Made by a program: the position numbers and the translations under genes. The notes under the pieces are model-generated. The model ran no database searches and had not been told where the DNA came from. It was given only the letters and a program-made list of their open reading frames with translations. This document shows positions 1 through 64,000 of a DNA stretch of 64,000 nucleotides, in pieces. The stretch covers positions 57,970,001 through 58,034,000 of the forward strand of contig NC_135819.1 in NCBI RefSeq assembly GCF_964213995.1, in the 5' to 3' direction. Every line of letters starts with the position of its first letter. Position 1 is the first letter of the stretch. Source of the DNA: Mustelus asterias (lineage: Eukaryota).

Positions 1-159
1 CTCATTGGTTGGTTGATGACAAGACAAATTACTTTTGCAAGTTTAATGGTAGAGCAGCTCAAATCACCCACCAATTTATAATGATTCACAACTCTTGGTA
101 CATCTCCTCCTCGCAACAGTTTTGGGCTTTTGCTGGCCCTATTCGAGAAACCTGACCTT

Positions 160-375
160 GTAATGGACGCTGATGCTTCATTGCAGTACCAAGAAAGTGC
201 TGCACTGACAAAGGAACCATTTTTCAGATGAAACATTTATCTCATTGCTGTTTGTGGGATTTTAGTGTGTACAAATTGAGTGGCATATTTCCCTGTACTG
301 CCATAGGGATTACACATCAAAAAAGGCATAATGACAATTTGAGGTCATAAAAGCTTCAAATGTAAAGTATTTCCT
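160..375 (+). mobile_element. Decayed Deu-domain SINE (SacSINE1/AmnSINE1-like)
   Basis: Recognisable blocks 'gtgctgcactg..tttcagatga', 'attgctgtttgtgggat..gtgtacaaattg' and an L2-like tail 'gaggtcataaaagc..aaatgtaaagt'. Related copies lie at 6.6, 22.7, 54.8 and 61.7 kb. Confidence 0.55.
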
Positions 376-589
376 TATATAATATAAGAACTTACTTTCT
401 TCTCTCCCTAGAAGCTGACTGACCTGATATGTTTTTTCAGAAATTTTTGTTTGTTTTTCAATGAAACTGTATTGATGTTTTCTGATTAGTTTATGTGAAC
501 TAGGAGCATATCATCATTTTCTTTGCATGGCATTTTGACCATCCGTGAATAAGGGTAGATGTTTGTGTCTCAGCTTCTTCAAATATGAA

Positions 590-800
590 AGCAAGAATCA
601 GAGCAGAAGTAGACTAAATGGCCTGTCGAGCCTGCTCTACCATTAAATATGATCATGGTTGATCTGGGGCTTCAACTCCATTTTCCTGTCTGTCTCCATA
701 CTACTTAATACACTGAGAAAGCAAAAATCTGTCTATCCCAGTCTTAAATGCGTTCAACGATGGAGCATCCATCAATCTCTGGGGTAGAGACTTTCAACAG
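590..800 (-). mobile_element. CR1 LINE 3' end fragment
   Basis: Homologous to the CR1 3' UTR and ORF2 end at 1440-1630 ('gagcagaagtag..ggcctgtcgagcctgctctaccatt..atcatggttgat..caactccattt'). Confidence 0.7.
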
Positions 801-1420
801 TATTGGAGCTTCAAAAATAAGCAGCCATTTTCATAAGTGATTTATTACATATGAAGCTTATTTTCCAATTTAAACTATGGACTAATTAACTGATCACTCA
901 CTAAGAAAGCGAGCCAAACTGATTGTACATCAATTCAGTATCAGATTTTAAATTCTATAAAGCTGACAAAGCTGCAATACACAATGGGCTCATCTTTTTT
1001 TTTCGACTACTGCTTTAATTTTGCATGGTAGGCACTAAACCTGAGCCGTGGGATATCTTGCAGTGCATTGTGGTTTATCAAAAATGGAAAAATAAGTTTA
1101 TTTATGCAATTGCTTCATTAAATCACTCCAATTCCAGAGAAAATCAGAACTGCTGATTTTTTGTGTGCCTTTGTGTTAACATAACCAGTTGCTGGCTCTG
1201 CAGGTATTGTAACTGTAGTGCAGCCTTGTGGGGCTGCATTGAACCTCATCAAACAGTTGGCAATTACATTCCAGGAAGTTGCTAAAATCATATTTATGCT
1301 ACCAGCATGCATTCAATTCTGACTATGCTGATCAAAATGATTCAGTCTGTTACAAATTATTCACTGCTTGCTGCCAGCTGTAGAGTTGGTAAAAATTGGA
1401 TTTTGTTCAGGGGTGTCTGG

Positions 1421-3080
1421 TAAGACCATAAGACCATAAGACATAGGAGCGGAAGTAAGGCCATTCGGCCCATCGAGTCCACTCCACCATTCAATCATGG
1501 TTGATTTCAACTCCATTTACCCGCTCTCTCCCCATAGCCCTTAATTCCTCGAGAAATCAAGAATTTATCAATTTCTGTCTTGAAGACGCTCAACGTCTCG
1601 GCCTCCACAGCCCTCTGTGGCAATGAATTCCACAGACCCACCACTCTCTGGCTGAAGAAATTTCTCCTCATCTCTGTTCTAAAGTGACTCCCTTTTATTC
1701 TAAGGCTGTGCCCCCGCGTCCTAGTCTCCCCTGTTAATGGAAACAACTTCCCTACGTCCATCCTATCTAAGCCGTTCATTATCTTGTAAGTTTCTATCAG
1801 ATCTCCCCTCAACCTCCTAAACTCCAATGAATATAATCCCACGATCCTCAGACGTTCATCGTATGTCAGGCCTACCATTCCTGGGATCATCCGTGTGAAT
1901 CTCCGCTGGACCCGCTCCAGTGCCAGTATGTCCTTCCTGAGGTGTGGGGCCCAAAATTGCTCACAGTACTCCAAATGGGGCCTAACCAGTGCTTTATAAA
2001 GCCTCAGAAGTACATCCCTGCTTTTGTATTCCAAGCCTCTTGAGATAAATGACAACATTACATTTGCTTTCTTAATTACGGACTCAACCTGCAAGTTTAC
2101 CTTTAGAGAATCCTGGACTAGGACTCCCAAGTCCCTTTGCACTTTAGCATTATGAATTTTGTCACCGTTTAGAAAATAGTCCATGCCTCTATTCTTTTTT
2201 CCAAAGTGTACAACCTCGCACTTGCCCACGTTGAATTTCATCAGCCACTTCTTGGACCACTCTCCTAAACTGTCTAAATCTTTCTGCAGCCTCCCCACCT
2301 CCTCAATACTACCTGCCCCTCCACCTATCTTTGTATCATCGGCAAACTTGGCCAGAATGCTCCCAGTCCCGTCATCTAGATCGTTAATATATAAAGAGAA
2401 CAGCTGTGGCCCCAACACTGAACCCTGCGGGACACCACTTGTCACCGGTTGCCATTCTGAGAAAGAACCTTTTATCCCAACTCTCTGCCTTCTGTCTGAC
2501 AGCCAATCGTCAATCCATGTTAGTACCTTGCCTCGAATACCATGGGCCCTTATTTTACTCAGCAGTCTCCCGTGAGGCACCTTGTCAAAGGCCTTTTGGA
2601 AGTCAAGATAGATAACATCCATTGGCTCTCCTTGGTCTAACCTATTTGTTATCTCTTCAAAGAACTCTAACAGGTTTGTCAGGCGCGACCTCCCCTTACT
2701 AAATCCATGCTGACTTGTCTTAATCCGACCCTGCACTTCCAAGAATTTAGAAATCTCATCCTTAACGATGGATTCTAGAATTTTGCCAACAACTGAGGTT
2801 AGGCTAATTGGCCTATAATTTTCCATCTTTTTTCTTGTTCCCTTCTTGAACAGTGGGGTTACAACAGCGATTTTCCAATCCTCTGGGACTTTCCCTGACT
2901 CCAGTGACTTTTGAAAGATCATAACTAACGCCTCCACTATTTCTTCAGCTATCTCCTTTAGAACTCTAGGATGTAGCCCATCTGGGCCCGGAGATTTATC
3001 AATTTTCAGACCTTTTAGTTTCTCTAGCACTTTCTCCTTTGTGATGGCAACCATATTCAACTCTGCCCCCTGACTTTCCT
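1421..3080 (-). mobile_element. Young 5'-truncated CR1 (HER1-like) LINE
   Basis: Uninterrupted RT-to-C-terminus reading frame, a 3' UTR, and an 8-bp repeat tail (taagaccataagaccataagacata at 1421-1445). Confidence 0.95.
1507..3078 (-). CDS. CR1 ORF2 reverse transcriptase domain (partial, no endonuclease)
   Basis: Motifs KSPGPDG, NYRPISLTS, YLDFQKAFDKVPH, GVPQGSVLGP, KFADD and RPHLEYC. The first ~60 aa of the track ORF come from flanking DNA. Confidence 0.92.
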   Translation of the reverse strand, partial: ESQGAELNMVAITKEKVLEKLKGLKIDKSPGPDGLHPRVLKEIAEEIVEALVMIFQKSLESGKVPEDWKIAVVTPLFKKGTRKKMENYRPISLTSVVGKILESIVKDEISKFLEVQGRIKTSQHGFSKGRSRLTNLLEFFEEITNRLDQGEPMDVIYLDFQKAFDKVPHGRLLSKIRAHGIRGKVLTWIDDWLSDRRQRVGIKGSFSEWQPVTSGVPQGSVLGPQLFSLYINDLDDGTGSILAKFADDTKIGGGAGSIEEVGRLQKDLDSLGEWSKKWLMKFNVGKCEVVHFGKKNRGMDYFLNGDKIHNAKVQRDLGVLVQDSLKVNLQVESVIKKANVMLSFISRGLEYKSRDVLLRLYKALVRPHLEYCEQFWAPHLRKDILALERVQRRFTRMIPGMVGLTYDERLRIVGLYSLEFRRLRGDLIETYKIMNGLDRMDVGKLFPLTGETRTRGHSLRIKGSHFRTEMRRNFFSQRVVGLWNSLPQRAVEAETLSVFKTEIDKFLISRGIKGYGERAGKWS

Positions 3081-3814
3081 GCACTTGCGGGGCAATCTGT
3101 GCCATCCTGCATTTTATGTATGTAATGTTTGTTGTCAAATGTATCCCCAATATAATTAAGTGTTTCCTCAAATGCTTTTGCGGAGACCATTTGTACTCAA
3201 CTGAAAGATTGATTTGTGTGTGTTCCTGTATTTGTCTCGGTCTCTTCATAACCCTGGTATTTCTCAAGTCTTATGCAGCAATTAACTGATAGCAACAGGA
3301 TCTCCACAATATTGCAAGATCTATAACTGAGTGCTAGCAACATGAATTGTATGGTAAGGGTCTAGAGAGAGTCAGAACGACATTCACCACTCTTACGACC
3401 ACAGCAGATGTTATTGCTGAGCAAGCCAGACCTCAGAATAAGGTCTATCTCATTGATCATGCACAAGTATTTTGTTAAGAAGTTTCAGTAAGTTTATTGA
3501 GAAGTTTAAAAATTAAAACATTTATTGAAAAGAAAAACTTAAGCACACAAGATTAAAATTACACAGTTAAAACAGTTTTATAGAACAACCGCCAAAAGTC
3601 CTGCTTGGTCAAAAGTACACAAGTAAGCCAGCTGCTTGGCAACAACCCCCTTATAAGTTGCAGCCATAAAAATCCAATAATATTACCCAAGATAAAGAAT
3701 TGTTGTCACTTTAATAAAGGTATACTGCATGTCTTCTCAAACACTTGCACTCTAATGTGGAATTCGAAAAGGAAGTTCAGAAACACAGTTTAGTATCTAA
3801 CACATTTCTCCCTC

Positions 3815-3925
3815 TCTTTAGTTCTGATGAAGAGCCAAATTGACTTGAAACATTCACTCTGTTTTCTCTCTCTACCCATGCTGCCAGACCGGTGGGTTTT
3901 ACCAGCATTCTCTGTTCTTGTTTCA
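3815..3925 (+). repeat. Decayed Penelope-type repeat with degenerate hammerhead ribozyme core
   Basis: CTGATGA(3824-3830)-A-GAGCC-aaatt-GACTT-GAAA(3847-3850)-CATT, followed by 'ctctgttttctctct..atgctgccagacc..ccagcattctctgttcttgtttcaga'. A more decayed relative is at ~395-460. Confidence 0.55.
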
Positions 3926-4311
3926 GAAACAAACACTCTTCTGGCTTAACACTGGGTGGCTGCCTCTAATTCAAAGCTTTCACAGCAGCTCACACAAAGG
4001 AGCTGGTCTTCAGGGCTTTCCCCCACTGCCACCACACTCAGTTAAACATCCCTCCTGAAGTATTTTTTCCCCTTTCATCTCAGGTTCCATTGTCCTCGAA
4101 CACCTCTTTGAACTCAACTTCCCCAAATGTAACAATCTTTCATGTTTTCTATTTTACCTCTACTTTTGGGTCAGTAAAATTTAATATATCTTCTCCTGTT
4201 TATTCATGAAACCTTTGTACGATGTACATGTTCCCTGTCACCCTGAACTCTTGAAATTCAACAGCTGAAAAACCAGGTTTGCCACTTATCACACAATGTA
4301 AATTTTCGATC

Positions 4312-4646
4312 CAGTGGTTAGCACTGCTGCTTCACCACCAGGAATCCGAGTTCAATTCTGAGCTTGGGTGACTGTCTCTGTAGAGTTTGCACCTTCGCCC
4401 TGTGTCTGCATGAGTTTCATCCGGGTGTTCCTGTTTCCCATCACAGTCAAAAATGTGCAGGTTAGGTGGATTAGCCATGATTTTAAAAAATTGCCCCTTC
4501 GTATCCCAAGATGTGTAGTTTAGATGGATTAACTGGTAAACGTGTGGGGTTAAGGAAATAGGGCCTGGGCAAAATATTCTGTCAGAGAGTAGGTGCAGTC
4601 TTGATGGGCTGAATGGCCTCCTTCTGCACCATAAGGATTCTATGAT
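4312..4646 (+). mobile_element. HE1-like V-SINE (tRNA head, V domain, CR1-derived tail)
   Basis: cagtggttagcactgctgc head, degenerate B box gagttcaattc, V-domain 'gagtttgcac..ctgtgtctgc', tail 'gatgggctgaatggcctccttctgcac..attctatgatt'. Confidence 0.85.
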
Positions 4647-4844
4647 TTTCTGATTATTTACTTGTAACTCAAACTCACTATAACCTCTTATTACAAATGC
4701 ATCAACCTAGTATTTGCATTTCCAAATACTGAGTCTTTACCAGGTAGAGCACCCGGGGTTTGGTAGGGCCTAATGGTAATGTTACCAGAGGTTGGGACTA
4801 ATGCTTTGGAGACATTAATTCAAGCCCCAGGCTGGGAAATTTAA

Positions 4845-5910
4845 GAACTGAAGAAATAGGAGCTGGAGGAGACCGTACGATTTGTTGAACTTGCTCCGCC
4901 ATTCAATATGATCATGACTAATCTCTGACTTCAGTCCACTTTTTCTCAAGTTCCCATTCCCTTGATTCCCTAGGAAACTAAAAATCTGTCTCTCTCATCT
5001 GTCTACCTTTGAGGTAGAGAATTGCAATGGTTCACAACCCATTTAGTGAAGAAATTTGTCCTCATCTCAGTCTAAATAATTAGCCCTTACTCTGAAACTG
5101 CTAGTGGAAATGATCCCTCGGTGCCTACTCCATCAAGCCCCTTCAGAATCTTACATGTTTCAATATGATTACCTCTCATTCTTTTATACTCCAGAGAATA
5201 TAGACCTAATTTGCTCAGCCTGTCACCATAGCACAATCCCTCTCTTCCCAGGAACCAGTCTAATGAATCTTTGCTCCAATGCAAATATATCCTTTCTTAA
5301 ATATGGAGGCCAAAGCTGCTAGCAGTATTTTAAAAATATTCTGCTCCTCTTATGACCAAAGTGACCTTACATTTCCCCATGCTATATTCCTCCGCCACAT
5401 TGTTGTTCACTCACTTACCTGTCTATAAATCTTTGTAATTATTTTGTGTCCTCTTCACAGCACGTATTCACATCTAACTTTGTATCATCTGGAATCTTAG
5501 ATGGAAAGGCAGAGAATAATATATCCAAGTCATTCACGTAGATTATAAATAGCTGAGGCCCCAGCACTGATCCTTGCAGCAGTCCACTAATCAAGTCTGC
5601 CAACTTGAAAATGGCCCATTTATACCCATTTTTTGCTTCCTGTCTGTTACCTGATCCTCTATCTGTGGTAATATATTATCCTCAACTCAGTACAAGCCTT
5701 TGTCATGTTTTTGTGGCATCCTATTGAATATTGTATATTTACTGGTTCCCCTTTTAGCTACCCCACATCCTCCAAAGCTCTTAACAAATTTGTCAAGTTT
5801 CCCTTTTGTTAAACCATGTTGACTTTGTCTGATCATGCTTTAATTTTCTTAGTGCATTGTTAAGACTTCCTTAATAATAGATTCCAGCATTTTCTGGATG
5901 ACTGATGTGA
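4845..5910 (-). mobile_element. Old CR1 LINE fragment (RT and 3' end)
   Basis: Minus strand gives decayed GSVLGPQLF and LSKLGLYSLE..MRGN..ETCKILKGLD. Many stops and indels. Confidence 0.85.
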
Positions 5911-6559
5911 GGGTGGGATTGTGTTTGGTGCAGACTTGATGGGCCAAATGGCCTCCTTTTGCACTGTCATGATTCTGTGATTTACCTGAATGGACCCCAG
6001 AAATTTCAGTGGTTGATATCAGTGAGCCCTGATAGTCTCACTATTATTTTCCACACACAATCCATGAAAACAATGTGCCCAGTAAATTGATTTTAAAGTT
6101 TTGGTCTTCTCCAACAAATTCCCTTCATGACTTTGGCCCACCTTAGCTTTATGAGTTGCCCAACCTATACATCTCCATGCACACCCTCTACGTCTCTGTC
6201 AAAGTTTTTATTTATGCTTCCAGCTCCATCATTAGTAGCTACTTTTTCAGCTGCTAGGGAGCTTTTTCCTATAAAGTCTCTACATTGTTATCTTCCTCTC
6301 TGCTTTCAAAATGCGACTATGGTACCTGTTTGGTTCATTTGTTGCATTCTCAACTCCAAGTGAGAATGCCACAGGTTCAAGCAGCACGAGGTAAAGTAAT
6401 TAACAATAGTTCATGAAGTTCCATAGACATATATTGCTTGAGGGGCAACACTGCACATCAAATATGGCATAAGGTAAAGTGAATGTCTCCATGAACTAAC
6501 ACATTTGGTACAGGGATTGAAAGAGTGACGATAGCATTATTCTGCATCACACTAGCCAT

Positions 6560-6945
6560 CTAACCAACTGAGTTAACCAAGCCTCCACTTGAGCACAAAA
6601 CAATGGCCGACACTTATGTACATTATTAAAGGAATACTGCATAGTGGGCATTCTTTCCTTCGGGGGTGTTAACCAGAGGACATGTCTGACAATTTGGGGG
6701 ACATAAAGGATCCTATGACACAACTCGAAGATCGAGAACATTATTCTGGTGTCATGATCAACATTTATCCTTTAATGCCACCAAAATGGATTATCTGGTA
6801 TTTTGCTCATTCATTATTTGTGAAACCTTGCTGTACATGAATTGGTTATTTCATTTGCATACATGCAAATAGTGATTACACTTCAAAATTCATTAATTAG
6901 CAGTGGCACACTTTGAAACATCCTGAGATTGTATATTTTCAAGTA
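6560..6945 (+). mobile_element. Decayed Deu-domain SINE
   Basis: 'acttgagcacaaaac..ccgacact', 'gattatctggt..cattatttgtgaaaccttgctgtacatgaattgg', 'gtgattacacttcaaaa..cattaatt'. Confidence 0.6.
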
Positions 6946-7127
6946 ACCTTCTCTATGACATGCTTTTCCCACTCTTCGTTGGGTCTTCATTTTTACTTTC
7001 TCCTCCTAGATAGTATTCATTATTTTTTCCTGGACTCACTTTTATTTTCCTATACTTAACAATGCAGAAAATTGGAAGATTTACTCTATTTGATGTGGAT
7101 TTTAAATGGTGCAGACAACAGAAGAAA

Positions 7128-10100
7128 ATAGAACATAGAAAAGCTACAGCACAAACAGGCCCTTCGGCCCACAAGTTGCGCCGAACATGTCCCTACCTAC
7201 TAGGCTTACCTATAACCCTCTATCTTATTAACTTCCATGAACTTATCCAAAAGTCTCTTAAAAGATCCTATCGAATCCACCTCCACCACGACTACCGGCA
7301 GCCAATTCCACGCACCCACCACCCTCTGAGTGAAAAACTTACCCCTAACATCTCCTTTATACCTACTCCCCAGCACGCTAAACCTGTGACCTCTTGTGGC
7401 AACCATTTCAGCCCTGGGTAAAAGCCTTTGAGAATCCACTCTATCAATACCCCTCAACATCTTATACACCTCTATCAGGTCACCTCTCATCCTTCGCCTC
7501 TCCAAGGAGAAAAGACCTAGCTCTCTCAACCTATCCTCATAAAGCATGCCACCTAATCCAGGCAACATCCTTGTAAATCTCCTCTGCACCCTTTATATGG
7601 CTTCCACATCCTTTCTGTAATGAGGCGACCAGAACTGGGCACAGTACTCCAGGTGGGGTCTGACCAGGGTCCTATACAGCTGCAGCATTATCTCCCGATT
7701 TCTAAACTCAATTCCTCTATTGATGAAGGTCAGTATTCCATACGCCTTCTTAACCACAGCCTCTACCTGCGACGCTGCTTTGAGCGTCCTACGAACCCGG
7801 ACCCCGAGATCCTTCTGATCTTCCACACTGCCAAGCATCTTCCCCTTAATATTATATTCTTTCATCCTATTCGACCTGCCAAAATGAACCACCACACACT
7901 TATCTGGGTTGAAGTCCATCTGACACTTCTCCGCCCAGTCTTGCATCTTATCTATGTCTCGTTGCAACTGCTGACATCCCTCAACACTATCCACAACCCC
8001 TCCAACCTTTGTATCATCAGCAAACTTGCCAACCCATCCCTCTACTTCCTCATCCAGATCATTTATAAAAATCACAAAGAGCAAGGGTCCCAGAACAGAT
8101 CCCTGGGGCACTCCACTGGTGACCGACCTCCATGCTGAAAAAGACCCATCTACAACCACTCTTTGCCTTCTGTGGGCAAGCCAGTTCTGAATCCACAAAG
8201 CAATGTCCCCTTGTATCCCATGCCCCTTCACTTTCTCAATGAGCCTTGCATGGGGCACCTTATCAAACGCCTTGCAGAAATCCATATAAACTACATCTAC
8301 TGCTCTTCCCTCGTCTGTGTCTAGTTACATCTTCAAAAAATTCAATTAGGCTCGTAAAGCATGATCTGCCTTGGACAAAGCCGTGCTGGCTGTTTCTGAC
8401 CATACTATTCCTCTCCAGATGTTCATAAATCCTGCCTCTCAGGATCTTCTCCATCAACTTACCAACCACTGAGGTTAGACTCACCGGTCTATAATTTCCC
8501 GGGCTATCTCTTCTCCCTTTCTTGAATAACGGAACCACATCCGCAATCCTCCAGAACCTCTCCTGTCTCCATTGATGACGCAAAGATCATCGCCAGAGGC
8601 TCAGCAATCTCTTCCCTCGACTCCCACAGTAACCTGGGGTACACCCCATCTGGTCCCGGCGATTTATCTAACTTGATGCTTTTCAAAAGCTCCAACACAT
8701 GCTCTTTCCTAATGTCCACATGCTCAATCTTCTCAGTCCACTGAAAGTCCGCACTGCAACTACCAAGATCCTTTTCCACTGTGAATACTGAAGCAAAGTA
8801 TTCATTGAGTACCTCTGCCATTTCTACCGGTTCTATACAGACTTTCTCACCATCACATTTGATAGGTCCTACTCCTTCACATCTTACCCTCTTGCTCTTA
8901 ACATACTTGTAAAATGCCTTGGGGTTTTCCTTTATCCTGTCTGCCAAGGCCTTCTCATGACTCCTCCTGGCACTTCTAATTTCCCTCTTAAGTTCTTTCC
9001 TACTAGTCGTATACTCTTCTAGATTTCTAACATTACCTAGTTCCCTGAACCTTTTGTAGGCTTTTCTTCTTGACTAAATTCGTTACAGCTTTCGTGCACC
9101 ATGGTTCCTGTGACCTACCATAACTCCCCTGTCTCATTGGAACGTTGCTGTGTAGAGCTCCAGACAAATTTTCCTTGAAATTTTGCCACATTTCTTCTGT
9201 ACATTTCCCTGAGAAAACCTCCTTCCAATTTATGCCTCTAATTTCCTGCCTAATAGCCTCATAATTGCCCTTACTCCAAATAAACACTTTCCTAGCTTGA
9301 CTGATCCTATCTCTCTCCAATGCTAATGTAAAGGAGATAGAGTTATGATCACTATCCCCAAAATGCTCTCCCATTGAGAGATCTGACACCTGCCCAGGTT
9401 CATTCCCTAATACCAAATCAAGTACAGCCTCTCCTCTTGTAGGCTTATCTACATACTGTGTCAGGATGCCCTCCTGAACACACCTAACAAACTACTCCCC
9501 ATCCAAACCCCTTACCCTAGGGATATTCCAAACGATATTTGGGAAATTAAAATCTCCCATCACGACCACTCTGTTATTATCACATCTCTCCAGGATCTGC
9601 TTCCCAATCTGCTCCTCCATGTCCCTGCTACTATTGGGCGGCCTATAGAAAACACTCAGTAAAGTTATTGACCCCTTCCTGTTGCGAATCCCCACCCACA
9701 GAGATTCCGTAGACAATCCCTCTGTGGCATCCATCTTTTCTACAGCCGTGACACTATCCCTGATCAACAGTGCCACTTCCCCACCTCTTTTGCCTTCCGC
9801 CTGTCCCTCCTGAAACATCTGAAACCCGGTACTTGAAGTATCCAGTCCTGTCCCTGAGATAACCAAGTCTCTGTAATGGCCACCACATCACGCTTCCAAG
9901 TAGTGATCCACGCTCTAAACTCATCCATTTTGTTCACTCCACTCCTTGCGTTAAAATATACACATCTCAACTCTTCGGTCTGAGCGCTCCCGTTCTCCTC
10001 CCTCTCACACTGTCTACAAGCCCCTTTTATTTTTAAGCTAACCTCCTCTCTCCCAGTCACCTCATTTTGATTCCCACCCCCCAACCATTCTAGTTTAAAC

Positions 10101-10541
10101 ACTCCCCAGTAGCCTTAGCAAACCTTCCCGCCAGGATATTGGTCCCCCTGGGATTTAAGTGAAACCCGTCCTTTTTGTACAGGTCGCACCTGCCCCTAAA
10201 GAGGTCCCAATAATCCAGGAACCTGAATCCCTGACCCCTGCTCCAATCCCTCAGCCACGCATTTATCCTCCACCTTATTTCGTTCCTTCCCTCACTCTCT
10301 CGTGGCACAGGCAGCAATCCCGAGATTCCTAACTTTGCGTTCCTTCTTCTTAACTCCCTATCTAACTTCCTAAACTCTCTTTTCATAACCCCTTCCCCTT
10401 TCCTGCCTATCTCAATGGTACCAGTATGCACCACGACCTCTGGCTCCTCTCCCTCCCACTTCAGGATTTCTTGGATACGGTCAGAAATATCCCTGATCCC
10501 GGCACCAGGGAGGCAAACCACCATCCGCGTTTCTCGACTTC
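7128..10541 (-). mobile_element. CR1 LINE with part of ORF1 (SGNH esterase) and full-length but frameshifted ORF2 (APE + RT)
   Basis: ORF1 DGFHLNPRG; APE YFNARS, DVVAITETWL, MGDFNFP, GDSDH; RT GVPQGSVLGP, KFADD; tail atagaacatagaa. Same subfamily as 30278-34098. Confidence 0.95.
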
Positions 10542-10814
10542 CTGAAGATAATAACATTGTTGCTGAAAGGAATTCCAAAATCTCAATAGAAGAGGAATCG
10601 TGGGAGACATGATTCAGATGGAACTCAATGTTACTGAAGGAAATTAATAATTGGGAATAGTTATGGAATTATTGGAAATTAAAGTGCATAAGGGTAAAGT
10701 GGAAACTTGTAAAATTTTCTGTTCAAATACTTGAGGGAAGAGTTCTTCCAAAAACGTCTTCGGTCAAGAGAATCAATTTCAGCAGTGACCACATACTGTT
10801 CTTTTATTACTCAT

Positions 10815-11358
10815 TGATTTGATTTGATTCATTATTGTCACATGTATTAGCATACAGTGAAACGTATTGTTTCTTGTGCGCTCTACAGACAAAGCATACC
10901 GTTCTTTGGAAAGGAGAGGATGCAGAATGTAGTATTACAGTCATTGCTAGGGTGTAGAGAAAGATCAACTTAATATAAGGTACGTCCGTTCAAACATCTG
11001 ATGGCAGCAGGGAGTCGGTTGGTACGTGACCTCAGACTTTTGCACCTTTTTCCTGACGGAAGAAGGTGGAAGAGAGTATGTCCAGGTGTGTGGGGTCCTT
11101 GATTATGCTGGCTGCTTTTCCGAGGCAGCAAAAAATGTACACAGAGTCAGTGGATGGGAGGGTTGTTTGCATGATGGACTGGGCTTCATTCATGACCCTT
11201 TCTAGTTTATTTCGGACTTCGGCAGAGCAGGAGCCATGCCAAGTTGTGATATATCCAGAAAGGATGCTTTCTATGGTGCATCTGTAAAAGTTGGTGAGAG
11301 TTGTAGCAGACATACCAAACTTCCTTAGCCTCCTGAGAAAGTAGAAGCACTGGTGGGC
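10815..11358 (-). mobile_element. Rex1/Babar LINE 3' fragment
   Basis: LTNFYRCTIESILSGYITTWHG is the typical Rex1 ORF C-terminus. Has a (TGATT)n tail and the same 3' end as the element at 59331. Confidence 0.85.
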
Positions 11359-11579
11359 TCATTGTCATTCATTGACCTTTGAATGTGACTGATGGTATTG
11401 AAGCAGCTATGACAATAATGCATCCTGCTATTAGGAAGGGGCATTTGAACCTAATTTGTCAAGGCAGCATTTTTAAAGAAGTGGATTCAGTGCTCAATGG
11501 AGAACAGCAGTGAAATTTTATGAGAAGAACTGGAGTAAGTACAGAACTTCAAAAGTCAGACCAGAACTTCAAAAGTCAA

Positions 11580-12810
11580 TGCATTCTCTGAAGCATGGAG
11601 ATCAACCGGCTGATTATTTTAGCTTCCAAAGCTAATGCAATGCCATTATTCAAAAATGGAGGAAGGAATAAACCAAGAAACTCCCCTCAATGGTTTTATT
11701 AAGGGGAGATCATGTCTGACCAACTTGATTGAATTTTTTGAAGAGGTGTATGGAGATGTATTCTTCTTGGACTTCAGCAAGGCTTTTGACATGGCCTCGC
11801 ATCGGAGACTGATAGCAAAGATAAGAGCCCATGGGTTCCAAGGAAATTTGGCAAATTAGATCCAGAATTGTCTGAGTGGCAAGAAGCAGAGGGTAATGGT
11901 CGAGAGGTGTTTTTCAGACTGTAAGACTATGTCCAGTGGGGTCCTGCAGGGATCAGGTTTGGGGCCCTTGCTGTTTGTGGTTTATATGAAAGATTTAGAC
12001 TTGAATGTAGGCGGGTTAATCAGTACGTTTGCAGATGAATTGGTAGAGTGGTAAGTAGTGAGGAGGATAGTCTTAGAATATAGGAGGATGTAGACGGGCT
12101 GGTCAGATGGGCTGATCAATGGCAAATGGAATTCAATTTGGATAAGTGTGAGGTGATGTACTTGGGCGGGATAACCAAGGGAAGGGAACTAAAGGACCCT
12201 GGGAAGCACTATGGATCAGAGGAACTTGGTGTGCACCTTTATGATAATAAGACAGGTGGATAAACTAGATAAGAAAGCATATGCTATGCTTACCTTTATT
12301 AGCTGAGGCATAACATTTAAGAGAAGGGAGGAACTATATAAAATATTGGTTAGGCCACAGCTAGAGTATTGTGTGTAATTCTGGAATCCACATTATAGGA
12401 GGGATGTGATAGCACAGGGAAGGATGCAGAGGATTATTTACCAGGATGTTGCCTGGGCTGAAGACTTTTGGTTATGAAGAGAAATTGGATAGAATGGGGT
12501 TGTTTTCCTTGGAGCAGAGAAGACTGAGGGGGGACATTATTGGGATGTATAAAATTATGAGGGACAGGAATAAACCGTTCCCCTTGGTGGAAGAATCAAT
12601 GACTAGGGGGCATAAATTTAAAGTAAGAGGCAGGAGATTTAGAGAAGATGAGGAAAATCATTTTCGTCCAAAGGAGTCTGGAACTCATTGACTGAAAAGG
12701 TGGTGGAGGCAAAGACCCCAATAACATTTAAGAAGTGATGCCAAGTCATACAAGGCTATGAGCCAAGTGTTGGAAAATAGGATTGTTGTAGAAAGGCGCA
12801 GACACAATAT
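11580..12810 (+). mobile_element. Old CR1 LINE fragment (RT)
   Basis: GRSCLTNLIEFFEEV, LDFSKAFD, GVLQGSGLGP and LFSLEQRRLRGD, with stops. Confidence 0.88.
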
Positions 12811-13224
12811 CTCTGTGACCAAGACCTTGTTGTACATAATACATTGGGTATTTCCCAAGCCAAACTGTTCTATGTTCTATGTAAAACGTTTAAGGGCTAA
12901 TGGTCGTTGTCAGGTATAATTTTCTTTTCCCAGTTCTTGAGCTTTAAAAGCTTGGTTGCCTTGTCCTTCGCGAGACCATGAAACTATAATTGTGACCTGT
13001 TGTGGTAACTGCACTATATTAAAGAAGCTGATTTGCTGAAATGGGTTCAGAGAAGGGTAACAAAGATGATTATGAATTTTAGATCATTCAGTTGTGAAGA
13101 AAGTTTAAAGAAGTTGGAGCAACTTATATTGGAAAAAGAAGAGCAAGACAAAGTTTTCAGAATAATGGAGAAAATTAACATAGATACATAGATATGGTGT
13201 TAATCTAGAGGGAGTAAGATAATA

Positions 13225-13610
13225 AGGAGATGGTGGTATAATAAAAATGTTACTGGACTAATAATCCAGAGGCTTGGACTAATGAGACATGAGTTCAAAT
13301 TCCACTATGATAGCTTGTGAAATTTAAATTCCATTAATTAATAAATCTGGAGTAAAATGTTAGCCTCATTAATAGTGATCATAAACTGTGGGATTGCTGT
13401 AAAACCTCTTATGGTTCACTCGCGTCTTTCAGGAGAGAAAATCTACTCTCCTTACTCAGTTTGGCCTTCATGTGACTGCAGACCAGTAGCAGAATTGTTG
13501 ACTCTTAACCTCCCTCTGAAATGACTTTGTTAGCCATTTACTTGTATCAAACCACTGCAAAAAAGTTGAATACCTAAACCACATGGATTGCAGAGGTTCA
13601 AGAAGGTGAA
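13225..13610 (+). mobile_element. tRNA-derived SINE (same family as 43078-43420), decayed
   Basis: 'ggactaataatccagagg..gagttcaaattcc', 'ggttcact..ttcaggagagaaaatct', 'catgtgactgcagacc..ttgactcttaacctccctctgaaatg'. A head-only copy is at ~4770-4845. Confidence 0.65.
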
Positions 13611-13739
13611 ATAAGCTTAGGATTGGAGTAAGCACGGACTAGTAAATGCCTTTTTTCCCTTGCATTCTTTTATATTTGCTGGATGACGTGACAAATCTTT
13701 GTATGATTTGGCTTGCACTTTTTCTTATATAAAAATAGC

Positions 13740-14560
13740 ATGATCGAGGATGTAGGGAGTACAGTATCAAAGTTTGTAGATGATATAAAACTTGGCCACA
13801 TAATAAATTGTAATTTTATAGTAGCAGACTTCAGAAGGACATAGACAAACTGGTGAAATGGTCAAACAGGTCGAAGATTCAATTTAATGTGAATAAGGGT
13901 GAAGTGAATTAATGTTGCGGGAAGAATAACTTGAAGAAGTGATATAATCTAAAGGGCGCTATTTTAAACAGGGTGCAAAAGAATGTGGAGGTTATGTTCA
14001 TAGCTTCCTGGAAGTAATGGGGAAGTTCATAAGGCAATTAAGAAAGCATATGGGATATGTGGCTATGTAAATAGGACATTAAATACAAAAATAAGGAAAT
14101 CATGCTAAACCTTCACAAATCACAGGTTAGGCCTCATGTGTACAATTCTGGAAACGTACTTTAGTAGACAAAGAGGAGGTTTATCAGGATGGTACCAGGC
14201 ATGAGGGAGTTCAGTTATTCAGAGATTGGAGAAGCTGGGATTGTTTTCCTGACAACAGAGAAGGTTATGGGGAAACTTGAGTAAAAATACAAACGGTTTT
14301 CATGGAGCAAATGGGGATTAAATTGTTTCTTTGGCCAGTGAGTTGTGGAGCTGAAAAGTTTTCATATAGAGAGTTATTAAAAACTGGAAGGAATTACTTG
14401 AAAGGATGGAGGAATCAGATTTCAAAAGAACTTTCAAAAGATGCTTAGTTATGTACTCCAAGAGGTTTGCAAGATAATGGGGAAATAAAATTGGGTTTGG
14501 GACTAAATTAGAAAGCACTTCCAAAGAGCTAACAGACATGATAGTACAGCAAAAGGCCAT
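13740..14560 (+). mobile_element. Very old CR1 fragment (RT to 3' UTR)
   Basis: Decayed SKFVDDIKL, RLQKDIDKL, IMLNLHKSQVRPH and LEKLGLFS. Confidence 0.75.
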
Positions 14561-15398
14561 TCAACCTATAGATTTTATAAATATACTGGGATACCAAAAT
14601 AGCTTGGCTATCCTTTCCAAAGCAGAAGTTGTCGGGTTTTTCTGGTTCTCTTTTTGCTTTAAAATTTGCACCTCTCGCTGGAGCTTCTTTTTGGGAAAAT
14701 ACTGACTATTAATGCTGTTCCTTTTAGTGTTTCTCTTGTACCCTGATTCACTCCTTTTTGGTCCTGTAGTTTATCTTGTGGTTTCTTTATTATAATGCCG
14801 CCTTTAATTTGGGACCATCTGCTATAGCTTCACTTGAAGCAGAAATGCCTACTGTTACTTCACTGGATGTTGCTGGCTTCAGCTCCTCATGATGTTCTTC
14901 ATGATGCTAGCACTTTACTGAGATCATATTTGCTGCTTTTTTAGTTTGATTCCTGAGCAAGCTCTGTGAAGATCTGCAAAAAGTTACTAATTATACTGAT
15001 TGCTAGTTAAATACTGATTAAAATCTTGGGTTTTTTTTTCCAACATGTGAGTTATTGGTGTTCCATGTCTTGTCAATGATAAGTTCATTGAAGCATTAAA
15101 TAAAATATACAACTAATTCATTAGATAAACGACGTTTTCATGTAACATGTATATGCATTCACATTTTGGGCGTAGATCAATGTTTTGAAAAAAGGAAATA
15201 GATCTTTTAATCTATGCACACATGAGGGAAAAGGAAACAGGCATATGGGAGTAGGATGGGAAGAGGTAATTAGAGTGGAAGGAGGCTTGTGGGAAGTATA
15301 AACACCTGTGGAAGGTTTGTAATACAATGATGGGCAGTGTTTTATTTCTATATTTTTTGCCAGCTTTCTCACTTCTCTTCTCATCTCCTAAATGTTTT

Positions 15399-16014
15399 GG
15401 GTGGAATTTTCTCCAAAAAATTAAAACTGTAAAACAGGAGGTTTTCTTGCCTGTTTTTTTTGCGAGGTTAAGTCATGGTAATTTCCGGCACTTGTGCAAT
15501 ACAAAGGCCATAATGTACATCTCGCCAGTGGAGGGGGATAGAGTTTCAGCCTACCCGTGAGACCAGCTGCTGAGCTCTAGGGGCACTATTGTGCAACCGT
15601 CCTGATCACCCAGTATAGTGGAAGATCTGTCACCACCCACCCCACACCTGGCACAGGCTGGTACTGCCTGGCCCTGCCCCCGACCACCCAGGGAGTTTCA
15701 GTGGTTTCCTATCCCACCGGCGAGGCCATCCCATCAGGACCCTGTTAGTGGGGACCATCTGTGATCCTCACCGATGAGGACCTTGACCTGCATGGGTCTA
15801 ATGTAAGTGAGCCTGGACTATTGTGTCCTGGGTTCGTTAATGACATGGTAAGCATGTCATGAATATTTAAATCAGTCTTGCGCCCAGATTTCGCTGACGG
15901 ACCGAGGCCAGCAAGATCACGAGAAGCAAGAAATTGGGAGGGAACCTGACTTTTCGCCGCTTACCAGCTCGCCACGCCGATCGACTGGTGTGGCAAGCCA
16001 GTTAGATCCTGCCC
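15399..16014. mobile_element. Non-autonomous PIF/Harbinger-like element
   Basis: GC-rich island bounded by degenerate TIRs gggtggaatttt / agatcctgccc, similar to other Harbinger-like ends in the window. No clean TSD. Confidence 0.45.
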
Positions 16015-16804
16015 ACTGTCTTTTCTGAGTTGTGGTTCCAAGGACATGATCCTCAAGAGTGATGAGAGTGTGAAACCTGTTGCCACATGATGTAGATGAC
16101 ATTGATACATTTAAGAGTCTTCATACGCACTTGAGGGAAAACAAAAGAGGAATATGGGAGTATGATGGGAAGAGGTAATTAAAGTGAAAGGAGGCTTGCG
16201 AAGAAGTATAAATACCTGCAAAGAGCAGCTAGGTCTTATGGTCTATTTTGTCGATTCTATTAAATTTTATCTGGCGTTTGATCCTAGTTGCGATTCTTCA
16301 CATTTATACTTGGGAATGTTGACGGGTTCATGAGAATGAGCTCTGGATGATTTCCTTCCCTAACAAAGAGCTACTGAGGTAAATTGTAGCCTGCCAAATA
16401 TTGACTGCATGAGATCAACTAATTTAGTTTAGATTGGGCATCACATCTGGGGTATCTTGCACATTATGGTTAGCCTGAAATAGTGAATAACAGGGCTGGG
16501 TGTTGTGATAAGGCAAATCTAGCTTCATGCTTTGACAGCCAGTTGATGAATTGCATTGAATATTTTATGTACTGCTCATGGAAGTGGCATGAACAGTGGT
16601 ATATGATGCTCCAAAGTACCATGTCAGTCAGTAATGGTCCATAGGTACATTGATTCAATTTCCCTACTCCACACCTTTCTTCCACGAGAGTTTCTGATTT
16701 TTGCCCTTGTTTACAAGTTGAATGGAAACTTTGTGTTTCTCTACAAGGAAAGTCTTCATCCTAGTGACAAGCTAAAGTGCAATTTTTAGATGCATGTCTA
16801 ATGT

Positions 16805-17115
16805 GGGTGGCACGGTGGCATAGTGGTTAGCACTGCTGCCTCTCAGCGCCAGGGACTCAGGTTCGATTCCCGGCCTGGGTGACTGTCTGTGTGGAGTTTG
16901 CACGTTCTCCCCATGGCTGCGTGGGTTTCATCCCACAGTCCAAAAATGTGTGGGCTAGGTTAATTGGCCATGCTAAATTGCTGGAAGTGTTAGGGGGATG
17001 TCAGAGGGATTAGTAGGGTAAATGGATGGGGTTGCGGGGGTGGGGCCAGGGTGGGATTATTGTCGGTGCAGGCTTGATGGGCCGAAAGGCCTCCTTCTGC
17101 ACTGTAGATATTCTA
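16805..17115 (+). mobile_element. HE1-like V-SINE
   Basis: A box TGGCATAGTGG, B box GGTTCGATTCC, V domain with a small internal deletion, CR1-type tail gatgggccgaaaggcctccttctgcactgtag. Confidence 0.92.
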
Positions 17116-17236
17116 AATGTAAAATCTTCCATGAGCTAGTGTTACATTTAGTGTAATAAAATTTTATTACACTAAATAGTGTTACTATTTAGTCTAATAA
17201 AATTTTTCTTCTCTGCATCCAAATCATTCATTAATG

Positions 17237-17442
17237 CAGGGGTTCTTAAACTGGGTTCCACGGGACCCTTGTAGGGGTTCTGTGGTCGATTGAACGGCAA
17301 GTCTCAATTGTACCTATTGCGCAATAATAAGCATTTTATTTGTGGTTTAATTTTTCAATATGATAATGTTTCTCAGGGGTTCTTTTAGTACCTTTTGGAG
17401 GTCAAAAAGGTTTCTGTGGCTGGAAATGTTTGGGAAACCCTG
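17237..17442. mobile_element. hAT (Charlie-like) MITE
   Basis: TIRs CAGGGGTTCTTAAAC ... GTTTGGGAAACCCTG. The expected 8-bp TSD is not recognisable. Confidence 0.6.
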
Positions 17443-18107
17443 TACCGTATTTAAGAATGGTAACTTGGTGAAATTTTATTACTCTAGTTGAAAACAATTT
17501 ATCATAATAAGCATTGTTATTAAGTGTCTGGTCCTCCACCTCTGATGGACCTGATTTTAAATTGCTGAAAATTACTTTTGAAAAAACTATCTTGAACCAT
17601 TATTAGTTTTATTGGGATAGATTGCTCATTTTCTTTAAATATGTTTTAATTAAATATGTTTTAACATGTGAAAAAGTATTTTAAGTGTTGACTATTTCTT
17701 GTGTATAAAATGAAAAAAACAAGCTTAATTCAAAGAGTCTCCTTGAACAGCTGGAAGTGGATGCAATTAGCAAAAACTAGCCATCATCATTATTTTAATA
17801 TGGGGCCATGGCCAAATTTGTGAACTTCCAGTGTTTTAAACTAGCGCGTTAAAGATTGTGGAATCTTGTCTTACACTTAACATAATTTGTGTTTAATCTT
17901 CTGCAATCTTTCGCACAGGTTTGGTTGATTTCATTTGGATTGGACTGATGAAACTAGAAATTTTTTTAAAAGGCAGCAAAATAAAACAGCAATTTTGTTG
18001 ATAATGTTAGCAATTAGACATTAGAAATAGCAATTTTCTAGGATTAATAATGTGAAATTATGTGAATCATCTTGTAATCATTAGGTGGCTTTTTAAGTTT
18101 GTGAATA

Positions 18108-19030
18108 TGGGGATATAGCGATGAGGACGTTAAGAGGATACAGCAGGATATAGATCGGTTGGAGACTTGGGCGGAGAGGTGGCAGATGGCGTTTAATCCA
18201 GACAAATGTGAGGTAATGCATTTTGGAAGGTCCAATACAGATGGGAAATATACAATAAATGGCAGAACCCTTAAAAGTATTGATAGGCAGAGGTATCTGG
18301 GTGTACAGGTACACAGATCACAAAGTGGCAAAGCAGGTGGAGAAGGCAGTCAAGAAGGCATACAGTGTGCTTGCCTTCATCGGCAGGGGCATTGAGTTTA
18401 AAAATTGGCAAGTCATGTTGCAGCTTTATAGAACCTTGGATAGGCCACACTTGGAATATAGTGTTCAATTCTGGTCGCCACACTACCAGAAGGATGTGGA
18501 GGCTTTGGACAGGATACAGAAAAGATTTACCAGGATGTTGCCTGGTATGGAGGGCATTAGCTTTGAGGAGAGGTTGGAGAAACTTGGTTTGTTCTCACTG
18601 GAACGACGGAGGTTGAGGGGCGTCCACTTCCAGCTGTTCAAGGAGACTCTTTGAATTAAGCTTGTTTTTTTCAGATAGAAGTCTACAAGATTATGAGCGG
18701 CATGGACAGTGATTAGTCAGAAGGTTTTTCCCAGGGTGGAAGAGTCAATTACTAGGGGGCATAGGTTTGAGGTGCCGGGGAAAAGATTTGAAGGAGATGT
18801 GCGTGGCAAGTTTTTTTCCACAGAGGGTGGTGGGTGCCTGGAACTCACTGCCGGGGCAGGTAGTGGAAGCAGATACGAGAGTGACTTTTAAGGGGCGTCT
18901 TGACAAATACATGAGTAGGATGGGAATAGAAGGATATGGTCCCAGGCAGGGTAGGGGGTTTTAGTTCAGTCGGGCAGCACGGTTGCTGCAGGCTTGGAGG
19001 GATGATGGGCCTGTTTCTGTGCTGTAATTT
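18108..19030 (+). mobile_element. 5'-truncated CR1 LINE carrying a 54-bp templated insertion
   Basis: WAERWQMAFNPDKCEVMHFG, RPHLEYSVQFWSP, LFSLERRRLRG, and a 3' UTR. Foreign segment at 18620-18673. Confidence 0.92.
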
Positions 19031-20131
19031 TCTTTTGTTGTTCTTGTTTTTTTGGGACACGGCACATTGTTGGAGCAGAGTAATGGGAATTTACTTTCAA
19101 AATTGGTTATACTGTTTCTGACGTGGAATGATTAATGTTATAAAGCTGAACATCATAATTTGACATCGAGATTATTCTTGATGTCATAATATTTATTCAA
19201 ATCAGGAGCTATAGTTAATTCTGTAATTACTGTTGTGAAGTGACATACTGTTGTTTGGAACTCGAGTGAGAAAACAGTAAATAAAGTTAATATGTTTTGC
19301 TTTTGGTCAAGTTCAATGAAGGAGTCACAATTAAGGAAATTGTTAGAATCCAATGTACTTAAGATGAAGATACCAAAAAAAAAGAAACCAGCTGCAAATC
19401 AAGCACTATTTAATTAAAAGAAGGGCGTTGTGCTCAGTTTTATAATTTTATTTAATCTAGCCTATCCTAACTTATCTAACCTATGTTTCAATTAGGAGTT
19501 AATTTTTAAACTTTTACACACCACTCATGCGCCTCATACTTGAAATTGTAATACTTTATAAATTTTTATTGCCTGTAATACAGTTTGAGGTAGTGCCAAT
19601 ATAAATAAGCTCATCTGTTCTAGTTGGGGCTTAATATTGCAACAGTTAATTCCCATGATTTGTATTTAAGTGGCTTTCATTTTCATTTGTGTCATGCATT
19701 TTGTTTGGCATGAATTGATCAACCACTTATCAACATGCGTTTTATAGTAGTTTCTTTTTTAAATATATAAATTTTTATTTAAGATTTTCAAATTGAAATG
19801 CAAGATTAAAAATTACAGTGTGGAATTTATCCACACACTGCAGATACCATACTATACAAATCTAACCATTAGGCTGAAAAGTTTAGTCTTGACCTCAAAG
19901 CTTTCTCATCAGTCATCAGCAGTTGAATATTGCCCTTGATAGTATCCAGCTCATTTTGGCTAAATGAACAATGACAAAATATTACTTTAATAGGAGGCAA
20001 AGACATTCCCAAGGCCTTTGATATTATCGTGTTCATGTCTACAACAATATGTATTCTAGCATTTTCCTGTAAAATAATATTACTTTGAGATCTGAATTAT
20101 GGTTTAAAACATCTATTGATTCCTCATAAAT

Positions 20132-20246
20132 GGGGGTAAAATTGTAGCGGGCAGGATCAAAAATTTGGCGGACAATTTAAAGGTCCGCTGACCTCGAGCG
20201 GGAATTTCTGGCCTTGGGGCATGCAGGACCGGAAAATCCCAGCCAG
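20132..20246. mobile_element. Short Harbinger-type MITE (same family as 39236-39361)
   Basis: Shares the core 'aaaggtccg(c/t)tgacctc..cggga(a)ttt' and the end 'gaaaat(c/t)cc' with the 39.3-kb copy. Confidence 0.5.
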
Positions 20247-21369
20247 GATTTCCATGTTTCTCTTGGATTAGGTTGTTCTACACAAGTTAGTTTTTACAAT
20301 TTCACTTTGTGGCAATTATATTACAAATGGATGTAAATATGAAAATGAAATATGGCGTTAAGTTAATGTGGTGATTATTGGTACATTCTGGGCTGTCGCT
20401 TTTCAAGGAACTGAATATATAACTACCATTTTTGTGCAGTTTAAACATGGACAGAATAGGTGGTTAGAGGTACTGTATGGATTTTTATGGTGAAGAGGGC
20501 TTGGGCATGCACCCATGCACAGTGGGTACATGTTTGCTGTATCTTGAATAATCAAGCTGCTACATTTTAATAATGTAAATTAACTGTGGCCATTCAGCAA
20601 TCTTGGCCCTCCAAGTCAAGACCAATGTGCAAGTAATCACAGGATTGTTGCAGCAGTCGTGTTTGGAGTAGTGTTTGGATCAAGGAAACAGCAGTTACTT
20701 CGAATGGGAATCTTGTATGATGGGAAGTGATGTTTACAATAGAGGTCTGTGAATTATTGCAGTCATTATAGCACTTGTCAAAATGCTTATTTATCAAATG
20801 TGCCATTCTCTGGCCTTTTACTTCATTGAATTTTTTTCATTTCATTTCAAATAAAATTTGCTGAACACATTGAGCCAGAATAAAGAAAATATGAACAAAA
20901 CAAAAAAACAAAATAAGTAGGACAAAATGAAGAAATTGAAGCTCTCCCTGTCTTTAACTTCCTGTGAAGTCATTGATTCCTTTTTGAAGTCGAGTTCCAC
21001 AGATGCCAGTACACTGTGCTTTTCCTCCTGGTGAGAATTCTTCATCAGATAATCCAGACCGAATGTCAGTAGACATTTAAAAATGAGAAAATTGCACCTT
21101 AGTCTTGCCGTGTTATCATGGAACAGCGACCACTGGAAAACAATCAGAAATGCAAAAACAGACTGACTTTCCCCATTCTTACCCAGGTCAGTCACTTCTT
21201 GGTGAAACATGGAGGAGCAAAAGAATTGGAATTGAAAGTTTACTTTCAATTATGCAAAATAATTTAGCGCTATACTGATATTTAGGAGACTACATTAAAA
21301 ATTATTCATAAATTAGCTCTTCCGAAACATTTTTTTATGTGAAAGTTTATGGAAATATTTAAATCTGAA

Positions 21370-21735
21370 CTGTGGATCAATCTTGGTCCCCTCCTATTTT
21401 TCAACTGCGTGATGCTTCTTGGTGACATCATCCAATCTAACATCCAGTACTGGATGCAAGGAAATTCTTCCAAATAAATATCGGGGAGACTGAAGCCATT
21501 GTTTTTGGTTCATGTCCTACACCCTGTTCTCTAACTACCAACTCCATCCCTCTCCTTGCCAAGCAGTATGAAATTATTAAGCCAGATCTGTTTGTAACCT
21601 AAGTGCTTCCAAAGTCTCATTCTCTATTATTTCCTAATTCTACCTCCATAACATTGCTCTACTTCACCCTGTCTCAGCTTATGTGTCCTCATCTGTGCCT
21701 TTCTGATCACTAAACTTGATTATTCAAGTCTGCAC
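21370..21735 (+). mobile_element. Old L2-like LINE fragment
   Basis: Decayed GSILGPLLF and NIGETEAIVFG, plus 'ctcatctgtgccttt..cactaaacttgattattc' (LIHAF..LDY-like). Confidence 0.6.
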
Positions 21736-21742
21736 TGCACTG

Positions 21743-22417
21743 TGTCATGTGAGTGTACCTTTAAGAAAGTTTTTTTTGAAGTCATGGAGCTTACAGCTTC
21801 GGCAATGTCATTGGGGGTGGAGCTAAGTTATGGCAGTCAGATGATAGGGTTTTCAGTTTTCTTCGTGGCAATCAGGTGATAGGGATTTTTCCTTTGGGCT
21901 TTTAGTTTCGTTTTGGGAATCAGTTTAGCAGAAAGCTAAGAAGCAGTCTCTTTCTCTCCCTGTTTTGTTTCCTCTTTATTTGGTTCTCCCTTAAAGAAAC
22001 TGTGTTTAGGGGAAACAAATTCAATTACAACCTCTTCTGAGTTTCTTCACAAGGGATTTTCAGCATTCAATCCAGGAGGCTTGGATATCTGTAATAAGTG
22101 TTTAATAAATTGTGTTTATTTCGAGGGTTTTGTATATTGGATATTGGCTTTGGTTGAACACGTTAGAGATATTTCCTTCAGTTATATATTAGCGTGGTTG
22201 TGCTTCATGTTTGTAATTGTTAATTGTTCTTGCTAATTGTCTTACTATACGCATCAACAATATCCTTAATTAAACTTTGATAAAAGCTCCTCGTGGATCA
22301 GTTGAAACACACTTGAAGTGAAGCCTCTCATGCTCATCCTAGCCAAATTCAACGTAAAACATTGCAGGCAGGCGAGCTTCATAAAATACCTTGAAGTATC
22401 CAACCTGACTTGTAACA
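21743..22417 (+). mobile_element. Solo LTR (Gypsy/ERV type), 675 bp
   Basis: TGTCATG...TGTAACA termini flanked by a perfect 4-bp TSD ACTG (21739-21742 and 22418-22421). Has a GC box ggggtggagc and an internal AATAAA. Confidence 0.8.
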
Positions 22418-22619
22418 ACTGTTCTAACTGGGATAAATAGTTACCATGAAGTCAATAATGTTTATTGCTAATCAAGTTAGTCACTTTATAGTGGCACAGT
22501 GTGGCAAAGGAATTTATTAAGTGCACCATAATGAACAGGCAAAATGTTGTGCACAATCTCTTTCTATCTTGATTTAAATAAGATAACTTGCATCAGTACT
22601 ATATTCAAGTGAATTTTGA

Positions 22620-22965
22620 ATATAAATCCTAAATTTAATACTTTCGAAGTATAGTCATCATTGGCTTTGTAGGCACATGCACTTGGCAATAAACTAGATA
22701 GATGAATGACTAATTTATCTATTTTGCTGGTGTTTGTTGAAGGAGAAGTTTTGGGTTGTCATTAGGAAATCTCCATTATCTTGCGATCTTAATGTTCATC
22801 TGAACAAGCCACGAGGGTGTCTGTTCAATATCCTATTTGTAAAATTACACTTCTGACAATACTCTACTGTGCTGAAGTGACAGTATAGATTATGTTGAAA
22901 TACTAGAATATAGTTTGAATTCAAAATTACCTGACAAAGTGACAGCAACGTTACGAATGGGCCAC
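22620..22965 (-). mobile_element. Decayed Deu-domain SINE
   Basis: Reverse complement of the family blocks ('tactttcgaagtatagtca', 'ctgacaatactctac..gaagtgacagtatagattatgt'). Confidence 0.5.
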
Positions 22966-23186
22966 ACTAGAACTGAAAGAAAAATTGGAAGGAAACTCGC
23001 CTTTTTTCAGAAAATCTTCAGTTAGTTTGGAAAGTGAAATGAGATAAATCTTCACTTCCAAAAATAATTACTGCAATTATCCTGGGCCCACTGTGGCTCT
23101 GGGTTTGCCCACCGGAAGGACTGCTGCAGTTAAATGGAACTGGGAATACATGGTCAAGTGTCCCCCCAAGATTTACCTGCACTTAT

Positions 23187-23845
23187 GGGCAATTCCTGCT
23201 ATTGTAAACTACTGCTTCTATACTGCAGCACTCCATCAGCCCTGCAACTTGTATGGACGCAATTCTTAAGAGCTCACCTTGCCCAACTTTTGACAAGATG
23301 GTAAGATTGGGCAGGCGGCAGAAAATCATGTTCTTGCCCAGTTTTTCACCTATCCAGATTGTTCCGGCTGTATTTTGCCAGTGAAATCGTCTTTGCGCTC
23401 TTCGGAGGACAGAAAAGCCCCCCAGGTGGTCAGGCAGGGCTGGGCAGTGCCCACAGGACAGTGTCAGCCTGATGCTGTGCACCAGGCACCTTTGCATTGC
23501 CCATCGAGTACTGTGGCAGGGCAGTACCAAGGGAGCAGAGCAAGAGTGGGGTGGAGTTCTGCAGGGATGGAAGGGAGGGAACTCTGCCAGGGCAGGAGGG
23601 ATGGACAGAACTCTGCCAAGGAGCGGTTGGCGGTGGGGTGGGGGGAGGGAACTTTGTCGGGGGAGTGATCTGCTGGTATGGGAGGAGGGGGGAACTCTGC
23701 TGGGAGGGGTGATTGCAGAGAGTGGGTGGGGCAGAGGGAACTCTGCAGAAGGGGTGGCTGTAATGCTTTTTATTTTCAGCAATAGCTGGTTGTAATGCTT
23801 TTTCTGCAGGGATTCACTGGTTCTTTTTCTTGCTGCGATTTGCCC
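23187..23845. mobile_element. Putative Harbinger-type non-autonomous element with G-rich internal repeats
   Basis: Degenerate TIRs gggcaattcctgc / gctgcgatttgccc. About 6 copies of a GGAACTCTGC-like motif between G-runs at 23550-23750. Confidence 0.4.
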
Positions 23846-24702
23846 AGTTCATTCATATCTATCTAGTAGGGATGCCTTAGATACTTCTTATGTATTCTAC
23901 AATGATTTGCTAATATCTTGCAATGAGTAGTCACAATGCTTGTACACTCCAAGTGAGAGATGACAGTCTGTTATCCTCAGGATTTATCGCCATATGATGC
24001 TGTAGTTTTCCATTATAATGATTCACCTTTTGTAGCAGTTCGTGAAGTATTCCTATTTATTGCTTAGTCATTTCTCATACCAGTTTATGGCTTGCAAGGT
24101 ACCATTTGCCATGGCAGCAGGATCCTGTACTTTCTTGCATTAACTCCATTTGACACTTAGCTTCTCATTTCTCACCAAGTCTCTGCAAACACAGTTCCTG
24201 CAAGGGCTCACCGTGATATGCTCATGTTCCTTTTTACAGTAGTGTGGGATATGGTAGTGATGTTCTGCTGTGCTATCATTTCTTGTTAAAATTTGCTCTG
24301 TGTTCAGTTCAGCCAGAATTTATTATTTAATTATGTGCCTTATATTAAGCAGTGGTAATGGTTTTGTAGTGAATGTTACTTGCTTATATCTCATTTTGCT
24401 GTGATATATTTTGTCGCAGTGATTCACCAGCACATTGTGATTTCTCCTTCAAACTCTTAACACCTTGCCATTGTCAACCATCAGTGGTTTCTCACTGTCC
24501 ATAACAGTCCGATTTCTCTCAATATTCTCAACAAGTGAGAATCTAACCATCACCCCATGACATGTAATGGCAGTACCACCACTGAGTCCCCTAGGTATCA
24601 ATATCCTTGGGAGGAGGGGGGGGGGGGGTGTTCTAGGGAGTAGTGTACGCTCATCAACGGCATTCATGAAGCTGAATGGCATTTAGGACAAAGCATCCTG
24701 AT

Positions 24703-25030
24703 GGGTGGCACGGTGGCACAGTGGTTAGCACTGCTGTCTCATAGTGCCAGGGACCCGGTTTCAATTCCGGCCTCGGGTGACTGAGTGGAGTTTGCACATT
24801 CTCCCCATGTCTGCATGGATTTCCTCCAGGTGCTCTGGTTTCCCCCCTCAGTCCAAAGATGTGCAGATTAGGTGGATTGGCCATGCTGAATTGCCCCTTG
24901 GTGTCCAAAGATATATAGGTTAGAGGGATTAGTGGGGTAAATATATGCGGTTATGGGTAAGCTTGAGTAAGTGTCGGTGCAGACTCGATGGGCTGAATAG
25001 CCTCCTTCAGCACTGTAGGGTTTCTATGAT
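24703..25030 (+). mobile_element. HE1-like V-SINE
   Basis: A box TGGCACAGTGG, B-box-like gtttcaattcc, V domain and CR1-derived tail. Confidence 0.92.
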
Positions 25031-25119
25031 CCTATTCACTACCTTAAACATTCATTCCCTCCATTACTGTTGCACAGTGGAACGATTGTGTACTAGCAGC
25101 AACTCTCTGTTCCTTCTAA

Positions 25120-25390
25120 ACCTGCGATGTCTACAACATAGGAACATGGGCAGCAGGTGCAATGGGATACACCCACCTGCAAGTTTCCTCAATGCAACAG
25201 CATCCTAACTTAGAAAATACAATGCCATTCCTTCATTGTCACCGAATCAAAATACTGAAACTCCCTCCCTAACACCACATCATCTGCAGCTGTTTAAGAA
25301 TGTGGCTCTCCACTCCCTTAAAGGTATTTGGAGTTGGACATTAAATACAGGTCTTACCAGCAATACTCACATCCATGTATAAAGAAAAAT
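25120..25390 (+). mobile_element. Old LINE 3' end whose tail resembles that of the 43-kb SINE family
   Basis: 'tcaaaatactgaaactccctccctaaca..ctgcagctgtttaagaa..taaatacaggtcttaccagcaatactcacatccat..ataaagaaaaa' versus 43350-43420. Confidence 0.5.
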
Positions 25391-25647
25391 AAATTACTTC
25401 AGATAGGATAAATACAATTTGAAAATGGTTTCTCTAAGCTGTATCTTTTAAGAGTTGTTTTTTCTCTATGATAAAGAGGTGGCTAATACATATAATTGAT
25501 TAAATCCAATAACAGTAAACCAAATTGATTTTGCTAGTTCAGGTTTTTCCATACATTCAAAAATAATTTCTACAAAAGATTAACCAGCCGTTTGAAGATG
25601 TAGGTAGGGGCTACACAAAAATATGCAAATTGAATTAAAAATATGGA

Positions 25648-26790
25648 TTTACATAGAAACTAGAAGCAGGAGTAGGTCATTTGTCCCTTCGAACCTGCTC
25701 TGCCATTCATTTTGATCATGGCTGATCATCAAATTCAATATCCTGATCCGTGCCCCCCCGTCCCTTGTTCCTTTAGCCCCAAGAGCTATATCTAATTTCT
25801 TCTTGAAATCAGACAACATTTTGGCCTCAACTACATTCGGTGGAAGTGAATTCCACACATTCACTAGCCTCTGAATGAAGAAATGTCTCCTCACCTCAAT
25901 TCTAAAAGGTTTACTCCTTATCCTCAAATTATGACCCCTAGTTCTGGACTCCCCACCATTGGGAACATTCTTTCTGAATCCACCCTGTCTAACCCTGTTA
26001 GAATTTTATAAGTTTCTATGAAGTCCCCTCTCACTCTTCCAGTGATTATAATCCTAACAGACTTAGTCTCCCCTCATATGACAGACCTGCCATCCCAGGA
26101 ATCAGCCTGGTAAGCCTTTGTTGTACTCCCTCTATAGCAAGGACTTCCTTCCTCAGATAAGGACACTAAAACTGCACACAATACTCCAGGTGTGGTCTCA
26201 TCAACGCCCTATGTAATTGCAGCAAAACATCCTTATCCCTGTACTCGTTTCCTCTCGCTACGAAGGCCAACATACCATTTACCTCCTTTGCTGCCTGCCT
26301 GCTTTTTTACCTGCACACTTAATTTCAGCGACTGATGCACGAAGACACGAAGGTCTCGTTGAGTATCCACCTCTCTCAGTTTACACCTATTCAAATAATC
26401 TGTCTTTCTATTATTGCTACCAAAGTGGATAACCTCACATTTGTCCCCATTATACTACATCTGCCACATTTATCCCCATTATACTACACTCAGCCTGTCC
26501 AAATCATGCTGAACCATCTCTGCATCCTCCTCACCAATTTTGTAACATCTGCAAATTTGGAGATAATATAATCAGTTCCCTCTCCCAAATCATTAATATA
26601 TAATGTGAACAATTAGGGTCCTAGCACAGATCCCTGCAGAACCCCACTAGTCAGTGACTGCCAGTCAGAAAAAGACCTTTTTATGCCAACTCTTTGCTTC
26701 TCATCTGCTGACCAGCTTTCTATCCATTTCAAGACATTATCTGCAATCCCACGTGCTTTAACTTTACATTGTAATCTATTATGTCACTTC
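25648..26790 (-). mobile_element. CR1 LINE fragment (RT to 3' UTR)
   Basis: GSVLGP, SKFADV, RPHLEYCVQF, FFIQRLVNVWNSLP; tail acatagaaactagaagc. Confidence 0.88.
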
Positions 26791-27356
26791 TTGTAGCACT
26801 TTCACAATATAAATGGTTTTCTTTTGATACTTTCACATTTATTGAGAACATTTTATGATCTTGGACAAGACCAGTTACTTTTTAAAGAAGAAATCCAAAT
26901 TCCGAGTAATTTACTGAAAGAATGAAGACATAAGATTCCAAGGTTTAAAACCAAATAATTTTTTACTATACAAGAGCAAACACTAAATACTATCTTGGGT
27001 AACCACTCATACTCTAAAACTCAGAGGTAACACAAGTTAAACATGAATTAATGATCAAATTGCAGTTGATTGTAAGTTATAAAATACGCATTGAATGGCA
27101 GGTGCAAATGAGACAGACCTTACAAATTGACATGGCAGTCCACTCAGCTAATATGTCATCAGTCTCAGTCACGAAGTACTCCAGAACTCTTCCCTTCCTA
27201 ACATAGAATTTCAGCCCTTTTTGGGATTTAGCCTGCTACCCTGTTAACAGCAGTGCATAACCAACATGAGTTCCACAGGTATGTTCTTCACCAAAAATGG
27301 CACATGTCTGCAGAACCTTCTCATTCTGTTTTCTATAGTCTGACTTACCTAGATCC

Positions 27357-27477
27357 GTAAGAAGTCTCACAACACCAGGTTAAAGTCCTGGTGTTGTCTC
27401 ACAAGGACTTTAACCTGGTGTTGTGAGACTTCTTACTGTGCTTACCCCAGTCCAACGCCGGCATCTCCACATCATGA
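27357..27477 (+). mobile_element. Short Penelope-like element insertion: inverted terminal copy plus 3' tail, with 12-bp TSD
   Basis: Perfect 32-bp inverted repeat (27357-27388 / 27405-27436), then a tail 'tgtgcttaccccagtccaacgccggcatctccacatc'. TSD TTACCTAGATCC at 27345-27356 and 27478-27489. The arm sequence matches 53337-53362. Confidence 0.8.
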
Positions 27478-28454
27478 TTACCTAGATCCACCAGTGTTAT
27501 TTTTAAGTAACAGAAGCAGTTGCAGCAACTGTATGTTTACCTGTTCTCAGATTCTGAATTTGACTCTTCTTCAGCCTGCCTGTACTGCGCCATTGGAATC
27601 ATTATCAACTGAGTTCTGATGGATCTATGTCCATTTTATATGAATTCAACCAATTTCAGCCTCACCATGACTTTGATTTCCAATCTTAGTACCAGTCTTA
27701 GTTTCCTTAGAAGTTGGGATGGCCGGATTTCTGTCTCAGTATCCCCTTTTAATTAGGGTCGGTCTCAAAACGTGCAAGCTTTGAAAATACGGATTACATC
27801 AGTGTTTTATTGCTATGACAACATTGTGTCACAGTAGAATGTCTTTCCAGAATTAATCACCCGTTCTTGTTCTGTCTTACCTCATTAAATCAATGGCACA
27901 TGCATGGTGACAGTTTATTTTATTCTTTGCAGCAACCTGTAACAGTTTCACATTAATCCCAACTGCATTGAAATTCCTGCTATGCAAGAATCTGCTTAGC
28001 ATTAGAAGCTTTATTTTGAAATAAGCTATTTTTCATAATATGCGAGGGAGCTGACATGCTGCATGCCATGCTGTGTCCTTCATTTCACTTCCTGCTCGAA
28101 CAGTAACATGGCAAACTAGTTATAAATTGTCAGTGCAGTTGTATCACAAATTTTACATGATGGTGGAAGCAGTTTCCCAAAGACCTTTCCAATATGAACT
28201 GAGGATTTTAAATAATTGTACTTCATGCATTATGAATTGTATTATGACTGAATTGTAAGTCAAAAGTGCTGGCTGCAGTGCTTGTGAAAATAATATTTTT
28301 TGATGGAATATTTTATTGTATAATTTAATGCAGATAGCACAATAAGAATTGGGAACAAAAGTTTTATACGACAAAGTTATGTGTCTTTTATGTCTATGTT
28401 TATATATTTACACATATTTAATAATGTTCTTAAGTTCTCTGCTCGCAGGCAGGT

Positions 28455-30020
28455 CCATAAGATAAAATAGGATTAAAAGAAATAGGAATGGGAGTTGGCC
28501 ATTAAGCCCATCGGACCTGTGCTGCCATTCAATAAGATCATGGCTGATCTGATTATAGCCTTAACTCCTCTTTCCTGTCTGTCCCTCATAACTCTCTTGC
28601 CAATCAAATATCTTTACATGTCAGCGTTCAAGGCATTAAATGATCCAGACTGCACTGCTCTTTGTGGAAGAAATTCCAATGAATAATCAGAGAATCATAG
28701 AGTCTACGGCAGAGAGACAGGCCCTTCAGCCCAAACTGATCCATGCTGACCATCTAAGCTAACCCCATTTACCTACATTTGGTCCATATCCCTCTATAGT
28801 TTGGCCCATATCCCTCTATAATGATCCTCTGAGCAATTAAATTATTCCAACTGCATGTTAAATGTGAGAACCCTTATTTTTAAACTGTGCCCCCTCGTTC
28901 TAGATTGCCCAAGACAAGAAGTATTCTTCCAGCATCTACCCTGTCAAACTTCCTCAGAATTTTATATGCTTCAGTTGGATAACTTTTCATTCTTATTCAC
29001 GCCAATGAATATCAGTCATTCCTTTTAAAACAAACCCCTTCATCCCAGGAATCAGCCTAGCCAACCTTCTCTGAGCAGCTTACAGTGCAAGTGTACCTCT
29101 CCTTATGTAAGGAGGCCAAAACTGAACACTCAAGTGGTAAATGGTATTTTACCAATACCTTTTGCATATGTAGCAAGACTTCCCTCCCTTTATACTCCAT
29201 CCCCCTTTCAATACAAGGCAACCTTCCAATTTTAAGAAGGAGATAGATATATTTCTAATTAAAAAACAGGTTAAAGGGATATGGGGAACAGGTAGGGAGG
29301 TGGATTTGAGACCAGGGAGAGATCAGCCATGATCTGATTGATCAGCCTATTTCTGCTCCTAATTCTTATGTTCCAATTGCCTTCCTTAATTATTTGCTAT
29401 ACCTGCATGCGAACCTTTTGTAAATCATGTACAAGGACACCCAGATTGAATTTTTTTTAAAGTTTAAAGTTTATTTACTAGTGTCACAAGTAGGCTTACA
29501 TTAACATTAATAAAGTTACTGTGAAAATCCCCTAGCTTCCCTACTCTGGTGCCTGTTCGGGTACACGGAGGGAGAATTTAGCATTGCCAATGCACCTAAC
29601 CAGCACATCTTTCGGACTGTGGGAAGAAACTGGAGCACCTGGAGGAAATCCACGCAGACACGAGGAAAATGTGCAGACTCCGCACAGACAGTAACCCAAG
29701 CCGGGCATTGAACCTGGGTACCTGGCGCTGTGAGGCAGCAGTGCTAACCACTGTGCCACCCTCTGTACTCCTGTACTGCAACATTCTGCAGTTTCACTCC
29801 ATTTAAATAATATTCCGCATTTCTATTCTTCTTGCCAAAGTGGACAACCTCAAGTTTTCCCACATTATACCCCGTTTGCCAGATTTTGCCTACTCATTTC
29901 ACCTGTCTATATCCCTTTGCAGTCTCTTTGTATCCTTCTCATAACATTCTTTCCCACTTATTTTTGTATCATCAGCAGATTTGGCTGCAATACAGTCTGT
30001 CCCATTGTCAATATAGGTTA
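28455..30020 (-). mobile_element. Old CR1 fragment interrupted by nested CR1 tails (28690-28820 minus, 29220-29372 plus) and a SINE
   Basis: AKSADDTKISG..RLQRDIDR near 29900-30000, and a 3' UTR at 28455-28600. Confidence 0.8.
29452..29760 (-). mobile_element. V-SINE with a non-CR1 (Rex1-like) 3' tail
   Basis: Same head and V domain as the HE1-like copies. After 'gctaaatt' it diverges into a tail ending tgtgacactagtaaataaactttaaacttt. Confidence 0.85.
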
Positions 30021-30029
30021 TAAATGTTT

Positions 30030-30277
30030 GAGGCTTGACATGTGTGGATGGTGAGTGGGACCACCGAGGTAATGAGTGCAAGACCCGCAGGGGAAATGAA
30101 GACGTGTCTGGGAGAGTGAGTGGTGATGTCCCTTAAGGTGGCAATGAGTGAGATCCCTGAAGATATATGATGGGTTTGTGAGTTGAGAGTGATGAGAAGA
30201 GTGACTTACCCTGGCAGAACGGAGGAGATCATTCATCCTCTTCCTGCATTGTATGGCTGTCCTGTTCTGCAAAGCAT
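30030..30277 (-). mobile_element. Harbinger Myb/SANT-like ORF, downstream part of exon 1 and intron start
   Basis: ALQNRTAIQCRKRMNDLLRSAR followed by a GTAAGT donor (plus-strand acttac at 30204-30209). Homologous to 59249-59310. Confidence 0.75.
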
Positions 30278-33200
30278 AGGTGCATATCTGCGCTAGGTGT
30301 ATTGAGCTGCAGCTCCTAAGGGACCGAGTTGGGGAACTGGAGCTGCAGCTCGAGGACATTCGTCTGGTCAGGGAAAACAAGGAGGTGATAGATAGGAGTT
30401 ATAGGCAGGTGGTAACACTGGGGCCACAAGGATCAGGCGAGTGGGTCACGGTTAGGAAAGGGAAGAATCAGGTGGTTCAGAGCACCCCAGTGGTTGTGCC
30501 CCTTAAGAATAAGTACTCTTGTTTGAGTACTGTTGGGGGGGACAGCCCACTAGGGGGAAGCAGCAGTGGCCGTGCCTTCTGTGCGGAGTCCAGCCCTGTA
30601 GCACAAAAGGGTAAGGAAAGGAGTAGGAAGGCAGTGGTGATTGGGGACTCCACAGTGAGGGGGTCAGACAGGCGTTTCTGTGGAAGAAGTCGAGAAACGC
30701 GGATGGTGGTTTGCCTCCCTGGAGCCGGGATCAGGGATGTTTCCGACAGGGTCCAATAAATCCTTAAGTGGGAGGGAGAGGAGCCAGAGGTCGTGTTGCA
30801 TACTGGTACCGCCGACGTAGGCAGGAAAGGGGAAGGGGTTATGAAAAGAGAATATAGGAAGTTAGGTAGGGAGTTAAGTAAAAGGAACGCTAAGGTAGTA
30901 ATCTCAGGATTGCTACCTATGTCACGAGACAGTGAGGGAAGGAACGGAATAAGGTGGAGGATGAATGAGTGGCTGAGGGATTGGAGCAGGGGGCAGGGAT
31001 TTAGGTTCCTGGGTCATTGGGACCTCTTTAGGGGCAGTGCGACCTGTACAAAAAGGATGGGTTCCACTTAAATCCCAGGGGGACCAATATTCTGGCGGGA
31101 AGGTTTGCTAAGGTTACTGGGGACGGTTTAAACTAGAATAGTTAGGGGGTGGGAATCAACATGTGGTGACTGGGAGAGAGAGGAGGTTAGAGTAAAAATA
31201 AGAGGGGCTGGTCGGCAGTGAGAGGGAGGATAGGCAGGTGAAGGGGAGCGCTCAGACCGAAGGGTATAGTGAACAAAATGGATGAGCTTAGAGCGTGGAT
31301 CGCTGCTTGGAAGTGTGATGTGGTGGCCATGACAGAGACTTGGTTGTCTCAGGGACAGGACTGGGTACTTCAAGTGCCGGGTTTCAGATGTTTCAGGAGG
31401 GACAGGAAAGGAGGCAAAAGAGGTGGGGGAGTGGCACTGTTGATCAGGGATAGTGTCACGGCTGTAGAAAAGATGGATGCCACGGAAGGATTGTCTACGG
31501 AATCTCTGTGGGTGGAGGTTAGGAACAGGAAGGGGTCGGTAACTTTACTATGTGTTTTCTATAGGCCGCCCAAAAGTATCAGAGATGTGGAGGAGCAGAT
31601 TGGGAAGCAGATTCTGGAGAGATGTGATAATAACAGAGTGATCGTGATGGGAGATTTTAATTTCCCAAATATTGATTGGAATATCTGTAGGGTAAGGGGT
31701 TTAGATGGAGAGGAGTTTGTTAGGTGTGTTCAGGAGAGCTTCCTGACACAGTATGTGGATAAGCCTACAAGAGGAGAGGCTGTGCTTGATTTGATATTAG
31801 GGAATGAACCTGGGCAGGTGTCAGATCTCTCAGTGGGAGAGCATTTTGGGGATAGTAATCATAACTCTTTCTCCTTTACACTAGCATTGGAGAGAGATAG
31901 GATCAGCCGAGCTAGGAAAGTGTTTATCTGGAGTAAGGGCAACAACGATGCTATTAGGCAGGAAATTAGAGGCATAAATTGGAAGGAGGTTTCCTCGGGG
32001 AAATGTACGGAAGAAATGTGGCAAATTTTCAAGGAAAATTTGTCTGGAGCTCTGCACGGCAATGTTCCGGTGCGACAGGGGAGTTATGGTAGGTTACAGG
32101 AACCGTGGTGCACGAAAGCTGTAACGGATTTAGTCAGGAAGAAAAGAAAAGCCTACAAAAGGTTCAGGGAACTAGGTAATGTTAGAAATCTAGAAGAGTA
32201 TACGACCAGTAGGAAGGAACTAAAGAGGGAAATTAGAAGAGCCAGGAGGGGACATGAGAAGGCCTTGGCAGACAGGATAAAGGAAAACCCCAAGGCATTC
32301 TACAAGTATGTGAAGAGCAAGAGGATAAGATGTGAAGGAGTAGGACCTATCTCATGTGACGGTGGGAAAGTCTGTATTGAACCGGTAGAAATGGCAGAGG
32401 TACTCAATGAATACTTTGCTTCAGTATTCACAGTGGAAAAGGATCTTGGTAGTTGCAGTGCAGACTTTCAGTGGACTGAGAAGATTGAGCATGTGGGCAT
32501 TAGGAAAGAGGATGTGTTGGAGCTGTTGAAAAGCATCAAGTTAGATAAATCGCCGGGACCGGATGGGGTGTACCCCAGGTTACTGTGGGAGTCGAGGTAA
32601 GAGATTGCTGATCCTCTGGCGATGATCTTGCGTCATCAATGGAGATGGGAGAGGTTCCGGAGGATTGGAGGATGGCGGATGTGGTTCCGTTATTCAAGAA
32701 AGGGAGAAGAGATAGCCCAGGAAATTATAGACCGGTGAGTCTAACCTCAGTGGTTGGTAAGTTGATGGAGAAGATTCTGAGAGGCAGGATTTATGGTCAT
32801 TTGGAAAGGAATAGTATGATCAGAAATAGCCAGCATGGCTTTGTCCGAGGCAGATCATGCCTTACGAGTCTGATTGAGTTTTTTGAAGATGTGGCTAAAC
32901 ACTTAGACAGGGAAAAGCGGTAGATGTAGTTTATATGGATTTCAATAAGGTGTTTGATAAGGTGCCCCACGCAAGGCTTATGGAGAAAGTGAAGGGGCCT
33001 GGGATACAAGGGGACGTTGCTTTGTGGATTCAGAACTGGCTTGCCCACAGAAGGCAAAGAGTCGTTGTAGATGGGTCTTTTTCAGAGTGGAGGTCGGTCA
33101 CCAGTGGGGTGCCCCAGGGATCTGTTCTGGGACCCTTGCTCTTTGTGATTTTTATAAATGACCTGGATGAGGAGGTGGAAGGATGGGTTGGCAAGTTTGC

Positions 33201-34098
33201 TGATGACACCAAGGTTGGTGGTGTTGTGGATAGTGTAGAGGGATGTCAGCAGTTGCAACGAGACATAGATAAGATGCAAGACTGGGCGGAGAAGTGTCAG
33301 ATGGACTTCAACCCAGATAACTGTGTGGTGGTTCATTTTGGCAGGTCGAATAGGATGGAAGAATATAATATTAAGGGTAAGACACTTGACAGTGTGGAAG
33401 AACAGAGGGATCTTGGGGTCCGGGTTCATAGGACGCTCAAAGCGGTGTCGCAGGTAGAGGCTGTGGTTAAGAAGGCGTATGGAATACTGGCCTTCATCAA
33501 TAGAGGAATTGAGTTTAGAAATCAGGAGATAATGCTGCAGCTGTATAGGACCCTGGTCAGACTCCACCTGGAGTACTGTGCCCAGTTCTGGTCGCCTCAT
33601 TACAGAAAGGATGTGGAAGCCATAGAACGGGTGCAGAGGAGATTTACGAGGATGTTGCCGGGATTAAGTGGTATGCCTTATGAGGATAGGTTGAGAGAGC
33701 TAGGTCTATTCTCCTTGGAGAGGCAAAGGATGAGAGGTGACCTGATGGAGGTGTATAGGCTTTTGAGAGGTATTGATAGAGTGGATTCTCAGAGGCTTTT
33801 ACCCAGGGCTGAAATGGTTGTCACGAGAGGCCACAGGTTTAGGGTGCTGGGGAGTAGGTATAGAGGAGATGTTAGGGGTAAGTTTTTCACTCGGAGGGTG
33901 GTGGGTGCGTGGAATCGGCTACCGGTAGTGGTGGTGGAAGCGGATTCGATTGAGTCTTTTAAGAGACTTTTGGATAGGTTCATGGAGGTTAGTAAGATAG
34001 AGGGTTATAGATGAGCCTAGAAGGTAAGGAAATTGTTCGGTGCAATTTGTGGGCCGAAGGGCCTGTTTGTGCTGTAGCTTTTCTACGTTCTATGTTCT
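30278..34098 (+). mobile_element. Near full-length CR1 LINE: ORF1 (Zn-finger/leucine zipper + SGNH esterase) and ORF2 (APE + RT), several disablements
   Basis: HICARC..LRDRVGELELQL, VVIGDSTVRG; APE ETWL, MGDFNFP; RT KFADD; tail tagcttttctacgttctatgttct. A ~29-bp deletion at ~31262 removes the LRCVYFNARS segment seen in the sister copy. Confidence 0.95.
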
Positions 34099-34480
34099 CT
34101 ACCACCGCGTCCCATGCTAAATCCGCCACCTTGCTGCTCGGCTTCTGCCCTGAACATGGGTAGGTGACATTGGAGCGGACCTCTATTGCATCGAGGAGTC
34201 TCTTCAGGGAGGTGTCTGAGGATTTTGGCATTGGGAAGTGGTGGCAGCCAGGAAATCAATGATCTGTAAAGTGTGGCTGCTGTGCGCTTGGGCAGCCTTA
34301 AAATGTGACACCCCAGTGATTAATGGCAGGGCGGGTGAATCAACATGGAAACGTGGATGGAAATCTTTGGCATTAAGTGCGCACTGTATGGTGGAAAAAA
34401 CCAGCATTGCCGTCAGCTGGCTCAACACTGCTTTTACCACCCGCCATCGGCCTTTGCCAATTTCCAAGAAAATCTTGACC
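34099..34480 (-). mobile_element. Harbinger Myb/SANT-like ORF upstream part and element terminus
   Basis: PKSSDTSLKRLLDAIEVRSNVTYPCSGQKPSSKVADLAWDAVV, which continues at ~30275 after the CR1. End 'gaaaatcttgacc' resembles the TIR. Confidence 0.72.
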
Positions 34481-34899
34481 AATGTCTTAAACAGATGCTC
34501 CTTTTCTCAGTAGTCATGGCCTTCCTGGCTCAGCAGGGATGATCTGTTTTACTGTCTCCCTCATGCCTTGTTTTTCCAAGCAATTAGGCTTTTATAATTT
34601 GTGATTGTTTGGTGAGTTCCCACAGTATCTTACCAATCATGCCTGCTGATCTAAATTATAGCTTGAGAAAAACTTACCAGAGGGATTCCCACCTGTACCA
34701 AATTTGCAAGTTGGCACCTAAACCTCCCTCAGCCATTATTCACCTAACCATGGCAATGTGCCTTGATTTTCTTACTATTAGGAGGCAGGCTCTGTGCATA
34801 CTTCAGTCAGAATCGGGATCGAACCTCATGCTATTTGTGTTAATCCGATCCAAAACGCTAGCCGCTTAGCCAGCTGAACTAACCGGGCTCTCTTTAATA

Positions 34900-35160
34900 A
34901 TCATAGAATCATACAGTGCAGAAGAGACCCTTTGAATCTGCACCGACATGTGTGAAACACTTGACCTCCCACCTAATCCCATATATTAGCACTTGGCCCA
35001 TAGCCTTGATTGTAATGATGTGCTCATCCAGGTACTTTTTAAAGATTGTGAAGCAACTTGCCTCTGCGATTCTCCCAGGCAGTGCATTCCAGACCATCAC
35101 AACTCTCTGGGTAAAAAAGATTTTCCTCACATCCCCCTAAACCTCCTAACTTCACCTTGA
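34900..35160 (-). mobile_element. CR1 3' fragment
   Basis: RKIFFTQRVVMVWNALPG..FKKYLDEH; tail atcatagaatcatac. Confidence 0.82.
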
Positions 35161-35413
35161 ACTGGTGTTTTATGTGTGTCTTTGTGACAAGGATGGGCTT
35201 TCATTTTCAGCTCAATTATTTGATGCTGTATTCTCAATCCAAGTAGCAATTAAGAAATGGGAAATAACATAGGTGATAAGAGATTATGAAAGGCCATATT
35301 TACTGATTAAAGAAAAGTACAATAAACCCATTTCTAATCTGTATTTATACTTCAATTTTGAAGCTGAATGCATTGCGATTGAACCTTATAATCTTGTAAG
35401 ATATATCGGTATT

Positions 35414-35626
35414 TGTTATGTACTGATGAGAAATTTGAACAAACTGCAAAGTAGAGGTGCCACCCTCGTGGGTTAAAGTCAAACACGATGCAGGTTTATT
35501 GAGGAGATGTTGCTTGTTCAAGGTCCAAGATGGAAAAGCCCCAAAAGCCAGCAAATCCCTCTGCTCATGTCACTACAGATCACGTAACATTCTACCAACA
35601 GATGCAACTACTTTAAATACACAGCA
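35414..35626 (-). repeat. 3' LTR of the Gypsy element (213 bp), preceded by a polypurine tract
   Basis: Minus strand reads PPT GGAAGTAAAAGGGGAAAGA (35627-35645), then TGCTGTGTA...TACATAACA with an internal AATAAA. Confidence 0.72.
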
Positions 35627-35828
35627 TCTTTCCCCTTTTACTTCCTTAGTTCTAAACAACATATCTTTCTTAATGTTTCTTAACAACATATCCAGTTAAA
35701 CTGTGCATGCATTATTTTGCATCATTATTTTCATATATACAATTAATAAGACAGTTCCTCAGGTGGATGCCTATTTCCTTTGTGTTGAATTCAACATTCT
35801 GGAATTTGGCTACTCGAAACCTTTGAAG

Positions 35829-38800
35829 AGAGTGCAGTTAAACACATGGATGCAGGGATGGTGTAGGAGAGAGGGTTTCAGCTATGTGGATAATTGGAAC
35901 ACTTTCTGGGGAAGGTGGGACCAGTACCAACAGGACGGGGTGCACCTGAACCAGAAGGGCACCAATATCCTGGGAGGGAAATTTGCTACGGCTCTTCGGG
36001 GGGATTTCAACTAATTTGTCAGGGGGATGGGAAAAGGAGTTGTAGTCCAGAGGTCAGTGAGTGTAGTCAGGTACTGGGAAGGGTATCATGGTCAAAGGTG
36101 GGTACCAGCAGACAAGAAGGTGGGTTGAAGTGTGTCTACTTCAAAGCAAGGAGCATCCGAAATAAGGTAGGTGAACTTGGGGCATGGATTGGCACTTGGG
36201 ACTACGATGTTGTGGCCATTACGGAGACATGGGTAGAACAGGGACAGGAATGGTTGTTGGAAGTTCCGGGGTATAGATGTTTCAGTAAGTGTAGGGTAGC
36301 TGGTAAAAGAGGTGGAGGAGTGGCACTGTTAATCAAGGAGAGTGTAACGGCTGCCGAAAGGCATTTCGAAGGGGATCTGCCTACAGAGGTAATATGGGCT
36401 GAGGTTAGGAATGGGAAAGGAGCGGTCACGTTGTTAGGAGTTTACTATAGGCCCCCAAATAGTAATAGAGATGTGGAGCAAGAAATTGCTAAGCAGATTA
36501 TGGATAGGTGTGGAGGTCACAGGGTAGTTGTCATGGGGGACTTTAACCTTCCAAATATTGATTGGAACCTTTATAGGTTGAATAGTTCGGATGGGGCAGT
36601 TTTTGTGCAGTGTGTGCAAGAGGGGTTCCTGACACAATATGTGGATAAGCCGACAAGAGGTGGGGCCACATTGGATTTGGTAATGGGAAATGAGCCGGGC
36701 CAAGTGTTGGATTTGGTTGTGGGAGAGCACTTTGGAGATGGTGACCACAATTCGGTGTCTTTTGTTATTGCAATGGAGAGGGAGAGGGCCATATGGCAGG
36801 GCATAGTTTACAATTGGGGGAGAGGTAATTATGATGCAATCAGGCGGGAATTAGGAAGCATAGGATGGGAACAAAAATTGTCAGGCAAAGGCACTAATGA
36901 TAAGTGGAACTTTTTCAAGGAACAAATACTGCGTGTCCTTGATAGGTATGTCCCTGCCAGGCCGAGAGGAAATGGCCGAGTGAGGGAACCATGGTTCACA
37001 AAAGAGGTGGAATGTCTTGTCAAGAGGAAGAAGGAAGCGTATGTTAGGTTGAGAAAACAAGGTTCAGTTGGCTTGATGGAGGGTTACAAGTTAGCAAGAA
37101 ATTAGCTGAAAACGGGGCTTAGGAGAGCTAGGAGGGGGCATGAGAAATCCTTGGCAGGTCGGATCAAGGAAAACCCCAAGGCTTTTTACTCTTATGTGAG
37201 GAATAAAAGAATGACCAGGGTGAGGCTGGGGCCAGTCAAGGACGGCAGTGGGAATTTGTGCATGGAGTCAGAAGAGATAGGAGAGGTGATGAATGAATAC
37301 TTTTCTTCGGTGTTCACCAAGGAGAGGGGCCATGTTTTTGAGGAAGAGATGGTGTCACAGGCTGATAGGCTGGAGGAAGTAGATGTTCGGAGGGAAGATG
37401 TACTAGCAATTTTGAATAAACTGAAAGTTGATAAGTCCCCTGGGCCTGATGAAATATATCCTAGGATTCTTTGGGAGGCAAGGGATGAGATAGCAGAGCC
37501 TTTGGCATTGATCTTTGCGTCCTCACTGTCCACGGGGGTGGTGCCAGAGGACTGGAGAGTGGCGAATGTGGTTCCTCTGTTTAAGAAAGGGAATAGAAAT
37601 GACCCTGGTAATTATAGGCCGGTTAGTCTTACTTCGGTGGTCGGTAAGTTGATGGAAAAGGTCCTTCGGGATAGGATTTACGACCATTTAGAAAGATGCA
37701 GCTTAATCCGGGTTAGTCAGCACGGATTTGTGAAGGGCAAGTCTTGCCTCACAAATTTGATCGAATTTTTTGAGGAGGTAACTAAGTGTGTCGATGAAGG
37801 TAGTGCAGTTGATGTCATATACATGGATTTTAGTAAGGCGTTTGATAAAGTCCCCCACGGTCGGCTTATGAAGAAAGCAAGGATGTGTGGGATAGAGGGA
37901 AGTTTGGCCGATTGGATAGGTAACTGGCTATCTAACAGAAGACAGAGGGTGGTGATGGATGGAAAATTTTCGGACTGGAAACCGGTTACCAGTGGAGTGC
38001 CACAGGGATCAGTGCTTGGTCCTCTGCTATTTGTAATTTTTATAAATGACTTGGAGGAGGGGGCTGAAGGGTGGATCAGTAAATTGGCTGATGACACCAA
38101 GATTGGTGGAGTAGTGGATGAGGTGGAGGGCTGTTGTAGGCTGCAAAGAGATATAGATGGGATGAAGAGCTGGGCTGAAAAATGGCAAATGGAGTTTAAC
38201 CCTGACAAATGCAAGGTGATTCATTTTGGTAGGACTAATTTAAATGTGGATTTCAGGGTCAAAGGTAGGGTTCTGAAGAATGTGGAGGAACAGAGAGATC
38301 TTGGGGTTCATATCCATAGATCTCTGAAGTTGCCACTCAAGTGAATAGAGCCGTGAAGAAGGCCTATAGTGTATTGGCGTTCATTAACAGGGGGTTGGAG
38401 TTTCAGAGCCGTGGGGTTATGCTGCAACTGTACAGGACCTTGGTGAGACCACATTTGGAATATTGTGTGCAGTTCTGGTCACCTCACTATAAGAAGGATG
38501 TGGAGACACTGGAAAGAGTGCAAAGGAGATTTACCAGGATGCTGCCTGGTTTGGAGGGTAGGTCTTATGAGGAAAGGTTGAGGGAACTTGGGCTTTTCTC
38601 TTTGGAGCGGAGGAGGTTGAGAGGAGACTTGATAGAGGTTTATAAGATGATGAGGGGGATAGATAGAGTGAACGTTCAAAGACTATTTCCTCAGGTGAAT
38701 GGAGCGGTAACTAGGGGGCATAACTATAGGGTGCATGGTGGGAGATATAGGAAGGATGTCCGAGGTAGGTTTTTTACTCAGAGAGTGGTTGGGGTGTGGA

Positions 38801-38985
38801 ATGGACTGCCTGCAGGGATAGTGGAGTCAGAAACTTTAGGAACATTTAAGAAGCTATTGGATAGGCACATGGAGTACTTCGGGATGATAGGGAGGAAATA
38901 GCTTGATCTGGGTTTCAGACAAAGCTCGGCACAACATCGTGGATCGAAGGGCCTGTTCTGTGCTGTACTGTTCCATGTTCTATGT
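35829..38985 (+). mobile_element. Young CR1 LINE (end of ORF1 + near-intact ORF2) inserted in the Gypsy pol 3' end
   Basis: DGVHLNQKG (esterase), APE and RT motifs. One stop at ~37103 and a frameshift at ~38330; FADD reads LADD; tail tgttccatgttctatgt. Confidence 0.95.
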
Positions 38986-39235
38986 CCTCTTTTTCTTCAG
39001 TTTGTAATTCTTCATTGTAAAACTATTTCGCCGTCAGTTTCAATTTGTGTTGTAGATCCTTCAGAAGCAGAATCTCGATTTGTCGCTGTGGTCTTTGTTC
39101 AGCGGTATCACTACTTAGAATTTCCGATGTAAGTACTTCTTGTGAAGTATGTGATTTTACTTCATGAGGCTAATATCTGGTCAGTGTGACGTCACCAAAC
39201 TCTCCCATCATCCGTCTGCAAGGTGTAAGATATTA

Positions 39236-39361
39236 GGGAGAATTTTCCCATCCCACCCACCACGGGAATCGTAGTGAGCAGTGGGGTGGACCATGCAAAG
39301 GTCCGTTGACCTCAGACGGGATTTTCCAGTTTTGGGGCAAGCACAGCCAGAAAATTCCATC
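39236..39361. mobile_element. Harbinger-type MITE inserted in Gypsy integrase
   Basis: TIRs gggagaattttc / gaaaattccatc. It interrupts the ILAKT[GP]..SYTLQT motif. Confidence 0.6.
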
Positions 39362-41845
39362 TGTTGGATCTGTTTTTGCTAGGATAACGGCAGGTACCCA
39401 TTTTTCATTGGTAGTATAGTTTCTTGCGAATTCTCGAATACTGAATCGATCAGCCAATCCAATTGTGGATGGATGGTACAGAGCTGATTTGATGTGTTGA
39501 ATCGCATTTTCTTCAAGTAGTCTTTAAACTCCTTGGAAGTGAACTGTGTCCCATTGTCACTTATGATTGCTCTGGTCTACCAAATTTAGCCCCTCTATAG
39601 GACCAGTATACTCTATGTGTACCGCTGCAACGGCTGTTTCAGCCATTCCCAAGGATGCAAAGGCTGTAGTGACGGAGTGTTTCTTTGCTTTGCACAGGAC
39701 TGAAACCATCCATTTCTCTTCAATATGGACATCTAATCCTGGCCACCAAAACTAACTATTGTCCCAATTTCTTCATTCTCACCACACCTGTATGTCTCTC
39801 ATGTAGCTGTTCAAGGATTCTGCATGGAAGAATAGTCGCTCAGATTACCCATGATAAAGCTCCACTCTGTTCTGTCAACTCAAGTCATCTTGTGGTGTAG
39901 GGCTTGAAATCTGGATTATTACAGTGTGTTTCTGTCATCGTTCCTTTTAGAATCATTTACATAACCTTCACCATCGGTTTGTGTGTGTCTCTGTACTTGA
40001 GATGAAATCACTGGTACACTATCTACTTGTGGGAAATATAGGATGTTGACAAAATGTTTTACAGTTTCATGCTTGATTTGTAATGGCAATCTTGACAAAG
40101 CATCAGTATTTGCAGGTTACTCTGACTTACAATATTGAATATCGTAGGTGTGTACCAATAATGTCAAAGACCATTTCTGTAACCTACTAGCTGCTCAAAA
40201 AGGGATACCTTCATGCGGCCCAAAGATTGTCATCAAGGGTCAGTGATCCATCAAAAGTGTAAAATGACACTCATAAAGGTATTAGTGAAAATGTCTTACT
40301 CCGAATATAATACTCAAAGCTTCTTTTTCCAGCTGAGCATGATTTCTTTCTGCGCGAGTGAGTGTGCGTGAAGCAAAGGCTATCAGTCTGTCTTCTCCAG
40401 GCAACATGATGTGTGTGACGATTGCGTCTACCCATAAGGTGATGCATCGCAAGCAAGTTATATCTTAAACTTGGGATTGAAATGAACCAATACCTCGGAC
40501 TTCTTTAGGGCTTCCTTCATCTCTTCACATGCTCTTTCACATTCTATCCAATGCCATGCCTGTTTAATGCATAGCAAAGTATGTAAAGGCTTCAATAGCG
40601 TTGCTAAATTTGGAACTAATTTACCGTATTAGTTAATCAATCCTAGAAACAATCTCAGTTGTGTCACATCCCGGTGCTTCCAAACTTGCTATCATCTTTT
40701 TCAGTTCCTTATGCAAGCCATCTTTATCAATGATGTGACCCAGGTAGTTTATGAATGTATTGTAAAAGTCACACTTTTCCTTTATGATCGAGAGATTATG
40801 TTTTTGCAGATGTTCCAGTGTAGCTTCCAAATTCTTCAAGTGTTCTTATTCACTTGAACCTGTGATGAGTATATCATCTAGCTCAGTGGTTCCCACCTTT
40901 AAGTAATGCGGCACACTTAAATCAGACAAACAATTCCACGACATACCACCTTTTTTCAGCTGAATCGTTTGCACATAAACTTCCCACAATGTAGTCGCAA
41001 ACCAACAATGGCCAATCTCACACAAGGGTAAGGCATAGGGTGTACCACAATTCAGCAATCCACTACAAACAAAGTGTTTTCTTATTACTCGGTCATTCAT
41101 CCTGTGTACTCAGTTTAAATCAACATTCAGACTGAAGTTCAGTTTAATTCAAAGTCATTATATTCAGTGTGGCAATAATTCCAGTTAAAATGCTAATAGG
41201 TATTAGACATGAAGATGTACCAATCAATGCCAATCAGAAAACAATAAAAAACATATTGTTGCACTGTAACATAACTGGTGCCCACACTATAAGAAAACAA
41301 CCTTTCTTACATTTACCAAGTTAAATGTGAAATCTAAACACCAAAGTTAGTTTATTGTAACACATTGTAGGTGCTTATAATTGCGAGATGTGAATTTAAT
41401 TTCACTGTCCTTAAGGCACACATCATTTATTTGCTCTCCTTTAACGGCACATGGTTTGCATTGACATAATTTTGTATTGCATTCTGTGTTACATAGCCCT
41501 GCTGAGTGCTAAGTGAAAGCAATATATTTAATATTAGATAATGACTACATACTTTACAAAAATTGTTTTGGGCACCTGAGTGGGGGATAGTGTCAACATA
41601 AAGTTTTACTGTCACTATTAGATTGAAACATTTCTTTTTGTCAATTTGTGATGCCTAAATGCAACACTGTCAACATTGTACCACATATCTTAAAATCTCC
41701 ACATATCCTTACTGAACCATCAGGTTTTAATACAGGCACTCTTGTAGTAACAGTTTCAATGATTCCTGTTTGAACTAGCCTTTCCAGTTCTTCTTCGACT
41801 TTCAATCGAAATGCCTACGTTATTGTTCTGGCTTTCACATATTTT

Positions 41846-42148
41846 TAGAACCATAGAATCCCTATAGTGCAGAAGGAAGCCATTCAACCCATCAAGTCTG
41901 CACCAAATCTCTGACAGTGTCTTATCCAGGCCCTCTCCCCTTCCTTATCACTGTAGCCCCACACATTTACCATGGCAAATCCACCTAACCTACACATCTT
42001 TGGACTGTGAGAGGAAACCAAAGCACCCAGAGGAAATCCACACAGATACTGGGAGAACGTGCAAACTCCACACAGTCACCCAAGACCAGAATGGAAGCCA
42101 GGTCCCTGGTGCTGTGAGGCAGCAGTGCTAACCATTCTGCCACCGTGC
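41846..42148 (-). mobile_element. HE1-like V-SINE inserted in Gypsy
   Basis: Reverse-complement head 'gcacggtggcagaatggttagcactgctgcc', V domain, tail tagaaccatagaatc. Confidence 0.9.
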
Positions 42149-43077
42149 TATCTGTTGGACTTAATTTTGAATTTGTCTTCAACTCCTGTCATGGAGCCCA
42201 GCGAATTTTCAAATACACTTTTGTACTTTTTCAGAAGTTACTGTAGGTCAATATTCTCATTGACCGTTGGATTTACAGTTCCCCAATTGAGTTTAATTTT
42301 TCCCAACCATGCTCCACTGAATAAATTTTAGCAGGAAGATTACCATAGAGAAGCAACTCACTGTTCGTCCATTCACTTTCTCTTTTACCCTTTTAGTGGT
42401 ACAACTTCAGTGTACATCCGTAAAATAATGTTTGATGGTTTCAACGGCAGATGATTAAGCTTCTGATTATAGATTATCTCAGGTATCAATCATGCTGCAG
42501 CCCCAGTATTGACCTTCATTTTGACTTGTCTTGGTAAGTGTGAACATACTTAAAATTTTACAAAGAATATCACCAAAAATATTGCTGTTCAGCAGGAAGA
42601 AGCAGCTCAAGAATGTACTATTGCTATTGACTGGTTGACTTCAGCCAGAAGGCTCTAAGTAAATAGTCCCAAACTGCCTGTAATTTCTACTGGTTTACCT
42701 TGGCTAAGTGAATCTTGTGAGTTCTATGCAGAGCCCTTATATTAAGAAACATGCAGAAGCAATGTATTTTCTGATTTGACAAAGGAAGGGAAATTTAATT
42801 TAAAGGTCACTTCAGTAACCCTTTATGCTTGTCAGTCCAAGAGAAACTATTTATAGTAACATGTCATTCTTTTCCTTTTCAATTTATCTATTTATCCAAT
42901 TACTTTTTGAAAGTTGTTATTAAACTGTTCCCACCATCCTTCAGTTATGTATTCTGGGTCATATCTCGCATATTTTCCTCCTACGTCAATTCTGGTTCTT
43001 TTTGCCAAGTACTTTGTGTCCTATGGCTACTAACTCTTCTGTCATTGGAAGCAGTTTCTCCTTATTCTCATTGTCTC

Positions 43078-43420
43078 CTGGGAGAGGATGGCCTAGTTGT
43101 ATTATCACTAGACTATTAGTCCAGATACTCAGCTAATGTTCTGGAGACCCAGGTTCGAATCATGCCATGGCAGATGGTGGAATTTGAATTAAGAATCTAG
43201 TGATCATGAAACTTGTTGATTGTCAGAAGAATCCATCTGGTTCACCAATGTCCTTTAGGGAAGAAAATCTGCCATCCTTACCTGGTCTGGCTTACATGTG
43301 ACTCCAGAGTGACAGCAATGTGGTTGCCTCTCAACTGCCCTCTGAACAAGGGCATCTAGGGATGGGCAATAAATGCTGACCAGCTAGCGACACCTATATC
43401 CCATGAATGAATAAAAAAAA
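43078..43420 (+). mobile_element. tRNA-derived SINE, best-preserved copy of its family here
   Basis: A-box-like tggcctagttg, B box ggttcgaatc, body 'ccatctggttcaccaatgtcctttagggaag..', A-rich end catgaatgaataaaaaaaa. Confidence 0.8.
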
Positions 43421-43559
43421 CTCTCATGAAAACCTCTGCTATATGGAGAGCATCCCGTTTCTCTAGCTTCTGCATGGAACTGAAATCATGGTGTTGGGAG
43501 TGATATACTAACAAGAAACGGAGCATTGGGATAAATGAATAATTTTCAGTTTGTAATTC

Positions 43560-46450
43560 TTGAAATGTCACAGGAATCTGTGCTGGGGCTTCAACTAGTT
43601 AAAAATGTATTAATAACTTGGATGAAGGGACCAAATATAATGTAGCCAAAATTGCTACAAAGATGGGTAGAAAAACAAATAGTGACGAGACCATAAGGCA
43701 TAGGAGCAGAATTAGGCCACTCGGTCCATCGAGTCTGCTCCGCCATTCAATCATGGCTGATTTTTTTTTCTCATCTCCATTCTCCTGCCTTTTCCCCATG
43801 ACCCCTGATCCCCTTATTAATCAAGAAACGAGGACATAAGGGCAGAATTTTAACCATAACCTGTTCCCGATAGCAGAGCAAGAAGTGGGTGCCACTTCCT
43901 CTCACTTGTTTATTGCAGGTTCCCACTTCATTACAGTTAACATTTAATGTTCCGGTGGTGTGCACGTGAGACACCCGCAATCATGCAGTCGGGGAAGCTT
44001 TTCAATGGTGACAATGCAGAAATCGGAGGCTATAAAAGAGCCCCCTGGACAAGCAAGGGAAGCTTTTCATCAGCTTTCTGCCCAACTCCATTGTCATTTA
44101 TGTAAGTTTTATTGATAGCACAAAAGTAACATGGGTGTTATATTTCACATTACATCGGTTTCACTTTATTCATTTGTGCATCATCATGATTTGTTGAGAC
44201 TAGCTCTGAGAGCTGAATGTGCTGAAATGCTTCATGATTCACGGGCATGGATGGTTTCAGGGATTTGGGGACATTTCTTTATTGTGAAAGAAACAATATT
44301 GTGTTTTTTTTGCATTTACTCTTTCGAATGCTCAAGCTGATGTCCAGTGTTGCACTTGCCACTCTGTGGAACATGGCTGAACTTGCTGGCTCTCTCTTCA
44401 ATGTATTGTAAAGGACATTGTCTTAGATCACTCTCAGAAAGAATAATTGAAATGTTGTAGGTGAACACAAAGCCCTGTAAGGACTCTCATGGCCAAAACC
44501 CTGATAGACCCATATGTACTGACACCACTCTTCTGATTTCCTAACCGTTGCTGATTCTTCCCAGCACTCACAACATACCAAGGATGCCAGAACCATCCAA
44601 CATCGCTCCTCCATCCCCCTGATTCCACCCCTCATGTCCTCCCTTGCAGAGTTCAACAAGGAAGACTGTTAACCTCAGACACAACTGCACAAAAGTAAAC
44701 TTGAATCTGCCATCAAGAAAATGAAATTTTATCACCTGACCAATTATTTTGCTTCGCTCACCATTTTTTCTGATCTTGCAGGCCCCATAAAATCAACCTT
44801 CCTCAAAAGAGTCTGCAAAGGGGTAGAGATGGGTTAAATGAATGGGCAAAACTTTGGCAGATGGAGTATAATGTGGGGAAATGTGATGCCATCCACTTTG
44901 GTGGCAGGTGAAGTTCAATACAGAGAAATGTAAAATAATTAATTTTGGTAGGAAGAAAGTGGAGACACAATATAAAATAAAGGGTACAATTCTAAAGGAG
45001 CAGAGGAAGCTCGGTCTAGATGTGCATAAATAATTGAAGGTGATAGGTCAGGTTAAGGGAGTAGCTAATAAAGTATACAGTATCCCGAGTTTTTTAGGAG
45101 GGGCATTGAGTACACAAGCAAGGACTTTATGTTGAATTTGTATAAGTTACTGGTTGGGCCACAGCTAGAGTATTTCATTCAGTTCAGGGCACTGCACTTT
45201 TGGAAGGATGTGAAGGCATTAGAGAGGATTCAGAAAAGATTCATGAGAATGTTTCCAGTGATGAAGAAATTCAGTTAATAAGATAGATTGGAAAAATTAC
45301 AACTGTTTTCCTTAGCGAAAAAAAGTTTGAGAGGAGATTTGATAGAGATATTCAAAATTATGAGGGGTCTATACAGAGTAGATAGGAAGAAATTATTTCC
45401 ATTTATGAAAGGAGTGAGAACAAGAGGGCACAGATTTAAAGTAGTCAGCAAAATAAACAAAAGTGAAATGAGGAAAAGTTTTTTCATGCAGTGAGTGGTT
45501 AGGATTTGGAATGCAGCACCTGAGGGTGTGGTGGAGGCAGGTTCAATTGAAGTATTCAGAAGAAAATTAAACTGTTATCTAAAAACAAAGAATGCAGGGT
45601 TTCTGGGAGAATTGGACTAGTTGAGTTGTTCATTTAGAGAACTGGTGAAGACACTCTGGGCCAAATAACCTCCTGCTTCACCATAACAATTCTGTGGTGG
45701 GAAGAATAGAAAAGCGAATTATTTGAATGGAGAGGGATTGCAGAATGCTGCACGATAGAGAGATCTGGATGTTCTTGTGCATTAATCATAAAAAATTAGC
45801 ATGGAAGTACAGTAAGTACCAAGGCAAATGGAATATTGGCTTATAGTGCAAGAGTGATGGGGTATAAAAGTAGGAAAGTCTGGTTGCAACAGTACTGCAC
45901 ATTGGTGAGACCACACATACGGCATACAGTTTTGGTCTCCTTATTTAAGGAGAAATATTGGAGGCAGTCCAGCGAAGGTTCACTCGGTGTATTATTTGAA
46001 TTGAACGGGTTGTCCTATGATGAAAGGTTGAGCAGATTACTCCTATACACATTGAAGCTTTAAAGAATGAGATGATCTTATTGAAACCTATAAGATTCTG
46101 AGGGGGGATTTGACAGGGTAGATGCTGAGAGAATGTTTCCACTCGTGGGAGAATCTAAAACTTGGGGCGCAGTTTAAAAATAAAGGTTCCTCCAGTTAAG
46201 ACAGAAATAAGGAGGATTCTTTTTTCTGAGAGTTAGTCTTTGGAATTCTTTTCCACAGAGATCAGTGGAGGCTGGGTCATTGAATATATTTAGGGCTGAA
46301 TTAGTTTTTTCAGCTATTGGGAGTCAAAGGTTATGGGGCACCAACAGGAAAGTGGAGTTAAAGCCACAATCAGATTAACCATGAGCATATTGAATGGCAG
46401 AGCAGGCTCAAGGAACCAAATTCCCTACTCTTGTTACCATTTCTTGTGTT
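43560..46450 (+). mobile_element. Nested old CR1 fragments (outer CR1 split by a CR1 tail, a DNA transposon and a second CR1)
   Basis: NNLDEGTKYNVAKIA at 43610-43660 resumes as SLQR..LNEWAKLWQMEYNVGKC at 44810. Inner CR1 at ~44900-45695; minus-strand tail at 43690-43828. Confidence 0.78.
43839..44797. mobile_element. Putative Harbinger-type non-autonomous element
   Basis: Begins gggcagaatttta right after TAA, ends taaaatcaacc, and interrupts a colinear CR1 RT segment. Confidence 0.5.
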
Positions 46451-47009
46451 CTCACACCTTTTATAATAGCCTTCTCAACTTGTCCTCTCTTCTTCAATGA
46501 TTTGTACTCCCCCAGGTCTTCTCTGTTCTTGCATTTAGTTTATATTGCCTCTTTTCATTCTTTCTAAAGAATTAAAGTACTTTACAAGCATTGACTTTAA
46601 ATTTCAGCTGCCATGTATGTGAGTCTTCATGAAGTCTGTTACTATCCTCTTTATTGTTTATTACATTTGCAAGTTTCTTGTAATTTGCAAGTTTCTTGTA
46701 ATTTGCAAACTTTGAAATTATACCCTGTCTACGAAAGTCCATGTCATTAAAATATCTCAAAGAGCATTAACGTAGTGTATATCAAAATAAGTTTGTGTGC
46801 GAACCATTAGCCATTTTCCACAGTAGGTCCCACAAATAGCAACAAGGTGAATGACTGACTCGTTATTCTCACATGATGGTGATTGAGGCAGGAGAGCTCC
46901 CTGATCCTCTTATTTCACGCTCTTTTATATTTATCTCGATTGCACAGTGAGGTCTTGGTTTAATGGTTCATGCAAATTATAATGCATTAATCCCCTAGTA
47001 TTCCATTAA

Positions 47010-49492
47010 AGGCTGGAATTTTTCTGAGGCACCAGTAGTCCCACTGCGAGGGTCAAAAGTGGGGGCGACCATATTTTGATAGCCAGAGGAACCAAAGGCT
47101 GAATCGTGTGGCCAGTCCTCCCCCTTCTAGCCTGTCATCAAAGTCTGTTCAAAGTCCACATGGCATTAGACCCTCTCATAGAATGTGGCAGATATGAGCA
47201 GCCATATTTCTTCACGTGCAGACGTACATGGCATTGTCTTTCACTCATCTGCAGATAGGAAAGTCATCTTCGGTAGATCATTGGTCATGCGAGTCACTTC
47301 TGTGTGATGGATCTTACCTCCGCATCCTCTCGGTGTTGTTGGACCTCAGGCCTGACCTCCTCTTGAAACTTGTGGGAGGCGGCCAGGCCCGTCTCCTCAA
47401 TTCAGACACAGCCATCAAGCAGGCAGCACTGAGTGCAGGCTCCATTGTTCAGTCATCCTTCCTGTGCAACAGATTTATGAATGACGGGCAACTACAGTCG
47501 ACCTCCCATTCACAGTCACGCCCAAGAGCTACATCAAAGCCACTCGCCTTTCCCTGATCCAGCTTTCCAGCTGAGTTGCTACCCACAGATCTAAGTAACC
47601 AAGATGCCACCCAGATACTTGACAGCTCAATTCCTGAGAGGTTTTGGACGATTAGTACATCATTGTCTGCATCTTTCGTTCTCACATTTCTTTCTGTTCA
47701 TGCTCCAACTGATTTACTTTATTTGCACTCTAAAGTTAAATTGCTCCAAAAACATCAGTGTTTCCAATTGCACCTTCCAGACTTCTATCAGCTCAGAGTT
47801 CATTTCAGTGTTGAAAGGTGCCCTCACAGAGAGTCCTTGAGCCCAGCTGTGGACTCCTCCCACACTGCCTCAGGCCCCTCTTGTGCAGATTCCTTTCCAG
47901 TCTTGATTTTAAACTGTTTCATAACTTTGAGGCATTTTTACATCAGGACCAGCTTCTATCCTTCCCTGTGCCCACATACCTCCTGATCTTCCTTGAACCT
48001 CACAACGCATAGGTAGAACTCCCACCAATGATTCTCCAGCCTTTCCCAGTAACCTTGGATCCAGTTGTCATTGTGCTGGACTTTCCTGCCCAACCCTACC
48101 AACCTATCATTGTAGATGTTCCCATGCCCCATGTGGAACTCACCTCTCCCCATTATGAGGTTATGTGCACAGTGACAAACAGAGGTCGTTAACTCCCCCC
48201 ATTACATTTTCCCCATTTACAGATCTACCATGATGATGCCATTGCAGCTCAATATCGATTCAAACACCCCAATTACCAGAGTGTGAGACTATGTCCATAC
48301 CCTACACATCAAGCTGTGCCTGATCCCCATTGAGCACACAGGCCTTGCTCTTCCCTGGAGCAGGAAAATGATGTGCATGCCTTGCATAGCCTGTAGCATG
48401 GCCTGTGAAGCCCCAGGCCTGCGTTAATCTCTCATCCCAATTAAGCAGTCCACGGAATCTCAGGACTGCCTTTAATCTCTCAACCAGACCTCATTGCCCA
48501 GTTTACTTAGCTCACCGGTTCCTTCAGGAAGGCCACAGGACTGTTTCCCCTCTGAGTATCTCTGCAGCTTGCCCCTCTTGTGCAAGTCTTCCACATTAAC
48601 ACCACTCATGAGTATATATGCAACTGTTCCCTCGCGTACCACATCATCTCCCCCACTTTCCTACTGCAGAATCTGCATGCATCCACTTGGATTCATGCAG
48701 TGTGAATCCCATTCATCCCTCTTCTGCGTATATGTTCCATATCAGGTTCCAGCTTCCCCACCCCCATCTTCCCTTTGCCCCCCACCACCACTATGACCAT
48801 ACTCCCTTCATGTCTTAGTCTTCCTCTCTGTCTCTGCTCCCCCCCCGCCCCCCCCAAACCCCGCCATATCCCTTTACCCTCATGTCGGTCATTAGTTTCC
48901 CACATCACCACCCCCCTGGTTGCCATACTGGTCTATGTTTTAGAATGCAGCCTTGCCTAAGGCCCACAACGCCCAATGCCTTTAACCAAGAGTAGCCCAA
49001 CACCCACTGGGAGTGGCCCAAATCATCACCCTCGGCATCCACCATGCTGCCCAAGGCATAAACCTCCAGTGTGCAGTAACACTGACACGACTGAGGACCT
49101 GGAGCAGCACTGTTGCAGGTAGGCTCCGAATATTGCGCTCACCACAAAGTCATGAGTGAAGTGAGGGTGGACAGCCCCATACCACTTATTTCTGGTTGTG
49201 AATGAGACCAATCTAACTTCCCACTGGCGTGGCACATAATAAAGATGGGGAAACGTGATTCTGGCAAGTTACATTTTTGTGACGTATTCAGGACATGATT
49301 GTGCATGCAGATAGGATTCCTGTCATGGGTCAGCACTAAATCCAACCCATACTCCGACCACCCCATGCAAATGGTGAGGGGAAAATTTTGACTTGTTTTT
49401 CTGCAAGCGAGATTCTGAGTTTTGGCCTCTCCAAATTTTCGGCTCTCACCTGCCACGAAACCCACCACTGTTGGTGTCTGAAAATTCCACCC
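47010..49492 (+). mobile_element. Decayed PIF/Harbinger element with Myb/SANT-like remnant
   Basis: TIRs ggctggaatttttc / gaaaattccaccc; GC-rich interior; LSAGSIVQSSFLCNRFMND (~47430-47485) resembles the ..QCRKRMNDL motif of the other copies. Confidence 0.6.
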
Positions 49493-51239
49493 ATAATGGG
49501 AGAAAGTGAATTTAAAAGGAAAGATTATATGATAGAACAGAGAAAAAAAAGGCTAAATTCACAAAAATATTATTTCCTTGGTGATAATTTCCTCAAATGC
49601 AAAACTTCTGAGCATTACTGTTTAGCTGAACATTTAAGCTGCAAATGCTGTAATACCTTTAACATTTGAAGCAAGTTTTCAAAGTTTTGGACAGACCAAT
49701 TTGAAAGGATGAACATTTTTCTTCCAGCCTTTAGCTTCACAATCCTACAAGTCCTACTCTGGACATCAACACAGGCTACTTTAGAACAGCAACTAATCAG
49801 GAGGCATCCCCTAATCTCATTATTGGAAAATATGGATTCAGCACTACTGTTGTTAGGTCCAGATGTCACAACAACATCAAAGAATAAATACTTGCCCAGT
49901 TGGAATCCTGGGTATCTTTGCATTCTCAGTATTATTAATTATTCATAGAACCCCCTGTAATCATTTTTGAATATATTTCTCTGCTTCCTTCTGATATAAA
50001 GATTAGCAGTTATCCTGTTTTGCATTGAAATGGTGGAAGTAAACTGACTTACCATTGCCTTAATGTTCTTTAACTATTTGTCTGGGCACACTCCCAGATG
50101 AATTAATTTCCTTTAAAAAAATTGAGATTCATGTGATTTAAAAGTCAAGATGGCAGCAACAGCATTTTCAACAAAACAGATGATTGAAATTTATAGATTT
50201 TAGCGAAACCCTTTTTTCAGGTGAACTTAATAAAGGATAGATTACTTTTCATTTTTAAAACGCTTTGTCTTAGCTCATGAAACAATTTAAAATACCACCA
50301 CATGTACTTCTGTTCTGATCGTGTTGCACTAATTCTACAGATTGTCATTTCAGTGCTGAAATGCATTTTATATTAGAAGTCAAGAGAGCATTTGTGAGCA
50401 TGTGGGTGTGATGGAAGACTTATTCTGTTGGTATTTTTTTAAGAGCTGGTAAATTAATGGCTTCCTGAAAACAATGAAGAAAGTATAGGAAACAGAAGCA
50501 TGGAGTATAAAACAACTGCTATATACTGTGGTTAGTTAACAGCTTCACAGCAGTATATTATGCCACTGATCAGACCTATTTCTGAGAGACTTGAATTTCA
50601 TTCTCTTTGTGGGTTGTGCAGCTTTCCAAAAGAATTAACGATTGGGACAAGTGTGTGTTTCAGATCCACAATCTCTAGGAGATGGTTTAAATTTGTTCTT
50701 GTTGATTTTCTTTCACACTCTTCAAGCTCTTTCAGCAGTATTAGACTTATCCTTATTTCTTTTAAGAGTGAATGGATACTACATAAATTGACAAAATGTT
50801 GAAGTAATGCAGTAAAATAACAAAATTTATGTATTTATGAATGATTGTGCTGAGCATTCTTGTATTATATTTCAGATTATATGTATTTTTAAAGATGCAT
50901 TTAATTGAGGTCCTTGAAGTAACTACTAACAGGCAAGATTTTGGATTTTGCTGTACCAATGGAATAACAGCAGGGCTGTGCTCAGACGCTCTATTACAGT
51001 ATTGGCTAAGACCAAAAATTGTCTGTGTGAAGTGTGGATGTTGCAGGTGCAAGCTGCATTTTACTTGCAGATGGGGAAATATTTAGTTAACACATAATTA
51101 TCTGAATGTGATTTATGAAATTAAATTCCATGCCAGTTGTAGAGCAGGTGGTCACGTGAACGCTGGGTACAACCCTCCATTGCCTCTATGCAGTCAGATT
51201 GCTTGCCAGATGTACAGTGTTGTATGAACTGCAATTTCC

Positions 51240-52690
51240 TCCAATTAAACAAGCCATCATCTTTATCCTCACCACGAACTCTCTACCCTTGCCTTTTGGA
51301 TCCACCCTCCACCCAGCCACAAACTCGGGTTGAATTAGACTGTTTGCCCTAAGCTGAGATTCCAACCCACATTCTCTCCATCACAAAGACTGCCTACTTG
51401 CACATTTCCTGCCCCTGCCTCAGCCCAATTGCTGCTGGAATTCAATCATACCGTTGTAACCTCCTGATTCAACTTTTCAAGTGATGTCATTGCCCCCATT
51501 CTATCCTTCATAAACTTCCACAAAATGCTTTCTCTTTATCCTATCAGAACACCAAAAACTGCTGTCAGATCATTACTATCTTGTTGACCTCTTGTGGTTT
51601 TCTGTTCCCAATGCCTCCAATTTAAAATTCTCATCCTTGAGTTTTAATCCCTTCATGGCGTCACCCCATAAATAAGGCTGTAACCTCCTCAGCCCTACTC
51701 CTCCCCATTTTATCAATTCTAGCATCAAACTTTCCATTTTATCAATTCTAGCATTGTATTCCCCCTTTGCCTGATCAAAGACAATCATGTCTTCAGAGAT
51801 CTAAGGGTACACGTTCATAGCTCCTTGAAAGTGGAGTCACAGGTGGACAGAGTGGTGAAGAAGGCATTCGGCATGCTTGGTTTCATCGGTCAGAACATTG
51901 AATACAGGAGTTGGGACGTCTTGTTGAAGTTATACAAGACGTTGGTAAGGCCACACTTGGAATACTGTGTGCAATTCTGGTCACCCTATTATAGAAAGGA
52001 TATTATTAAACTAGAAAGAGTGCAGAAAAGATTTACTAGGATGCTACCGGGACTTGATGGATTGAGTTATAAGGAGAGGCTGAATAGACTGGGACTTTTT
52101 TCACTGGAGCGTAAGAGGCTGAGGGGTGACCTAATAGAGGTCTATAAAATAATGAGGGGCATAGACAAGGTAGATAGTCAACATCTTTTCCCAAAGGTAG
52201 GGGTGTCTAAAACTAGAGGGCATAGGTTTAAGGTGAGAGGGGAGAGATACAAAAGTGTCCAGAGGGTGGTGAGTGTCTGGAACAAGCTGCCAGAGGTGGT
52301 AGTAGTAGAGGTGGGTACAATTTTATCTTTTAAAAAGCATTTAGATAGTTAAATGGGTACGATGGGTATAGAGGGATATGGGCCAAATGCGGGCAATTGG
52401 GATTAGCTTAGCGGTTTTTAAAAAAAGGGCGGCATGGACAAGTTGGGCCGAAGGGCCTGTTTTCATGCTGCAAACCTCTATGACTCTATCAGCCCATGTT
52501 CTGAAATTCTCCTTTTAACTTCTCCATCATCTTCCTCCTCAAAAATCACACCTTTGATCAAGCTTTTGATTACTTGTCCTGATACCTCCTCTTTTGCTCA
52601 GCATTTATTTCTGTCTAATTGCACCTCAGTAAAGCACCTTGAAATTTTTTTCCTGTTAAAAGCACCTTGTAACTACAAGCTGTTGTTGTT
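51240..52690 (+). mobile_element. Old L2-like LINE 3' region split by a CR1
   Basis: 'ctccatcacaaagactgcctac', 'aatttaaaattctcatcctt..tttaatcccttcatggc', and an L2-type end 'gtaaagcaccttg..aaagcaccttgtaactacaagctgttgttg'. Confidence 0.6.
51795..52490 (+). mobile_element. Young 5'-truncated CR1
   Basis: VRPHLEYCVQFWSP, LFSLERKRLRGDLIEVYK; tail ctctatgactctat. A small deletion near 52260 removes the usual GNFFT segment. Confidence 0.93.
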
Positions 52691-53284
52691 TCTATGCCCC
52701 AGGCATAGAGATGATGAATAAGAATAAATTTGATTTATATAAATAAATATGAAGAAGATTAAAGTGAAAAAATTGAATATGACATTCATGACTAATGTAA
52801 TAGAACTGTATATGTAACCAAGCAATGGAACACATCCACATTTTTCATTCTGGGATTTGTACTGAGGCATTTAACTGCTGTATTATAACAGTGAAACGAT
52901 GGAAAATTAGGAATGGGCTGCACATGAATTAATGCTGCCAACAGAGTGATTTCTTCCATAATACTTTCTGGGATGAATTCATCAAAATCTTGAAGTATAT
53001 TCAAGAAGTAACTTTGTACATTATTTCAGCCCTAAATAAAATGTATGATTATGAAGCCTGCCCTAAATAAAATGTATGATTATGTCCTGCTCTATCTCCA
53101 ATCATGTACTGCAGCACTCTTTTCACATCTAATAATATATTCAACAAGACAAATAACCAAATTATCCATCTTGGCTATTGGGCCAATTGCACCCACACTT
53201 CATTGATTTTTTTTTTTAAATTAGCATTATAAACAATACATGACTTAATCAAAGAGCCATGCTCTCTCGGTATTGCCCTCTGGG

Positions 53285-53457
53285 CCACCTGATGCGCTCC
53301 GAAAGCTTATGGTATTTGCTACCAAATAAACCTGTTGGACTTTAACCTGGTGTTGTGAGACTTTCTACCTGATGAAGGAGCAGTGCTCCGAAAGCTAGTG
53401 GCTTGTGCTACCAAATAAACCTCTTGGACTTTAACCTGTTTTTGTGAGACTTCTTAC
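53285..53457 (+). repeat. Two tandem Penelope-like terminal repeat units, each with a hammerhead motif
   Basis: Units 53287-53366 and 53367-53457: acctgatg..gctccgaaagct..gctaccaaataaacct.ttggactttaacctg..ttgtgagactt. Confidence 0.8.
53365..53401 (+). ncRNA. Minimal type I hammerhead ribozyme motif
   Basis: Stem I CTAC/GTGG, core CTGATGA (53369-75) + A, stem II GGAGC-agt-GCTCC, GAAA (53390-93), palindromic AGCT in place of stem III, predicted cleavage after CTA (A53397). Confidence 0.78.
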
Positions 53458-53770
53458 GGGGAATCTAGAACCAGGGGACACAGTCTCAGGATATGGGGTA
53501 GACCATTTAGGGCTGAGCTGAGGAAAAACTTCTTCAATCGAAGAATGAACCTGCGAAATCCTCTACCACAGAAGGCTGTGGAGACCAACTCACTGAACAT
53601 ATTCAAGGAAGAGAGAGATTTTTTTGAGATTTTATGGCATTAAGGGGTATGGGTAGAAAGGTGGGATATAGCATTGAGATTGAGGATTGGCCATGATCAT
53701 AGTGAACAGTGAAAAAGGCTCGAAGGACTGAAAGGCCTACTCCTGCTCTTAGTTTCTATGTTTCTACGTT
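53458..53770 (+). mobile_element. CR1 3' fragment
   Basis: GESRTRGHSLRI.GRPFR..LRKNFF; tail tttctatgtttcta. Confidence 0.8.
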
Positions 53771-54699
53771 TTATGTTTCCATGCTTTGGTCCATGATTAT
53801 ACTTGCCAAGGTAAGACAGTGGTCTGTTATTGCCTTCTAAACGTTCTGGCCAATAGACTCTCCTTCTCTTACGAACTGCCATAGGCATGTTGGAAGGGGT
53901 TACAGGTTGATAATCAACCCGAGTGGCCATGTTCTGGATATACCTTCTGTTGCCATCAAATCCTGGACTGAAATGTGAATTCTGGTCCAAAGGTTGGTAT
54001 GATACCAATGTGCCACAAAAAGATCACTATTTTACGTTAATTCTTATTAGAGACGAGTTTCCTTCTGAGGCCAATACTAAAAATACCGTGTCTTCATATC
54101 ATCCAGGACTTTTTGCAGTTGATATATATCAAAGCTCCAGTTTTTGTACCAATGCTTTCGTGTCTCATCAACAGCAAATAATTTTAATGCATTTACTTAT
54201 TTCAATTTCTGATGAGATAATTATGTTATTATCGATATATTCGCTGCTGGTGCATTTTCCTTTGGAGTGCTGGATTGCAGAATCATCCTTTCTGTATTGC
54301 TCAATATCCCTAGTATTTTAGTGTTGATTATAAACAATTAATGTTCAATGGGATGAAAATGTAGCAGTCTTTCAAATTGGCTTATATTACATAGTTTCCT
54401 AATGAGTTTCTAATATTGTTGATGCTTTCATTGCATTTGATTATTTTCTGGCTCTCCTTTTGATCCAGTACCCTGAAAGTCAGATCAAGGTGGTTATTTC
54501 ATCTTTTAAGTAGAATGTTCTATAATAATTGTTTGTTTGCTTGCTTGCTCGCAGATTTTGAGATTATCTACCTGACGGATGGTTTTTCCCCACTGGTTTA
54601 TTAAATGGAGAGAAGGACTTGTAGTTATATTGAGTTTTGCTGACTTACTATAGAACTGTTGTAATTGTTACACAGACAAATAGAATAATGATGTTGCCT

Positions 54700-54985
54700 A
54701 CATAAAGGCCTCACAGCATGAAATCCAATTGTGGTGATGCTCTTTGAGGAATATGGGTGGCAATATTGTTTTGATTACTGAGTTTTTGCATTCACCTGAA
54801 CCACTAGAACAAGTGAAGAGAGCTGCTGTTTAATAGTTTAATATCTCATCTGGTGAAAAATGCCTCCTAAAATGGAACACTCCCTTCGTAGTGTACTAGT
54901 TACAAACTCAAGTCAGAGCATGGGGTTTGACCTCACAGCTGTCAGATTCAGATGGAGGGTGCTTCCAATTGCGTCAAACTTCCAT
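54700..54985 (-). mobile_element. Decayed Deu-domain SINE
   Basis: Reverse-complement blocks 'tttaatatctcatct..gaaaaatgcctcc..acactcccttcgtagtgtact', 'ctcaagtc..ggggtttgacctcaca'. Another copy is at ~46780-47005. Confidence 0.5.
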
Positions 54986-55614
54986 TTAGTTGCCAAAATG
55001 AAAACATTGAACCATGTAAAAAAAAATTAAACCAGTCGCCACAGATTTTCTTAAGTCGGGCATGGATTTGGAGCATATTGTTTAATGGGGAATTGAATTA
55101 TAGATGGAAAAGTCTGGCTTTCCAGCCAAGTCTCTTTTGAATTCCTGATATTGATATCATTAACAAGTCAGAAATGAGTTATTATGGGTTTATGCTTGTC
55201 TACCACTGAGATAGAGAAGTAGCTTTTAGCTCTCATGGAGTGTTACAGTATTACACATGATGAACTTTGTTGTTCTTTTAAAGAATGCTCTTTCTCTCTT
55301 TGCATTACCATTCTGCCTCATTGCTATCCTCCTTCAACCAACAGTAAAATTTTGTGTGCATCTGTTAACCTCCATGATATCATGACGTTATTGAGTGTGA
55401 CATTTGCCTCAGACTCGCAGTTGAGAAACCACAATGTAAGGGTTGATATTCTAGTTACCAATTTCTAGTTTATTTTGTGTTCCTCACTTATACATTCTGC
55501 CTACTTGATCCTTTCTTGTCTAATCTGCCTATTTATGTCTACATTTAATACTTAATGACAACCAATGTCAACATCCAGGAATGCAAACAACAGACCCACA
55601 AATTATACAAGAGA

Positions 55615-55955
55615 TATCATAAAATTCCTATAGTGCAGAAGGAGGCCATTCAGCCCATTGAGTCTACACCAACCGCTCCAACATCTTATCCAGGCCCACC
55701 TGGCACCCTATCCCCACGTATTTACCCCACTAATTCCCCTAGCCTACACATCTTTGGATACTAAGGGGCAGTTTAGCATGACCAGTTCACCTAACCTGCA
55801 CACGTTTGGACTGTGGGAGGAAACCGGAGCACCTGGAGGAAACCCACACAGACACGGGGAGAACTTGCAAGCTCCACACAGATAGTCACCCATGACAGGA
55901 ATCAAACCCAAGCCCCTGGCGCTGTGAGGTAGCAGTGCTAATCACTGTGCCACCC
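55615..55955 (-). mobile_element. HE1-like V-SINE
   Basis: Reverse-complement head ggtggcacagtgattagcactgc, V domain and CR1-type tail. Confidence 0.9.
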
Positions 55956-56364
55956 CATATGTATATATGGACAATAATTTGAAGACATTTTGCCAATGCA
56001 GGTCAGGAAGAATAAGATGTAAACACATCAGAAGAGAAAAGAGACATGGAGGCAGATTGATTGGGTGAATGAGAAAGTAGACCTAAAGGACATTGGTCAT
56101 CAAAAAGGTAACAATTCAACCATTTTGCGCATTAGACTTCAAAGAAATGAACAGCATTGGCATCAAACATTGGTTATCAAAGATCAGGAAAAGAAGCCTA
56201 AAAAGCAGTGTTGAAATTATATTCAGATAGAAAAAAAACTGAAGACTGAAAGACAAAAACATGAGAGTCAGCAAATTAGAATAAATATAGTTCAAAATTT
56301 ACACAAGTATGTGAAGAGTTGTAATGCTTAATACTTTCGTTTCCTCATGTATCTACATGTTATT

Positions 56365-59320
56365 GGGCCAGAGTGTGACTTGGTTGGCTGATGGCTACCT
56401 CCCCCCACATGACAGGTAGCCAAATAAGAGCTTCTATGGAAAACACCAGCGAAGCTCGACCAAAATTTTCCACTCCATAGTTAGACCCTCTGTGGTGGGC
56501 AAAATATATCTGGGGATGGAGGCAAAGAAGGGGGCGAGGGTGACCAGTTCTTCTGGTTCTTCTGGTGGCAGAGAAGGGGGCAAGGGTGACTCGCCACACC
56601 AAGGATCTACCATTGATGAGTCTCCTACCTACACATGAGTGGGAGGCAATGCAAGGCAAGGCAGCCATTGTCCAGAGAACTCATCCACCATATATGCCAC
56701 ATGCTTCGAGGAGAGCTGACACCACATGGGTTTGGAGGCTTCCCCCTGCCAGTGTCCTGAAAATGATGGAAGCATTTTATTCCTTTGCCTCTTGATCTTT
56801 CCAGGGATCAGCTGGGGCTCTGTGCAACCTATCTCAGTTGGCAATACATTGCTGCATTGATGCGCGTTATCACACACGAGGCTGAAGTTCAGGAAATAAA
56901 GGCTTTTATTTGCTGTAACAAGGCAGCTACTAATTATATACACGATCCCAGACTGAGGGGTCCCAGACAGAGCAGAGACCTTTATACCTCTCCCAGGAGG
57001 CGGAGCCCGACTGGGATGTACCACAATACTATAATACAAAGGTGTAACAACCCAACCCTAACCCCAACAGCAACAAGTAGAACAACCCATCCCTAACCCC
57101 AACAGCAACATATATACATACTTGTAGTACTGGCCAGACCCTGGCTCAGTACTATCTAGTGGGAACCAACGATGGTTCACCACATGCATAAAGGAGGTTA
57201 CGATGCCCTCTGCAGGAAAGCCAATCATTATGTAAATAGTCTTCTGAAGGAATCAGACTCAGTGATTAATGATTCGCAGCTGTCTCACGCTATCCAAAGA
57301 TGCAGAGTACAATTGTCTGCACCCATGTGGCTTTCCGGGTTCCCTGGTAGCAGGTCTTAATTTTCATCAACCATAAGGACTTCCATTCCATCAGTGTGCA
57401 GTTGGTGTGTGACCATTGCAAGCAACCCTAAGAATGTGTGCATGGTTCCCAGGGAGCTGCCATGACTCCTACATCCTCAGTCAATTCCAGGTTCCAGGGA
57501 TCTTTGAGGGGCCAGATGTCTACAGGGATGGTTATACGGGAATAAGGGCTACCCACTTAAACACTGGCTAATTACTCCGGTGCATCGTCCTCAGACTCCC
57601 GCCGAGGAAACAACACAGCTCATGCCACTGCACACTCCCTCATAGGACAGACCACAAGACCTTTGAAAATGCAATTCAGATGCCTGGACTGCTCAGATGG
57701 CTCTCTGCAATACATACCAAAGAGGGTGGCATCATATGAATGTTCATCTAGTATGAGATAGGCTGAATCTTGGGGTAAAAGGATTACAAAAATCCAAACC
57801 AAAATGCTTCCATCTGACCCTAACATTCATATACCCATGGAATAGTTTTCCAACAGTGCGACATATTTGGTGATAGAGGACCTGTGACCCTGAGGTAACA
57901 TCAAAACTTCTTAACCTTACCATAACATCTTGGTCCAGCCCCAGTAGCTGCAGAAGAGGTGGAGGTAATCTGCTGACTGCTACATCCTGATGCCTTTGAT
58001 GACCTTGGTCCGAGTGGCCCGAGCCCTGGAGGGGCCTGGACCCATAAAGGTCTCATGGTTGTGCTGCTGGAGTTGTTGTGGACACAGGCAGAGGGAACTC
58101 TGAATGGTTGTGCACCCTTGGACTTCTTGAGTAGAGGCCCCTGGAAGTTCAGGCTGACGCTCATCCAGAGGGCCCCTGTCTAAGTCCTACAGGATAAGGG
58201 ACACCTGAAGGGAGTTCAAGATGCTTCATCCTCATGTGACCTACATTCTGATGGTGGCCACCAATGTGTGTGACCATGGAGTGAAGGCCTGCTGGACGAT
58301 GGTCTCCATGATGGTCAACAATCTTCCCATGGAGGCCTTGAGGCACCTGCATGTCAGAGCCCGACAGCAGACAAATATGGAGTGACTCCCTCTCCATGCA
58401 CTGTAGTCTGCTGAGAGACTCGCGAAGCTGTACCCAATGTCCTACTACCTGCCTTTACATCTCCACCAGTGAGGTGGCAGCCACTAGCCCTCCCAAGTGT
58501 TTGAGACCTGGACTGTCCTTGCCTCCAACTGATGCGGGGACTTGTCAGTGAGGTGTTCCCCAGAAAGTGGCCCCGAGTCTAAACTTGAAATATGCCCCAT
58601 CAAAGTGTGTATCTCTGTGCTAGTGCAGGTTTCAGGTGAACGATGTGATGATTATTCCTGAGCACCCTCATCCTCAGATATGCTCCAGAGTCTCAATTGC
58701 TGCTTAGCTGGCTAGCAGACCGCACGCAGTCTCCTAGTGCCTATAAAATACAAACTGACAGTTTCAGTGGAGAAGCGGAAGCTAATTCAGAGTACATTGC
58801 ATTCACTGTGAACTGATGGAGCTGAGATCCATTCTATGTTGTTGGGTGAGGCCAAGCTCAGGCACTATCCCTGTTTTCACTGGCAAGCAGTGCTGCAGTT
58901 GAGGCTGAAGATCACTGCTATCTCTCCCCCAATCTGGGCTTTTTCACGTATGTTGCACGAGTTTGGCCTGTATGGAGAGAAAAGAAAGACATGGTCAGAG
59001 GGGATGGAGCAGAGGTTGGATAAAATACATGTGCCCTATGTATGGTGTGTCCTACCCAGAGGGATGGAGAATGGAGTTTGAGCAACAAGACAGATGGGAT
59101 GGTGGTGTTCTGAAAGTCTTGTTTAGAGAGTAAGTATTGCTATGTGTCCTCCACGACTGAATGTGTGAGATCCACGAAGAGAGTAGCCATTTGAGTATTT
59201 GGTGCGATGCCAGGATGAGAGTTTGATAGTAGGGGGAGCTAAAGGAGGACTTACCCTGGCGGAGCAGATGAGATCATTCATTCACTTCTTGTACTCCGTG
59301 GCACTTGTTCAGATGCCCTA
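56365..59320. mobile_element. Decayed autonomous-type PIF/Harbinger transposon: HARBI1-like DDE transposase (+) convergent with Myb/SANT-like ORF (-)
   Basis: Plus strand: SFQGSAGALCNLSQ..HCCI|[59 protein letters not shown]. Minus strand at 59250-59310: MNDLICSAR followed by GTAAGT. Left boundary uncertain. Confidence 0.85.
56858..57184 (-). mobile_element. Solo LTR, 327 bp, inserted in the Harbinger transposase
   Basis: TG...CA termini, perfect 5-bp TSD TGCAT (56853-57 / 57185-89), TATAAA and AATAAA on the minus strand, CpGs retained. Removing it restores CCIKEV. Confidence 0.88.
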
Positions 59321-59330
59321 GTAGATCTTC

Positions 59331-61430
59331 GATTTGATTTATTATTGTCACATGTATTGGTATACAGTGAAAAGTAGTTTCTTGCGATCTTGGGCAGAGC
59401 AAGCTGTGATACAACAAGAAAGAATGTTTTCTATGGTGCATCCGTAAAGGTTGGTGGGAGTCGTAGCAGACATGTCAAATTTCCTGAGAAAGTAGGTGGG
59501 TTTTCGTAACTATAGCGTCAGTCTGGAGGGACCAGGAGAGGTTGTTGGTGAGGTTGTTGGTGATCTAGAAACTTGAAGCTCTCGACAATTTCCACTTCAT
59601 CCCTGTTGAGGTAGATAGGGGTATATCCTCCACTGCGCTTCCTGAAGTCAATGACTATCTTCTTCGTTTTTACTGACATTGAGGAAGAGATTATTGTCGT
59701 TGCACCAATTCACCAGATTCTCTATCTCATTCCTGTACTCCATCTCATTGTCGTTTGAGATCCGACCCACTACAGTGGTGCCATCAGCAAATTTGAAAAT
59801 CGAATTGGAGGGGAATTTGGCCACATAGTAATAAGTGTGTAAGGGGTATGGTAAGGGGCTAAGGAACACAGCCTTGCAGGCCATCGGTGTTGTGGATAAT
59901 CGTGGAGGAGGTGTCATTATCTATCCTTACTGATTGCGGTCTGTGAGTTAGGAAGTCTCGGGTCCAGTCTCAGAGGGAGGAGCTGAGCCCAGTTCATGGA
60001 GTTTGGAGATGAGTCTTATAGGAATAATCATGTTGAAGGCTGAACTGTAGTCAATAAATAGGAGTCTGACGTAATTGTCTTTGTTAGCCAGGTGTTCCAG
60101 GGTTGTGTGTAGGGCCAGGGAGATGGCTTCGGCTGTGGTCCTGTTGCGGCGATAGGCAAACTGTAGTGGATCTAGGCAATCTGGAAGGCCATGACTAACC
60201 TTTCAATGCATTTCATAATGATGGGTGTCAGAGCCACTGGGCGCTAGTCATCAAGGCATGCTGCCTGGTTTTTCTTTGGTACAGGAATGAAGGTCATTTT
60301 CTTGAAGCAAGTAGGGACCTCGGATCGGTATAAGGAGAGGTTGAAGATGTTGGCAAATACCCCCGCCAGCTGGTTCTTGCAAGATTTGAGTGCTTGTCTA
60401 GATACCCCATCTGGGCCAGTCACTCTCCATGGGTTGACTTTCAAGGTGGCTGATCTGACATCTGCGATGGTGATCTCGAATATCGGTTCGGCCGAGGCTT
60501 CCGGGGCGGTGCTCTTGCTGACCTCTTGCTCCAAACGAGCATAGAATGCGTTGAGCTCATTGGAGAGGGGTTCATTTGTGCTGGCAATTCTACATGCCTT
60601 CATCTTGTAGCCTGTTACGTCTTGCACACTTTGCCATAGTTGGTGGGAGTCAATGTGGCTAGCCTGGGACTCTAGCTTGGTCTGGTACTGTCTCTTGACC
60701 TCTTTGATGATTCTTCGTAGATCATATCTGGATTTCAGGGTCACTTGACTGACTTGAACACCTCAGACCTGGATATCGCTGTTCATCCATGTTTTTCGGT
60801 TGGGAAACACATGGATTTGCTTCTTTGGCACGCAGTCTTCTAATCACTTACTAATGAAGTCTGTTACAATAGTGGCGTACTCATTCAGGTTGGTCGCTGA
60901 GTTCTTAAATACTGTCCACTGACTCGAAGCAGTGCCGTAGGAAATCATCTGACTCCTCAGACCAATATTGCACGACTTTCTTTATCAGATTATCCCATTT
61001 CAGTTTTTGTTTGTAAGCCGGGAGCAGGAGCACAGCCCTATGGTCTGATTTGTCAAAGTGTGGATGTACCATAGTGCGGTAGGCATGTTTGATGTTTGTG
61101 TAGCAGTGGTCTAGGATATTTGGGCCTCTGGTGGAACAGGAGACGTGTTGGTAATATCTTGGTAGGACACTCTTGAGCTTGGCTTGGTTGATGTCCTCAG
61201 CCATGACGAGCAAGGCCTCGGGGTGTTTCGTCTCGAGACTATTTTTGGTGGTATATATTTCGTCCAGCGCGGTCTTCACGTCCGCATGGGGTGGGATGCA
61301 AACTGATGTCAGGATAACAGGTGAACTCCCGCGGAAGGTAGTAGGGGCAGCATTTCAGTGTCAGGTATTCTACGTCTGGGGAGCGGAAACGTGCCAGTGT
61401 TGCTACGTCTGGGCGCCAAGAGGTGTTGGA
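59331..61430 (-). mobile_element. Rex1/Babar LINE (APE + RT), frameshifted, with internal deletion near the 3' end
   Basis: YQHVSCSTRGPNILDHCYTN..SDH, TGPDGV, VPTCFKK..IPVPKK, IFKFADGTTVVGRISN; GATTT tail. Lacks a block of the 3' region present in the 10.8-kb copy. Confidence 0.9.
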
Positions 61431-61694
61431 CTATACTCCTCCTGTGCAGTTTATCATTTCAAATTTATGCAACTATCGGAGGGATTACTACACAACTGTA
61501 GCTCAATTGACTGACCGTAACTTAATATAAATTAGGTTACTTAAGCATCCACCCTGCACTTTTTTGAGTCTGAAAATTGAGCAACAAATAGACATTGAAA
61601 CATGAAAAATGTTAAATTTTTAAAAATATCCAGTGTGATTCAAATCTGTGATTGTGGCAGTGCTATAGTTGTTACATCTGGGATATGTGTTATG

Positions 61695-61955
61695 TGCCAG
61701 TGTTGGCTCAATTGATAACACTCTCGCTTTCAAGCAAGAAGGCTGTGGGTTCAAGTTTTCTTCCAAGACCAAAGCACAAAGGTCAAGGTTAACACTGCAG
61801 AGCAATACTGAGGGAGAGTAGTACTGTAAGAGGTACTAAAGTCCGATCTGCCCTCGGAAAATGGCTACACTTTTAAAGTGCTTCATTGGCTATAAAGTGC
61901 TTCAGAACATCCTATGGTCGTGAAAGGTTCTGTATAAATGCAAGTCCTTTTTTTA
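61695..61955 (+). mobile_element. Deu-family SINE with internal deletion
   Basis: tRNA-like head tggctcaattg..gggttcaagt, 'gcaatactgagggag', tail 'cttcattggctataaagtgc..gtcgtgaaagg..tataaatgcaagtc'. Confidence 0.65.
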
Positions 61956-63597
61956 TTTCTCTAGTAGGCCAATTTAAAAAGAAGTAAGGTCTTCAGCAAG
62001 CACCTGTTGTCCCTCGCACACAAATTTGAATGCATCAAATGAAACACAATTTTAAAATAATTTATTGCAATTTTCACAGACTTCCCAGTTTAAGTCACAA
62101 GCTAACAAGCCCATGCCTCAATCCACTTTCAGTCTAACTCTTCATGCCTTGACTAAATTCAGGGCTTTTCAGAACTATGTCACCATTTTTGGTCAGCTTT
62201 TGCTAGTTTTCTAGATTTACTCTACGCTCATTTGCTTACGACGTCACCACTTCTGTCACTGGTGAGTTTCAACCAGCCCCTGAAACCCACCAGATTCGGC
62301 AATTTGACCAGTTAATCTAGTTAATGAGCTCACTGAAAGTTCTTGGAGTGTTTACCCTCTGGATTCCGTAATTCATTTTGTTGTTCTTCAAAAGCAGATA
62401 CTACATTGACCTTTTAACCAAGTCTTTGAACTATTCGGTTTAGCATTTAACTCCTGATCGCCATTGTCTTCTGCATCCAAGTCTGTAAAGAAGGTACCAA
62501 CCAGCCAAAGATCCAAATTGTCTGTATGTAAAACATATTGTTATCTTTAAGTTTACTTCCATGATTTAAACTTTCTGTGTTTGTTTCGAGGCGATGTTGG
62601 TTTAATGATGCATGCTTTTGTGCAAATAGTTTGTAATTCTATTGAAGAAAATACTCCATGACTGCTCTAAAAAAATTCATTAAGGTTCTGTCAGTGATCA
62701 AATAAAAAAATCCTGATGGTTTTTTCTAGTCAATTCACAAATTATTTGAAATTATTTTTCTTTCTTGTCTTCCCATTCAGCACAAGCCTCTCCAATTCAT
62801 CTAATAATTTTCTGGCAATGGCGATGCCTTCACCCATCTGAAGTTTTAATTTGCTTTCAAGAGCACATCTTTTCCCGCAGCTATATGGAGTCATTACTGG
62901 TTGTAGCTGATCCTTTCAGTTTCAAAGTAATGCTTTCCTTTGTTCCATCATCAGCTCTGAGTACTGCTGCTTTTTCCTTTGACATCTTTTGCTCAGGTTC
63001 TTCCTAATTCAGAGGGCTACAGTTCAGCTTTGGTTGACTTTAACACTTCATCAGTCTGATGTTCCGCTGTCCTTTTAACATTAGCAACCTGAGTTTCTGA
63101 TTTTTTGGACGCATCTTTGGTTGAAACAGTAATTTTCGCAGCAGAATTTTCTGGTTTTCTGGATGGCCACTTCAGGCTTTGCACGATCTCTCAGCACAAA
63201 ATGTTTCCAGGATGTCTTCCCCACACACAGCTAACCCCAATTCAGCTCAACATCTTTCCTTAAATAGACTTTCTCACTTTCATCTTCAATTCCATTGTAC
63301 TTGGCGCATCTTTGGATTTAGCTTTTCTGAAATAAATTTTTTTTAAAATATCTTTCCTATGGAACCCCAATTTCAGGTCAAAATAAAATTTAACAACCTT
63401 CCTATGTTTACTTATGAAATCTTTGCAAATTGTAAAGGTTCCTTACTCCCTTTTGAAATTTAATAGCTGAAAACCTAATTTACTATATCTCCCAATGCAA
63501 ATTTCTAAACTCTACTTATTTACTTCTAAATCCACTTTACCATAGCTTCATTACAAATGCATGCATTTAACACCTGTACACCTTTCATCTGTCCTTC

Positions 63598-64000
63598 CAA
63601 TGCCAAACTTCTGGATGGGTATTTTGAGTACAGCTGGGTTTATCATATTCCTGGTGGGTGAAAATTGAAAATGTTTTTCCTTGGTCTGGGAAGCCAAGAA
63701 AATGTTAAAAGGTGGATTAAAGTACCGCAACTGCAGAAATACTGTGCTTGTGGAAGCGATAGATCTGGGATTGTGCGTATCTATAATTCTGATGGAAGTC
63801 TTGTACAAGGGACATTCTGTTAAAAATATGCCTATTGAATCCTATTTGGATAATCGTTCTCTTTGGGATAATGTTCATGCAATGAAGAGTGTCACTGAGA
63901 AAATGTTGAGGATTAACCTTGCGAGTATAAAGGAAATGTTGAAGAGAAAAGAGATCTCTGAAGTAAAATGGATCAAAGCAAGTCACCAATTTTTATTGTT
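63598..64000 (+). mobile_element. Ty1/Copia retrotransposon RNase H fragment (continues past the window edge)
   Basis: Manual translation: ANLLDGY..STAGFIIFLVGEN*KCFSLVWEAKK, then VLVEAIDLGLCVSIILMEVLY..MPIESYLDNRSLWDNVHAMKSVTEKMLRINLASIKEMLKRKEISEVKWIKASHQF. This matches the Copia RNase HI pattern (W.SKK..ST..AE, DN.S, K.LRID, W....Q.AD). Confidence 0.8.

Follow-up and report, generated by a model that had tools for sequence, protein, structure and literature searches.

A hammerhead tandem in Mustelus asterias, likely formed by nested insertion of two Penelope-like 3′ stubs

The stretch of Mustelus asterias DNA that was analysed (64,000 nucleotides; hereafter the window) holds two short units at positions 53285-53457 that had been predicted to be tandem minimal hammerheads of a Penelope-like or retrozyme-like repeat. 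The hammerhead is real and its kind is known, and the Penelope stubs that carry it are likely to be the product of an ordinary nested insertion. Judged by their sequence, the two units are 3′ stubs from a Penelope-like retroelement whose motifs are of Neptune type. A younger 70-bp stub of subfamily B1 (53295-53364) was probably inserted in the hammerhead core of an older stub of subfamily A, duplicating 10 bp. The observations behind this reading are the family identity, the subfamily difference, a flanking repeat of 8 or 10 bp, the family's habit of making target-site duplications (TSDs) and the uniqueness of the junction. The labels A, B1, B2, C and D are our own names for five subfamilies. 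The features of the locus, in window coordinates, are as follows.

53280..53282, + strand: CTG, the modal target motif of the family, 5 nt before the duplicated target (from the family TSD survey)
53285..53294, + strand: putative left copy of the TSD, CCACCTGATG, and putative original 5′ end of the older A stub (repeat of 53365-74)
53295..53364, + strand: putative younger insert, a 5′-truncated B1 3′ stub ending at the first tail site (from subfamily identity)
53325-30, + strand: AATAAA of unit 1 (sequence)
53365..53374, + strand: putative right copy of the TSD, CTACCTGATG, which also supplies the complete hammerhead with its core and the 5′ strand of stem I (sequence)
53365..53457, + strand: putative older A-type 3′ stub, with hammerhead, AATAAA and tail to the first end site, CTTCTTAC (nearest class A)
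53365-68 and 53398-401, + strand: stem I of the unit 2 hammerhead, CTAC and GTGG (sequence)
53369-75, + strand: core CTGATGA of unit 2, followed by an extra A (sequence)
53377-89, + strand: stem II of unit 2 (sequence)
53390-93, + strand: GAAA of unit 2 (sequence)
53393-96, + strand: palindromic AGCT of unit 2 (sequence)
After A53397, + strand: predicted cleavage site of unit 2, the monomer being without stem III (sequence)
53414-19, + strand: AATAAA of unit 2 (sequence)
53458..53600, + strand: piece of a different dispersed repeat, outside the element (many other loci match at 68-81%)

A repeat search of the window confirmed the two direct repeats of the original prediction, pairing 53296-53368 with 53385-53457 at a spacing of 89 bp (73 nt, 86% identity). 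The complete core ascribed to unit 2 was also found: by sequence pattern, 53365-53401 is a minimal type I hammerhead, for which activity and a cut after A53397 are predicted. An AATAAA does lie just downstream in each unit. Measured against the minimal hammerhead (CUGANGA...GAAA...UH with stems I and II), unit 2 has the full set of elements and unit 1 does not. The window has a single match to the core pattern, and 100 shuffles gave none. Alignment of unit 1 to unit 2 leaves a 9-nt gap in unit 1, and the stem I closing pair of unit 1 is a C-A mismatch, which is absent from the earlier reading. No match was returned by an Rfam scan of 50000-57000 at E ≤ 1, the TRF list of the window is without the hammerhead tandem, and folding z-scores against shuffles marked no segment as significant; the hammerhead was not the predicted minimum fold. 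A contig from one DNA run covers 52900-53321 with zero differences (the run may be the assembly's own source); because of this exact match, an assembly slip at the unit-1 junction is unlikely. The repeat piece at 53458-53600 we take to be a CR1/L2-type LINE 3′ region.

The Penelope identity suggested at the outset was upheld: the units carry the pLTR hammerhead and tail of a Penelope-like element (PLE). Exact matches in the 3.68 Gb genome number 171,007 for a 29-mer of the tail, 21,478 and 24,832 (46,310 together) for two core patterns, and 148,753 for a 12-mer spanning stem II and GAAAGCT, against 106 for a control. Among the 30 best copies of unit 2, homology continues upstream and enters a frame that carries GIY-YIG and RT motifs, as it does in copies of subfamilies A and B1. 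Twelve loci picked for long open frames (L105-L116) were read. Two of these, L106 and L108, are complete pLTR-ORF-pLTR elements, with the hammerheads of L108 spaced 2,994 bp; these complete copies belong to subfamily C, not to A or B1. Their single ORF runs for 883 aa from an ATG at the tail end and contains DKG, GTAMG and YIDD motifs, a CX4CxxC linker and a two-cysteine GIY-YIG. RVT_1 was recognized by Pfam (E=4e-10). Pfam made no GIY-YIG call in the 883-aa copy, where the motif was seen by pattern; homologues carry PF01541. Pfam searches with three partial frames and a PDB sequence search with the ORF gave no match.

The closest four homologues of the ORF are shark proteins (84-94%). The linker CHSNLCKTC and YLIRCKKGCPEAWYIG with a downstream His agree with the CX2-5CxxC linker and CCHH GIY-YIG described for Neptune and shared with Nematis (PMC8557442). 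By the criteria of that work the family is of Neptune or Nematis type, as assigned from motifs alone; in vertebrates, only Neptune and Poseidon were found in the study of bioRxiv 10.64898/2026.07.22.740005. Searches of the literature on shark and elasmobranch Penelope elements, Neptune targets and shark repeats (a scope without Repbase and subscription journals) returned no description of the family. Between distantly related sharks the identity of the ORF region is 84-86%, falling to ~45% in turtles. Many open frames of 800-990 aa in subfamily C (L105-L116) are nearly identical, which suggests that this subfamily has been active recently.

The family's 3′ ends and TSDs were surveyed in 99 copies on contig C1, taken from the first 100 tail matches listed for its plus strand. 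The 3′ end lay at +14 to +27 in 54 copies, at +50 to +62 in 34, between these in six and elsewhere in five; copies end at two tail positions, not at the hammerhead cut. These positions fit the two RT start sites and tail described in PMC11167929. An inverted partner was present within 1,250 bp upstream of 45/99 copies and a direct partner within the same distance of eight, none nearer than 212 bp. The family displays 5′ truncation, an inverted 5′ copy, a 30-40-bp tail and TSDs, hallmarks of EN+ PLEs, for which heavy 5′ truncation, partial tandems, an inverted 5′ copy, an optional 30-40-bp tail and TSDs are described (PMC8557442). Scrambled short pieces are common at its 5′ junctions.

Both ends were available for 93 copies, and 57 of these have a TSD of 7-16 bp (shuffled pairs: mean 3.4, maximum 11). 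An independent search gave TSDs of at least 10 bp in 53/99 copies, with a mode of 12-13 bp; six of the 53 were of 10 bp. CTG begins 5 nt before the TSD in 19/53 (background 2.3%) and 3-5 nt before it in 30/53 (background 6.8%), the position window having been set after examples had been looked at. Two kinds of 5′-end pile-up were considered and neither was evident, one at the hammerhead cut (copying of cleaved RNA) and one just upstream of the core (a SINE-like unit); 22/99 extents were of 60 nt or less and these were spread out.

The two units of the window were compared with the 80 of the 99 sampled copies that could be parsed. Over 68 nt, unit 1 differs by 0 edits from 10 of 18 B1 copies and by eight edits from unit 2, the nearest sampled class of which is A (four edits); the best other genomic copies of unit 2 are 97% identical over 91 nt. 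The supposition that the units are copies of one monomer was therefore not borne out, as they belong to different subfamilies, and for this reason there is no intact dimer ancestor from which a repaired version could be built. Mean pairwise divergence over the 68 nt is 1.33 edits among the 18 B1 copies against 3.37 among 13 A copies, from which B1 looks the younger. Both units stop at the first tail site, the end used by 54/99 sampled copies.

The 10 nt before the gap of unit 1 are not B1-like; they repeat the sequence just after its tail. This flanking repeat, ACCTGATG (53285-94 and 53365-74), is exact over 8 nt and has one mismatch over 10 nt. Segment 53285-53294 is what the earlier reading took as the core of unit 1, with a 9-nt deletion following it. 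The gap does align as described, but it is most likely the left copy of a TSD joined to a 5′-truncated insert. The insert would comprise the 3′ arm of stem II, GAAAGCTT, the stem I 3′ strand ATGG, AATAAA and tail, and would have no catalytic core of its own. In the genome, a B1 3′ part preceded by the 5′ end of unit 1 is matched 17 times, and one with the normal B1 5′ end 8,938 times. In the proposed sequence of events, the GIY-YIG endonuclease of the element would cut 5 nt after CTG, the RT would start at the first internal initiation site of the B1 RNA tail, copy 70 nt and halt inside stem II, and repair of the cut would leave the 10-bp duplication.

The putative TSD is short for the family (10 bp, mode 12-13) and differs at one position. 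The duplicated 8-10 nt may be element-derived rather than target-derived, because they are also the hammerhead's own sequence. No TSD was seen around the older A stub; it would have one if the left flank belonged to the same LINE piece as the downstream flank, but this was unsupported. No empty-site allele was seen in contigs of four runs, which break in the repeat. Two of the 23 short tandems that were tested also arose by nested insertion, L161 (a B1 unit followed by an A unit, again at 89-nt spacing) and L049; each has a clean 12-bp TSD and CTG at -5.

An unlikely alternative to nested insertion is a single template-switching event, in which A-type RNA was copied from the first initiation site through the hammerhead, then B1 and then A again, with a jump at a TAC/CTAC microhomology to the same site of the B1 RNA and the last 10 nt of A type. 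This would fit the stop of both stubs at the first tail site and the short microhomology at the junction, and a one-event origin keeps some probability because scrambled 5′ junctions are frequent in the family. Yet it requires three template segments, and two subfamilies that seem to differ in age would have to be expressed together. The composite lacks a TSD around it, CTG stands exactly at -5 of the inner repeat, and those mixed tandems whose origin could be resolved had arisen by nested insertion. It is far less probable that one stub was duplicated locally in tandem, then lost 9 nt in a deletion associated with the hairpin and underwent divergence or gene conversion. The 9-nt gap does have a 1-nt G microhomology and removes one hairpin arm, and short duplications within one subfamily are present at other loci, but the identity of unit 1 with the majority form of the other subfamily, eight edits from unit 2, largely refutes this origin, which would require a B1 donor to have converted precisely the part after the gap.

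The ribozyme itself was examined across the family, whose five subfamilies differ at positions where a hammerhead tolerates change. The stem I closing pair is C-G in A (9/12) and U-A in B1/B2 (28/28); it is C-G in C, and subfamily D pairs poorly at this position (C-A in 2/4). The C-type stem II variants GCTCC and GCCTC both keep pairing. N7 may be C, T or A, and none of the 67 parsed copies has G at position 17. These pairing changes are a few subfamily-level events, not independent counts; we infer that the hammerhead motif has been kept by selection in the family. Minimal PLE hammerheads are reported to need a partner or the help of protein (PMC4209133, PMC11167929; reviews PMC6765202, PMC6155905), and by analogy the family ribozyme is likely to act as the usual dimer-dependent or protein-assisted pLTR ribozyme.

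A forced double hammerhead was calculated at -19.8 kcal/mol, 9.4 kcal/mol above the minimum of -29.2 kcal/mol. In a double hammerhead each core cleaves the site of the other copy. For a double hammerhead in cis at the window, the A53397 site would need the core that is absent from unit 1, and the core of unit 2 would face the site of unit 1 across the C-A mismatch. As neither centre would be complete, the pair is predicted not to release a unit RNA. The unit may form a dimer in trans with another transcript.

The original prediction further proposed a retrozyme of ~90-nt units. A derivation from pLTRs has been proposed for animal retrozymes, one chondrichthyan is reported to have them (bioRxiv 10.64898/2026.07.22.740005), and the present family may be among the chondrichthyan retrozymes of that study. 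Like metazoan non-LTR retrozymes, the tandem (L034) has a type I hammerhead within a non-coding repeat that is related to pLTRs and arranged head to tail (PMC7229834; bioRxiv 10.64898/2026.07.22.740005). It differs from them in having a single-copy junction and two subfamilies, and it falls short of two complete units because it has only one complete ribozyme (bioRxiv 10.64898/2026.07.22.740005); nor is its unit common to dispersed or arrayed copies. The junction pattern of the window has one match in the 3.68 Gb genome. Motif pairs 74-104 nt apart numbered 72, against 93 expected under random placement, and arrays are counted several times in the 72. From this list 43 family loci were examined, three matches to another repeat being dropped and the family locus C1800 left out. 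In 11 of the 43, two complete hammerheads lie within 104 nt of each other, and the junction differs from locus to locus. No junction was shared among the tandem loci compared at 74-104 nt, the closest pair (74 and 76 nt) differing by four edits. At 105-312 nt, 534 pairs were found against 400-507 expected (assuming an 80-90% share of the exact motif). The first 100 listed spacings were flat (KS p=0.59), with no modal length. The survey covered 74-312 nt with exact patterns, which miss decayed copies.

The census thus yielded no family of ~90-nt units, and the retrozyme reading fails by the test that the original prediction had set for it. That the window tandem is a crippled copy of a non-autonomous retrozyme spreading by ~90-nt circular RNA is the least probable of the origins considered, since, for all its tandem layout, its one complete hammerhead and the 11 loci with two, its junction is unique without a dispersed family of this unit, short tandems are not above chance, its units come from different subfamilies and its 89 nt fall short of the 150-450 bp that repeats of this kind typically span (PMC7229834).

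Single-locus minisatellites made from hammerhead fragments were also seen at L060, L151, L044, L160, L154, L164, L043 and L037, with periods of 26, 32, 37, 39, 39, 45, 46 and 51 nt, respectively; most are without a complete ribozyme.

Nested insertion also recurs within the pLTR of the element itself, at one site that precedes the hammerhead core by about 30 nt. A junction that joins the tail ATG to the pLTR, counted because a 158-nt spacing had been seen repeatedly, has 39 matches in the genome, of which 30 loci were read (L287-L316); the junction was chosen after being seen, and the count covers this one position. At least 14 of these 30 loci are nested insertions at the one site with a 12-15-bp TSD, against an expectation of fewer than one under uniform insertion (hand estimate). 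Nine have complete hammerheads on both sides, 158-163 nt apart. The pieces inserted come from several subfamilies and so represent independent events. Insertion into existing copies is known in kind (PMC6765202, PMC11167929), and the CTG preference and ATG microhomology account for part of the excess. A 158-nt array at L264-L266 (G000:C1:15480236-15480721) has four motifs and three complete hammerheads and is built on a junction nearly identical to this one; by its sequence it would fit the operational definition of an active retrozyme. A propagating 158-nt mini-element was considered and rejected, the upstream pieces at the shared junction being from several subfamilies and having different 5′ ends.

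It is conceivable, though we think it rather doubtful, that self-targeted nested insertion turns Penelope ends into retrozymes, with pairs excising RNAs that circularize and are copied again, and that the window tandem is a failed off-site product of this process. If the ~160-nt pairs gave circles, there would be a concrete route from Penelope ends to retrozymes.

The family can be placed beside known systems. Set against the metazoan PLE pLTR hammerheads of PMC4209133, stem II has 5-6 bp in this family, and its 46,310 core matches far exceed the 4,000-9,000 given for coelacanth and Xenopus; shark copies are not mentioned in the available text of that paper. Like the EN+ Neptune-type PLEs of PMC8557442, the family has a single ORF with RT, a C-terminal two-Cys GIY-YIG and a CX4CxxC linker. 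A preference for CTG at -5 was not found in the literature on Neptune target choice; for rotifers, TSDs of 8-10 bp have been described (PMC3846280). The Poseidon element PAc of Anolis likewise has a pLTR hammerhead and two 3′ end sites ~37 nt apart that correspond to two internal RT starts, and cutting of its own pLTR has been proposed (PMC11167929). PAc differs in its ATT or AT-rich targets, in contrast to CTG here, and in an ORF that starts inside the hammerhead (PMC11167929), whereas the ATG of this family lies 130 nt downstream of the core.

In genomes with more than 100,000 Penelope ends, nested insertion alone makes 'tandem hammerheads' that tandem-repeat pipelines could count as retrozymes, and caution is warranted. 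The family is also a natural data set: it offers in-genome support for two internal RT start sites, a TSD of ~12-13 bp, a preference for CTG at the target and repeated cutting of the element's own pLTR, and its near-intact ORFs could serve biochemical work.

Several minor observations were made in and around the window. A second stub of the same family, consisting of inverted and direct tail pieces without a hammerhead, lies at 27357-27482 and is flanked by a 12-bp TSD (TTACCTAGATCC) with CTG at -5. In the downstream flank of L312, a family copy ends at almost the same position of the LINE-like repeat as the older stub of the window (53458-53500). A perfect 25-nt direct repeat, 31 bp apart, at 53029-53084, 200 bp upstream of the tandem, is possibly a small local duplication. 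LINE RT and endonuclease were the main matches among the 17 of 84 long window frames that were scanned, and long frames of this type lie at 1507-3270, 7593-8324, 31242-34014 and 35894-38344. A GDSL/esterase-like frame is present at 10090-10668; domains of this kind occur in some LINE ORF1 proteins.
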